A DNA stretch of 64,000 nt from the NCBI GenBank assembly GCA_950097015.1, contig CATNEN010000001.1:21576001-21640000 (forward strand), written 5' to 3'. Positions 1 through 64,000 of this stretch are shown here, piece after piece. Each line of letters begins with the position of its first letter. Within the stretch, counting starts at the first letter, position 1. Source of the DNA: Macrostomum hystrix (Eukaryota > Animalia > Platyhelminthes). Below the pieces are notes generated by a model. The model worked only from the letters and a program-made list of their open reading frames with translations, was not told the origin of the DNA and did no database searches. The position numbers and the translations under genes are program-made.

Positions 1-904
1 CAATTGGCATGCTTTAAAGTTTGGTCAGTTCGTCATCTACTAATAACAAGCAATCAAGTTCGTCATCAATAAAGTGAGGGTGGGGTGGTGGGGCAGAGGT
101 GTGAACACACTTCACACTCTAAATTGTCAAAAAGGTGTCAAAACTGATTTCATTATAAGTGTTGAAAGATAGGTGCTAACACGATATGAGGAGGGGTGGG
201 GAGTGGTGGTTCTGTTCTAACTTTGAAAACTTTTGTTTTATAGATGACGAAGTGTCCTCAAGTCTAAGTCTCTTCGTTATCCACCCTCTAAGATATTGGA
301 CAGATCGTCATCTGGATGACGAAGTTGTAAGATAACGAAGTGTCCAGGTACCAAAATCTTTGGTCGCATCAATCTGTGAGCACACACTCGTCCAGCAATT
401 GTGCTGCCGTTGCACTGCTGTCCGTGTATGCCTGCCAAGCACACCTCAGCTTCCAGTCTCAATGCTGCAGCTCAGAATGCTGTCTTTGGCTGGCAACAGG
501 CACATGCCTCCAAAGTCTAGGAGCACTGACTCTATGCAAATACAGCCTCATAACTTGAGTAAATGCTACAGCACAGCAATGTAGTCAGCTTTGGCCTGGC
601 TACTCATGATTATGAAGCAAATATCATAAAAGGCTCCTTGGCAATGTTCCTTTGAATGTGCCATCAAAAAGCCACCTACAAATGCAGCTGCAGATGCATC
701 TGCTTGGTGTTTGCAAAAATCAGATGCCAGTGACATGTGCATGGCACTTTGACATTACCAACTATGAAGTCTGCTAGAAACAAATCTTGCTGCACCTCAA
801 AGTCAAGGTTCATCAGGTTTGGCAGGTGCCCCTTTTTGGCCCACTTTTGCCCCAAAAATTAGGACAACAATAATGACCAACACTTTTAACCAGCATTTCA
901 TATT

Positions 905-1304
905 CCCTATTGGAATAAGTTTTCAGACACTGTGGACAGTGCATCTAGTGCGCCATGGCAATCATAAAGTGGCCTGGACGGTGCGTCATGACAATCTTCA
1001 AATCCTAAGGTGGTATGGACAATGTGTCATTCAAATCTTCAAATCCTAGGGTGCCATTCAAATCCTAGCGTTTTACTTACAGTTTGCTGAATTTCCACCA
1101 TGCTGCTGACTTTCTCCTGTGCATGCTTCTCATCCTTGTTCAGCAGCGCTGTATGTAGCGCGTGATGTCCTCCTTGCATCTTACCTGTGAGCTGCTGTGC
1201 GTCATGGCGCATGGCGCGCGTAGCGCGCCATGCGCCATGACTATGAGGAAAAAGAAAAAGTGCGCCGGACGCCGTCCGCGAAAATACCACTTATTCCAAT
1301 AGGG
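905..1304. mobile_element. Non-autonomous DNA transposon (MITE), 400 bp
   Basis: Perfect 16-bp TIR CCCTATTGGAATAAGT (905-920) / ACTTATTCCAATAGGG (1289-1304), flanked by 8-bp direct repeat TTCATATT (897-904, 1305-1312). Confidence 0.85.
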
Positions 1305-2218
1305 TTCATATTTTGTGGCTAACTGGTATTAAATATAAAAATTAACAAAGTTTACAAAAAAATTGACAAAGTACTTTTGATGAAACTACTTTTGACAAAA
1401 AGACCTGTCACTATTAAATAGGCCTATGCATAGGGGTAGGGCCTGCCTAATTCCAAACAAGTTCTTGCCACAAGTTATAGCTATCTATATATTTTTTTCT
1501 TATAGTCATTATTATTTGATTAATAGATTATTCTATTAGTAGTTCTAGGACCATAGGCAACTGGCAATGTATGGTAGATATAATAGGCTAAGCACATTAA
1601 GCATTTCTGGCAGTAGCCCAGCAAGCTTGCCCTGTAAACCTTAATTTAATCAAACTAAATTAAAAACTTGATAGCTAGGTCTAACCTTAGACATTTTAAT
1701 ATAAACTATTTCTAAGCCCCATTGTTCAATTTATTTTATGATCCTAGTTACAGCATTTTAACTATTTTTACAGAAGCTAAATTCTAGAGGCCTAAATGCA
1801 GCTGTGGCCTTTGATAGCTTATATTCTATTATTAGCTATAAATAATAAAACAACAATAACTAGCTAGTAGCTCATAGTAACAATGGCTAGCTAGTTGTAG
1901 GCCTAGACATTATGTAGGTAGCTAGCACTCTAGTTAGCTAGCTAGTAAGGCCCATTCTATGATTGGATTGCATTTCAGTAGGCCTAGGACCCTTACAAGT
2001 AATTGTATTTAGACAGCTGTCTACCTAACCCAATTGAGTATCTTAAATAATCAGGGATCATGTGTGAATCACGGCAAGAATTAAGCGTGTATCATTGGAC
2101 CACAGCCATTGACTAAACTGACAGTGATTCTTGCAACAGGTCCATTACGCACAATTGCACCATGGCCATTGACCTGACTGATGGTTGCCCTCACAATAGG
2201 TCAGATTGTGGCTGCTGT

Positions 2219-2716
2219 CCTCCTAGATCCTCAGATTGTATCTGTAAATCTCCCAGATCCTCAGATTGTATCTGTAAATCTCCCAGATCCTCAGATTGTA
2301 TCTATATATCTCCCAGATCCTCAGATTGTATCTGTAAATCCCCTAGATACTCAGATTGTATCTGTAAATCTCCCAGATCCTCAGATTGTATCTGTAAATC
2401 TCCCAGATCCTCAGGTTGTATCTATAAATCTCCCAGATCCTCAGGTTGCATCTATAAATCTCCCAGATCCTCAGATTGTATCTGTAAATCTCCCAGATCC
2501 TCAGATTGTATCTGTAAATCTCCCAGATCCTCAGATTGTATCTGTAAATCCCCCAGATACTCAGATTGTATCTATAAATCTCCCAGATCCTCAGATTGTA
2601 TCTGTAAATCTCCCAGATCCTCAGATTGTATCTGTAAATCTCCCAGATCCTCAGATTGTATCTGTAAATCCCCCAGATACTCAGATTGTATCTGTAAATC
2701 TCCCAGATCCTCAGGT
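2219..2716. repeat. 30-bp minisatellite (CTCCCAGATCCTCAGATTGTATCTGTAAAT)n, ~16 copies
   Basis: Directly visible tandem array; produces the spurious ORFs 2162..2731 and 2181..2840. Confidence 0.97.
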
Positions 2717-2903
2717 TTTACTCTACCTTAAGTATTTTATTTCTAAAAAAATATATAAATTCAATGAGGTACAATGCCATATCAGTTATTCTAACAAATG
2801 TAACTTCATTTGCTTTAATTTTCTTAATTCAGTGGTATGATCAATTTCGTATCAATGCACTTTTACAAGCAATGCCCACCCCACTCCACTTCCAGCCAAT
2901 CCG

Positions 2904-3095
2904 ATGGAAGCTGGCCAAACTCCCAAGCCGGGCGTGGCTCCGCCACCGAAGCTTCACGCCGTTGTGTACATCTGCGGCGACTGTCACAAGGAAAGCGAAA
3001 TAAAAGCTAAAGAGGTTATCCGATGCCGAGAGTGCGGCCATAGGATCATGTATAAGAAGCGCACCTCACGAATGATAGTATTCGACGCTAGATGA
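2904..3095 (+). CDS. POLR2K: RNA polymerase I/II/III shared subunit RPABC4 (RPB12), no intron in CDS
   Basis: 63 aa with the zinc ribbon YICGDC...[16 protein letters not shown] and C-terminal VFDAR typical of RPB12; pyrimidine-rich AG 8 nt upstream of the ATG. Confidence 0.96.
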
Positions 3096-3789
3096 CTCGG
3101 ACCGTTGATAATTTTATAGACGATTTAAAAGTAATGTAATTAGGAATTCTACGTGTTGCCAGTTTCTTGTAAGCAGCATTTGATATGATGTGCATAAAAA
3201 TATGTTTTTGCTTGCTAATAATTGCAAATTATAAAATTCAAAGTAGAAACTTTGCTATACAAATTGGTAAATAGTGCGATAAGTTGACAGAAGATCGGCA
3301 AACTGCCTTCCATTTTGCTAATTTTCATTAGGTACAAAGTTTAAAATAGCGCGATGTATTGTATTGTTCCTTGTGCATGTTTAGTATTTAGTAATGCAAT
3401 CAGGTGTCTCAACAGAACAATTGATTCACCGAACGATATAGTACTGTATTAACAGTAGGAAGGCTATCACTCCAGGCACCGAGGCCAGACCTTCGCAATT
3501 TCCATCGATGAATATGAGGCTTGAGTGGGGAAGGAAATATCGCGATTCCACTGAGGCCTCTTCTTTGAAGGAGCCAGAATGTGAGCAGCAATGCCAGTAC
3601 TGCTAGGCTGCAACAAAAGGCGAAGCAAGGTAGCAGAAAGTGAGCATAGTTGGCGAACGGATAGTCGTGAATGCAGAATGCAGTCGTGATTTATCTGTTC
3701 CTGAAACGGTAGAGACAGCACCAGGAACACCGTCAGTTGCATTGCGCTGCAATGGAGGTTGCACTGATGTGGAGATATTCCGCGTGAGC

Positions 3790-3900
3790 ACACACAAGAT
3801 ACCGTAAGCAGGTGCTCACTCACACAGGTGTGTACATCTGCCCTGACTTTCTTCTCATCGTCATGCAGTGTACACACGCTGTACGAGAGTTTAGGGGCTG
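3790..3900 (-). mobile_element. SINE family B fragment
   Basis: CACACAGGTGTGTACATCTGCCCTGACTTTC...GCAGTGTACAC matches the body of copies at 7885-8232 and 17300-17592. Confidence 0.75.
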
Positions 3901-3954
3901 ACCCTCATGGGCGTAAGTTTTTCGCCGATTCTCTAAACTTCTTTGTGTTGAAAA

Positions 3955-4150
3955 GGGTTGTAGCCAAGTGGTTAGAGCGTCGGAGCGACTTAACGGTCGG
4001 GAGTTCGATTCCCGACTCCACTGGAACAATTTGTGTCCTTTAGCAATACACTTAACTCTGCATTGCATCAGTTCACCCAGCTGATAAATGGGTACCATAT
4101 TCAGCTGGGATAATTCGGCACATCTGACCTAATTGGGGCAGGTGTAATAA
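3955..4150 (+). mobile_element. SINE family A (tRNA-derived), internally deleted copy
   Basis: A-box TAGCCAAGTGG, B-box GTTCGATTC; body and 3' end match copies at 11839 and 34191. Confidence 0.85.
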
Positions 4151-4731
4151 ATTATAAATTGTTTTGAAGCCTTTTATATTTGCTTCATATTACGAGTATA
4201 ATAGCCTTTCTTGCATTGGTTTGTTTCGCCAAAATTTCCGTTAACCTCGTTCCGGAAAGTGATCAGACCCAACTCTAGTATTGAAATATTGTAGACAAGG
4301 AGGCTTAGAGCTTGTTGTGCAAGAGGCTGTGAGGTGCTGAGATAGATACGTGATAGATAGATAGATTGATAGATCAATGCATTTACAGCGATAGTGTTAA
4401 AATGTACTTCTATATTTACACTATATCTAAGCAATACGAGCAATACGAGCTCGTATATCTACAGGATTTACAGATGTACGGAAATCAAAACGCAAACTTT
4501 AATGAGTTTATCAGGCCAAAAATTGTTGAGAAGAATATGTACCGTTCTTATGTTAAAACTATAGAAGGAACATTACTTTGAAGTGGTAGTCCATGGGCAA
4601 GTAGACACTGTCTACGATACAAAGTTGCCAGTTTTTGCCATAAAAATAAATTAATTCAAACTCTTCGAAAGCAAGATTCAGTTCAATTGTTCAGATTGTT
4701 TTGCAGTCAGATGAAAGCTCGAAAGTACAAA

Positions 4732-7700
4732 TCAAATCATCCAGAGTCGCCGCATAAGGAGCGCCTGCATATCTCCCAGGCTGAAGTAGCAGGCAACCCG
4801 TCGACTGCAGCTGAAGGCCGCGGCCGTGTACGCCACAACCACCAGGAAGCAGGGGGCGCCATCGATGGACTCGCGGTTGGGGAACAGGCGACTCAGAATC
4901 AAGTTGAGTAGTCCTGTGAGCAAGTTGGAGACTAGGAAGTAGAGCAGGCCAGCTGAGTCCACCTGGATCAGTGAGTAGCAACGTTTGTACTTTTACAGAC
5001 AGGAGAGAACAGGACAGGACAGGACAGGAGAGAACAGGACAGGAGAGGACAGGACAGGACAGGAGAGAACAGGACAGGACAGGACAGGAGAGAACAGGAC
5101 AGGACAGGACAGGAGAGAACAGGAAAGGACAGGAGAGGACAGGACAAGACAGGAGAGGAGAGGACAGGACAGGACAGAAGAGGACAGGACAAGACAGGAG
5201 AGGAGAGGACAGGACAGGACAGAAGAGGACAGGACAGAAGAGGACAGGACAAGACAGGAGAGGAGAGGACAGGACAGGACAGGAGAGAACAGGACAGGAC
5301 AGGACAGGAGAGAACAGGACAGGAGAGGACAGGACAGGACAGGAGAGAACAGGACAGGACAGGACAGGAGAGAACAGGACAGGACAGGAGAGAACAGGAC
5401 AGGACAGGACAGGAGAGAACAGGACAGGACAGGACAGGAGAGAACAGGAAAGGACAGGAGAGGACAGGACAAGACAGGAGAGGAGAGGACAGGACAGGAC
5501 AGAAGAGGACAGGACAAGACAGGAGAGGAGAGGACAGGACAGGACAGAAGAGGACAGGACAGAAGAGGACAGGACAAGACAGGAGAGGAGAGGACAGGAC
5601 AGGACAGGACAGGACAGGACAGAAGAGGACAGGACAGGACAGGACAGAAGAGGACAGGACAGGACAGGACAGAAGAGGACAGGACAGGACAAGACAGGAC
5701 AGGACAAGACAGAAGAGGACAGAACAGGACAGGACAGGACAGGAGAGGACAGGACAGGACAGAAGAGGACAGAACAAACAAGACAGGACAGGAGAGGACA
5801 GGACAAGAAAGGACAGCACAAGATAAGAGAGGAGAGAAGAGGACAGGACAGGAGAGGACAGGACAGGACAGAAGAGGACAGAACAGAACAGGACAGGACA
5901 GGAGAGGACAGGACAGGACAGAAGAGGACAGAACAAACAAGACAGGACAGGAGAGGACAGGACAAGAAAGGACAGCACAAGATAAGAGAGGAGAGAAGAG
6001 GACAGGACAGGATAGGACAGGAATGGACAAGACAGGAGAGGACAGGACGGACCTGCTGCAGGTGCAGTGGTGTCTGTCGTTTCTGCACAGCTCCGTCATC
6101 GCCATAGCCAGTTACAGTCAGGCAGTTCGCAGCCCGCAGGACCAGCCAACCGCCGCCCAGGCAGAAGCACGAGAATGTGAGCAGCCAAGCGCAATAGGCC
6201 GGGTTCATCAGCCGCCTGGACTCGGGCAGAATCCAGTAGCCATCGTTGAGCATAGTCAGCGGCCTCACTAAAGCTGAGCCAGCCATGAGGATCAGAAGTC
6301 TGCGAGTTGGAATTTGAAAATCGATTGGATTAACTTAAACTGCTTATTAAATCGCAGGTATAAAACAATTTGATGGGGTCATTAGAAAGGGGGTTCTCGG
6401 AAATATACTTGTTATAATTTTATTAAACAATAGTGCTATCTGATAGTAGTACTGTCCGAGCACGTACATCCAAACATGTTAGAAACTGCAATTTTCCGAA
6501 AAGGGATTCCTGGAATTGGGATTTAGGAAGATCATTGAGATTTAATTTAGGTAACACTTTTTGTCAATGGGATTCTTTAAAATAAGATTCTTGGAAACAG
6601 AACTCTCCAAAATAACAAAAGCCAGGTTCTTCAAAAATACCTAAAAAGAGAGATTTATGAAATGGGATTCCTATCAAGGATTCTTAGAAATAAGATTCTT
6701 GAAAATGGGATTCTTCGGAATTTTCACTCTAAGAAATGCAGATATTTGAAATTGGATTCTTAGAAACGGGATTCCTGAAGATGGGATTCTCGGAAATGGG
6801 GTTCTTGGAAATGGGATTCCTAGAAAAAGATTATTGAAAGCAAAATTTTAGGAAATAGAAATTCTGAAAAGGGATTCTTGGATATCGGCATTTTTAGTTA
6901 AATCTAGAAAATTCGATTCTTAAAAAATGAGATTACAGAAAAGAAGATCTAGGAAATGGGACTTTTGAAAATAAGATTCTTAGAAATGAGATTCTTTGAT
7001 ATGTGTTCTTGGAAATGGGATTCTCGGAAACGAGATTCTTGGAAAACGGGAGTCTTGGAAATGGGATTCTTGGAAATGGGATTCTTGGAAATGAGATTCA
7101 CAATAAATGGACTCCTGACAAGTTAGGATTCCTTAAAATTTTTATTTTCAACGGCAGAAGCCGCTGCCGCGCAGCGGAAGCCGCACCTGACAAAAACGTC
7201 GAGTCGGTCCTGCTGGCGGCTGCCGTCCTCACGCGGTTTCGTCCATCTGCCCAGCTGCAGACCAGCAAAGTACAGCGTCACAAGGCCCAGGACGGATACC
7301 AGGCCCTCACGATTCTGGCCAATCAGATTCGACCGATTGTACATCGGCGGCAGCCCCGGCGCCAGCACGAATTCTGCCAGCCCGGCAGCCAGCAGAGCCT
7401 CCTGCGTCGCGGCCAGCAGCCCGCAGGCAGCAAGAGGCGGCAGCCAAGATGGCAGCACCAGCAGTTCAATGGCGGCTCCCAGACCTCGAGCCGCGGACAT
7501 GGAGTAGAATGCGTTCCAGTGCATTCCGTACTCAGTCCAGGCCTCATCGAATTCGGTATTGTTGGCCAAGTTGGCAATGACAACCGTGACTGTCTTGACT
7601 AGGCCGCACACGGTCAGGATGCCGGCTTGAATGGCGGCTTTTCTCAGCGCCAGGGCTCTGTTTGTGAATTGATGTGCCATTTGAGTGAGATGAGCGCATG

Positions 7701-10531
7701 GACAATTTGAGTAGTCCACAATAAAAAATCATATACAAGTGTAATAATAACCGATTTCACCTGCCCCAATCAGGCAGCAAGATGTGAGCCGACGGCAAAG
7801 ACGCAGCCATTGCGCGGCGCATCTGAAGGCTGCGTACGGCTGTTCAGTCCATGGACTGGGGGCTGTCAACCATAAGCATAAGGACAATAATAATAATAAT
7901 TGCAGGAGGGCTGCGGGCAGTGGCCCATCATTTAGTGACACTAGACCCGCAGCCAGCGAGAAGGCAATTCTGCCCATTTCGCTGACTCCTGAGCACACAC
8001 GCACACAAATGCTGTACGCAGGCACACACTCACACAGGTGTGTACATCTGCCCTGACTTTCTCATCGTCAGGCAGTGTACACTTCACTGTGTCTTGGAGG
8101 TTGGCCCTCAATTGCACGACAAGCCCCCAAGCCTTCTCTCCGCGGCTGCGCCCCAAATAAATGTGGCCTCGCCGTAGAATCGAACTTAGGGACCGTGGTG
8201 CGAGAGGCAAACGCGATAACCGCTCTGCCACTCACCCCCCTAGCATAAGGACAACCAGGTGGATCAGCAACGATGATTAAGGCATCTACCTCTCGCACCA
8301 AGGTCCCTGAGCTCGATTCAACAGCAAGGCCACGTTAAATTGGGGAGCAGCCGCGGAGAAAATGCTCTTGAGGGCCAACCTCCAAGGCACAGTGAGAGTG
8401 TACACTGCCTGACGATGAGAAAGTCAGGGCAGATGTACACACCTGTGTGAGCGTGTGCCTGAGCGTGTACGGTATCCATGTGCGTGTGTGCTCAGGAGTC
8501 AGCGAAATGGGCAGAATTGCCTCCTCGCTGGCTGCGGGTCTAGTGTCACCAAACGATGTGCCATTGCCCGCAGCCGTTCTGCATTTGTTTCAATTATTTT
8601 TTTTTTATTCCCGCCTCTACTCAGGACAGCCAATTCTCACCTGTCCACCTTGTCCCGAGGTCGAATGGCGGTCGGTCCCAAAGATCCGATGCAGATCACA
8701 AAACAGCCGATGCCAACATCCATCAGGGAGGTGCCGAAGCTGTGCGTCTTGCTGAAGCTGTTGTTCCAGCAGGGTTGGTCCCTGGCAAAGATGCAAACCG
8801 TCGTGCTGATGTACACGATCGATCGATACATGGCCAGTAGGTCATTGTAGGGAGGCGACTTTTTAATTGGCGAAGTAGAATTTTCGGCAGTTGAAGTGTC
8901 TCCAAGTTTGTTGATCTCGAGTGCGGACACAACCTTGACTGCTGAGTCGGCATTGTGCGGGATCAGTGACGCTATCGTCCTCTTCAAAGTTAGTCGCTTG
9001 TGCAGCCGACAACCCAGGTAGATAACAAGGCAGGCAAAGTCGAAAGCCAAAGAAAATGTTGAATAGTTCTTCACTGGGAAGTCAATGACGCTGATTAGAA
9101 ATGGCAAGATGAGAAAGGCAAACTGCACCCAGGTAGCAATGCTGAAATAGAAAATTTATTAAGTTTCATTTTGGGCTTTGGCCGCTTAGATGTTTCTGAT
9201 TTCTGAAAATTTGCTTGGTTTTAGATAACAGCATTGCAGAGATTTTCTTGAGGGGATTTTCCTGGGAGATTCCAGTGGTATTCAGTAGCATTCGTGTAGC
9301 ATTCTCCTGTGGGATTCTCCTGGGGATTCTCCTAGGGATTCTCCTAGGGATTCTCCTGTAGGATTCTCCTAGGGATTCTCCTGTAGGATTCTCCTGGGGA
9401 TTCTCCTGCTGGATTCTCCTGTGGGATTCTCATGTAGGATTCTTATGTAGTATTCTCCTGTTCTCCTGCGGGATTCTCCTGTGGGATTCTCCTGTAGAGT
9501 TTACCTTGGATTTTTCACAAGCACTCGCAGCCTGCCGCCGCCCAGCATGTACTCAAGACACCGAGTGAGCAGTATAGCAAAGAAGAACACGCTGGTGCAG
9601 AGGAAGGTCTCGTAATACTTCGATCTGGGTGGAGCATTGGTCAGCTCTTTTGTGAAAGGAGATCGCGGCAGGATGTCGACCCGGTAGAAATTCAAGGCGT
9701 AGAGTCCGGGAGTCCATTGGTCTGAAGTTCCATTGTAACGAAATTTCGTATGATTTATCTCTATTCAAATGGCTAATCATAATGCGGGTATATTAGAAGA
9801 GACGAAAGACTTGCGAGTAGGAGAGATGAAAATGAGGCTTAAGTGAGGGAAATATGAGATTTAGAAATGACGAATATATATATAAAATAGGGATTCTCGG
9901 AAATTTAGATCATCGGCCATGGGATACTCCGAAATGGACTCCATGGAAACGGTAATCTCGGCAATTAAATTATTTGAAATTTCTCGGAAACTGGATACTT
10001 AAAAACAGGATTCTTGGAAATGGGATTCTTGGAAATGGGATTCTTAGAAACGGGACTCTTGGAAATTGGATTCTTGGAAATGGGATTCTTGGAAATGGGA
10101 TTCTTAGAAACGGGACTCTTGGAAATTGGATTCTTGGAAATTGGATTCTTGGAAATGGGATTCTTGGATATTGGATTGTTTGAAATTGTATTCTTGGAAA
10201 TGGAATGTAATGTAATGGAATGGAATTCTAGAAAAAATATTCTTTGAAATCGCTTCTATGAAAATCGGCATTCCTTGTAATTCGATTATCAGTAATTCGA
10301 TTATCGAATCCGAGATGGGATTGTACCAAGAAATTTGCAATAAAGCAAGTTTGAAAAAGTCGGTTCAGACATTGAAATGCAGGTCAAACAAAACGGTCAC
10401 TCACCCAGGACCATTCTGGCCAGCTCCTTGTCGCTTTGAATCGCAGACTGCTGCTGCTGATGCTGGTGCTGTATTATACTGAGTAAGTGCGGCGGCACGA
10501 GCTTACTCAGCTCTGGTGGCAAGGCTTGCAT
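4732..10531 (-). CDS. PIGW: GPI inositol acyltransferase PIG-W/Gwt1, 6 exons: 10531-10405, 9760-9505, 9141-8641, 7657-7187, 6299-6053, 4962-4732 (~610 aa)
   Basis: Motifs FGTSLMDVGIGCFV, EYGMHWNAF, NREG, SRRLMNPAYCAW, FLVSNLLTGLLN; all GT-AG junctions phase-consistent (1,2,2,2,0), total 1833 nt. Exon 1 is the least certain. Confidence 0.9.
4996..6050. repeat. Pentamer-based microsatellite (GGACA/GGAGA/GAACA)n filling PIGW intron 5
   Basis: Directly visible; source of five spurious long ORFs (DRTGQ / CPVLS repeats). Confidence 0.97.
6500..7100. repeat. Degenerate 15-bp repeat (GGGATTCTTGGAAAT)n in PIGW intron 4
   Basis: Many imperfect copies; the same unit recurs at 10008-10205 and in reverse at 22745-23000. 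Confidence 0.8.
7740..7862 (-). mobile_element. SINE family A 3' fragment
   Basis: Reverse complement of CCCCAGTCCATGGACTGAACAGC...GGGGCAGGTG from full copies. Confidence 0.8.
7885..8232 (-). mobile_element. SINE family B, near full length
   Basis: tRNA-like head (GTGGCAGAGCGG...GTTCGATTC), shared body, (ATT)n tail. Confidence 0.85.
8258..8610 (+). mobile_element. SINE family B, head-to-head with the preceding copy
   Basis: Reverse-complement match to 7885-8232 over most of its length. Confidence 0.85.
9290..9497. repeat. 11-13 bp repeat (GGGATTCTCCT(GT))n in PIGW intron 2
   Basis: Directly visible tandem array adjacent to the donor site. Confidence 0.9.
10008..10205. repeat. 15-bp repeat (GGGATTCTTGGAAAT)n in PIGW intron 1
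   Basis: Directly visible tandem array. Confidence 0.92.
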
Positions 10532-11144
10532 GCTTCGATTTAAAATGTCGAGCGTTCAAGGTCTGATAAGAAACTAAAAAGCTAGTGTAACATGGTCGCA
10601 GGCTTTTATAGATAATCTCTGAATTATGGCCATTGGTTTGGTTTGTCTTTCGACTTACAAATCTGTATGTTGAGCGTTCTGTAAAACTGCGTTGTTCTCT
10701 CTGGAACAATTTTTCGGTGCCTACTCCGCAGTCCGTTCATCTATTCTTTTCTGCCAGTCCTCTCATATTTTCTGTTGAAAACGTCTTTCTATTCAGGCCA
10801 TGCTGTGAACGCGCATTCTCCGCTTATTTCATTCTCTCTCTCTGTCCCTTCCCCGTGCATGTGTACGGCTGTGAATAGTAGCTAGAGTCTAATGGCTTTA
10901 TGCATTACCTCAGTGCTGTACTTGGTTTAGTGCTTACTCTGCTGCAGCTGTGTGGGTGAGCAGACGATTGAGTCGCGCACAAATACTGCTGTGTTAGAGC
11001 AATAGGTAGCGGTAGCTTGGCATGAATGCTTTGTTAATTTGTCCCATGGCCCCCGGAATCGTCAGTGTGTGCCCGCGATTTTTATAGTCTATGATAAACC
11101 TCTTTTGGATGAAAATTTTATTATATAGTAGCAATGACAATACC

Positions 11145-11300
11145 ATTGTACCATGACTACGTGGCTATCGGGCGGGCTGATATTCGATTATTGCCATAGA
11201 CGATGTCATTTTGGCCCGAAAAGTTGGGCCGATAATGGATTATTTTTGTGTATTTTAACGTATAGCCACATACTATAAGCCACATAGTCTATGGTACAAT
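11145..11300. mobile_element. Small MITE-like element with ~22-bp imperfect TIRs
   Basis: ATTGTACCAT-GACTACGTGGCT versus reverse complement of AGCCACATAGTCTATGGTACAAT. Confidence 0.6.
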
Positions 11301-11305
11301 CACAG

Positions 11306-11400
11306 TATTACCCAGGCTTTGCGGGCGATAATGAGAAATCCCTCGGGCGCCTTCGGCGCCCTCTGGCTTTCCCATTATCGCCCTGAAAGCCTGGGTAATA
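11306..11400. other. 95-bp near-perfect palindrome/hairpin
   Basis: TATTACCCAGGCTTT..GGGCGATAATG..GGGCGCC-TTC-GGCGCCC..CATTATCGCCC..AAAGCCTGGGTAATA. Confidence 0.85.
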
Positions 11401-11838
11401 ATATACTATTAATTATAACTGCCCGCAAGAAAAATTACCGAGCATTAATTCATCTATGGTCATTAACGGCCAAGGCTTTCTGCCCGCCGGGCAAAAAGAT
11501 TATAGGGCAAATATATCGTTACATTGGCCAGTCAGTATCCACGAGTATTCTTGAATATTTTGACAAAAATAATATTTAACATAAGGACTCGATGAACTAA
11601 AACTGGCATAGTCACTGAGTGTGTGGCTCGCATTATAAGGCTTCAGCAACGTATTATGGTATAAACGATCACTCAGCGATAATGGCATGTCTATGGCACA
11701 TACGCGCCTCGATCGACCGCCATTAACTTGCTCGGCACCCAACCGGTAAAGTTCCATTGTTTGCAGAAAATTTTCCATCCCTAGCTGCTTGGCACTAATC
11801 TGGTTATTTAAATATTATATTAATTATATTAATCGGAA

Positions 11839-12135
11839 GAGGTTGTAGCCTAGTGGTTAGGGCGTCGGACTCACGACTTGAAGGTCGGGGGTTCGATTCC
11901 CGACTCCACTGGAACAATTTGCGTCCTTTAGCAAGACACTTAACTCTGCATTGCTTCAGTTCACCCAGCTGTTAAATGGGTACCAGCATCAGCTGGGATA
12001 ATTGAAGGTGGGTGTGGCGTCCCCCCAGTCCGTGGACTGAACAGCTGTACGCAGGCTTCAGAGGCGCCGCGCATAAGCTGCGGCTGTGCTGTTGGCTGCA
12101 CATCTGACCCAATTGGTGCAGGTGTAATCAATACC
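11839..12135 (+). mobile_element. SINE family A, full length (~295 bp), tRNA head plus CORE-like central domain
   Basis: A and B boxes; nearly identical to 34191-34505; central GCAAGACACTTAAC...TCAGTTCACCCAGCTGTTAAATGGG. Confidence 0.9.
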
Positions 12136-12627
12136 AATATTGATAGGCTGCAGAGGGTTGAAACGAGGTAACACGTTGAGGCGCGAAGCTCATCCATCTC
12201 TGCGGTAGACTTATCCGTGTTAACTGGCGCCGTAGTCGACGGTTCAAGGTCGTTTCATCATGTCACATAGCGTGTTCTTTCCAAGAATCCCCTATTTTGA
12301 GGCTAAATCCCGGGATTAGAATGCCTAGTTGTTATACTCACCCTAACTTTGGCAGTAAAAATGTCTGCCTGCTTGAACTGTATATGGTCTCCAGCGACAC
12401 TCTTAGAGAAAACGTGCTTCGTTTTCCACTTCTGAGCGACAATTTGTGCAAATCCTATTATAGAAAGGAATTCTAGGTCTTACAGTCCGTAATGTTCCAC
12501 TGATAAGTTGTGATTTCCCAGACGAAAATTGGATAGGATGACTTTCGGGGCATTGAAAATGCAAAGATTTTTTCGTAGAAATTTTCCGTAACTAAGTTTA
12601 ACAGATTTCTCAACCCATTGTCTACAC

Positions 12628-13003
12628 CAGAGGCCCGATGCGGCCCTCGAAGCTCCCTAATCCGGCCCATTGCCCCTTCCAACACCTACAGTATCCTGTT
12701 CCATATTTCCCCGTCTCATCTCTCATATGGAGATGGAGAATCTCATCTCTCCCTTGTTCTCATTTTTCTCTCCCATCTCATCTCTCCCTTTCTCATCTCT
12801 TCCCTGTTTCATCTCTCCCCTGTCTTATCTCTCCCTCATCTCATCTCTTCCCTGTCTCATCTCTCCTCTGTCTCATCTCTCCCCTGTCTCATCTCTCCCA
12901 TGTCTCATCCCTTCCCTTTCTCATATTTCTACAGTTAAAGCGGCCCGCTGTCGTCTTTAAGGTTCTCTCAGCGCCCGCACGGTAATATGTTTGCCTACCC
13001 CTG
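12628..13003. mobile_element. hAT-type MITE with internal (TCTCA/TCTCC)n tract
   Basis: One intact end GTTTGCCTACCCCTG (reverse complement CAGGGGTAGGCAAAC), GCGGCCC subterminal motifs, 8-bp TSD GTCTACAC at 12620-12627 and 13004-13011; other TIR mostly deleted. Confidence 0.8.
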
Positions 13004-16000
13004 GTCTACACTTTTCTATTCAGCTTCAAAGGTAACCTTGTGTCGATTAGATTCTGTTTTTTTGGTCAGGAGACAATTATGCATCGTGCAGTATGCAGCA
13101 GCGTAATAGTAAAAATATGTTAAAAATGTGGCTTGTTTTTTAGTTTTGCTTATAATTTTTCGTTTATGAATCAGATTTTTCTATTTAGGTGAGTTTTTGC
13201 ACATATTGCCTAGGATGAATCAGACCCAAGCTAATTTAATGGGGGAGCGATGCCCCCATGTGGTGCAGGGGGACAGGAAGACTTCCAGTCCAAATGCTAT
13301 TTATAGAAGTCCTTGTTGGGTTGAGAGTACCAAAAAGAGGCCAAGCTAGAAGACTAAATGGAATGTAGCACACGATATGCTGCATATATAAACTTCAGCA
13401 AGCATTGCCCAAGCGAATCGGCTTATCAAATGTGTATTTAATTATGTTAGCTGTGTTCATAAACAAATCTGGGTGTAGTATCTTCTCCTATAGATCGAGC
13501 TGAGATAAGAATTAGGGAATCAAAATCAAACAGACTGTACACAGAATTTACATTGTAAAACCCATATCCTAAGTAAAACAGCTTAACACTTTATCTAATT
13601 ACGAATGTAGGAGCTTTCCAAATACACACTAAAGCCCACAATGAGCTCAGATTAATACTTCGCCTTTCGACTTCAATTCACTGACTTACAAGAAAAAAAT
13701 ATACGACGATTTTTCCTCTAAACATCTTTAGGTTATTTTCCTAGCTTTATGTTTGGAATTTCTTGAAAATATGTGCTCAAATGCGATTGCAAGGAAGCTG
13801 GTTGAAGATTAAAAAATTGATTTTAAGGTTAACATCTCCAAACAATTACGTAGTAATGACTAAATAACCATGGACTACTACGTTTTGTTTAGTAGTCCTT
13901 GCTCATTTAGTGAAGCATAAACGGCGATATTTCCCTAAAACTACTTGTTAGAAATAAAAAAAAATTTCAAACTTAGTTTGGGCTGCTTCCGAATACTTTT
14001 GTTGCGCCCATGACCAAATTGTGTTTAAAAAACTCGACTGTGTGTAACAACTATCTCCGACGGTGTAAAATTTACGCTTCCGTTACTTGTTAAATCAAAT
14101 ACACTACGTTCTTATGACGCAGAATTATTCATTAGCATTTGCAGCGCAGTATAAAATGCATATAAAAGCTTTATTATTAATTTTTTATTTTTTATGAAAA
14201 ATATATCTTTGCTCATCGTTAGTGCAAACAATAAATTATGTATTTCAACGGCGTTTAGTCAGATTAATATTTTGTCCTATCGTTGTAGTCTCTATTTTTT
14301 TGTGTAGTGAGAAATGTTGAAGCAGATAATCCAGTAGCATTTTCTGAACCTATTTAAAGCTTAAAACATGTCAGAACTTTGCTGAAGAAATCTGTTGCTA
14401 TCTGCTTTTGTGAGGCTGTTATATCCAACTTACAAGACAATTTCTAAATTCACAGTTTATACAAATATTTTAGCTTTATCCGACAAGAAAAATGTTAGGT
14501 AACTATACTTGGATGCTTCGTTTATGTTTTCGTTCTCAACTGTATAAAAATATCAAAAAGGACTATTAGCACCAGCTAATAGTTTAAACGTTTAAACTGA
14601 AAGTTGAAAACAATTATCCAACTACTCGATTGCAATAGGTAGAAAAAGAAACAAGAAAGAAAGTTACGAACTTACGATTACATATCTGACGCTTGATCTG
14701 ATTCGCTTCAGTTGTTTTCGGTTTGTTAAATAGACAAATATATAATTCTATAGATAGGTATCGTCTAATTTTATAAACAAGTTTTGTCTATCCCCTAAGT
14801 ACGAGTAAAAGTAACAATATTTAGATTTTAGATGCCTTATGGCTTACTTTTTACAGATAAGTTACTCGAATTTTTACGTTGGTTGAATGTTCAGCTCAGC
14901 TGACAGAGGTTGAAGTTTATCTAAAGCTCTGATCTAGCAAATTTATTATTTATAAATGTACATAATAAAGATATATCATTTAAATGCTATTATAATATAA
15001 TAATATATTATAATATTATTATAATATAATATAATATTATAATATGGAAGTTTAACTATTAATGATTTTTTAGTTGATGGCAATGGCGAATTTTGTATAT
15101 GTTTTTCTTGTATCATAAACTAAGATATCTACAAAAAAGTAGTTCATGAATGTTTAATAAATAATGTAGATACTGGAGCTCCCTTCATAGCATCAGCTTT
15201 TATCAATTTTCTTTTTGCGAGATTAGTCAGAGAGGCAAATAACAGAACTGAGTAATAAAATATTTTCGAATTGTTTGCAATTTAGTACATGTGACTCCCG
15301 AGTCCAAGCTAAGTTGGAATAGAAAACTGACTATGTATAGGAATAAGTTGACTCATGTACAGGAAAGTCGCGCTCTAGGTTAAATTGCCATGACTTAAAA
15401 CCCGGATTAAATTGATCAATCAACAATGACAGCAGACTGCTGGTTAGTGACGCTTTTCGTTTTCCGCCAAATTTTCCTATGAATTCCACGATCAATTTTT
15501 TTACTTGGCACTAGGTAGGGGAATGATTTCCTCATTTTACTGTCTGCAAGCAGACAGTGTAAGGCATTGTAAAAGCATTAATATTTGCTACCAAAGCATT
15601 CAGATGCCTCTCTAAGTTGGTCATAGTAATTTAGATTTATCGTTAGTGCAAGCAGCCAAGATAGAATAATTTTGGCAAATAATTTTGCAGTAGGTCCCTG
15701 CTGGTCCCCCCTGTCTCGCCTTGACAACTTGGCAAAGCCATTCTCGGCTTGTTTAACAACACCCACCTCTTGCGCTCCGTTGAGAGAAGGCGAAAGGCTT
15801 AAAATCACAGTTGAAAGCCCGCTAGCTCCCCTCTATACTCTCAACAAACAAACAGAGCAGTGCAGTTTGCTGCTCAAATAGGGGCCCTTTCAAAAGCCGG
15901 CTTCCAGATTTCAGTCCAGTTGGTTTGAGACCTGTCACAGCGGGCCATTGTGCAAGCCTGGCAGGTGCTTATTGACTGCACAGCAGCCATTGCAGCTTCA

Positions 16001-16909
16001 CTTGCTTGGTACACAATGCGCCGGCTTCTCCCTCTCTGTCTCTGTTGCTATGCAATCTGGAGCGTATATAATATGCGAACTTCTGCAGGCTTTGATAGGC
16101 CGGGCTAGAACTCAATGGTAGATGGAGAGAAAGAGATGGAGAGAGAAAATGCAGCTGGGGTTGGCAGAAACTCCCCCCCTCTACCCTTCACTCCGTCTGC
16201 AGACATTCGTCACATGATTTATTCGTTCTCACTTACAGCAAGCAGTTCTTATCTTTTTAGTTCAACAGCTGCTGACAAAGGCCCTTAGAGACGGCCTGAA
16301 TTTCATCTGTGATCTCTCTCTCTCCCTCCCTGTCCCTCTCGCCCTGAGTCCCAATCTGCAGCAGCATAATTAAAGCAGAGCTGGTTGGTTAAAATAGTCT
16401 TTTCAGTCGGCCGGCCCTGCTCCATTATTCAGCCGACACTAACCAGATGCCTGCTCTGATGGAAGGCGCACAAAGCGAGACAGGGGAGGAAAGCACACAG
16501 ACGGACTGAGAGCAGAGAGCACTGAGGGGCTGCTCCATTCGCCTTTGCGATAGAAACAGAGCGAGATAAATAGGAGGCAGGGTGGCATTGGAGTGCTCTA
16601 AGTGCATCTCGTAGGAAAAAAGGTGTCTCTAACGAGTGTTTGCTTCGCCGCTATTAGCTCTACCTAACAAAAACTTAGGGGATTATTCGACCTTTTAGCA
16701 ACGCGAATAAAGAGGAGATGCGACCGGGCGCAAAGCCATCACCCGTTAATCCAGCGCATAATTCGCTTTGACTCATTCCAGTCTAGAAACCCCTGAAGAC
16801 AAAAACAAAAGAAACACAAAAAGCATCTAGCGGCGCAAGTATAAGACATCAGGACTGACAGCCTCTAAGGCCTGACCCCGGAACTGACACTGCTCAAGCT
16901 CCTTGAGCA

Positions 16910-19900
16910 ATGACCAGCGCCCTGATGGAGCACAGCAGCGTTGGCAGCCTCCTGACCACCAGGCGGCAGGCTCGCGAAGAGCGGCGCAGGCAGAAGCGCA
17001 TTGTGATCTTCTGCAACGGCGACATCTTCTTCAAGGGCAAGAAGCTGAGCATCACGCCCAATCGGTACGTGTCCTACAATGACCTGCTGCAGGACCTGAC
17101 CTACCGGATGCCGCAGAATCTGTACCTGCCCAACGGTGTCCGCCAGCTGTTCTCACCCAGCAGCGGCCGGCGGCTGGCCAGCGTCTCCGACCTTCGCGAC
17201 GGCGGCGCCTACGTGTGCGCCGGCAATGAGACCTTCAAGCCCGTCAAGTACGGAGCTGCGGAACTGCTGCCCTGGGGCAAAGGTGAGCGAATTGCGTGCG
17301 GGATTATAATTATAATATTAATAATTGCAATGGCGCATCAGTTGGTGACACTAGATCCGCAGCCAGCGAGGAGGCAATTCTGCCCATTTCGCTGACTCCT
17401 GAGCACACACGCACACAGATACTGTACGCAGGCACACACAGGCGTGTACATCTGCCCTGACTTTCTAAATTTTACGACAAGCCCCTAAGCCGTCTCTACG
17501 AGGCTGCGCCCCAAATGAATGTGGCCTCGCCGCGGAATCGAACTCAGGGACCTTGTTGCGAGAGGAAAATGCGTTAGACCGCTCTGCCACTGACCTCCCA
17601 TTGGAGAGACTTTGAGCATTAATCCTAACAAATGGATAACCAAGTACAGTACAATTCTAAAGTCCCTGTACTGTACTCAACCCTCAAAGCCGTTATTGGA
17701 GTGGGTAGAAATCTCCATGGACTGGGCAGTCGACCCCGAAATTGATTATTGCTGGTATTCGAGCTCCTAAATCAGAATTCTTATACTTGGTTTTACTTGG
17801 AATTTACTTGGAATAAAAGTACAGATTCACATTGTCTACCAGCGTCAGTATTTGTTGATTACATCAATAATTTTCCCAGTTTTAGTAAGTCGAAACTAAA
17901 AATTCGCTTCGCTTGTTGCGCCAAAGAATTACAAAGATAATTGGACAATTAAAAGCGGAACACCCCCCGGTTAATTTCAGATGTTGAGAGGCCAGGTTTG
18001 TTTGTTAAAGTTGATTTCATTTTTTTTCTCATTTTAGATGTGAAAACTCTTTTTTTCTATTCCTAAAGAAACTATAGGAAATCCCTACTTTGCTTCAAAT
18101 ATTTATTTTCTGCTGCTTCAAAAACGACACATTTTGGGGCCTTTGAAGACGATGCGAACAAAAACAGTTACTCCGTGAGTTACTAGTTGAGTTGCTAGTG
18201 TGAAATCTCTTTACAACCTAAACAACAGACATTAAAATCGATTGCTGGCAGCAGACAATAGCATCGCTTTTTCATTACCTGCTTTTTCTTACCTGTTCAT
18301 TCGCTCCTTATATGAACGGCACTGAGCGCGAGAAAAATGTGTGACGCAGTGGTGAAAATTTAGCGCCTTTAGTCTACCTGCCTGTCTGCTAATGGAATAA
18401 AATGAAATTAAAAACTATGAAAGGTTCTCAACTCAACGCGTTTTTTATGACTCGCAAAGTAACAATAGTGGAATAGAAGCGGAAGGCGAACAGCTCATGC
18501 TGTACACCAGACAGGCGGGGACACTTACAGATAGAAGCACCGATAGAAAGACAAACAATATAAATATTCACTGGCAGACAGACAAATTGATAGGCAGACT
18601 GGTAGATTGATAAAAAAAGACTGGTAGATTGATACAGAGACTGGTAGATTGATAGAAAGCCAGACGTATCCCCAGATCAGATAAAAGGGCAAGGTTTTAT
18701 CAAGTGACCTGAGCAAGTCTGCTTATCAGCTTCCTGACTGAGCACACGGATACACCGTTAGACTCATCTGAGCTCACCTCACCGCTAATAAACCGAAAAT
18801 GTCATTTCTCCCAGGTGCCCAGTCCAACAGCAACTTCGACGCCTCAGTCTATGGTGGTGGCGGGGCTGCCGCCATCGCCGCCCCCAGCTCCTCCCAGTTC
18901 GCCGGCTACAACGCCTTCCCACCGTCGAAGTTTCTCAAACGGCAGCAACACAATGCTCTGCAGCAGCAGCAGCAGCAGCATCTGCAGCTGCAGTTGCAAC
19001 AGAAGCAGCCGGAGTCCAGTCGGATTGCGGCATTGCGCGGCTCTCACAGTCGAGACGATGTCGCCGGCGACTCGTCCGGCATTGCGGGCGGCGTCACCCG
19101 ACAGCCGAAGGTCGTCACAATCGTCAAGGACGGTCCCAGACCGCGCCAAGTGGTCAAGATCCTGCTGAATCGTCGGGGAGTTCAAAGCTTCCAGCAGCTG
19201 CTGGCTGACATCTCCGATTCGTTCGGCGGAGGCCGTCGGACGGGTCGGCTGCGCCGGCTGTGGAGCATCGCCGGTCGCGAGGTTCGCGACGTCGGCGACC
19301 TGTTCCGCGATGAGGAGCTGTTCGTTGGCAGTGCCGGCGAGGAGGCGATGGCGCTGGACCGCGTCGCCGACCTTCTCGATGAGCTCTATCCAGGCAACGC
19401 CGACGTCAAGTCGCTCCTTCGGCACTGGGAGAGGCGGCTTCGCCGTCAGGAAAAACGGCGCGGCAGTCGGGGCCACGTGGCTCCTCAGCAGCTGCCGCCG
19501 CCACGAGTCGAAGAGCGGGACAGCGGCTATGAGGAGGCCGAAGTTTTAGTGTCGACACCGTCGGCTCAGCAGCAGCAGGCTGGGGCGCCGTTGCGAGGGG
19601 AGCCGCTCAGGCAGGCCCTGGCGGCCAGGCGGCACTCGAAGCCGCTGCCGCTGATTCACGAGCCTTCGACGCAGCCGGCGCCGCCCGACGCCGAGGAGGC
19701 AAACCGACAGCAGCGGCTGGCGGAGGAGCAGCGGCTCGCTGACGAGGCCGCCACTGCAAAGCGGGACAAGCAGCGCAGGCTTGGGAAACAGCGAGAGGCT
19801 CCAGTCAGTAAGCAGCAGCAGGTTAAGGGTCGCGTGGTGCTGCCTCCGATTCAGGCATCAGCGAAGGAGCCGCAGCAGGCACCGACCAGCGACAAGGAGA

Positions 19901-19944
19901 AAAAAGCAGCCGAGAAGCAGGCGGCTCGCAAGGAGAAGAAGGCT

Positions 19945-19977
<33 letters not shown>

Positions 19978-22686
19978 GAGGAGGAAAGTCAGCCGCAGCC
20001 GTTGCCTGCACTGCCGCAGATTCCAGCAGAATCCGCCGGCGTTGAGAAGAAGTCGCCTCATCACCAGCCAAAGCAGCAGCAGCAGCAGCCGACGCGAAGA
20101 TCGGTAACCCCTGAGCAGCCATCAACCCCAGCCGGCCGGATTCTGTCCCCGGTTCGCGAGGAGGAGAAGGAGGCAACACAGGCCACGGCATCGGCTGTCG
20201 GTGGAGTCGCAACCGCCGCGGCCACCGGGGTGACGCGGACGGAGGCCTCGCTGAAGGGCGAAGCCGCGGCTGCCACCACGGCGAGCGCAGAGACGCCCAG
20301 AAAGCACGAAGTCAAGAGAGCCGAGAAGTCGACTGACAATGCGGCATCCAAGCCAGCATCAGCCAAGGAGAAGGCCAAGAAGGAGACGCAGCAGCAACAG
20401 CAGCAGCAGCGGCAGACTCCTAGAAAGAGCGCCTCAAAGAAGCCGCCGGACAATCAGAAGGAAGCGGAGAAATCTTCGGAGCCACCGGCAGCGGATTCGC
20501 AGCGCCCGCTGATTCGCCCGATCTCCTCCAGCCGCTTCATCAACGAGCGCTACGAGCTGGGCAAGACCATGGGCGACGGCAACTTTGCCATCGTCCGAGC
20601 CTGCGTGAAGAAGGAGAGCAAAAACGAGTACGCCATGAAGGTGATCGACAAGTCCAAGCTCAGGGGCAAAGAGCACATGGTCATCAACGAGGTTCGGATC
20701 ATGAAACTCTGCCAGCACCCCAACATTGTCCGCCTGCTGGAAGAGTACGAGACGCGGACTGAGATCTACCTGGTCATGGAGCTGGTGAAGGGCGGCGACC
20801 TGTTCGACGCCATCAGCCAGGTGGTGAAGTTCAACGAGACCCAGGCGTCGCACATGGTGGCCGATATGGCCAGCGCCCTGTTCTACCTGCACAGCAGGAA
20901 CATTGTGCACCGAGATCTGAAACCAGAGAACCTACTGGTCAGTAGTATGCTACTTTCAACTAGTTATCTAGATTGATGGAAGCTAGACAAAGATCATAAA
21001 AATTTTCCCTCGGGACCGAAATTCGAACTCACGACCTCTCGGGAAACGAGCTCCCAAGTACTTTCAAGTCCGATGACTTAATTTAGATTCTACTTAGTTT
21101 AGTTTAGTTAAGTTACATTTAGAAGGACCACAAGGGGATTTCAAATACCCGCTGCCTACTTCACGACAGCTCCCAAAACGAATGACCGATTTTTGTGAAA
21201 GTCCACCCTATGGATGAAAGTTTTCCGCCCTCTATAATGAACAAACTTTCAAAGCCGTCCGATGTCAGCATCGTCGAGATATTCAACGATTCTTGTCGGA
21301 GACCTTGGTGACAACTAACAGCTAGCATAGCTCTTTTTGTGATTCTGGAAGTCGTTTCATCGTGTATAGCGGAGACTTTAAGCCCCTGTTCTGGATTTCC
21401 ATCATGCGGATATGTGGAAAAACCTTCACTAGTATTTCTGGTGTTAAAAACACTATAGCCGCTCAGTCGATTCGAACCCGGGACCTTCCGAGTCGTAGAC
21501 CAATCCGATACCGCTTGGCTAGATAAATAAGTGATTTGGAAGTTTCTCTGTATTTTTCAGGTGTATCGGAGCAAGGACAACAAAATCAGTTTGAAACTCG
21601 GCGACTTTGGCTTGGCCATGGAGGTTGACAAGCCGATTTATACCGTGTGTGGCACCCCAACCTATGTTGCGCCAGAGATTCTAGAGGAGCGAGGTGAGAA
21701 CTGCAGATTGCCTTTGCAGTTTCCTGGAACGGATTCTTTGAGCTCTTGTTAGACAGGTGCCTACCTGTTAGACATATGTCCCTACCTGTTAGACATAGAT
21801 GACTACCTGTTAGACAAAGATGCCTACCTGTTAGACAGAAGTGCCTAACTGTTAGACAGCGGTGCCTATCTGTTAGACAGCGGTGCCTACCTGTTAGACA
21901 TGCCTACCTGTTAGACACAAGTGCCTACCTGTTAGACAGAAGTGACAACCTGTAAGACAGAAGTGCCTACCTGTTAGACAGAAGTGACAACCTGTTAGAC
22001 AGAAGTGCCTACCTGTTAGACAGAAGTGACAACCTGTAAGACAGAAGTGCCTACCTGTTAGACAGAAGTGCCTACCTGTTAGACAGAAGTGCCTACCTGT
22101 TAGACAGAAGTAGATGTAGGTCAACCATTCCGATACTCACCTTGCAGGCTACGGACTCGAAGTAGACCTGTGGGCCCTGGGAGTCATCACCTACATCCTG
22201 CTGTGCGGCTTCCCGCCGTTCAGAAGTCGTGAGCGCCGACAAACCGAGCTGTTCCAGTTCATCAAGTCAGGCGTGTTCGAATTCCTCAGCCCCTACTGGG
22301 ATCACATATCCCTGTGTGAGTGTGGAATTCCGATAAAATCAATTTATCGATTTATTGAAGATCGTTTGACCGTCAATTATCCCTCTTAATCACATTTATC
22401 TTCCTATCTCCCAATTTCACTGCTTCTACCATCTCCAGCCGCAAAGGACCTAATCCAGAGACTGCTGGTGGTTGACAGAAGGCGCCGGTACACAGCTGTG
22501 GACGTGCTGTGCCACCCATGGGTGATAAGCCTCGGCGGCTCCAGGAAGCTGCCGCCCAATCTGAGCATGAAGGAGCAGCAGGCGAAGCTGCGAGACCAGC
22601 TGGTCAAGCAGGCCGAGGAGGGCATGGCGGAGTTCCAGCAGGTCAAAGCCAACAGCATCTACGGAGTGCAAGCCAATGCAAAGTAG
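16910..22686 (+). CDS. Doublecortin-like kinase (DCLK3-like), 5 exons: 16910-17282, 18815-20937, 21561-21693, 22148-22315, 22439-22686 (~1014 aa)
   Basis: Two DCX domains ([16 protein letters not shown]; [18 protein letters not shown]), Q/E/K-rich linker, CAMK-type kinase ([39 protein letters not shown]); phase-consistent, 3045 nt. Confidence 0.93.
17300..17592 (-). mobile_element. SINE family B in DCLK intron 1
   Basis: Matches 7885-8232, including tRNA head and (ATT)n tail, with an internal deletion. Confidence 0.85.
21085..21523 (-). mobile_element. SINE family C (tRNA head, ~440 bp, (CTAAA)n tail) in DCLK intron 2
   Basis: Minus strand TAGCCAAGCGG...GGGTTCGAATC head; body matches 62215-62375. 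Confidence 0.7.
21748..22110. repeat. ~21-22 bp minisatellite (CCTGTTAGACAGAAGTGCCTA)n filling DCLK intron 3
   Basis: Directly visible tandem array. Confidence 0.95.
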
Positions 22687-22744
22687 ATCCCATACGATTG
22701 AGGCTAAACACTTCAGGACTTCGTGGCTAAAACCCTACTACCGT

Positions 22745-23000
22745 TTCTTAGAATCCCAACGGCGATTTCTTAGAATCCGAATCACGATATCTCATAATCC
22801 AAGTTAAGATTTCTAAGAATCTTAAATACGATTTCGTGGAATCCCGACAACGATTTCTTGGAAATTTGACTATAATTTCTAAGAATCTTGACTTCGTTTT
22901 CTACGAACCGCAAGAATAATTTCCATGAAATGCAAGTAGTTTCTAAGAAACGCAAATACGATTTCTAGGAATCCGGAATACAATTTTTTAAGAATCGCAA
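22745..23000. repeat. Degenerate (ATTTCTAAGAATCC)-type repeat 3' of the DCLK stop
   Basis: Reverse complement of the 15-bp family found in PIGW introns. Confidence 0.6.
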
Positions 23001-24047
23001 CACCTTTAATGATCTTAAATATGATTTCCGTTAACAGGACTTTCGCATAGGGATTTTTATTGGAGGCAAAAGTCCTTATAGAGAGACTTCACAATTCAAT
23101 CATTCAAAATATTCCTAGCTCACCTATTTGGTTACTTCCATTTTGTTTCTTAATAAAGCAGTGATTGATCTATTTTACAAATTCAATGTTTGCCTTTTAT
23201 TTAACCAGCTGGATTCAAAGCTTCGAAAATGTACTTTCAAAATGTATTCCCCCCCCGAGTTATTTTATCACGATTCTACTATCGTGAGTAGGTATAGCGC
23301 ATTTTTTGTACATTTCTACTTCTTGCTAAACTGTGCCTTGATATCGGAGCAGATGGTGTCACAGAGCTAGAGTTCTATTTTTGATTGGTTTATTGTGTTT
23401 TGCACGCAGAAATCAGCCATTGTACCTCAAGTACTCGTAATGACCAAATGAACAGCTACCGCGGTATAGAAACTATCTATTATTTTGTCTCAGTGCCTTA
23501 TGAAAACAAAGACCACTAAACATTGGTCTGCTCCCGTAAGATGCTTTCAGTATTTGTTAGTATTTGCAAACATATATAAAACAGCAACACGGTACAGTAT
23601 AACTCACTTTCGCCAACAATCCAATTACTGTCTATTGTTTCTCGTCTACTTACAACAGTGCCTATGCCATAGCTAATATATAACTGTTATTTGCTACTCT
23701 TAGCAGTATAAGCGTACATACATATAGCAAATTAGCAGACTTTTTACTTATTTTGTCCCGGAGTTTGTACACCTGTAGATTTTAACTGTTTCCGTGCCTT
23801 GACTTTTAACAGAAGATATAATATATTTTTCGGAATGTCTGTACAACTCTAGAGTATTGTAGAGTTGTTTAGTTTTTGAATCAATCAGAATTCAGAAAAA
23901 TACAAATTGTGATTGGACCTTCATAATTCTCTTCCTAGTGCTAGAAAAATATGAAATTTAATAATTGAAAAAAATTTTCTGCATGAACTTTTTTTACATT
24001 AACAGATTCAACAACAAATGAGAACTTAGATAATGATTATTTATTGA

Positions 24048-27000
24048 AATGATCCCCAGCAGATCCCAATGATCCCCAGCAGATCCTAATGATCCTCAGC
24101 AGATCCCAATGATCCCCAGTAGATCCCAATGATCCCCAGCAGATCCTAATGATCCCAAGCAGATCCCAATGATCCCAAGCAGATCCCAATGATCCTCAGC
24201 AGATCCCAATGATCCCCAGTAGATCCCAATGATCCCCAGCAGATCCCAATGATCCCAAGCAGATCCCAATGATCCCCAGCAGATCCTAATGATCCTCAGC
24301 AGATCCCGGTGATCCCCAGCAGATCCTAATGATCCTCAGCAGATCCCGGTGATCCCCAGCAGATCCTAATGATCCTCAGCAGATCTTAATGATCACAAGC
24401 AGATCCCAATGATCCTCAGCAGATCCCAATGATCCTCAGCAGATCCCGGTGATCCTCAGCAGATCCCAATGATCCTCAGCAGATCCCAATGATCCTCAGC
24501 AGATCCCAATGATCCTCAGCAGATCTTAATGATCCTCAGCAGATCCCAATGATCCCCAGCAGATCCCAATGATCCTCAGCAGATCCTAATGATCCTCAGC
24601 AGATCTTAATGATCACAAGCAGATCCCAATGATCCTCAGCAGATCTTAATGATCCTCAGCAGATCCCAATGATCCCCAGCAGATCCCAATGATCCTCAGC
24701 AGATCCCGGTGATCCCCAGCAGATCTTAATGATCACAAGCAGATCTTAATGATCCCCAGCAGATCTTAATGATCACAAGCAGATCTTAATGATCCCCAGC
24801 AGATCTTAATGATCACAAGCAGATCTTAATGATCCCCAGCAGATCTTAATGATCACAAGCAGATCCCAATGATCCTCAGCAGATACCAATGATCCTCAGC
24901 AGATCCCGGTGATCCCCAGCAGATCCTAATGATCCTCAGCAGATCCCAATGATCCTCAGCAGATCCCAATGATCCCCAGTAGATCCCAATGATCCCCAGC
25001 AGATCCTAATGATCACAAGCAGATCCCAATGATCCTCAGCAGATCCCAATGATCCCCAGTAGATCCCAATGATCCCCAGCAGATCCTAATGATCCCAAGC
25101 AGATCCCAATGATCCTCAGCAGATCCCGGTGATCCCCAGCAGATCTTAATGATCCCCAGCAGATCCCAATGATCCCCAGCAGATCCCAATGATCCTCAGC
25201 AGATCCCGGTGATCCCCAGCAGATCTTAATGATCACAAGCAGATCTTAATGATCCCCAGCAGATCTTAATGATCACAAGCAGATCTTAATGATCCCCAGC
25301 AGATCTTAATGATCACAAGCAGATCTTAATGATCCCCAGCAGATCTTAATGATCCCCAGCAGATCTTAATGATCACAAGCAGATCCCAATGATCCTCAGC
25401 AGATACCAATGATCCTCAGCAGATCCCGGTGATCCCCAGCAGATCCTAATGATCCTCAGCAGATCCCAATGATCCTCAGCAGATCCCAATGATCCCCAGT
25501 AGATCCCAATGATCCCCAGCAGATCCTAATGATCACAAGCAGATCCCAATGATCCTCAGCAGATCCCAATGATCCCCAGTAGATCCCAATGATCCCCAGC
25601 AGATCCTAATGATCCCAAGCAGATCCCAATGATCCTCAGCAGATCCCGGTGATCCCCAGCAGATCTTAATGATCACAAGCAGATCTTAATGATCCCCAGC
25701 AGATCTTAATGATCCCCAGCAGATCTTAATGATCACAAGCAGATCCCAATGATCCTCAGCAGATACCAATGATCCTCAGCAGATCCCGGTGATCCCCAGC
25801 AGATCCTAATGATCCTCAGCAGATCCCAATGATCCTCAGCAGATCCCAATGATCCCCAGTAGATCCCAATGATCCCCAGCAGATCCTAATGATCACAAGC
25901 AGATCCCAATGATCCTCAGCAGATCCCAATGATCCCCAGTAGATCCCAATGATCCCCAGCAGATCCTAATGATCCCAAGCAGATCCCAATGATCCTCAGC
26001 AGATCCCGGTGATCCCAGCAGATCCTAATGATTCTCAGCAGATCCCAATGATTCTCAGCAGATCCCAATGATCCTCAGCAGATCCCAATGATCCCCAGTA
26101 GATCCCAATGATCCCCAGCAGATCCTAATGATCACAAGCAGATCCCAATGATCCTCAGCAGATCCCAATGATCCCCAGTAGATCCCAATGATCCCCAGCA
26201 GATCCTAATGATCCTCAGCAGATCCCAATGATCCCCAGCAGATCTTAATGATCCCCAGTAGATCTTAATGATCACAAGCAGATCCCAATGATCCTCAGCA
26301 GATACCAATGATCCTCAGCAGATCCCGGTGATCCCCAGCAGATCCTAATGATCCTCAGCAGATCCCAATGATCCTCAGCAGATCCCAATGATCCCCAGTA
26401 GATCCCAATGATCCCCAGCAGATCCTAATGATCACAAGCAGATCCCAATGATCCTCAGCAGATCCCAATGATCCCCAGTAGATCCCAATGATCCCCAGCA
26501 GATCCTAATGATCCCAAGCAGATCCCAATGATCCTCAGCAGATCCCGGTGATCCCAGCAGATCCCAATGATCCCCAGCAGATCCTAATGATTCTCAGCAG
26601 ATCCCAATGATCCTCAGCAGATCCCAATGATCCCCAGTAGATCCCAATGATCCCCAGCAGATCCTAATGATCACAAGCAGATCCCAATGATCCTCAGCAG
26701 ATCCCAATGATCCCCAGTAGATCCCAATGATCCCCAGTAGATCCCAATGATCCCCAGCAGATCCTAATGATCCTCAGCAGATCCCAAGGATCCTCAGCAG
26801 ATCCCAATGATCCTCAGCAGATCCCGGTGATCCCCAGCAGATCCTAATGATCCCAAGCAGATCCCAATGATCCTCAGCAGATCCCAATGATCCTCAGCAG
26901 ATCCCAATGATCCCCAGTAGATCCCAATGATCCCCAGCAGATCCTAATGATCCTCAGCAGATCCCAATGATCCCCAGCAGATCTTAATGATCCCCAGTAG

Positions 27001-28195
27001 ATCTTAATGATCACAAGCAGATCCCAATGATCCTCAGCAGATACCAATGATCCTCAGCAGATCCCGGTGATCCCCAGCAGATCCTAATGATCCTCAGCAG
27101 ATCCCAATGATCCTCAGCAGATCCCAATGATCCCCAGTAGATCCCAATGATCCCCAGCAGATCCTAATGATCACAAGCAGATCCCAATGATCCTCAGCAG
27201 ATCCCAATGATCCTCAGCAGATCCCAATGATCCCCAGTAGATCCCAATGATCCCCAGCAGATCCTAATGATCCTCAGCAGATCCCAATGATCCCCAGCAG
27301 ATCTTAATGATCCCCAGTAGATCTTAATGATCACAAGCAGATCCCAATGATCCTCAGCAGATACCAATGATCCTCAGCAGATCCCGGTGATCCCCAGCAG
27401 ATCCTAATGATCCTCAGCAGATCCCAATGATCCTCAGCAGATCCCAATGATCCCCAGTAGATCCCAATGATCCCCAGCAGATCCTAATGATCACAAGCAG
27501 ATCCCAATGATCCTCAGCAGATCCCAATGATCCCCAGTAGATCCCAATGATCCCCAGCAGATCCTAATGATCCCAAGCAGATCCCAATGATCCTCAGCAG
27601 ATCCCGGTGATCCCAGCAGATCCCAATGATCCCCAGCAGATCCTAATGATTCTCAGCAGATCCCAATGATCCTCAGCAGATCCCAATGATCCCCAGTAGA
27701 TCCCAATGATCCCCAGCAGATCCTAATGATCACAAGCAGATCCCAATGATCCTCAGCAGATCCCAATGATCCCCAGTAGATCCCAATGATCCCCAGTAGA
27801 TCCCAATGATCCCCAGCAGATCCTAATGATCCTCAGCAGATCCCAAGGATCCTCAGCAGATCCCAATGATCCTCAGCAGATCCCGGTGATCCCCAGCAGA
27901 TCCTAATGATCCCAAGCAGATCCCAATGATCCTCAGCAGATCCCAATGATCCTCAGCAGATCCCAATGATCCCCAGTAGATCCCAATGATCCCCAGCAGA
28001 TCCTAATGATCACAAGCAGATCCCAATGATCTTCAGCAGATCCCAATGATCCTCAGCAGATACCAATGATCCTCAGCAGATCCCGGTGATCCCCAGCAGA
28101 TCCTAATGATCCCCAGCAGATCCTAATGATCCTCAGCAGATCCCAATGATCCTCAGCAGATCCCAATGATCCCCAGTAGATCCCGATGATCCTCT
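24048..28195. repeat. 4.1-kb satellite, 20-bp unit (AGATCCCAATGATCCTCAGC) built from two 10-bp GATCC subunits
   Basis: About 200 copies with recurring variant blocks. Confidence 0.98.
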
Positions 28196-28747
28196 GTAAA
28201 TCCCTATAATCCCAACGATACTCCCAAGTATGCGATATATCCAAGATTCCTTTCTAGATCCATAATCTTCTAAACCAACAGATCACAATTGCGAAAAATA
28301 TTCTTAAAGGAGTTGAACACCGCCTGTTTATCTGCACATGGTTTTGTGAAATCCGAACATAGACCTGACGCTGTTAAAGCTCCGAAAAACCGCATTTATA
28401 TTTACTATATATTTAACTAAACAACATTGTTAATGCTGCTCGCACAGTGCTTAATGTTGTTAATTAATCAGTTGAGCATACACATATAGATATCTGTTGC
28501 ATTTAGTTGAATAAACTGACAGCTAATGTCTAGTCGTACTTGGCTAACAAACTAATGCGCTAATCTTTAAGTGAAAAATATGATTTCAATAAAACTAACA
28601 GTTTATTGTAGGGCTTATTTTTAACTCAAATATGAAATCTGAATCTACAGTTTTGGGGAGAAATCGTTTATGAATGATGAAAGTAAAGGACTTATTAGAC
28701 ACTGTTAAACAGACTATTCGTTTATGTTAACAAGAGAGGACACAGAT

Positions 28748-29205
28748 TATCTAGTAGATCTTGATTGATATCTAGTAGATCATGATTGATATCTAGTAGA
28801 TCATGATTGATATCTAGTAGATCTTCATTGATATCTAGTAGATCTTCATTGATATCTAGTAGATCATGATTGATATCTAGTAGATCTTCATTGATATCTA
28901 GTAGATCTTCATTGATATCTAGTATATCTTCATTGATATCTAGTAGATCTTCATTGATATCTAGTATATCTTCATTGATATCTAGTAGATCTTCATTGAT
29001 ATCTAGTAGATCTTCATTGATATCTAGTAGATCTTCATTGATATCTAGTAGATCTTCATTGATATCTAGTATATCTTCATTGATATCTAGTAGATCTTCA
29101 TTGATATCTAGTATATCTTCATTGATATCTAGTAGATCTTCATTGATATCTAGTAGATCTTCATTGATATCTAGTAGATCTTCATTGATATCTAGTAGAT
29201 CTTCA
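28748..29205. repeat. 21-bp minisatellite (GATATCTAGTAGATCTTCATT)n
   Basis: Directly visible; produces the spurious ISSRSSL ORF. Confidence 0.97.
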
Positions 29206-29389
29206 ACAATTGATAAGTTCCTAAAACATTCTGCAGAAATCTCATTTAAGTATCCTAAAACTAATTGAAAGCAAATCCCAAGGTACCAGGCCCATTAATC
29301 GATTAGGTGAAACAGGCATTTGAAATCTGCATGTTCTTAAGTCCAAAGCCGGCAATTTGTGTTTGATTCCCCACAACGGCCCAACTGCT

Positions 29390-31511
29390 TCAGTCCGAGC
29401 TTTCGGGAGGCACAAAGTCCGTCACGGTGGTTCTCTCGCGGTTGTTCTTCATCCATTCCCTGGCTAGCCGCTGATTCTCCTCGGAGCTGTCTTGCTGATA
29501 GAATACGAAGCGGCGGTCCGGATCGTTTGGCAAAGGCTGGACATTGTCCAGGTCGCGCTCCTCGATGCGCTGCGGCATGGGCGCCGGCGGCACCTGGAAG
29601 CGAGGCCGCGGACTGTCGTGCAGCCGAATCTTGCTGAAGTAGCCAGGCTCGGGTCGGTCCTGAGGGTGCCATTGTGGAGTGTGAGTGACTCTAAATTTAG
29701 ATCGCTACCTACAAAGATCATAAATATATAATTATCATTGGGAAAATCCCTAACTATCCCAGAACAAAATCTTTGAATATCATTAATGATTATAAAATGC
29801 TAAACCTGATCCTCAAATCTCAGCGTCTTCAAATTCTATTAATAATCGTCCAGTCCCGTTAATATTCAAATCCCATTCAATAGTTCTTAAATCACATTTA
29901 ATAAACCTAAGTCACACTAAAAATCCTAAGATCCCTATTGTAATCCCAACCATAATCCTCAAATCCCAATAGTAATCCTTTGATCCCATTAATTATCCTC
30001 AAATCCCAATAGTAATCCTTAAATCCCATTAATTAACCTCAAATCCCAATAGTAATCCTTAAATCCCATTAATTATCCTCAAATCCCAATAGTAATCCTT
30101 AAATCCCATTAATTATCCTCAAATCTCAATAGTAGCTAATCCTTTGTAAAAATCCTAACAATGATATCCGAATTCAAACACAGTAATACTAAAACCCGAT
30201 AGATGATCCTTAAGTCCATCAAGATGTTCAATGAAGACAAAAGTCCAGCTTCCAAAGCCTCACCTGTCCCAGGTGCTCCTTAATGCAAGCGTCGAACGGC
30301 AGCTGGTCAGTGCGGCAATAGTCTGGCCGATTCCAACCCGTGGATCGCTTCTCAAAGCAGTTCAGATAGCGCTCGAACGGCAGGGCGCAGTGCCGCTTGA
30401 TTTGGCGAAAGAATTCTAAGCCGCACTCAGTGACGGCCTTGCCTTCGGACAGGCACCGGCGAGGATCCTGCAGGTAATTGGAGGAGAAAATGCATTAGAG
30501 TAGACAGGGTAGACAAGGTAGTCAAAGCAGACTGAGTAGTCAAGGAAGACAAAGCAGCCACGTGACAAATTAGCCAAGGTAGACTAAGTAGTCTAGGTAG
30601 ATAGGGTAGATAAGGTAGTTAAGGTAGACAGAATAGCTAAAATAGACAGACTAGTCAAGGTAGACAGAGTAGTCATTGTAGACAGGCTAGTCTCGGGAGA
30701 ACGAATGTATACTAAGTGGGTTATCTAGAGAAACAGATTGGGTAGTTAAAGCAGATAAATTAGCCAAGGTAGACTGAGTATTCAAGGTAGACAGGGTAGT
30801 CAAGGTAGACAGGGTAGTCAAGGTAGACAGGGTAGTCAAGGTAGACAGGGTAGTCAAGGTAGACAGGGTAGTCAAGGTAGACAGAGTAGTCAAGGTAGAC
30901 AGGGTAGTCAAGGTAGACTGAGTAGTCAAGGTAGACAGGGTAGTCAAGGTAGACTGAGTTTTCAAGGTAGACAGGGTAGTAAAGGTAGACAGGGTAGTCA
31001 AGGTAGACGGGGTAGTCAAGGAAGACAGGGTAGTCAAGGAAGACAGGGTAGTCAAGGTAGACGGGGTAGTCAAGGTAGACAGGGTAGTCAAGGAAGACAG
31101 GGTAGTCAAGGTAGACAGGGTAGTCAAGGAAGACAGGGTAGTCAAGGTAGACTGATTTATCAAGACTTATTAGTCAAGGTAGAATAAGTAGTCAAGGTAG
31201 ACTGAGTAGTCAAGGTAGACATGGTAGTCAAGGTAGACTGAGTAGTCAAGGTAGACAGGGTAGTCAAGGTAGACTGAGTAGCTAAGGCAGACTAAGTAGC
31301 CAAGGTAGACTAAGCAGTCAAGGTAGAGAGGGTGGTGCAGGCCAGTCACCTTGAGTGCCTCATTGTAGCACAGCATGAACTCCTTGCACTTGGTGTCGCA
31401 GAATTTTCCCAGCTGGTGGGCAGCGGCCATCATGGGGACGGTGGTCACGTTGATCTCCGGCACCTCCAGCTCAGCGGCGGTGGGCATCCACACGTCGTTG
31501 CCAAGCACCAT
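29390..31511 (-). CDS. NDUFA8: NADH dehydrogenase 1 alpha subcomplex subunit 8, 3 exons: 31511-31350, 30467-30264, 29659-29390 (~211 aa)
   Basis: PTAAELEVPEINV..AAAHQLGKFC..EFMLC..DPRRCLSEGKAVTEC twin CX9C pattern and RPEPGYFSKIRLH; two phase-0 GT-AG introns. Confidence 0.93.
29955..30130. repeat. 40-bp repeat (AAATCCCAATAGTAATCCTTAAATCCCATTAATTATCCTC)n in NDUFA8 intron 2
   Basis: About 4 tandem copies. Confidence 0.9.
30500..31325. repeat. 18-bp minisatellite (AGGTAGACAGGGTAGTCA)n filling NDUFA8 intron 1
   Basis: Directly visible; produces the spurious TLTTLS ORF. Confidence 0.95.
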
Positions 31512-31739
31512 GGCGGCGTTGCTGGGACAAAAATAGGATTTTTTGTCATTATTACGAAAAAAAATCCAAAAATTTCAGTTATTCTAATCCCTAAAAGTTC
31601 ACTACCTAAGATCACTAGATCTATTTCAAATCCCAATAAGCCCCATCAAATTCAGCTCCTAAATCTCTGAAATTCTATTCAAATATCTAAAATCCTAAGA
31701 ATCCCACTCTATCTCTGGAATCCCATAAAATCCATAAAA

Positions 31740-32235
31740 CCTTAAGAATTAAATCCGATCCTAAAATCCCCCAACCCTAAAATCCCTTCTAATCTTAAAA
31801 TCCCATCTATTCCTAAAATCCCTTCTAATCCTAAAATCCCATAGAAATTATGAAATCCCATCTAGTCCTAAAATCCCACCAAATCCTAAAATTCCACCAA
31901 ATCCTAAAATTCCACCAAATCCTAAAATTCCACCAAATCCTAAAATCCCACCAAATCCTAAAATTCCACCAAATCCTAAAATTCCACCAAATCCTAAAAT
32001 CCCTTATAATCCTAAAATCCCTTATAATCCTAAAATCCCTTCTAATCCTAAAATCCCATTGAAATTATGAAATCCCATTGAATCATAAAATCCCATCTAG
32101 TCGAAAAATTCCATCCAATCCTAAAATCCCTTCTAATTCTAAAATCCCATCCAATCCTAAAACCCCATTGAGTCATAAAATCCCATATGATCTCAAAATT
32201 CCATCTGGTCCTAAAATGTCATCAAATCCTAAAAT
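31740..32235. repeat. 18-bp degenerate repeat (AAATCCTAAAATTCCACC)n upstream of NDUFA8
   Basis: Directly visible tandem array. Confidence 0.88.
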
Positions 32236-32872
32236 TCTGTTAAGACATAAAATTTGCAAAATCCGGTAGCTAAAATATACAAGTGAATTCACAATAACAA
32301 GAAAAAGCACAGGACAAAGAAGATAAGCGACTCAAAAGTGTATCTCAGCTTGAATCGGTCAGATATCAAGAAAGAACTATATGTACTTCAGCGAATAGAC
32401 ACAAGCTTTGCTTTCAGATTCTGAACACTGATTTGCTCTACAGTTTACACAACAGGACAAGCGTAGATAAGAGAACTGCGTAGAACAAATAAACTAAAAT
32501 ATATAATAAGTTTCCATGTAGAACAATGGGTATTGATGCTTATTTACTAATATGCTGTATTTTTTACACTACTTTCACTAGCTAATGGTGCCCATAAAGT
32601 CGTTAATTAGTGAAAGCGAAAGAAATTTTCCGAAAATATCTCAAGTGGTGCAGCTTTTCGGTGTGCAGTGCGGTACACAATGGCGTGTAAAGACACGATA
32701 CGAATGACTAAACTGCTTTTTGACAATGTAAAACATGGGTGAGCAGGTACTTTTGACTACAGTAATCGGGTGCAATGAACTATTTGTTGTCAGAAAGCAA
32801 CAAGAGGATGTTACATCGTACCGGATAGTCTTCTATGCTTCCAATTAGAGTACATCAAGTAGAGTTGGAGCA

Positions 32873-33118
32873 TTAACCAATCAGAAGATCAGATGGGTAA
32901 GGGGTATTGACCAATCAGAGGATCGGATAGGGTAAGGGGTATTGACCAATCAGAAGATCAGATGGGAAAGGGGTATTGACCAATCAGGGGATCAGATGGG
33001 GTAAGGGGTATTGACCAATCAGCGGATCGGATAGGGTAAGGGGTATTGACCAATCAGAAGATCAGATGGGAAAGGGGTATTGACCAATCAGAATATCAGA
33101 TAGGTTAAGGGGTGTTGA
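32873..33118. repeat. 34-35 bp repeat, 7 copies, each containing ACCAATCAG
   Basis: (ACCAATCAGAAGATCAGATGGGTAAGGGGTATTG)n. Confidence 0.92.
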
Positions 33119-33363
33119 ACAGTCAGAAAATATAGGGAAAGCTACTGACCAACTGAAACACTAATAAGGATGAGAGCGATGCAGTGTGTTAAACAAGCAC
33201 AACAAAAATCAATTTATAATGATAAAAAGTTATTTTCCCACAGAATCGCCCACTTTAAGGGAAAAAAACACTTAAGCGATGCCTCAGAAGAGAGATAACA
33301 ATTTAAAGTGCTTCAAAAAGCATGATAGGATTTAGTAGAACAGCTCTGATCCCCTAAGAGTAG

Positions 33364-33828
33364 TCAAGCGTCCTGCATAGCCCAGCTCTCCTCAACAATG
33401 GCTCGCACTTTTTTCTCGTATTCTCGCTTATTTTCCTGGTAGAGTGTGGCCGCCACATTATTAGCCGGTGAGTTAGGATTAGGCTCATCCAGCAGGGACT
33501 GAATGGAGGTTAAAATAGCGGAAACATCATAGGTTGGGCTCCACTTGCTCTGCAGAATGTCCAAGCAGATACTGCCATCAGCGTACACATTCGGGTGGAA
33601 CATCTTTGATATGAAGCGAACCTGGGGCGGCTTATTCGGATAATCCTCGCTGAACTCCATAGTCAGCTGGAAGGTGCCATCCTCGAATGGGGTGTCCTGC
33701 GGCCCGAAGATGACACAGTTCCACTGCATGATGTTGTCCTCCTTTGGGGCGCCAGACACCCCGGCTGGCGGATCCTCCTGCAGGCGCTTAAAGTCGCGAA
33801 TTAGGCGGCGTCGGGAGGGCGTTGTCAT
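33364..33828 (-). CDS. RAD6: Ubiquitin-conjugating enzyme E2 RAD6 (UBE2A/B ortholog), 154 aa, no intron in CDS
   Basis: [28 protein letters not shown]...[44 protein letters not shown]; true start is the ATG at 33828. Confidence 0.98.
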
Positions 33829-34190
33829 GGCGACAGTGGAGTGGGGTTTAAACAAGTGTCTGCAATTTTAGTTCAGTTTGATCAGAAAATCGTTTTGTTA
33901 ACAAATTTTAGGCTAGAAATAGATTTAGAAAAAAAAATATTTAATTCACACTATAATAGGAATAACAAACATATAGCAAGAGTATAAAATCAAAATCATA
34001 AATCACATGGCAGGCATCATGGTTTGTCTGATTTAGAGCCTTAGTAATAGGCCACCAAGTAGAGTTATAACCCATAAATACTAAGTGGGTACAAGTTTTG
34101 CAAGTATGCAAGCAAGACACATACATTGGTTTTTGCCATACCCTACACATCTAGGGCTTTTAAAGGCATCACACATTGTACAACAATGCA

Positions 34191-34505
34191 GAGGTTGTAG
34201 CCTAGTGGTTAGGGCGTCGGACTCACGACTTGAAGTTCGGGGGTTCGATTCCCGACTCCACTGGAACGATTTGCGTCCTTTAGCAAGACACTTGCTAAAG
34301 CATTGCTTCAGTTCACCCAGCTGTTAAATGGGTACCAGCATCAGCTGGGATAATTGAAGGTGGGTGTGGCGTCCCCCCAGTCCATGGACTGAACAGCTGT
34401 ATGCAGCCTTCAGATGCGCCGCGCAATAGCTGCGGCTGTGCTGTCGGCTGCACATCTGACCCAATTGGGGCAGGTGTAATCAATTATTATTATTAATTAT
34501 TATTA
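34191..34505 (+). mobile_element. SINE family A, full length with (ATT)n tail
   Basis: Near-identical to 11839-12135; possible TSD TACAACAAT on both flanks. Confidence 0.9.
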
Positions 34506-35759
34506 CAACAATTTTAGTTATATAGCAGACTTATCAAAATTGAAGTCCATAAAAAATGATTAGTACCATAAATTTAGTCATACTAGATTTCTTTTCTGAA
34601 GTCAAAATTATTTAATTAATGGAACTTTATTCATGCCCATTAATATAGAAACATTTATTATATCATATAGTTATGCTAGTTAGATATAATATAATTCTCA
34701 TCTGAAACATTTTAACATAGCTAGCCTATAGATTCAGAATAAGCTAGCAAAAGAAAGCCAATATCTTTGTTCCTAGCTGAAAGCTACTCATATTATTAAG
34801 TATAAAAAGAATTTACAATGGAATGCAATTTGGTAGCAGCAGCATGGTTTGGAATAGCGCAACATAGCACTTCAATGTTTTTTCCTATACTCTATTGTTA
34901 GTGTGGTGTCGCACTCTTTGGAGTGTAGTCAAAGTAAGTCAAATCGTAAAGAAAGTAAGTCAAATCTTAATATCTCACAATTTCCTAAGAATGATAGTAG
35001 AAGACATAATTTCCATTTCCCGATTCCAACTATATTCATAGCATAGCTTTTGTCAATCTAAATGATAATGGCTACATACATGCGCAACACCCAGCCAAAC
35101 TGGCTAGGTGAAACAAGGGCCAAGCAAGGTAAGTCGCAAAAACCAATCAACCAAGCGCAAAAAATCAAAGTGGGGACCAAGGGACAAAAAAGGAAGGCAT
35201 GAAGAAGAGGAAAAAGGGGAGAGAAAAATAGAGCTAATGAGAGCAAACTAAGTCGTAAATAGAGAAATGAAATGAACTAAGTCGCAAGTGAGGGCAAACT
35301 AAGTCGTAAATAGAACAAAAACTAAGTTGCACGGCCGGCTAAGATTTGGGAGGTTGCACATGTATGAATGGCTATGGAGTATGGATTTAACTATCCCCTA
35401 AATAAACATCATCGCTAGAGAACATGGATGTTAAGACGTTCAAAATGAGAATGAATTCAGACACTCAGAAGAAGAATGAATTCCACCTGTTTGGTTTTCT
35501 CTTGCTTCTTTCTTATTCTATACTGCCTATAGAATTAGGCAAGCATATAAATAGGAAGGAAGGGTTCAGGCATTACCAAGAGGGAGGGAAAGCAAATGCA
35601 AAGTCGATAAGGAGATGAAGGCCTGCCTTCAGAACAAGCTGAAGCAAAACCCATTTTCCACCTTAAGTGACCTGCACTGACTGCTACATAAAGAGTTCCC
35701 ACAAAAGCCCAGGACAGATGCAAAACTGTAGATAGGATACTACACAGAATGATATACAA

Positions 35760-36040
35760 TGAAGCTGGCAACCAAGGGAACAGATATGTGCCTGGAAACT
35801 TACACCAATGAAAACCTACAGGCCTGGAGAGAGTACCCAGATTTTATACTACATCTGGATCCTGCAGTTCACACAGTCTACATTGATGATATTGGATTTA
35901 ACCTTTGGCTTAGGTGCTCCCAAAGCCACTCCATCAAGGGACAGCCAGTGAGGCAAATTGTAACCACTCAAAGGGAGTCTAACATTACCACCTGCATGGC
36001 CATCTCTGCAGATTTTGGGCTCGTCCACTCAACTGTTTGA
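35760..36040 (+). pseudogene. Degenerate IS630/Tc1-like (DDE_3) transposase fragment
   Basis: VYIDDIGFNLWLRCSQSHSIKGQ...NITTCMAIS..GLVH resembles the first-Asp region (xIDExGFN..R..G.S..G) of IS630/Tc1 transposases; truncated, no TIRs seen. Confidence 0.6.
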
Positions 36041-37412
36041 TTGTTAGATTGTTTTGCCTTTCTAATTCTCATTGTGATTGCTGCTTTCTCATTTTGAATG
36101 TCCTTTAACTCGATGGTCGAATAGCTGAGCTCTATGCGGCAGACCCATCCAATAGCATGAGACCACAGACATCGTTTTGAATGTCCAAATTATCATAGAC
36201 AATAGCGATAGTTGTAGTCGTAGGATTAGTTCTGCTGTGGGACGTGAAGTTAGTTTTAGTTGTTATAGGGCCTACCCCAACACTTATCTTTAGATTTACC
36301 AAAGCTTATTTTATTCTAGCGAACCGTTAATTTAATTGATTAGAGTGAACAAATGGCCTTTCCATTTCAATCCTCACAAACAAATATAAATAAATAGATC
36401 TGTTGCCATTGTCACTTGCCTTGCCTACTTATATAAGCATTAGCCTTAATACATTACGGGCCAGCAAATGCAATTAGTATAAAATAATGAAACATGAAAA
36501 ACATGTTCTGTGACTGTAATTAAAGGATCATATTTTGGTTGGCGTTTCGCACCTTTAAAGTACACTTCTTGCAGCTAGACGTCTAGAAGTTGAAGTTTAT
36601 ACGCTTCTAATTAGAAAATTCAGAAAAATATAATTTCTGAATATACTTTTTGCTAGTTTGAACTTAGCGCTTTATTTTTAATTATCAACTTAAACAAATT
36701 TCATGACAGATTTTAGTCATTAATTTAGCTCTTAAGAGGATTTTCAAAGAGTACAAAATTAAACATTTAATAAACGAGTCACATTATGCAATTTATATGC
36801 AAATGTATACTGTGATTTACGTTATTCTGAGACTTCAAATAAATTGGGTTTTAATCACAGGAATTTCAATAAAAATTCGTGCAAAAATCAAGGAAATGGA
36901 TGAAGCAAATTCGATTATTATATTTCCAGGCCTTGGTACATATTTAAGGAAACATCATTACAACAGAAATATAGAACATGTTATTCATTTTATTATTTCA
37001 TATTTAATACTTCGTTCTTCGAAGTTGCGTATATTTCACGAGGGAAAAATGAAATGGCGACGCAAATCTAACTGAAATGTTTAACAGAAAGCTGTCAACA
37101 TGGTTAATGATAGTTTTTGCTCGCTTTTTTCAATTTTCTGTCCAGAAGTGACGATGCCAAACACCAATTTCAATGAATTAAACATTGAAAAATTTTAAGT
37201 AAATCATATGTTTCTCGCACTCGACGTGTAGCAGCTTTGTACAAAATTTGAAAAAAGTAAAACGTTTACACAACTTGAGACCATTGCTTTAAAGTTTACA
37301 ATAAATACAGGTTATCTTTAGTATAACAAAAATCATAGTTGTTATGATCAGGTCTTTTAGTTTTTTTTGCTGGAGCCAAACGTTAAATAAAAAGTCGACA
37401 GTCAAAATTCGA

Positions 37413-40400
37413 CTACTTTGAAGGCTTGTTCAGCAACTCAAGAATCAGGTGCAGTTTCTGTCCTTGTTCCTCCAGCTGTTGCTGCAGTTTCTTCTGCTCA
37501 CAATGCGCATCTCTAGTGAGCTCCTCCTTCACCTTGTCCATCTCAGCCTCGAAGAAGGCTCCTAAGGCGCTGGAGTCGCTGCGGTTCCGTTCGACCCCAC
37601 GACGCAGCTTCGAACGACAGAGACGCAGCTGCTTGGCTTGATAGGTCAGGTAGGCTCTGTAGCCTTCTGGATATGCGGAGAACGAGTCATCGAGATGCCA
37701 CCACGATGGCTGATGCTGCAAGTTTTTAAAGGTGATGTTTTAAGTACACCTGTTCTACATGTATCGCTGGCTTGAGTAGTCCTCAGAGAATGTGGGAGCA
37801 TGTTAATTACCTGTCCTGAGTTCAATGACGACACGGAGGCGTGCACCTTGTTGTACTGCTTGACACACCTTCGCGCTCTCCAGAGCAGGAGGTAGATGTA
37901 GTGCAGACAGGACAGCGGAGGCGGCAGCGGACTCACCGTGGAATACTCGAGAAGCATCCTATAGGTTCAGTGAATGATCATGTTTATAGTCGATTGCTCT
38001 TTACTTGTTTCTACTCGCATTCACAAAAATATTAGTAACTAATCTGTAAAATGTCTTTACCGGTATCGATTCCTGCGCCAGATGGCCACACACTTGACAT
38101 CCATGACAGCCACTCGCATGCTGAACAAGGCAATCAGTAGATTCACCAGCACAATGTTCACCACCAGCAGGAATAGGAACACCAGGTACTTGCTGAATGC
38201 CAAATAGCCAGTGACTGCAGCGCAATCAAAGTTTCCAGCTCTCTCCGTGGCATTGCACACATCGAATTCGGCCTTGGCGAAGTCTCCGAACATCAGGTGC
38301 AACGGAATCACGAACACGTGCTTGAACACCGCTTTGAAGTCTCTCGTCACCGAGCTCAGCAGAATCGGGAAGTTTAGCGTTGCATAAAACACACCGAAGG
38401 CAATTATAATTACCACAGCAAAGTTGAAGAACGGCCAGAAGTCTTTGTACAGCAGGCTGAGGAACATGGAGATCTTGGCGCCAGTCACTCTGAAATAGTT
38501 GTACAGGCTGACTAGGCGGAATGCACAGAACAGGAAGGACATGCCCAGAACGCCCTGGCAGGCGTACAAATATTCCTTGTCAAAGCTTTGCTGTCCGATG
38601 AGTTTGAGAATGAGGCCAGTCCACAGTAGCATAATGGCAATCAGATCAACATAGGTGAGGCCGTGTGTGAAGTTTCTGCAGACACTCCTGCCAGTTGTAA
38701 AGAACACCTCGCGCCACTCGCGTATTGTGGCGAGCTGGTTGAACCAGTGCAGCGTGTGCGATAGAGCACACAGCCACATGGCTACGTCGGCTTCCATGTG
38801 GATCATTGTTCGTCCAAAGTCAAGAACGTACCAGGCGAAGAAGCCTAGAAACAGGAACCAGTAGGTGGATGCCAGAATGAACTTCACTCTGACGGTGCAG
38901 CCGCGGCATGACCCGCAGCCGGAGGCGCTTTGACTCCCTGTCAGCCAACCTGACTGGCTGACATCCTGCCCATCAGCTTCGGGCCTCCAGGGAAGCGCAG
39001 GCGGAAGGTTCCAGTAGTGCGTGACAAGCTTGCTGATGCACTCTGTTCCAAACAGCTCAACTGAGTCGACAACGTCCACCATCTCCATCACGCTGACGAA
39101 CTCCAGCGGACAATCTGTTTGTCTTTTTTCTCGGGTGTTGAGGCATTGTGGGTTCAGGAACATTGGTCCGCGAACACCATCAGTATCGAAAAAGCTAGCG
39201 GTCAGGTATCTAAGAAGGAGCTGCCTTTCACTTTCTGAAGCGCTTGAGTACAGCTGCTCCAGCACGTTGATTAAAATGTTTAGCGCCTGGGTCTTTGCAC
39301 TGAGCAGGTGCTCGAGCTTTCCTTGCCTTAGCTTTAACTTTAGTTTGAGCTGGATTAGAAGGTGAAGTGTCTTAGGTATGATGTCAAACTGCGGCAGCAT
39401 AGCCAGCTCAGACAGCAAGTTGGTTCGGCTAAAGAATACAGCAAAATCGATCAGCGAGGCTTTCGGATGGTTAATCAGTATCGGTCGAATGATTTCGTTA
39501 GTGAGGAACTGCTCAAATGGCTCACTATTTGTGAGTAGCATGACCTGCAAGTTGCTGATCACTCGGGGACTCATGTCAGTTTTGATAAAGCCCGCAGCAA
39601 CGAGATCGAGAAGAATCTCAGCCGAGTCCAGTTCCAAAGCTCTCAGAAGCCAATGCATCTGAGCTGATTTTCTCTCCATCGATTTACTTTTATTTATTTC
39701 GTTTTCTGATCGGCTTTCGTCAATTTTGTCATCTGTGCACACCAGCAGCGGTCCATTGCTCAGTGCCAGCCGGCTGAGAGCGGTGGACCTGTCCCGGAGC
39801 TGAAGAGCTCTCTCCAGTGGGTCAACCAAAGCCAGCAGGTCCTTCAAGTCCACACCGGCAGATGTCGAAGCATTGATCAGCGACTGCAACTCGCCAGCAG
39901 AGCAGGCAAAGTCAACACAGGTTTCTCCATTCGCTGTCACATCTGTTAGGTTACAACCGTTGCTGAGCAGGAACCGGATGTTCCCTTCGTGTCCGGCTTG
40001 ACAGGCCAGGTGAAGACAGGTGGCTCCGCACAGGTCGCCTGACATCACGCGAAGCGTCGTCAGCTGATCTGGCTGCGCGTTACTCAATAGACTCAACTCG
40101 TCCAGAATCGATTCGAGCTCGTATCGGCAAGAGAAAATGTGAACCGCGTGAAGACCTTCCGAGTTAGAGAGCAGCCTCTGAAATATTGACTTCAAATCCG
40201 AACCACTTAGTCTCGCAAGAACGCATTTCAACGTATCTTGTTGCAGGTGGGTTCCGAGCAGACAGTTTCTTAGGTAGGCATTCTCTAGGCTTGGGTCAAC
40301 CTGAGCCTTGTGAATGAGGCTGAGCACAGTACTAGCGAACTTCTCCAAGTCAAAGTCGAGGCGGCTGTCTCGTGAGTCGCTGGTCAGAAACAGGGCGTGC

Positions 40401-40546
40401 AAAAGAGTGTTCCCGCTGCTATCCAGTTGAGTGGCCCAGCCTGGATTCGCCAGGCTTCGATCGTCCAGTGCCGAGAAATTCTTCGACTTGCAAGCGTCGA
40501 ACATGTCTGACCCTGAGCTGCTGCAATCGGCGCTTGACTTCGTCAT
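37413..40546 (-). CDS. Ankyrin-repeat TRP cation channel, short paralog, 3 exons: 40546-38061, 37958-37811, 37715-37413 (~978 aa)
   Basis: Ankyrin motifs (GNTLLHAL, GATCLHLACQAG), six hydrophobic segments, S6 NIVLVNLLIALF, TRP helix IWRRNRYRMLLEYSTVSPLPPPLS, C-terminal coiled coil; 2937 nt in frame. Confidence 0.88.
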
Positions 40547-40603
40547 GGCTCTGTAAATACGAGCGTATATTTTACCAACACTTTTGTCACAAAGCCCTAC
40601 ACT

Positions 40604-40800
40604 AAGGTCCCCGAGCTCGATTCAGAGTTTTGCTGACGCAGCTGCGGAGAGAAGGCATGGGCGCCTGTCGTGTTACACCCTTGAGAGCCAATCTCCAAGG
40701 CCCAGTGAAAGTGTACACTGCCTGACGATGAGAAAGTCAGGGCAGGTGTACACACCTGTGTGAGTATGTGCTCAGGAGTCAGCGCTCGCTGGCTGCTAGT
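40604..40800 (+). mobile_element. SINE family B, truncated, between the TRP paralogs
   Basis: AAGGTCCCCGAGCTCGATTC...GTGTACACTGCCTGACGATGAGAAAGTCAGGGCAG. Confidence 0.8.
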
Positions 40801-41602
40801 CGCCTGTCCCTAAATGATGCCCTGTTGATTGTACGTCACCTTTTTCCGTCGCTCATATCGTCGACAGCTGCTTTGCTTAGTGTTTTTTATACAGTTTTCG
40901 TTGGTGTTTTAATTAATTTTTCCTGTGTTGCTGTGAGAATTCAAATGACAGCCTTTTGGGTATTGGATAAAACTAACATATATTTATATTCGTTTTAATA
41001 ATTCTCTTATATTTCTTTCAAAAGCGTAGCGAAGTAGTAAACATTCAGAGCAACATGCCCAGTGTCTTGACCCCACTATTTTTATTATTCATTTCAGAGC
41101 TCTTAAACAGGAAAACAATGAGACCCAGTAAAACTAAATTGTTGCCACTTCAGCTCTGTTTTCTACACATTGAGAAGGAAATCTGATGTATTTGTTTTGC
41201 ATCAGCAAAGGTGCAAGTGCGCTTGTAAAATGTGGAACAACTGTTCCATGGAAAATATTTACCTGCTTAATTAAATGACTTGGGGATCAATGTCAACACT
41301 TCTTACAAAAGAATATGACACGGAAAGTTCAAATGATTATCATACCAAAAGCCAGTTTAGTATTCTTTAGTAAATTTAGTTCTTTAACGATGCCGTTCGA
41401 TTGTCTGCTAAATAAGCAATTTAATTTTATTGAAAAATATATAAATTTAGCAAATAGAAACGTACAGGAATAATAAAAAAGCATACATTTTCTATTATAT
41501 TCCCTATACAGAGCGTTATAAATAAAGTCTCTACCTTCAGTGCATAAAAAAATAAGAAAAAATGTCATCGTGCCGGTAAATATCAGTTGAGGCAGCGGAT
41601 CG

Positions 41603-44600
41603 TCAGCCCTGTCGCAACAGGCCAATGATGGTGTCGAGCTTGGCGTCCAACTCTTTAATTTTGCGGCGCTGCCGTCTCAGGCGGGCCGCTGTCTTTCGAG
41701 AGCTAGCTTCTGCATCGGCAGCTGCTGTTGGCTCGATAACTGAAGCTGCAGCCGAACGAATGTCCGCGGACAATTTCGCTTCAAGAGCTCGGAGCTTATC
41801 GTCAATAAGGGCCTCCTGTACGACGTTCTGAAAGCGACTCTCAGACTGCTGCTGCTGTTGCTGTTGCTGAACCCGAGTGCCCTGGGCCAGAATCTCCTCA
41901 ACTTTGTCCAACCGGCCGCCCAGCCTCTGAGCAGCCTCTTCCTGCCTGTCAGTGAGGATCGCCAGTCTAGTGTCAAGCCGCTCCTGCAGCGTCTCCAGCA
42001 GGTTGCCCGTGTGCGCTTTCAAGCCGTCAAAGTCGCTTCGGTTCCGAGTGACCTCTCTGGTGAGTTGTGGCCGGCAGCGCCTGAAGCGAGTGGCTTGAAA
42101 CTTCAAGAAGCTCACGTACTCGTCTGGGTAGTCGCGCTCGTTGAGCCACCACTCCTTAAAGCGGTGTTTGTTGTTAATGTAGTTATGAACATCTGTAGAA
42201 GCCCAGGGTCAGAGCTTCTGACTGACTGTTGCTAAAATGGGTACTAGCATCAGTTGGGGTTGAAATTCGGGTGGCCACGGACTAGACTAGACAAGCAGAA
42301 CTACTATAGTATTGATAATTATTTATTACGCCTGTCCCAATAGGGCAAGATGACCAGCCGACAGTTCATACGCAGCGATTACGCGGCGCATCTGTAGATA
42401 TGAAGGCTACGTACGGCTGTTCAGTCCATGGACAAAAATTGTTCTATGGAAATCGGGAATCGAACCACCGACCTTCAAGTCGAGAGTCAGACGCTCTAAC
42501 CATTTGGAAGGGTCGAAGGTCTAAGGATCTAAACATATATTTAGAGTTTGGACTCACATTTTTGTCCGTAGGCTTCACCCGCTTCTGTCTGACCAGCCGC
42601 ACAATGGTCAGAATAATCTCCGTGATGAAGGACAACGGTGGTGGCACCGGTCCCAGCGTCTGGTACTCGCGCAGCATCTCAAAGTAGGTCCTGCGCCAAA
42701 TGCCCAGTGCCCGACTGTCCATTCGGCTGACTCGGAGGCTGAACAGCGCGATAAGCAGATTCACCATCACTATGTTTACCAGCAGCAGAAAAATGAACAG
42801 GAGAAAGTTCTTGAACCAGCTGAGACCTTGCGGGTTGGCGACTTTGCCAATTGTTTGATTGGCAGTCAATGAGGATGACTCAAGTGAAATTTTGTCAAAG
42901 TTTGTAAACAGCAAATTGAAGGGCAGAGTGAATACCTGGAGGAATACCTTCAGGCTATAGTCGCTGCTGTTTACCTCTGCCGGAGGCGAATATATCACAG
43001 GAAACAGTAAGTTAAAGAACAGAACTCCGAAGACGTAGAAAATTACTAGGATGATAGCTAGGAATGGTAGCAGGTCTAGGATTATTAGGCTGCTCAGCAT
43101 TGAGATCACTGGACCCGTTCTTTCGTGGTAGCTTAGAAAAGCTACCGATCGGAATCCCCACAGGGTAAAGGATGTTGTGAGCATCATCTGGCAGGCGTAG
43201 GTTGTGATCTCATCTTCGGTAACGTAGAAAATGATCCACTTCCAGATCAGGCCAATCCAGAGAAACAGAATGGCGAAGAAGTCGAAGAAGTTACTGGCGT
43301 CCTCAAAGTACTTTGGAAGTCTCACTGTTCGCTTGCCTACATAGAATTCTTTGAAACTTCTTCTGCGCCAAATATCCGTGACTTCCTGCACGGTGAAGGA
43401 AGCCGCATACAGCGATAAGACAATATCCGGTACTACAGTCTGAAAAGTCTTTGTAAAGTCGAGGATGTACCAAGCGGCATAGGCCAGGAAGATGACAAAG
43501 GACACATGATGAATGTAATACTTCACTCTGGGCGTGAACGGATTAGTGAATCGCTTGCTCTTGCCGCTAGATTCGGTGAATTGTGGCCGCGGGTGCCAGG
43601 CCTTCTTAGCCGCATTGTGTAGGCATTCCGTCTCTATGATCTCGCTGCAGTCGGACTCTTCCACCATGTCAAACAGAGAAATGTACTCGAACGATGTCTT
43701 GTCGGCGTTTTCACCGCATCGGCATGGAAACAATGGGCCAGGATTCTGTCCTTCATTGTCACGCAGATCACCGCGGATATAGTCAATGAACAGTGTCTTT
43801 TCGTCCTCACTAGCGGACACGTAAAGCTCATCTAGGGCGTTGACAACAATGCAAGATATTTTAGCCTGCAGCTCTTTCAGCTGCTCATGCCTGCCCTGTC
43901 TCTGAGCGATCCTGGGTTTCAGATAGACCAGCAGGCTGATACAAGCTGGTATCAGCTCGAATTGGCGCGTCAAGACGAGGTCGGGCAAGATTTCGGCCTT
44001 GTCAAAGAATGCCGCTATGTCGATTATGGAGAGCTCAGAGATCACACTGAAGAGCTTCTGGTTCATAAACTTGTCTGGATTCGTAAAGTAGCGATTACTG
44101 TCGTATCCTTCTGAGCGAAGCTTCTGGACCAGATACATCGGCAGAGATCTTTCCGTGTCGGAAGTCACCAGATTCAAGCTTAACGCGCTTCTCAAAATGC
44201 GCGATGAGTCTAACTCGAGAGCCCTGAGCAGAACGTCCCAGTCCGTGTGTCCGGTTTCCTTTTTACTTTTGGTTGCCACAGCCTCCTGAAGCTTCTCAGC
44301 GACGCTGGCCGAGGAGCCCCGCCGTTTTTCATGTTTGTCGTCGCACAAGCTTTGTGAATCTCTCTGGCCGTCCATCCTCAACGACTCGTGGGCGATTGAC
44401 GCAATTAGTTGACGCGAATTCGACCGATCGGGAAGTTTGAGAGCCCGATTAGCTGGGTCCACAAGACGCCACAAGTCGGTCCTTGTCAAGCCCTTCTGGC
44501 ACTCTTCAGCAACTTCTAGCACTTCGTCAAGTTTCCCCTTCTCGTAGGCGTAGTCGATGCAGGACAGGCCAGTGTGGGTCACTGTTTGCAACATCAGCCC

Positions 44601-46499
44601 CTGCCGAAGTAGATATCGAATATTATCTTTGTTGCCCGATTCGCATGCAAAGTGCAGGCAAGTGGCTCCCTTGTTGGCATCCATGGTGACCGTGAGGCGC
44701 AGAAGGTCTGGCACTTGCAGCTCGGACAGTTTCGCCAGCGGCTTCACAATCTCCCTGAGCTTGTATCGGCTGGCAAATGCGTGGACCGCATGGAGACCGC
44801 TGGAGTTATTCAGCAACTGCTTGAACATCTTCTTGGAATTTTCACTCGTCATCGCTTTCATCAAGATTAGCGCGAGGCAACGTTCGAGCATAGTAGTACC
44901 ATGCAGACAGTTCTGGCCGATGTTGTTTTCCGTAAGCAGCCTGACCCCGGCACCAACTAGCGTCATCATCATCGACAAGAACTCTTGGATCTCGTTGTCA
45001 GTGTGACGATGCTTCTCGCTCTGAAACAGCGAGTGCAGAAGAGTGTTTCCGTCGCCATCTACTTTCAGAATTTCAGCCGGGGCCATTTTGAGCAGGTGGC
45101 TGGCCGCTGAGGCACTACACGAGCTGACAGCTAAGAACAGTACCGACTGCTTCTTGTTGTTCTGCCAGCTGAGGCACCACCAGCCGACAGCTTGGACAGC
45201 TGTCAGCACTATGTCAATCTTGTTGTCGCTGCGAACTGCTTCATGCAGGCAGGTATTTCCGTCCTCGTCGTGAAGGCTTAAACAGTCGGAGTTGGCAGCC
45301 TGCACGAGCTTCTTAGAGACATCCGTGCTGCATTTGAGCACGGCATGATGCAGCACTGACTGCTTTCTGGCATTTTGCCAGGTCAGACACTCGGCTCCAA
45401 CTACGTCCAAGGCGGTCAAAATGATCTCTTCCTTGCTGCTATCGATCATGTGCAAGCAAGTGCCCCCAGTTTCGTCTTTCAGACTTAGGACCTCAGAACT
45501 AGCGAGGGTGACAAGTTTCTTCGCAACCTCCACGCTGCAATCGAACAATTTTCTCTGGAGCACTGACAGCTTCCTGTAGTTCTGCCAGCCGAGACAAACT
45601 GGTCCGCCTGCCTCTATGGCTGCAAAAATCACGGCATCGTCGGGGTTCTGCGCCGCATAATGCGCCCAGGTGTTGCCCTCATCGTCTTTGAGAGCTAGAA
45701 CCTCGGAACCAGACATTGCGAGTAGCAGTTGAGCAGTTTCGGCGTCACAGTTGGCCAAGGCTTCACTTAGTACAGAACAGCGTTTCGCATTTGTCCAACC
45801 GAGACATTGCTGGCCGATCACTTCAATTACTGGCAGAATCGCATTTTTGTTGCGCCTGTTTCTGCCAGCCCAGTGACCGCAAGTGTCACCGTTGGTGTCC
45901 TTCAACTCCAAAGTCTTGCGTTTGACCTGCGTGAGGTACGGGCCGAAGGTATTGCAAGTATGGTAGCGGGAGGCAAAGTGCAGCGGTGTCAGCTTAGCTT
46001 TGTCTGCGTCCGCTAGGCACTCGATGCCGATTAAGTTGACTAGCAACTGAAGAGTCACTTGACCTTTGGAGTGCATTGCTGCATAGTGGGCTGCGGTTCT
46101 CTTACTGCGGGGATCGCGATCCAGTGAGACAGTGGCACCGCCGGAGCTCGCCAGCTCCTTCAACAGCTGGTTGGCTGCATCGAACTGAAAGCTGCGAGTC
46201 AGGCGCAGCAGGCGCTGCGCTGGCGGGAGGGCCTGTTGCTCACCGTCGGGGCCCAGAACAAACTCCGCTCTGGTGTCCGCGTTGGCGTCATTCTCTGGTG
46301 ACTCGTTAGAGTCCGAGTCGTCCTTCCAGCAATCTTCACTGTCATATTCTTCGTCTGTCTCCGCCGCTACCTTACCGGCGTCTTCCGAATGTGCTGACGA
46401 AGAACTGACATCGTCGTCGTCTTGATCATCACTAGAGAGCTCCGATTCGTCACCGGAGAGTCGTTGACCCTTCTTGAGACTGGCTTTATCCGCTGACAT
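41603..46499 (-). CDS. Ankyrin-repeat TRP cation channel, long paralog, exons 46499-42558 and 42154-41603 (~1497 aa; extra upstream exon(s) possible)
   Basis: Acidic N-terminus, many ankyrin repeats, 6 TM segments, NIVMVNLLIALF, IWRRTYFEMLREYQTLGPVPPPLS, coiled coil. The phase-0 intron matches the paralog's last intron, but its AAG acceptor is weak. An in-frame candidate exon at ~46636-46701 may extend the N-terminus. Confidence 0.85.
42325..42502 (-). mobile_element. SINE family A, internally deleted, in TRP intron
   Basis: Minus strand TGGTTAGAGCGTCTGACTCTCGACTTGAAGGTCGGTGGTTCGATTCCCGA joined to GTCCATGGACTGAACAGC. Confidence 0.8.
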
Positions 46500-47472
46500 A
46501 ATCAAAGCCCGTCCTTTTCTCCTGCTGAATAGCAAACGCAGGTAGGTGTTTTTCAGATAGAATAAAATACAAAAGGCTACAATACTATTTTTACAGAGAC
46601 CTTTAAATAAAAAGACGAGTTAAAAAATAACCTACTTTTCGGAAGAAATGAGCTTCTCAGGGACTCTTGCCTTGTTGATGATCTTGAAGTACTTCTTCGC
46701 TTCTAAATATTAGTACTACTAAGCTTAAAAATATTTAATAATCAAGCACTAATTTATTTGGAAACTACGAGTATTATAGGGCCAGTTGTGTTGCAAACTG
46801 GAGGTGAGGGGTTAGGTACTGCGGGGTTGGCCTGTTTCTACAGCGCATTGTTCTCCATCGTACACGATTCTCGCTGGCACGTAGCTTTCCTAGAAAGAAA
46901 CAAAAAATTTCTTTTTAACGTCTAGTTACTGAAGATGTTTCAGTGTCACAAAATGCTAAACCCTGGAATGAGTCTGCTTGGACATTAGCCGAATATTTTT
47001 TGCCGCCAAGTAAAATAAAAAATGAAAAAATATTTTCTACACAGCGAATTTGATTCCATTGTTAGGAATGGAGCAGCCTTTTATTCATTGCCCGCAATCC
47101 TAGTATAGCGTGGCCATCAAATTAGTCTATTCTTTAACCCTTCTGCTTGCATACTCAGACAGAACTTTGAACTGGCAGTTGCTAGGCTGGACCTTAAACT
47201 TCACAGTTAAATAGATCTGTTCCAAACGTGTGCATGAATCTTTTCGAATTCAATTGAAGCATGCACTGGACTCGATCTCAATCTCAATCTCAATCGATGT
47301 CAACTATTCTCAGGACACGGGAGAGATGAGTCACTGGAGACATGAGACACGGGACAAGGAGAGACACGAGACACGGACAGATGATACATGAGAGAAATGA
47401 GACACAGGAGAGATTTGACACGAGAGAGATGAGACGTCTGTAATTGAAAAGGCAGTATCTTCACCCACTGTG

Positions 47473-47610
47473 AAAAAGGTGGGTGTCGTCTTAGAGCAGG
47501 CGATTATCACCGAATCGAACCGCACAGTGTAGGATGTTCATTCGACCGGACAGCAACGGACCAAAGGTTACTGCTAGCTCAAGACCACCTCGCCTGCTCT
47601 GTGGCCCACC
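47473..47610 (-). ncRNA. Candidate structured small RNA, copy A
   Basis: GGTGGGCCAC-AGAGCAGGCGA...TCGCCTGCTCT-AAGACGACACCCACC-TTTTT; loop motif TTGAGCTAGCAGTAAC. Confidence 0.65.
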
Positions 47611-47682
47611 GCTTGAGCTGCGCACCGGCTGTGTTGATTATTTTAATGCAGCCAGAGTCGCCCATGACCATCGCCCATCGCA

Positions 47683-48281
47683 TACTCAGCAACAGCTAAA
47701 CCCCCCCAACTCACGCTGTCACACGGGCACAAAAGTTAAGCAATGTCTTTAATTCTAGTCTCAGTATCGTGTGTAGGAACCACGAGCATGCAAAAGTGCC
47801 ATGACTCGTCGTGGCATCCTGATCACCAGCCGGTTGATGAACTCTTGGGGCAGCTGCTGCCATGCATTCAGCACCGCCAGTCGCAACTGTTCAGCATTCT
47901 GTGGGTCATCCTGCTGAACTCTTCGCTTTACAAAGTCCCAGACATGCTCGATGGGGTTCATGTCTGGAGACTTTGACGGCCAGTTCAATGTGCGAATGCC
48001 GAGCTGCTCCTTCAGCAGCTGCACGTGTGCTGCTCGATGTGGCGCAGCGTTGTCGTCTTGAAGCATGCAGTTCTGCGGGCCGCCAAAGGTTGTCGTAGCA
48101 AATGTCGTAGCAACCAGTGGGTTGAGTTGCGCCATGCACCCCCTCCCCAAATCCCCATGCCGCACTTTGCGCTCGCGTCTGGCGGCGGCAGCCTTCACAC
48201 ATTTCTGAGTCACCGATGGCATACAAAACTTTTGGGCCGTGTGACAGCGTGAGTTGGGGAGGGTTTAGCTGTTGCTGAGTA
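47683..48281 (-). mobile_element. Internally deleted Tc1 (DD34E) transposon, ~600 bp
   Basis: ~55-bp TIRs (TACTCAGCAACAGCTAAACCC..CAACTCACGCTGTCACACGG..CAAAAGTT) with TA at the ends; retains QDDNAAPH...WPSKSPDMNPIEHVW with 34 aa between D and E. Confidence 0.93.
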
Positions 48282-48677
48282 TAGATTACGCAGGTGCAGA
48301 CAAATTTGGACTTCTCATCCACAGTACACTACTGACAGATGAAAGTGAGTAGGATTCAATGTAAATTTTGATGGCTGCTTTTCCAACGAAAAATATCACT
48401 TGAAATAGAATATTTGAGAGTAATAGCTTATAGTAGGATAGTGCCAAAAATCTCGAGCAGAAGAACTGAAGAATTTCCTGAGTCGTCCTGTCGGAAACGT
48501 TGGCGCGTACGACTTCAGCACCAGGGAGCTGATGTACCTTAATTACCCGCATACCTCAACGACGTCTCCGTTCGGCAGAGCTAGTGCAGGGGCAGTGCCA
48601 AAAGTTTGTCTCAGGAGCCATGTGACATTTCAGAAAAAAGTCTCACAAAATGTTAATAAAAAGCAAAGCGGGCATCT

Positions 48678-48722
48678 AAACTGGGTGCCGATTCGGAGCA
48701 GGGAATGTTGCCGGGTCCGACT
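48678..48722 (-). pseudogene. Small RNA copy B, 3' half only
   Basis: Plus strand CTGGGTGCCGATTCGGAGCAGGGAATGTTGCCGGGTC matches the other copies; the rest is replaced by the 38-bp satellite. Confidence 0.65.
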
Positions 48723-48751
48723 AGACTAACTAAATTTGCTCGCATGTACAT

Positions 48752-51700
48752 AGCACCAAATAAACAACACAGTACCCATTAAAGTGCACAGCACCGAATA
48801 CACCACACAGTACCCATTAAAATGCACAGCACTGAATAAACCACACAGTACCCATTAAAGTGCACAGCACTGAATTAACCACACAGTACCCATTAAAGTG
48901 CACAGCACCGAATAAACCACACAGTACCCATTAAAGTGCACAGCACCGAATACACCACACAGTACCCATTAAAGTGCACAGCACCAAATAAACAACACAG
49001 TACCCATTAAAGTGCACAGCACCGAATACACCACACAGTACCCATTAAAATGCACAGCACTGAATAAACAACACAGTACCCATTAAAGTGCACAGCACTG
49101 AATAAACCACACAGTACCCATTAAAGTGCACAGCACCGAATAAACCACACAGTACCCATTAAAGTGCACAGCACTGAATAAACCACACAGTACCCATTAA
49201 AGTGCACAGCACCGAATAAACCACACAGTACCCATTAAAGTGCACAGCACCGAATAAACCACACAGTACCCATTAAAGTGCACAGCACCGAATAAACCAC
49301 ACAGTACCCATTAAAGTGCACAGCACCGAATAAACCACACAGTACCCATTAAAGTGCACAGCACCGAATAAACCACACAGTACCCATTAAAGTGCACAGC
49401 ACTGAATAAACCACACAGTACCCATTAAAGTGCACAGCACCGAATAAACCACACAGTACCCATTAAAGTGCACAGCACCGAATAAACCACACAGTACCCA
49501 TTAAAGTGCACAGCACTGAATAAACCACACAGTACCCATTAAAGTGCACAGCACCGAATACACCACACAGTACCCATTAAAGTGCACAGCACTGAATAAA
49601 CCAAACAGTACCCATTAAAGTGCACAGCACTGAATAAACCACACAGTACCCATTAAAGTGCACAGCACTGAATAAACCACACAGTACCCAATAAAGTGCA
49701 CAGCACTGAATAAACCACACAGTACCCATTAAAGTGCACAGCACCGAATAAACCACACAGTACCCATTAAAGTGCACAGCACTGAATAAACCACACAGTA
49801 CCCATTAAAGTGCACAGCACTGAATAAACCACACAGTACCCATTAAAGTGCACAGCACCGAATACACCACACAGTACCCATTAAAGTGCACAGCACTGAA
49901 TAAACCACACAGTACCCATTAAAGTGCACAGCACCGAATAAACCACACAGTACCCATTAAAGTGCACAGCACCGAATAAACCACACAGTACCCATTAAAG
50001 TGCACAGCACCGAATACACCACACAGTACCCATTAAAGTGCACAGCACTGAATAAACCACACAGTACCCATTAAAGTGCACAGCACCGAATAAACCACAC
50101 AGTACCCATTAAAGTGCACAGCACCGAATAAACCACACAGTACCCATTAAAGTGCACAGCACCGAATAAACCACACAGTACCCATTAAAGTGCACAGCAC
50201 CGAATAAACCACACAGTACCCATTAAAGTGCACAGCACCGAATAAACCACACAGTACCCATTAAAGTGCACAGCACCGAATAAACCACACAGCACCCATT
50301 AAAGTGCACAGCACTGAATAAACCACATAGTACCCATTAAAGTGCACAGCACTGAATAAACCACACAGTACCCATTAAAGTGCACAGCACTGAATAAACC
50401 ACACAGTACCCATTAAAGTGCACAGCACTGAATAAACCACACAGTACCCATTAAAGTGCACAGCACTGAATAAACCACACAGTACCCATTAAAGTGCACA
50501 GCACCGAATAAACCACACAGTACCCATTAAAGTGCACAGCACTGAATAAACCACACAGTACCCATTAAAGTGCACAGCACTGAATAAACCACACAGTACC
50601 CATTAAAGTGCACAGCACCGAATAAACCACACAGTACCCATTAAAGTGCACAGCACCGAATACACCACACAGTACCCATTAAAGTGCACAGCACTGAATA
50701 AACCAAACAGTACCCATTAAAGTGCACAGCACTGAATAAACCACACAGTACCCATTAAAGTGCACAGCACTGAATAAACCACACAGTACCCATTAAAGTG
50801 CACAGCACTGAATAAACCACACAGTACCCATTAAAGTGCACAGCACTGAATAAACCACACAGTACCCATTAAAGTGCACAGCACCGTATAAACCACACAG
50901 TACCCATTAAAGTGCACAGCACTGAATAAACCACACAGTACCCATTAAAGTGCACAGCACCGAATAAACCACACAGTACCCATTAAAGTGCACAGCACCG
51001 AATAAACCACACAGTACCCATTAAAGTGCACAGCACCGAATAAACCACACAGTACCCATTAAAGTGCACAGCACCGAATAAACCACACAGTACCCATTAA
51101 AGTGCACAGCACCGAATAAACCACACAGTACCCATTAAAGTGCACAGCACCGAATAAACCACACAGTACCCATTAAAGTGCACAGCACTGAATAAACCAC
51201 ACAGTACCCATTAAAGTGCACAGCACCGAATAAACCACACAGTACCCATTAAAGTGCACAGCACCGAATACACCACACAGTACCCATTAAAGTGCACAGC
51301 ACTGAATAAACCAAACAGTACCCATTAAAGTGCACAGCACTGAATAAACCACACAGTACCCATTAAAGTGCACAGCACTGAATAAACCACACAGTACCCA
51401 TTAAAGTGCACAGCACTGAATAAACCACATAGTACCCATTAAAGTGCACAGCACTGAATTAACCACACAGTACCCATTAAAGTGCACAGCACTGAATAAA
51501 CCACACAGTACCCATTAAAGTGCACAGCACTGAATAAACCACACAGTACCCATTAAAGTGCACAGCACTGAATAAACCACACAGTACCCATTAAAGTGCA
51601 CAGCACCGAATAAACCACACAGTACCCATTAAAGTGCACAGCACTGAATAAACCACACAGTACCCATTAAAGTGCACAGCACTGAATAAACCACACAGTA

Positions 51701-51978
51701 CCCATTAAAGTGCACAGCACCGAATAAACCACACAGTACCCATTAAAGTGCACAGCACTGAATAAACAACACAGTACCCATTAAAGTGCACAGCACCGTA
51801 TAAACCACACAGTACCCATTAAAGTGCACAGCACCGTATAAACCACACAGTACCCATTAAAGTGCACAGCACTGAATAAACCACACAGTACCCATTAAAG
51901 TGCACAGCACCGTATAAACCACACAGTACCCATTAAAGTGCACAGCACCGAATAAACCACACAGTACCCATTAAAGTG
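48752..51978. repeat. 3.2-kb satellite, 38-bp unit (CACAGTACCCATTAAAGTGCACAGCAC(C/T)GAATAAACCA), ~85 copies
   Basis: Highly homogeneous tandem array without unique spacers. Confidence 0.98.
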
Positions 51979-52167
51979 ATAAGAAGTTTTTCACTGTCAA
52001 CTGGGAAAAGCTATTGCTCGATGCAGATCGAAATGCATCGAGTTAAAGATCGAACATCAGTCTTACCTATTAGGTATTCTCCAGACAATTAGAAAACCTA
52101 CTAATTATTGGGCAAATACATATTTCAGAAAAAATGAGTTTGACCAAAAGCAAAGCTAGCTGGTGGC

Positions 52168-52292
52168 AAAAGTGGGTGTCAATTTAGAGCAGGGAATTTT
52201 GCCGGGTCGGACCAGACGACATGTCCAGCCGACCCGACAGAGTGAGGAGTTGCTGCTGGCTCAAGCCCAAACTCCCTGCTCTGCGGCCCACC
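52168..52292 (-). ncRNA. Candidate structured small RNA, copy C (Y/sbRNA-like architecture)
   Basis: GGTGGGCCGC-AGAGCAGGGAG-TTTGGGCTTGAGCCAGCAGCAACTCC-[hairpin TGTCGGGTCGG/CCGACCCGGCA]-TTCCCTGCTCT-AAATTGACACCCAC-TTTT. Confidence 0.75.
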
Positions 52293-52315
52293 GGTTGAGT
52301 TAAGCACGGACTCAG

Positions 52316-52411
52316 CTATTTGAATCCAATTGAAGCTAATCTCGCAAGCGGCTCAGCTAGTGCTGCGTAAATTTTCGTCCCCGTGCGCATCATGCTACTG
52401 AGTGTGAGTAG
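52316..52411 (-). promoter_or_regulatory. Putative external Pol III promoter of copy C (TATA-like, PSE-like, CTACT..AGTAG dyad)
   Basis: Motifs conserved at equivalent distances next to copies C, E, F, G, H while the spacers diverge. Confidence 0.55.
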
Positions 52412-52696
52412 GCTTCGCTTTTGTTTGTGTCTTGGTCAAGCATTTACTACAGCCTCGAAACTTCACAAAAGCACAGATATGAGAAGAAACAGTGTTTTAA
52501 TACCTGTGACGAATCCGAATCGTCATTTATTTGTGCTTCGCTAAATAGTTTTAATGTTATGGCTTACCAAAAATCCTTCTACTCAACATTTTTATCTGAG
52601 AATGAGCAGATCTACGACGCTTGGTGACTGAGATAAGATTTCATTAAATTTCAGATGTAAAAATCACGAAAAAATAGAGAAGCAAGGATCGACCAT

Positions 52697-52770
52697 AAAA
52701 AGTTGGTGCCGGTTTGGCAAGTGAATGCTAGAAATTGCTTTTGGCTCAAGTTCAGATATCCCGGCCCACC
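52697..52770 (-). pseudogene. Small RNA copy D, internally deleted
   Basis: Retains GGTGGGCCG, TTGAGCCAAAAGCAATT and a terminal T5, but lacks the upper stem and variable hairpin. Confidence 0.55.
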
Positions 52771-52936
52771 TACTCAAATTCGTGCTTTCCGTCATTCTAC
52801 GCTCTTGATTCAAATTTTACGAGCTACAATGAAAACCAATTCTCAGAGCAGTCAATCTGCAAAAGTACTAGTAAAAGTAAATGTGCATCATGTTCACGGA
52901 AGGCTGTCAGCTGCCAGGGCAAGAAAAAGCTGCAGC

Positions 52937-53062
52937 AAAAGTGGGTATCGAATTGGAGCAGGGAATTTTGCCGAGTCGAACCGGACAGGGCGTCCAGCCG
53001 ACCCGATAGCAATTAGGAGTTGCTGTTGGCTCAAACCCAGAGTCCCTGCTCCGCGGCCCACC
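52937..53062 (-). ncRNA. Candidate structured small RNA, copy E
   Basis: Upper stem GGAGCAGGGA/TCCCTGCTCC (compensatory A-U to G-C), motif TTGAGCCAACAGCAACTCC, T4 end. Confidence 0.75.
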
Positions 53063-53456
53063 GATTGAGTTTGGCTTCGATTCTACTATTTAGAGGCTTC
53101 AGCTAGTCGATGTATTGCAAGCAGTTTAGCTTTCGCTGAGAAACTGGCGTGATATTTGCTCACTGCACTACTGACACAGAATGATAAGTAGCATTCAACG
53201 TAAATTAAAACAATTACTCGTACTTCGTACTCGTATTCAAAATTCATCAAGGTACCCAGTTAAGCTACACTGTTTAGTAATTGGACATTTAGTTAATACC
53301 ACAGACAATGCATAATCTGTGGCTAATGCCGTGTATTCAAGCATATATGATCTGAAGTATGTGAATGTAAAACTGTTTCAAAAAGTCTCTCGACTCTCAT
53401 TAATAAGAAGTTCCTTTCCTAAAATTCAGGGAGGATAATCGATCAATTCAGCTGGC

Positions 53457-53584
53457 AAAAGTGGGTGTCGGGTTAGTGTGGGGGAGTAGCCACAAGTCCC
53501 AGCAGTTTTTACCGGGACTTAGCGTGGCAAAGGAGCGGAATTGCTTTTGGCTCAAATCCAATATCCCCCACACTGCGGCCCACC
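53457..53584 (-). ncRNA. Candidate structured small RNA, copy F (divergent subfamily)
   Basis: Upper stem AGTGTGGGGGA/TCCCCCACACT and a different variable hairpin (GCCAC..AAGTCCC/GGGACTTGTGGC), same termini and loop motif. Confidence 0.75.
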
Positions 53585-53915
53585 AACACAAGTCTGTGCT
53601 CAAACTGCTATTTATGCTGCTCAAATGGTACATTGTGCAATAGTTGATTACAAAGCATATTGTTTAAAGCATAAATTTGTAATGACACTACTTCTATCTC
53701 GTCCACCAGTAGTGTGTCATGTATATTTACAGCGTTTTTCATTGTCAACTGGGAAAAGCTATTGCTCGATGCAGATCGAAATGCATCGAGTTAAAGATCG
53801 AACATCAGTCTTACCTATTAGGTACTCTCTAGACAATTTGAAAACCGACTAACCATTGGGCAAAGACATGTTTCAGAAAAAATGAGTTTGACCAAAAGCA
53901 AAGCTAGCTGGTGGC

Positions 53916-54040
53916 AAAAGTGGGTGTCAATTTAGAGCAGGGAATTTTGCCGGGTCGGACCAGACGACATGTCCAGCCGACCCGACAGAGTGAGGAGTTG
54001 CTGCTGGCTCAAGCCCAAACTCCCTGCTCTGCGGCCCACC
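53916..54040 (-). ncRNA. Candidate structured small RNA, copy G (appears identical to copy C)
   Basis: Lies in a ~425-bp duplication of 51987-52410. Confidence 0.75.
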
Positions 54041-54360
54041 GGTTGAGCTGAGCACGGACTCAGCTATTTGAGTCCAATTGAAGCTAATCTCGCAAGCGGC
54101 TCAGCTAGTGCTGCGTAAATTTTCGTCCCCGCGCGCATCATGCTACTGAGTGTGAGTATAGGCTTATTTACAGCGTTTTTTATTTTAATGCATGGTGAAA
54201 TGCATGATATTATAAAAGATCGAATACCAGTGCTAATTTGTAGATGTTTTCCATTTGGACAAAAATAGTATATGTTACTGTACATTTGCTTAAAACGTTT
54301 ATAATTTATGTGACAGCTGCTAATAGGCTCACAAAAAGCAAAGCAAAGCAAGCTAGCGGG

Positions 54361-54463
54361 AAAAGTGGGTGTCAATTTAGAGCAGGGAATGTTGCCGGGT
54401 CGACCCGACATAGAGAGGAGTTGCTGCTGGCTCAAGTCCAAACCCCCTGCTCCGCGGCCCACA
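54361..54463 (-). ncRNA. Candidate structured small RNA, copy H (short variable hairpin)
   Basis: Upper stem GGAGCAGGGGG/TTCCCTGCTCT needs three G-U pairs that form only on the minus strand; T4 end. Confidence 0.72.
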
Positions 54464-54684
54464 GGTCGATTCGGACTCAATTCTATGATATATAGATGCT
54501 GTGTAGTATGTTGTGCAAGTGGTTTAGATTTCGCGAAGGACTTGTGCGTTTTTAGACATGTCATACTACTTGCTTGTAAAGATGAGTAGACTGCGCTTGT
54601 TTCATTTTTTAATATATATCCTCTCTTACATTTTTGTAAAAGCGTTTTTTATTAAGTCATCTAAGTTGTCATAGATTTTGTCCG

Positions 54685-54822
54685 AAAAGATGCGATTTAG
54701 CATAAGGAACTAGCCATATACCCCGACTGTCACCATGCATGGTGACGACGGGGACACATGTGCGGCAAGAAGCGGAATTGCCTTGGCTCTCAAAACCATA
54801 ATCCCTGACGCTGCGACCCACC
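54685..54822 (-). pseudogene. Small RNA copy I, degenerate (F-like subfamily)
   Basis: GGTGGGTCGC start, GAGCCAAGGCAATTCCGC motif, long variable hairpin; broken terminal stem and an internal T4. Confidence 0.55.
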
Positions 54823-55412
54823 AGTTACAACTAAAGAAATAACTTCCTATTATGCTTGTATTACCCGCAATTGTGTATTAAACTAGTAGCTTGCCGTCGG
54901 CAATGCCGGATTTTCTGAGTGTTAACTGTCCACAAAATCTATTAAAATATATTAAATTCTAAATTTAAACAGAATCATCTCTTCAATTTTTAGCAGCATT
55001 TTTTACTGGTAAAAATATCAACTTACTCGTAGAATAACAAGGTAGTTTGTTTCGTTTTTAGCGTATCGATCTCTATAAAAATATTTTGTTGTAAATGGTT
55101 ACAAGTCTGAGAATTTCTGTGCAAGTTTAGATTTTTAAGTTCTTAGAAGTTAGCATATGTGCTAGGATTTTTCCACAAAAATCGTTCATCATTCTATCGA
55201 CTGCTTAAAGCTAAATTTTATTAGCAGCTTCAATCTGTTTCGCTTCAATTAGGCCTAAGATTAATTTTTAAGCTGGTGACAATTGTCGTATTTCTTCATT
55301 TTTAGCCAGTAGGCCTAACTGGGTCATCGTCAAGTATTATTAAGCCTAGGCCCACCCTATTTATTAGTCAACTATTATTAATTAATTGTTCTCTTTGCTT
55401 CTGCTTAGCAAT

Positions 55413-57833
<2,421 letters not shown>

Positions 57834-58644
57834 TCTGACCAGTTTAAGATAATTTGCGCATCCTCTGACAATTTTTATCGGACAGAATTAAACCTGAAAA
57901 TGCTGCGCACAGCTTGCTGTTCTGTCCGTGGACTGGGGAGGTCGATTCACCCATCTTGCTGTGTTATCTTAAGTGTCTGGCTTAAGAGACACACTTTTTC
58001 CTACTGGCCGAGATTCGAACTCCGGATGTGTCAATTAGAATTCTGAAGCTCTAATCATTGCTATGAAAATCCAAAATTAAAAATATTTTGAGACCAGAGT
58101 CCCAAAATCATTATTTGGTTCGATTTTAGCCACAAGTTAAAAGTCTTTTATGCTTGTTTAGATTTCTTTTTTATAAAAAACGTCGCTATTCTGTGTTTTA
58201 TTTTACTGTGACTGTCATCTACAATGTAACGTGAAGATGCGTTTACTAGAAAATATTTGATATGACTCGATTAAAGAACTATTTCATGATAGAATGGTCT
58301 GTCCGACCATTTTGTAATTCCATTTACCTCTTAGTTTTAGTGTGTGGCTCTAAATCAATATAAGTAACTGGTGATTTGCTTCAGCCTTTGTTAATTTGAG
58401 CCAACAAATTCCTTCAACTCACAACTTGACAGTTAAAATTCTGTTGTCAAAATTTTAATATTAGATTCTATATTAAAAATGCTGTGTTAAACTAACCTTT
58501 GTTATGCAATTCATCTGTGTTTTAAAATAAATTTACTAAACTACGTTATCCATGTTCTATTTGGACTACTGTCTGAATTAGTCTCGGGGAATACTTGGAA
58601 AGAGTAGTATGGAATGGAAAAATATTGGAAAACATATAAGTTTC

Positions 58645-58862
58645 TGCCCATTTCGCTGACAAATGAGGACACACACATGTGTGTACAAATGCATTTTTCG
58701 TCGTCTGGCAGTGTACACTTTCACTGTGACTAGGCGTCCATTGCACGACCAGCCTCCAAGCTTTGTTTCCGCGGCTGCGCCCCAAATTAAATGTGGCCTC
58801 GCCGCGGAATCGAGCTCAGGGACCTTGGTGCGAGAGGCGAACGCGTTAACCACTGCCACTCA
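58645..58862 (-). mobile_element. SINE family B, diverged copy
   Basis: Matches head and body of 7885-8232. Confidence 0.8.
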
Positions 58863-59947
58863 CTCCCTTATAAATAACATTAACAGGATCTAAGCATGCA
58901 ATAACCAATAATTAGTAAGGCTAGGGTATATTAGTTAATTAACATGATCACTGATCAGTAAATCAGATATAAGTTAAAAACAATTATGAAAACTATAAGT
59001 AAGGAGACAAATGTTAAATAATGAGCCTTTAGTCCACCTCAAATCAAACAGAAGTCACTAAAATAGTGCAGAAAAAGTGAACATTTCCTGTATCCGTAGT
59101 GTATTTCCTCGAAAACTTGCCTTTTCTAAGAAACGTAGTGTCCCGTCATTCTCCTAGCGGGCCTTGGTATAGATGCCGACTCCCTTAGTCCAGGCCGTCT
59201 TGTCTCGGCGTGCCATCTTTTAATAATTCATCAATCCTTTGGTGGCAGCTCGGGTCATCGCCTATTTTTCATAGATCTATAAGCCATAGCTACAGGAGGC
59301 AGTTTTCCACTGGAAGCCTCGATAATCTATCGATCTCTTGAGTGGCGCGCCTCTTTGATGTCGGTAATTGAATCTCTCGCCTGCGTTTGGTCGGGTCGGC
59401 GAAAAAAAATTTCACTAGCCCCATCCAGTAAGAGCTTGCGTTATAGGAATTATAGTGAGTTCACACTTCACACTTGTGTCTCTTACTCGCGCACAGCGTA
59501 TGTGTGTGTGTGTGTGCTCAAATGTATCGATCGGCCCACTTTGAGCAGACTCATGCATATAAGGTGGTAGAATATATTTCAACAGTACCCGGGGCCTAGT
59601 TCTTTCAGCGTTTGACTAATTTATTAACTGGCAGTCGCCTTGCGTTATTTAACTCCAGCCATTCGGGACTCAAGGTTGGGACATTGCAGTCTGTTTCGGC
59701 ATTTCACTTAATAATAAATGCAATTCTAGAAACTTTGGTGTGCGGCAATTTATCAATTTAATAATTCAAAGCTGTTGCCTTGCTTGCTGGCCGCTTGGCT
59801 TCATTATTTATAGGCTTCAGCGACTGGACACGTCAGGACTTTTGGGGCACTAGCTAGGAGCAAAGGACTTAATACGGATTAGCTATAAGTCATGAGGCAT
59901 TCCCCACTCTTCATCTCACTTCATCACATTTTCTCAGAATCTCTCCA

Positions 59948-60392
59948 TTATCTCTACTCTCACCCATCTTGTCTCCCTTATCTCTCCTCTCACCCATCTT
60001 GTCTCCCTTATCTCTCCTCTCATCCATCTTCTCTCCCTTATCTCTCCTCTCACCCATCTTGTCTCCCTTATCTCTCCTCTCATCCATCTTCTCTCCCTTA
60101 TCTCTCCTCTCACCAATCTTCTCTCCCTTATCTCTCCTCTCACCAATCTCCTCTACTTTATCTCTCCTCTCAACAATATTCTCTCCCATATCTCTCCTCT
60201 CACCAATCTTCTCTCCCTTATCTCTCCTCTCACCAATCTTCTCTCCCTTATCTCTCCTCTCAACAATCTTCTCTCCCTTATCTCTCCTCTCAACAATCTT
60301 CTCTCCCTTATCTCTCCTCTCAACAATCTTCTCTCCCTTATCTCTCCTCTCAACAATCTTCTCTCCCTTATCTCTCCTCTCAACAATCTTCT
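59948..60392. repeat. 30-bp pyrimidine-rich minisatellite (TCTCTCCTCTCACCAATCTTCTCTCCCTTA)n, ~15 copies
   Basis: Directly visible; produces spurious ORFs on both strands. Confidence 0.97.
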
Positions 60393-60975
60393 TTCCTTTC
60401 TCCTTCTATCGCTTCTTCAATTCTTCATTTTCCACCAAGTCTTCTAAGAGTTGGACTCCACATTTTCTGTGTCTTAATTAGCAATTAAGCCAGTAAGTCT
60501 TCATTATCCTCATTATTACAGCTAATACTAGTCCAACGAAAAAAAGTTCTTCCCCCGTACTCAAGATGAGAAAGAAATATTGCGACATGGCCTAGCAACA
60601 TCATGGCTTAGGCCTCAAAAACACGCACTCACATGCACACACCGCACTCCCGTAGTTAATTAGCCGCCCCATTGCTTGCCAGCCGTGCGATTGCAGGCTC
60701 TGTGAATATAGCTCCGCGCCTGATGGCACACCCTCCGCTTGTCAAAGACTTGCTGGGTTTAACAGGAAAATAATTTACGACGCGCGTGCCATGTATTAGC
60801 CGCTTAAATAATTTAAGATTGTCACACTATAATTGGTAGTCCTGTAGCGACACGACTCCCAACACCCACTCCACAGCTCTCCTTTGTGTGACCGCCTAGT
60901 TGCAGTACTGCAGCACTAAGTCAGGCGTGACGCTATTGACATGAGGGAAACTATGGGCTTGCAGGTTTTGGCAGT

Positions 60976-62181
60976 CTGAAGGGTCAGGGGAGTTGGCTAT
61001 GACTGCTCAGACACACAAACACCTGAAGGGTCAGGGGAGTTGGCTATGACTGCTCAGACACAAACACCTGACGGATCAAGGGAGTTGGCTATATGACTGC
61101 TCAGACACACAAACACCTAAAGGATCAGGGGGTAGACTATGACTGCTCAGACACACAAACACCTGAAGGATCAGGGGGGTAGACTATGACTGCTCAGACA
61201 CACAAACACCTGAAGCATCAGGGGGGTAGACTATGACTGCTCAGACACACAAACACCTGAAGCATCAGGGGGTAGACTATGACTGCTCAGACACACAAAC
61301 ACCTGAAGCATCAGGGGGGTAGACTATGACTGCTCAGACACACAAACACCTGAAGCATCAGGGGGTAGACTATGACTGCTCAGACACAAACACCTGAAGG
61401 GTCAGGGGGTAGACTATGACTGCTCAGACACAAACACCTGAAGGGTCAGGGGGTAGACTATGACTGCTCAGACACACAAACACCTGAAGCATCAGGGGGT
61501 AGACTATGACTGCTCAGACACACAAACACCTGAAGCATCAGGGGGTAGACTATGACTGCTCAGACACACAAACACCTGAAGGGTCAGGGGGTAGACTATG
61601 ACTGCTCAGACACACAAACACCTGAAGCATCAGGGGGTAGACTATGACTGCTCAGACACACAAACACCTGAAGCATCAGGGGGTAGACTATGACTGCTCA
61701 GACACACAAACACCTGAAGCATCAGGGGGTAGACTATGACTGCTCAGACACACAAACACCTGAAGCATCAAGGGGTAGACTATGACTGCTCAGACACACA
61801 AACACCTGAAGCATCAGGGGGTAGACTATGACTGCTCAGACACACAAACACCTGAAGCATCAAGGGGTAGACTATGACTGCTCAGACACACAAACACCTG
61901 AAGCATCAGGGGGTAGACTATGACTGCTCAGACACACAAACACCTGAAGCATCAGGGGGTAGACTATGACTGCTCAGACACACAAACACCTGAAGCATCA
62001 GGGGGTAGACTATGACTGCTCAGACACACAAACACCTGAAGCATCAAGGGGTAGACTATGACTGCTCAGACATACAAACACCTGAAGCATCAGGGGGTAG
62101 ACTATGACTGCTCAGACACACAAACACCTGAAGCATCAGGGGGTAGACTATGACTGCTCAGACATACAAACACCTGAAGGG
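60976..62181. repeat. 46-bp minisatellite (CTGAAGCATCAGGGGGTAGACTATGACTGCTCAGACACACAAACAC)n, ~26 copies
   Basis: Directly visible tandem array. Confidence 0.97.
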
Positions 62182-62214
62182 TCGCCTTATAGCATCATAC
62201 TGAGCAATGTTGTT

Positions 62215-62375
62215 TGTCCTTGTCACCAGGATATTCGACAAGAATCACTGAATGTCTCGACGATGCTGACGTTTGACGGCTTTGAAATTTCGTTCATGGC
62301 AATGGATGGAAAATTGATCCATAGGGTAGACTTTCACGAAAACCGGTCAATTCGGTTTCAGGAGATGTCATAAAT
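62215..62375 (+). mobile_element. SINE family C body fragment
   Basis: CGACAAGAATC..TCTCGACGATGCTGAC..GACGGCTTTGAAA..GACTTTCAC matches the reverse complement of 21170-21315. Confidence 0.7.
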
Positions 62376-63829
62376 TAGGCAGTTATGCATTTACTACTTA
62401 ATACTTAAAATTGCATGGTCTATCTACTGTTAAGGCCTCTGAAAAGGTTTTTCATCAAAACGACTTTGTAAATCAATAGTTTGTACTGCCATGTAACACA
62501 CACACACACTAAATCACATACTCTGAATGGGATAAAATATATTAATCATGGACAATAGCTATGAATTGTATGCGTACGATTGTTGGCTAAACTAATGCTT
62601 TAGGCAAACCCCTGGTATTAAAATATTAAGCTAAGAAAATTCCACTATATAGATGTTTCATTCTGTTGAATAACGTCAAAATACTTTCAGACAGATTCCA
62701 GGCCCGAACAAATCGATAAGCAATTGCTGCAGGCAAGCAGACACCCAGATACAGACAGAAATCTGATCTAGCTTCACTCGGAGAGTATAAATAAACAAAA
62801 GCACTGCAGATATCGGGCCTAGCAACAAGTTTTTTTAACAAAATTCTAATATCTTGATTCAAGCTTTTATCGATGCAATTTCTGGATGTTTGCATGCATA
62901 CATTGACTGTTGAATTTTAACTAGTAGGAGTATTTCCCATGGAGACAATTGATAAGGGAGAATGTCATTAGGAAAATAAGCAACCCAAGATGAATAGGGT
63001 TGGAATTAATCCGGAAACCCATCTTTGATTTCGTGCAGGCTGATGTTTAATAGCCTCTTTATCCTTGTACTGCATGCGTCCAGTCGGCTATGGGGTAGAA
63101 AATTAGGTGAGTTCGGCGGCCTCCACAGTCCATGGACTGAATTCAGCTGTACAACCGCCTAGCTCTCACAACTTCGCAACCAAACTTCGGTTTCGATTCG
63201 GCGTAGCGCTAATCCTCGCGAATGTCCAGGCTGTTGTCAAACTTGTATTCCCATTATTATTTTCCTCCAGCTGTGTCCACATGTCGCTTACATAACGGTG
63301 AAATCTTTTCTCCCTGATTTTTTTTCGATAAACCGAATGCGATCATCAGCGGGCATCTGGACCGGGGAGATGAGCTCCGGGGTCCCTCGGGGAATTGTCA
63401 GGAGGTGAGGGGTGGGATATTCCAATTATTTTTATCCCCCGGTTGCGCCAGGGAGATTGCGCAATATAGGAAGGGGAGCGCCATTCATTTTGTGACCCCG
63501 TGTTGTTGTCTTTCTCTGCGGCTAAGCTATCGCTCATCAGTCTCTCGCATTCATCATCATACTTAAGCAGACTGGACACACCGGCGTAGCTGCCGCTTAT
63601 CGGCTCAGATATATGAAACGCGTCCCAGGCCTGGTGAATTATAATTATGGGAAGTGCCAATATGACTAGGAACTGCTGTTGTCTTTGTCTCGATCCTTTC
63701 TCTTATTTAATGAGCATCTAATATCGATTGGGTAAAAATGGACAAAGGAAAGTTTAATATGGATTATTGACAAGATTTTAAACAGTATCTTCACTATAAG
63801 GGATTCTTGCTATGCGTGTTATTAATTAG

Positions 63830-63990
63830 TGTCAGATTATCTATGGTATTTATTTATTGTTGGACTGTCTATGTTATTTACTAAGTTTGGAACTGTCAAT
63901 GGTACTTTTTAAGCGAGGAACTGTCTATGGTACTTATTCATTGTGGAACTGTCTATGGTACTTATTCAGTGTGGAACTGTCTATGGTTTT
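63830..63990. repeat. ~29-bp degenerate repeat (GGAACTGTCTATGGTACTTATTCATTGT)n
   Basis: Several copies at the window end. Confidence 0.75.
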
Positions 63991-64000
63991 AAGCGATGAA

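Follow-up and report, generated by a model that had tools for sequence, protein, structure and literature searches.

[quoted passage not shown] In flatworms, neither Y nor vault RNAs turned up when schistosomes were surveyed in 2009 (PMC2770079), and a 2022 paper, which reports five putative vault RNAs in Fasciola, notes that vault RNAs had earlier been identified in one flatworm only, Macrostomum lignano (PMC8824774). The genome of Macrostomum hystrix holds both kinds in canonical form. Its Y RNAs carry GGUCCGR and CUUGAC(C/U) and score 29-36 bits with the Rfam model RF00019, and its vault RNAs are found at six loci, all above the gathering score (RF00006, 44-56 bits), together with MVP genes. 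The window analysed here, a whole stretch of 64,000 nucleotides from this genome, contains a tandem cluster of different small RNA genes, which in our view is likely to encode a previously undescribed structured RNA of a third class, which belongs neither with the Y nor with the vault RNAs.

Of the nine members of the cluster, seven are full-length copies, one has an internal deletion and one is only a 3' fragment (Table 1). The nine starts given by the first-pass annotation were all recovered on the minus strand, with an agreement within 1-2 bases, using nhmmer and a family covariance model (R1) built from six of the copies. Matches of R1 to the full-length copies range from 66 to 128 bits, with E-values of 1e-12 to 1e-26. 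Copy F represents a second subtype, with the loop AGCCAAAAG and a variable hairpin unlike the others. Copy D has lost the variable hairpin together with the 3' side of its upper stem and is therefore probably a pseudogene. Copy I, in which the conserved hairpin is altered, the 3' lower stem has a 5-nt gap and the upstream elements are not recognisable, may be a pseudogene as well.

Table 1. Members of the RNA gene family and inserted elements in the window, with positions counted from its first nucleotide.
Feature	Position	Strand	Evidence	TATA-like box upstream	Inverted repeat upstream
Copy A, full length, 136 nt	47475..47610	-	R1 99.7 bits; fold		
Tc1/mariner-type element, internally deleted	47682..48282	.	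inverted repeats; DDE_3 fragment, E 8e-11		
Distal element of copy A, displaced, TACT-N14-AGTA	48330..48351	-			
Copy B, 3' fragment only, adjoins 38-bp satellite	48678..48730	-	nhmmer 19.6 bits (48678-48727); alignment		
38-bp satellite, 84.9 copies, within cluster	48752..51978	.	TRF		
Copy C, intact, 125 nt, identical to copy G in sequence	52168..52292	-	R1 128.5 bits	52315-52322	52396-52410
Copy D, internally deleted	52698..52770	-	R1 34.4 bits; fold z-score ~0		
Copy E, intact	52937..53062	-	R1 127.6 bits	53085-53092	53169-53190
Copy F, intact, second subtype	53457..53584	-	R1 118.3 bits	53609-53616	53689-53711
Copy G, intact, within duplication shared with copy C	53916..54040	-	R1 128.5 bits	54063-54070	54144-54158
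Copy H, intact, 103 nt, short variable hairpin	54361..54463	-	R1 100.4 bits	54487-54494	54567-54588
Copy I, divergent, full length	54686..54822	-	R1 66.5 bits		

An R1 search of the whole 220-Mb genome returned two further copies outside the window (C1:11745879-11746004 and C1:11747218-11747345), which make up a second cluster (copies J and K) on the same contig as the first. BLAST of the worm's own genome gave four matches, all inside the window, and the conserved hairpin motif is matched exactly at seven places in the genome, all of them family copies; neither BLAST nor the pattern searches of this genome returned any dispersed copy. Matches to the motif with one or two mismatches are about as common as those of a reversed-pattern control, and re-scanning seven of them with R1 left a single weak candidate (L062:1479-1630, 19 bits) that has no terminal stem. 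Pattern scans of metagenomes produced 0 and 2 matches, both of the latter attributable to chance according to R1. The spacers had been described as largely unrelated, which holds for most of the family: 150-nt flanks are 54-67% identical, compared to a shuffle baseline of 58.6%, while gene bodies are 56-85% identical among non-duplicate copies. The exceptions are the C/G pair, which lies in a duplication of ~416 bp (51995-52410 and 53743-54158), and the J/K pair. Since there are only two further genomic copies and the flanks are unrelated, the family is a small gene family and not a transposon. Every copy is located on one contig, and the family could therefore be young.

The predicted RNA has a length of ~105-140 nt (103 nt in copy H) and shows the layout proposed from the first reading of the sequence, with the 5' end GGUGGGCCGC, an upper stem of 11-12 bp, the conserved motif, a variable hairpin, AANNYGRYACCCAC and UUUU. 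It is predicted to fold into a three-way junction. A terminal helix of 6 bp (GGUGGG/CCCACY) leads into a stem broken by two small asymmetric loops, which flank a conserved 2-bp CG/YG step, and is followed by the covarying upper stem. Beyond this, a conserved hairpin of 7 bp with a central pyrimidine-pyrimidine mismatch presents the 9-nt loop AGCCANNAG, and a second hairpin varies freely in sequence and length. The fold is backed by compensatory changes: both sides have changed in 7 of the 12 upper-stem pairs and in 10 of 32 pairs overall, and the observed covariation score was reached by none of 500 shuffles. Paired cells amount to 92.5%, compared to 40-50% for controls with slid partners, and the single-sequence fold z-scores lie between -4.7 and -5.6 in five of the seven full-length copies.

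Upstream of the genes, a TATA-like box is located at about -30 in all family genes but copy I, and a TACT...AGTA inverted repeat is found at about -105 to -140. In the form TACT-N(7-16)-AGTA, the repeat lies at -109 to -140 in nine of ten copies, the background rate being 0.028 per 60-nt slot. The TATA-like box matches that of vault and SRP genes, as exemplified by ATAAATAGCAG, which is present in both copy F and the vault gene vt_4. An N3 form of TACT...AGTA precedes three of three Y genes and five of six vault genes of the same genome, the half-site spacer of the family being longer and more variable than that of the Y and vault genes, and it is absent upstream of four U6, one U1, two SRP and one RNase P genes. 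The pair formed by box and inverted repeat is common to the family and to the Y and vault genes, and is not a property of U6, U1, SRP or RNase P genes. As the strict palindrome TTCTACTNNNAGTAGA, which has 422 genomic occurrences compared to 6 for a control, is also present at sites without an obvious small RNA gene, we regard it as a general promoter motif and not as a mark of RNA polymerase III (Pol III). A run of four to five T residues immediately follows the terminal stem, as it does in the Y and vault genes of this genome. At the level of sequence, both the Pol III-like signals and the bulged terminal stem of the original description are present.

The remnant of a Tc1/mariner-type element, internally deleted, whose inverted repeats (47682-47707 and 48257-48282) are 96% complementary, sits between the TATA-like box and the distal TACT...AGTA element of copy A; with the transposon subtracted, the distal element would lie at ~-140. 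The satellite takes the place of the 5' part of copy B. The damage to individual copies, with the upstream region of A split, B and D truncated and I divergent, was counted against our preferred explanation. The earlier judgement that the family is not a typical MITE or SINE agrees with the ~10 copies found in two clusters on one contig. A repeat search located inverted repeats solely at the inserted transposon and none at the family copies, and tRNA sequences were found neither in the cluster by Rfam nor by ARAGORN, which was applied to the second-cluster locus (L024) only.

Y RNAs and sbRNAs have in common with the family a size of ~100 nt, paired ends, a lower stem that is broken at an unpaired C and followed by a distinct upper stem, a central part that varies, an oligo-U tail, and clustered genes that each have their own upstream promoter. 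The parts follow the order seen in the Y RNAs of this genome, from the lower helix, the unpaired C, 2 bp, an asymmetric A-rich loop on the 3' strand and the upper stem through to the loop and UUUU, and one possible pairing yields 7 bp of helix that agree with the published wording of the Ro60 site, the bulged C and the opposing 3-nt bulge included. The family could accordingly be a diverged, paralogous branch of Y RNA, comparable to the sbRNAs that exist beside CeY RNA in nematodes, and be bound through its bulged lower stem by Ro60 or a second TROVE protein. The shared upstream elements fit such an origin, as does the protein complement. The Ro60 ortholog that the first-pass annotation had proposed to look for is indeed encoded in the genome (TROVE and vWA_Ro60; E 3.5e-61 to PDB Ro60), alongside a second, divergent TROVE-domain gene, for whose product a protein atlas look-up gave no usable match and phmmer of one exon against PDB gave none. 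R1 also aligns end to end with all three Y genes tested, but the scores of 15.8, 7.9 and 6.4 bits are at noise level, a random R1 match of 15.0 bits having been seen within 84 kb.

We consider a Y RNA branch unlikely. Over 52100-54900, Rfam Y_RNA (RF00019) gave no match at E<=10; a model built from the worm's own Y RNAs (R3), run with filters off, returned no family copy at E<=10; and nhmmer found no match between the family and the Y genes in either direction. Where Y RNA has GGUCCGR/UUGACC, the lower stem of the family reads GGGCCGC and YGRYACCCAC. Both an unpaired C and, on the opposite strand, an RYA stretch of 3 nt are present, but they differ from Y RNA in sequence as well as in relative position, the 3-nt bulge being placed beneath the C, whereas in Y RNA it is above. 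A GGGCCG/UUGAC pairing had been put forward for copies C, G and H; UUGAC does occur, in these three copies only, but two of them are identical duplicates and the consensus is YGRYA. The (A/G)UG-CA(C/U) motif is missing from the upper stem, which covaries freely (AGAGCAGGG, AGUGUGGGG, AGUCUGAGG) and has GUG/CAC in copy F only, and UUA(U/C)C is absent from the loop, which begins with UUUGG or AUUGG, compared to UUAAC in the Y RNAs of the same genome. Moreover, the three-way junction with its additional conserved hairpin sets the family apart from Y RNA. A Y/sbRNA-like family, the first of the two readings offered by the first-pass annotation, is thus not supported: canonical Y RNAs exist elsewhere in the genome, and the Y models found no family copy.

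Vault RNA resembles the family in its panhandle, which is 100-140 nt long and variable at the centre, its T4 terminator, its several clustered paralogues and, in this genome, its TATA-like and inverted-repeat elements, the TATA context of the family matching that of vt_4. The loop AGCCAGCAG is similar to the vault box A region AGCCAAGCGG, and GGTTCGAnTCG in copies A and E matches box B in 10 of 11 positions, ~40 nt before the terminator. A paralogue derived from vault RNA by loss of the internal box A/box B promoter, for which the divergent human vtRNA2-1/nc886 would be a parallel, is nevertheless very improbable. Rfam Vault (RF00006), which recognises the six loci elsewhere, detects nothing in the cluster; R1 matched none of the six vault genes, and nhmmer found no match between the family and vault RNAs. 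The box A followed by TTACTTCG at +10 is absent, the box-A-like string being located at +31 within a hairpin loop, and so is the conserved box B GGTTCGANNCC, since the box-B-like string lies inside the stem of the variable hairpin and is missing in copies F, I, J and K. The failure of the Rfam models, of the own-genome Y model and of the defining motifs thus indicates that the family is distinct from both the Y RNA and the vault RNA of this worm.

Equally improbable is a non-functional, decaying tandem repeat or a retired mobile-element family in which the hairpin is merely left over, for while the cluster includes truncated copies along with a satellite and the remnant of a transposon, and one contig holds all copies, the stem has been maintained by compensatory double changes, conservation ends at the gene borders with positioned upstream motifs and T4 kept in otherwise unrelated flanks, and the ~10 copies have neither terminal inverted repeats nor tails.

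No known Rfam family was matched, either at gathering scores over the whole window or at E<=10 over the cluster, where the sole entry listed, HOTAIRM1_3, scores 13 bits and is noise. On inspection of the sequences, telomerase RNA was rejected, a CUAACCC string being present in copy F only, as were 7SK (wrong size, no GAUC motif), hammerhead and other ribozymes (core motifs absent, no Rfam match), and SL RNA and Sm-class snRNAs (Sm site and splice donor absent). The lineage-restricted Pol III RNAs snaR, BC200, 4.5SH and nc886 are recognisably derived from Alu, 7SL, tRNA or vault RNA. Like them, the flatworm family is small, structured, apparently taxon-limited and tandem-duplicated, with probable Pol III signals, but no parent sequence was found for it.

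Judged from sequence, the family is probably a new Y/vault-like class of RNA transcribed by Pol III, and the fallback reading of the first-pass annotation, a new Pol III RNA class, appears to be the best fit. [quoted passage not shown] The bulged lower stem might act as a docking site for a protein, as in Y RNA; the conserved loop may then provide the working surface, and the hairpin that varies may be a tolerated or specialising module. A more specific proposal, to which we give little credence, is that the RNA is the dedicated partner of the second, divergent TROVE protein in a lineage-specific second Ro-type particle, which would exist next to the canonical pair of Ro60 and Y RNA and have the AGCCANNAG hairpin as its specific handle.

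Little of the small non-coding RNA repertoire of flatworms has been charted. Here, Y and vault RNAs of canonical form occur in a single genome together with a third family that matches neither, all with the same upstream layout. Should this third family prove to be expressed, it would add a new class of Y/vault-like RNA and, with one Ro60, a single extra TROVE protein and MVP next to the three RNA families, provide a compact system that could reveal how pairing and diversification come about between RNAs of this kind and their proteins. Macrostomum is a laboratory model in which transgenesis and RNAi are available, which makes tests practical.

Read directly, the minus strand between 47300 and 55100 shows a repeated unit, and a covariance model built from six of its copies (the family model) recovered eight elements, with nhmmer supplying the ninth; all nine elements listed in the first-pass annotation, copies A to I, were thus found again in the same orientation. 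The window (C1:21576001-21640000) belongs to a 220-Mb assembly of 42 contigs, and its coding content is eukaryotic, with fragments of kinase, ankyrin/ion-channel and DDE transposase genes. Copies C and G are identical in sequence and both lie within a duplicated block of ~416 bp. Apart from this duplication, the 150-nt flanks share 54-67% identity, compared with 58.6% for shuffled sequence, and the gene bodies of the non-duplicate copies share 56-85%. Directly downstream of copy A, positions 47314-47435 hold a short, degenerate tandem array of 16/32-nt units resembling GACACGGGAGACATGA.

Genes and repeats located in the window (positions without prefix) and elsewhere in the same genome (C, contig; L, locus)
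Feature	Position	Strand	Basis or remark
Full-length copy (A)	47475-47610	-	family model
3' fragment (B)	48678-48727	-	nhmmer
Full-length copy (C)	52168-52292	-	family model
Deleted copy (D)	52698-52770	-	family model
Full-length copy (E)	52937-53062	-	family model
Full-length copy (F)	53457-53584	-	family model
Full-length copy (G)	53916-54040	-	family model
Full-length copy (H)	54361-54463	-	family model
Full-length copy (I)	54686-54822	-	family model
Tc1/mariner-type element, internally deleted	47682-48282		DDE_3 fragment, 26-36-nt terminal inverted repeats; ~72 nt upstream of copy A
38-bp satellite	48752-51978		84.9 units, 97% matching; inside RNA gene cluster, truncates copy B
Second-cluster copy	L024:880-1005 (C1:11745879-11746004)		family model
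Second-cluster copy	L024:2219-2346 (C1:11747218-11747345)		family model
Y RNA gene	L033:1501-1576	+	
Y RNA gene	L034:1501-1575	+	
Y RNA gene	L035:1499-1581	-	
Y RNA gene	L035:2501-2580	-	
Vault RNA gene	C3:3212080-3212190		RF00006
Vault RNA gene	C3:3144755-3144862		RF00006
Vault RNA gene	C3:3139818-3139925		RF00006
Vault RNA gene	C39:6896976-6897102		RF00006
Vault RNA gene	C33:3636923-3637052		RF00006
Vault RNA gene	C33:3637598-3637724		RF00006

A whole-genome BLAST search with one copy returned four places, every one inside the window. The family model, which scored 150 of the first-look candidates across the genome and could have missed more diverged members, added only the two copies of a second cluster, and the exact 19-nt hairpin motif occurs genome-wide in seven family copies only. 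Together, these searches exclude a dispersed transposon family. Two metagenome pattern scans for the family returned chance matches only. A weak match to the family model (19 bits) at L062:1479-1630 (G000:C1:18541453-18541604) has a type-2-like conserved hairpin without the terminal stem and may represent the relic of a decayed copy. The spacer of the second cluster contains a tRNA-like stretch (GGTTCGATTCCC, L024:1140-1210) that ARAGORN does not call and that may be a SINE head.

Single-sequence folds agree on one architecture; in five of the seven full-length copies their z-scores range from -4.7 to -5.6. RNAalifold yields a terminal helix of 6 bp, a CG/YG step of 2 bp set between small asymmetric loops, an upper stem of 12 bp, a small conserved hairpin and the basal part of a second one. 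In the conserved hairpin, which has the sequence GGNYUUG-AGCCANNAG-CAAYUCC, direct reading shows a pyrimidine facing a pyrimidine at the centre in every case (C/C, U/C or U/U). The subtypes have second hairpins wholly unlike each other in both sequence and length, yet all single-sequence folds form one. For covariation, nine sequences (eight distinct) were compared: standard pairs fill 92.5% of cells, a share that drops to 40-50% once the 3' partners are shifted by 1-3 columns, and both-sided changes occur at 10 of 32 pairs, of which seven belong to the upper stem. The observed covariation score was reached by none of 500 shuffles, for an alignment that was fitted to the model and is biased toward the structure; a MAFFT alignment contains the same double changes.

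The 150-200 nt 5' of all family copies were compared with those of Y, vault, U6, U1, SRP and RNase P genes from the same genome. In family copies a TATA-like box, mostly (T/C)AAATAG, lies at -30 to -34, and an inverted repeat, TACT-N(7-16)-AGTA, begins between -109 and -128 and has its AGTA half close to -107. In copy A this repeat is regained only after removal of the 601-bp Tc1/mariner remnant, which suggests that the insertion split the upstream region; none is found upstream of copy I. Against a background of 0.028 loose-pattern matches per 60-nt slot, chance falls far short of accounting for a repeat that recurs at a fixed position in at least six independent cases. The tight form TTTCTACTNNNAGTAGA lies at the same distance upstream of all three Y genes and five of the six vault genes compared, each of which also has a TATA-like box at -30. 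T4-5 follows the terminal stem immediately in every family copy, and likewise in the Y and vault genes.

No inverted repeat was found upstream of the U6, SRP, RNase P or U1 genes compared. The U6 (L036-L039), SRP (L049-L050) and RNase P (L051) genes have a -30 TATA box and a common upstream ACGAAAA, which lies at ~-60 in the U6 and SRP genes and at a greater distance in RNase P, whose mapped start is uncertain. ACGAAAA plus TATA constitutes an upstream promoter of a second type, different from that of the Y, vault and family genes.

Genome-wide, the tight palindrome TTCTACTNNNAGTAGA has 422 occurrences and its reversed control 6, and many of the palindrome sites have no evident small RNA gene nearby (for example L039:2393, L041:2123 and L027:2331). 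It looks like a widespread promoter motif, not a polymerase III mark. That Pol III transcribes the family we infer from the TATA box, the position of the terminator and the parallel with the Y and vault genes. The initial description was right in that these genes encode small structured RNAs, carry signals of Pol III type and have a bulged stem like that of Y RNA.

Six loci exceed the gathering score of RF00006 (Vault) in the genome. All six have a textbook box A (AGCCAAGCGGTTACTTCG) and a panhandle, and three (numbered vt_3, vt_4 and vt_5) have a clear box B (GGTTCGANNCC). When run without filters, the family model matched none of these six genes.

The proposal that the family itself belongs to the Y/sbRNAs was not supported. 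Run without filters on 28 kb containing the six vault and three Y genes, the family model gave an end-to-end alignment with each of the Y genes, at 15.8, 7.9 and 6.4 bits; these scores are at noise level, as a chance match reached 15.0 bits in 84 kb. Rfam gave no match on the family, the reciprocal search with R3, a model built from the Y RNAs of this genome, found no family copy at E<=10, and nhmmer profiles of the family, Y and vault RNAs matched their own members only. The Y/sbRNA motifs of PMC4450293 and PMC4726728 are not conserved in the family.

Canonical Y RNAs, moreover, are encoded elsewhere. Three loci score 29-36 bits with RF00019 (Y_RNA), below the gathering score (best 35.9 versus 38 bits), and are canonical by direct reading, beginning GGYUGGUCCGG and ending CUUGACYARCCUUUUU; a fourth copy lies 1 kb from another Y gene. 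The Y genes share GGUCCGR, CUUGAC(C/U), a loop start UUAAC and a T5 end. In a 2009 survey, Y RNAs had been reported from vertebrates and nematodes only (PMC2770079). We conclude from these comparisons that the family resembles Y RNA in how its parts are ordered, but that membership is not demonstrable; the two may share a remote origin.

The Ro60 ortholog that the first-pass annotation proposed to look for is present (TROVE plus vWA_Ro60; E 3.5e-61 against PDB Ro60), as are two MVP loci. A second, divergent TROVE gene on the minus strand of L048 (G000:C33:3752000-3759999) gave no match to PDB Ro60 in a phmmer search with one of its exons; two vault RNA genes of the same contig lie ~120 kb away. 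With canonical Y RNAs, vault RNAs, Ro60 and MVP all in the genome, the Y RNA and vault RNA roles are already filled. The other reading first put forward, a new class of Pol III RNA, is the best one, with the polymerase itself assigned from signals. We propose, with moderate confidence, that each gene would be transcribed independently by Pol III, that La would bind the U tail of the RNA, that a protein, be it Ro60, the product of the second TROVE gene or some other, would dock on the conserved bulged lower stem, and that the conserved AGCCANNAG hairpin would serve as the functional surface.

Follow-up and report, generated by a model that had tools for sequence, protein, structure and literature searches.

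A tandem cluster on contig 1 of the flatworm Macrostomum hystrix very probably represents a small multigene family encoding a structured noncoding RNA of ~103 to 138 nt, read from the minus strand and most probably, given its promoter and terminator motifs, transcribed by RNA polymerase III from an external promoter. The family appears to be undescribed: it matches no described RNA family, Rfam has no counterpart for it, and its genes are unannotated. The RNA resembles the Y, nematode stem-bulge, and vault RNAs in layout but is not one of the canonical families of this genome. An earlier sequence-only reading had interpreted the repeats as a functional structured RNA encoded on the minus strand, and the analyses described here support that interpretation.

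A small RNA gene family at two loci

Within the window (the whole 64,000-nt stretch of contig 1 that was analyzed, to which all coordinates refer), the cluster comprises six intact and three decayed copies of an element of 103 to 138 nt, roughly 125 nt being typical. Genome-wide searches (220 Mb) by motif and by two covariance models gained only copies J and K, both intact and located 9.9 Mb away, which brings the family to 11 copies, 8 of them intact. In the numbering of contig 1, the cluster spans about 21,623,400 to 21,630,900, and the second locus, where the predicted RNA is read from the plus strand, about 11,745,800 to 11,747,400. The covariance model yields 103 to 148 bits (E values of 1e-21 to 1e-31), and motif counts exceed those of all shuffles. 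A motif match adjoining a vault RNA gene is not a family member, and one scan of metagenome contigs for homologs returned a single chance match, within a GC-rich bacterial gene. The family falls into two subtypes, told apart by a long variable hairpin.

All copies in the window lie on the minus strand. Among the type 1 copies, copy A (47473 to 47610; 138 nt; 103.5 bits) retains an intact RNA body, its upper stem being AGAGCAGGCGA/UCGCCUGCUCU, and ends in a T5 terminator. Some 70 bp upstream of it, near 47680, insertion of a Tc1-like element replaced the promoter region beyond the TATA-like box, including the PSE region. Copy C (52168 to 52292; 125 nt; 147.6 bits; fold z-score of -5.2) is intact, with TATA-like TCAAATAG at 52316 to 52323 and PSE-like ACGAAAATTTA at 52368 to 52378. 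Its near-identical duplicate, copy G (53916 to 54040; 125 nt; intact), has a TATA-like box at 54064 to 54071 and a PSE-like motif at 54116 to 54126; the two are so alike because a segment of at least 300 bp was recently duplicated. Copy E (52937 to 53062; 126 nt; 135.9 bits) is likewise intact and carries TATA-like CTAAATAG at 53086 to 53093 and PSE-like GCGAAAGCTAA at 53126 to 53136. The intact copy H (54361 to 54463; 103 nt; 109.2 bits) has a shortened variable hairpin, an upper stem GGAGCAGGGGG/UUCCCUGCUCU that includes three G-U pairs, TATA box CTATATAT at 54488 to 54495, and PSE-like GCGAAATCTAA at 54524 to 54534. Copy F (53457 to 53584; 128 nt; 115.1 bits; fold z-score of -5.7), intact and of type 2, has upper stem AGUGUGGGGGA/UCCCCCACACU and TATA-like ATAAATAG at 53608 to 53615.

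Among the decayed copies, terminal stem, upper stem, or terminator has been lost, whereas the intact copies retain all three. Copy B (48676 to 48733) consists of the 3' half alone, with its terminator degraded to TTTAG, and is truncated by an unstranded 38-bp satellite array at 48752 to 51978 (85 units; 97% identity) that splits the cluster and is context rather than an RNA gene. Copy D (52694 to 52772; 28.2 bits), a remnant of type 2, lacks most of the upper stem and the hairpin owing to an internal deletion. The type 2 copy I (54682 to 54822; 21.9 bits; TATA-like CATAATAG at 54847 to 54854) retains upper stem pairing, but a 5-nt deletion took the 3' strand of its terminal stem and an internal T4 is present, so it is probably a dead pseudogene.

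Architecture of the predicted RNA

The outermost helix of the RNA is a 6-bp terminal stem, GGUGGG/CCCACU. Inward of it lie a 1x3 internal loop in which a C faces A-Y-A, a tentative 2-bp helix that has no covariation support (G-C, G-U, and A-C are all seen), and a 1x4 internal loop. An upper stem of 10 to 12 bp follows, its pairing preserved through repeated double substitutions, and leads to a junction that bears a short hairpin with the nearly invariant sequence UUGAGCCANNAGCAA and the long subtype-specific hairpin. Eight copies, from two loci separated by 9.9 Mb, share the asymmetric loops, both ends, the TATA-like box, and the terminator, whereas their spacers have diverged.

We infer from this architecture that the RNA would be transcribed, end in oligo-U, and serve as the scaffold for a ribonucleoprotein. 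Binding of proteins (or RNAs) would fall to the invariant terminal stem with its loops and to the invariant hairpin, the upper stem would be required merely as a helix, and the variable hairpin may confer a separate specificity on each subtype.

Resemblance to Y and stem-bulge RNAs

The Rfam Y_RNA model identifies two other loci in the same genome, at 35.9 and 30 bits, which score just below the Rfam threshold and are canonical-looking Y RNA candidates. No Rfam model, Y RNA (RF00019) included, matches the cluster at its gathering score or, on 46000 to 57000, at an E value of 10 or less. The family nevertheless shows several Y-type traits, namely, paired 5' and 3' ends, a separate upper stem, a 3' oligo-U, and predicted polymerase III motifs. 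One possibility is that it is a diverged and expanded branch of the Y RNAs, the flatworm counterpart of the nematode stem-bulge RNAs, with a terminal stem predicted to bind one of two Ro60-like proteins or an upper stem predicted to serve DNA replication. We consider this possible but rather unlikely; it would refine the explanation as a structured multigene family and does not exclude it.

Much of the layout speaks for such kinship. Like Y and stem-bulge RNAs, the family RNA is ~100 nt long with an external TATA-containing promoter, an oligo-U end, and paired ends; its conserved lower stem is broken by an unpaired C and then an asymmetric loop, beyond which come a separate upper stem of 9 to 12 bp and a variable interior. 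The Y candidates of the same genome also have a terminal stem, an unpaired C on the 5' strand, 2 bp, an upper stem of 9 to 12 bp, and an oligo-U tail, and they share with the family the asymmetric loop with three to five extra bases on the 3' strand as well as similar ends (GGUGGGCCGCAG...AAAUUGACACCCACUUUU versus GGCUGGUCCGGAG...AAACUUGACCAGCCUUUU). The genome encodes two TROVE/Ro60-like loci. There is also a precedent in nematodes, where a single Ro-bound Y RNA exists beside a larger family of stem-bulge RNAs (PMC4726728, PMC4450293); the present family, likewise multigene and partly tandem, stands alongside canonical Y RNA as the stem-bulge RNAs do beside CeY.

The sequence-level evidence points the other way. 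Besides the lack of any Rfam match, the family covariance model gives a Y candidate only 7.6 to 8.3 bits (E of ~1), no better than it gives a vault RNA gene. The Ro-binding helix (GGUCCG/UUGACC with a single bulged C) was not found: the 5' strand GGGCCGC is similar, but UUGAC is confined to C, G, and H, the remaining copies having CGAC or CGAU, and the Y-type register of this helix is impossible because A-Y-A lies opposite the unpaired C, giving the family three extra bases there. The upper stem of stem-bulge RNAs, 9 bp long and clamped by G-C pairs, bears a conserved UG-CA motif (PMC4450293). In our family this motif (GUG/CAC) is present in copy F only, the sequence of the upper stem otherwise varying freely, and no copy has the UUAYC loop motif, the upper stem being followed by UUUGGGCUUGAG or UUUGGAUUUGAG. 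In place of a pyrimidine-rich loop, the family RNA has an interior junction that bears an invariant and a long hairpin, and it measures 103 to 138 nt, compared with 74 to 75 nt for the Y candidates.

Selection on RNA structure

To return to the multigene family itself, its pairing is maintained despite sequence change. In the upper stem, both partners differ in 7 of 12 pairs, and pairing holds in 94% of cells; the alignment behind these counts was fitted to the model, and a MAFFT alignment, which has 10 pairs with double changes, yields identical upper-stem columns. Across the whole structure, paired cells make up 92%, compared with 36 to 51% when partner columns are slid. None of 500 shuffles reached the observed covariation score (15 pairs), and in a tree-aware simulation none of 20,000 replicates attained the pairing or the count of double changes seen in the data. 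The sample behind these values is made up of paralogs of one genome, with only six independent lineages; an R-scape-type test would have little power, and gene conversion between neighbors is possible. Minus-strand fold z-scores of single copies range from -1.8 to -5.7.

The five upper-stem pairs that the sequence-only reading had listed (for A; C and G; E; F; and H) are all found on the minus strand as written. Its claim of selection on RNA structure holds under the phylogeny-aware null, and copies J and K, at the second locus, have an upper stem that differs again and is still paired (AGUCUGAGGGA/UUCCUCAGGC). Its view that the variable hairpin was entirely replaced in F and I must be revised, as the two hairpins are homologous rather than independent replacements and belong to a type common to F, I, J, and K.

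Could the copies instead be a nonfunctional tandem repeat or DNA palindrome whose complementarity is kept by template switching or gene conversion? The setting would suit such an origin: the surrounding region is repeat-rich with many minisatellites, C and G stem from a recent segmental duplication, and 3 of the 11 copies are decayed. Template switching, moreover, can yield several complementary changes at once. The stem changes, however, arose position by position on several branches, in at least nine events rather than as one block, and the non-Watson-Crick positions are mostly G-U on one strand, a bias that a DNA-level process would not favor. Loops, ends, TATA-like box, and terminator are kept at two loci while spacers diverge, and these are precisely the features that decayed copies lose. 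A repeat of this kind is therefore, in our judgment, very improbable. A SINE, MITE, or other dispersed repeat was rejected because the searches of 220 Mb recovered just 11 copies, confined to two loci and arranged in tandem with diverged spacers; integron attC sites, CRISPR, and bacterial repeats were set aside since the DNA is eukaryotic (minisatellites, a 220-Mb genome, intron-type genes). An insect origin was rejected as well, the protein relatives of an open reading frame in the window coming solely from Macrostomum lignano.

Promoter and terminator motifs

Every intact copy has a TATA-like box at -31/-32, and a T4-5 run follows directly after the terminal stem on the minus strand. The U6 box of this genome lies at -30, and its six vault RNA genes carry the TAAATAG box at -31, as the family does; ATAAATAGCAG is identical across F, J, K, and one vault RNA gene. 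The spacing of box and terminator in intact copies is like that in the U6 and vault RNA genes. The U6 and U2 genes share a PSE, ACGAAAANTAG, at -75/-74. Four copies have a PSE-like motif: E at -74, a position equal to that in U6 and U2, and H at -71, with three mismatches each, and C and G at -86, 11 nt farther upstream than the U6 PSE, with two mismatches. No PSE-like motif was found upstream of the type 2 copies F, J, and K.

Like U6-type (type 3) polymerase III genes, the family combines a TATA-like box at -31/-30, termination at a T-run, and, in four copies, a PSE-like motif. Unlike those genes, its type 2 copies have no recognizable PSE, and the RNA has no sequence or structural relation to U6, U6atac, 7SK, RNase P, or MRP RNA. 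The TATA box alone is insufficient to name the polymerase because some U2 (polymerase II) genes carry an A/T-rich box near -29.

The PSE-like motif common to U2 would also suit a polymerase II transcript using a shared PSE, that is, an Sm-class snRNA or a spliced-leader-type RNA, and the tandem arrangement of the genes would fit; macrostomid flatworms do trans-splice. We give this explanation a very slight chance. A conserved Sm site is absent, CACUUUUGCC, CACUUUUCCC, and CACCUUUUUCA diverge past the T-run, and the 5' part has no conserved GU splice donor; inspection of the copies revealed no Sm site, conserved splice donor, or box C/D or H/ACA layout. In addition, the T-run exactly abuts the terminal stem and the TATA box is placed as in U6 and vault RNA genes. 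Canonical Y RNA, vault RNA, U snRNAs, spliced-leader RNA, snoRNA, and ribozymes were rejected, having no Rfam match on the cluster.

Strand of the RNA and comparison with vault RNA

The consensus fold has an energy of -40.2 kcal/mol on the minus strand and -29.1 kcal/mol on the plus strand. Single-copy energies separate the strands weakly, the minus strand being better in six of seven copies and copy E slightly better on the plus strand. The minus-strand assignment of the sequence-only reading agrees with the consensus fold, the TATA-like box at -31, and the T4-5 terminator. Its statement on internal T4 runs proved exact: they are absent from the minus strand of A, C, E, F, G, and H, where T4 marks the 3' end only, and present on the plus strand of C, E, F, and G (genome-wide, in six of eight intact copies). 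It had also described the non-Watson-Crick positions as G-U on the minus and A-C on the plus strand, which stands for the stems quoted; over the whole structure, however, the minus strand has 30 G-U pairs and 6 A-C mismatches, the latter including the 2-bp helix of copy A.

It is extremely unlikely that the plus strand is the functional one, as it would be in a vault-RNA-like or tRNA-like gene transcribed by polymerase III from internal promoter boxes. On that strand the invariant motif (GGCTCAAGCCC or GGCTCAAATCC) differs at one position from the box B/T-arm consensus GGTTCRANNCC and lies within a hairpin with a 7-nt loop, TAGAGCAGGG is weakly box-A-like, and the segment shows similarity to the T-arm-like portion of one vault RNA gene. 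Yet the box-A-like sequence sits unconserved in the covarying stem, the fold is 11 kcal/mol worse and its mismatches would be A-C, internal T4 would interrupt most intact copies with no T-run beyond the element, and neither TATA nor PSE lies upstream on that side. The Rfam Vault and tRNA models have no match on the cluster, the tRNA model matching in the window only at 11839 and 34191, and ARAGORN found no tRNA in the whole window.

The genome does contain six canonical vault RNA genes, on contigs 3, 33, and 39, which score 44 to 56 bits with the Rfam model; this model (RF00006) has no match on the cluster. Like vault RNA, the family RNA is 100 to 130 nt long with paired ends, a T4 terminator, and a variable center. 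Unlike vault RNA, it has neither box A (AGCNNAGCGGTTAC) nor a sense-strand box B, the box-B-like motif being on the antisense strand only.

Duplex scans of the invariant hairpin against U6, U2, the Y candidates, and the vault RNAs gave a signal for the vault RNAs only. With one vault RNA paralog the complementarity extends over 19 bp, five of them G-U (z-scores down to -5.4). Genome-wide, G-U-tolerant complements of the hairpin number 15, versus 3 for a control; outside the family, one match is in a known RNA gene and the other 11 loci have no tRNA gene. Full-length duplex scores of the family RNA were uninformative.

A possible third class of scaffold RNA

Since the six vault RNAs and the two Y candidates of this genome are separate, the cluster would be a third RNA family with paired 5' and 3' ends. 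A broader proposal, that the polymerase III scaffold RNAs of macrostomid flatworms include a third, undescribed class beside Y and vault RNAs, we offer tentatively and regard as unlikely. Under this proposal, one possibility is that the class is an ancient sister of the Y and stem-bulge RNAs, in which case the split between these two would be older than nematodes. Another is that the invariant hairpin pairs with the T-arm-like region of vault RNA or of tRNAs, as the complementarity may suggest.

The catalogue of small structured RNAs in flatworms is poor. A survey of schistosomes found no Y or vault RNAs (PMC2770079), and the terms "ncRNA" and "non-coding" are absent from the M. hystrix genome paper (PMC10468722). 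What is new here is a single free-living flatworm genome that holds Y candidates, canonical vault RNAs, and an unnamed family with strong evidence of selection on its structure. The covariance model provides a direct means of seeking this family in further flatworm genomes. If expressed, the family would add a new ribonucleoprotein RNA to a genus used as a model for regeneration and stem cells. It would also offer a case in which to follow the diversification of scaffold RNAs whose 5' and 3' ends pair, with the putative protein-binding ends fixed, the helix sequence free, and hairpins exchanged between subtypes.

A cluster of minus-strand elements in two subtypes

Nine copies of a minus-strand element, 103 to 138 nt each, are spread over positions 47473 to 54822 of the window. 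Six of these are complete (A, 47473-47610; C, 52168-52292; E, 52937-53062; F, 53457-53584; G, 53916-54040; and H, 54361-54463; all minus strand). The other three have decayed: B is a 3' half truncated by a satellite array (85 units of 38 bp), D lacks a large internal segment, and I is five bases short at its 3' end and contains an internal T4. A recent duplication of at least 300 bp (97% identity) has left C and G nearly identical. A covariance model made from the six complete copies recovered them at 103 to 148 bits, and also two complete copies, J and K, located 9.9 Mb away on the same contig (87 and 83 bits). A second covariance model and a motif search yielded no members beyond J and K in the whole 220-Mb genome, and the sole match in one scan of metagenome contigs was bacterial and arose by chance.

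The window holds several other features. The satellite (97% identity among units, 48752-51978) interrupts the cluster, and there are many further minisatellites, including a 20-bp repeat in 207 copies (24048-28192) and a 46-bp repeat in 26 copies (60976-62179). A palindromic sequence, CTCGATGCAGATCGAAATGCATCGAG, with 85% complementarity across 26 nt, lies inside the duplicated spacer approximately 125 to 170 bp past the 3' ends of C, G, and H (52017-52042, 53765-53790, and 54188-54205) and is diverged near H. Two long single-exon ORFs are found on the minus strand. The first (38057-40546, 829 aa) has as its sole database relatives M. lignano proteins that carry an ion-channel domain as well as ankyrin repeats (33 to 53% identity), and the second (42444-46535, 1363 aa) looks like its paralog by similar sequence. 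Weak Rfam tRNA matches on the plus strand at 11839-11908 and 34191-34260 (31.8 and 30.3 bits; cut-off, 29) were not called by ARAGORN.

The ends of the predicted RNA pair in a 6-bp terminal stem, GGUGGG/CCCACU, in which the first pair alone varies. Inward of this stem are an internal loop that sets a single C of the 5' strand against A-Y-A of the 3' strand, a 2-bp helix with an invariant C-G pair and an unsupported second pair (G-C, G-U, or A-C), and a 1-by-4 internal loop that precedes the covarying upper stem of 10 to 12 bp. Beyond the upper stem, a junction carries a short hairpin presenting the nearly invariant UUGAGCCANNAGCAA, and the innermost element is a long hairpin specific to each subtype. 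The short hairpin has two possible folds, a 7-nt loop closed by UUGG/CCAR or a 9-nt loop closed by GGR-N-UUG/CAA-N-UCC, and decisive covariation was found for neither.

An earlier, sequence-only reading held that the variable hairpin is entirely replaced in F and I yet still folds. The replacements are not independent, as one hairpin type (GCCRC...UCCCNG...CNGGGA...UGUGGC) is common to F, I, J, and K; the other is common to A, B, C, E, G, and H. The family thus divides into type 2 (the F-like copies) and type 1, and copies of both subtypes are interleaved in the cluster. The invariant segment also separates them (GGGCUUGAGCCAGCAGCAACUCC versus GGAUUUGAGCCAAAAGCAAUUCC), and compensatory changes recur in the hairpin within each subtype (helices 5 and 6). 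Fixed ends and loops, a helix free in sequence, and a swappable hairpin are what a protein-binding scaffold RNA looks like.

Covariation in the upper stem

The same reading proposed that the upper stem differs between copies while staying paired. All of the stems it quoted were found as written on the minus strand, and its structural observation is confirmed. J and K add a fifth version, AGUCUGAGGGA / UUCCUCAGGC, in which five pairs are unlike the common version and pairing is kept. In the eight-copy alignment, 7 of the 12 modelled pairs have changed on both sides, two never vary, and 94% of cells are paired. Counted by lineage, there are at least nine independent double substitutions, including G-C to C-G and A-U to U-A changes, for which no wobble intermediate is possible. 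These pair counts rest on the model-fitted alignment; an independent MAFFT alignment of the window copies gave identical columns.

When the 3' partners were displaced by one to three columns, whole-structure pairing fell from 92% to between 36 and 51%, and none of 500 shuffles reached the observed covariation score. A simulated null that starts from an intact ancestral pair and preserves both the tree and how often each column changed gave 72 ± 4.5% pairing and 2.2 ± 1.4 double-changed cells in the upper stem, compared to the observed 94% and 12. Neither observed value was attained in any of 20,000 runs.

Strand, promoter, and terminator

Non-Watson-Crick positions had been described as G-U on the minus strand and A-C on the plus strand. 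This asymmetry is real but not absolute: across six lineages the minus strand has 30 G-U and 6 A-C pairs (13 and 3 when counted over the terminal stem, the 2-bp helix, and the upper stem only), a count somewhat biased toward this strand because the structure was derived on it. Among the A-C mismatches are those at the inner pair of the 2-bp helix, its second, in copies A and J, and one in J where the upper stem begins, at its first pair. Consensus folding gives -40.2 kcal/mol for the minus strand versus -29.1 for the plus strand. Of seven copies folded singly, six are more stable on the minus strand, with a margin of only 0.4 to 7.7 kcal/mol for intact copies, and copy E folds better on the plus strand. 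The claimed absence of internal T4 from the minus strand of intact copies holds for all eight, each of which has T4 or T5 immediately past the terminal stem. On the plus strand, six of the eight contain an internal T4, and there is no T-run beyond the element.

Every intact copy has a TATA-like box (TAAATAG, TATATAT) at -31/-32; the distance from its 3' end to the GGUGGG start is 23 to 24 nt, or 26 nt in copy A. Such boxes elsewhere in M. hystrix lie at -30 in U6 genes and at -31 to -33 in vault RNA genes, and copies F, J, and K share the exact sequence ATAAATAGCAG with one vault RNA gene. The U6 and U2 genes have in common an upstream ACGAAAA(C/G)TAG at -75/-74, a candidate proximal sequence element (PSE) of the snRNA genes, and the U6 genes additionally carry TATATATA at -30. 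PSE-like motifs are present in copies E (GCGAAAGCTAA at -74), H (GCGAAATCTAA at -71), and C and G (ACGAAAATTTA at -86); none was found upstream of type 2 copies, and in copy A a Tc1-like transposon remnant has displaced the PSE region. This internally deleted Tc1/mariner-like element (47680-48285), inserted approximately 70 bp upstream of copy A, has inverted ends of approximately 45 bp (CAGCAACAGCTAAACC... at 47687, complement at 48262) and a 153-aa C-terminal transposase fragment (47761-48222, minus strand).

The opposite side of the element has no promoter signals comparable to the TATA box and PSE. Five independent lines (fold energy, T-runs, TATA-like box, PSE-like motif, and the bare opposite side) thus point to the minus strand as the functional one. 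From the terminator and TATA spacing we infer probable transcription by polymerase III, which is not proven because some U2 genes also carry an A/T-rich box near -29. Taken together, the covariation, fold energy, TATA-like box, and T-runs support the interpretation of a functional RNA from the minus strand.

Relationship to vault, Y, and stem-bulge RNAs

Rfam gave no match to the cluster, either at gathering score or at E <= 10. M. hystrix has six vault RNA genes scoring 44 to 56 bits, above the Rfam gathering score, on contigs 3 (3139818, 3144755, and 3212080), 33 (3636923 and 3637598), and 39 (6896976), which carry box A, a box B resembling a T-arm, and, at about -31, a TAAATAG box. Two further loci, on contig 37 (4.18 Mb) and contig 38 (2.82 Mb), contain repeats of the major vault protein. 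Two Y RNA candidates of 74 to 75 nt lie on the plus strand of contig 38 (6466849-6466923 and 6797610-6797683; 35.9 and 30 bits; cut-off, 38). Though sub-threshold, they look canonical (GGCUGGUCCGG...CUUGACCAGCCUUUU), with a C bulge, an upper stem of 9 bp, a loop that opens with UUAAC, and T4 at the end. In schistosomes, Y RNAs were not found in an earlier survey (PMC2770079). Ro60-like TROVE-domain loci are present on contig 33 (3756182-3757652) and contig 38 (33569430-33570648), the latter continuing as a von Willebrand A-like region that has a DxSxS motif, the architecture of Ro60; a single flatworm genome may thus encode two paralogs of Ro60. Since Rfam does not match the cluster and the vault RNA genes and Y RNA candidates sit elsewhere, the cluster is a third family.

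The family is like Y RNA in layout and in the sequences at its ends, GGUGGGCCGCAG / AAAUUGACACCCACUUUU compared to GGCUGGUCCGGAG / AAACUUGACCAGCCUUUU in Y. However, its model gives a Y candidate approximately 8 bits, no better than vault RNA, the Ro-binding register cannot form, and the family lacks UG-CA and UUAYC, the defining motifs of stem-bulge RNAs (PMC4450293). Homology to Y RNA is therefore not demonstrable.

Read on the plus strand, the invariant motif (GGCTCAAGCCC or GGCTCAAATCC) has one mismatch to the box B/T-arm consensus. The minus-strand RNA could form 19 consecutive pairs, including 5 G-U pairs, with one vault RNA (contig 33:3637598-3637724) in its T-arm-like part, a duplex with a z score of -5.4 relative to shuffles. 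A genome-wide search for the complement gave 15 matches versus 3 for a control; three of the 15 are the family itself, one is this vault RNA, and no tRNA gene was found at the remaining 11 loci. The box-B-like motif and vault complementarity may be coincidental, may stem from a common origin followed by inversion of orientation, or may reflect genuine contact between the RNAs.

As judged from sequence, the cluster is a new, lineage-restricted family of predicted structured small-RNA genes of the Y/vault architectural kind. The nearest analogy is that of nematodes, which have one Ro-type Y RNA and a larger related family (PMC4726728).
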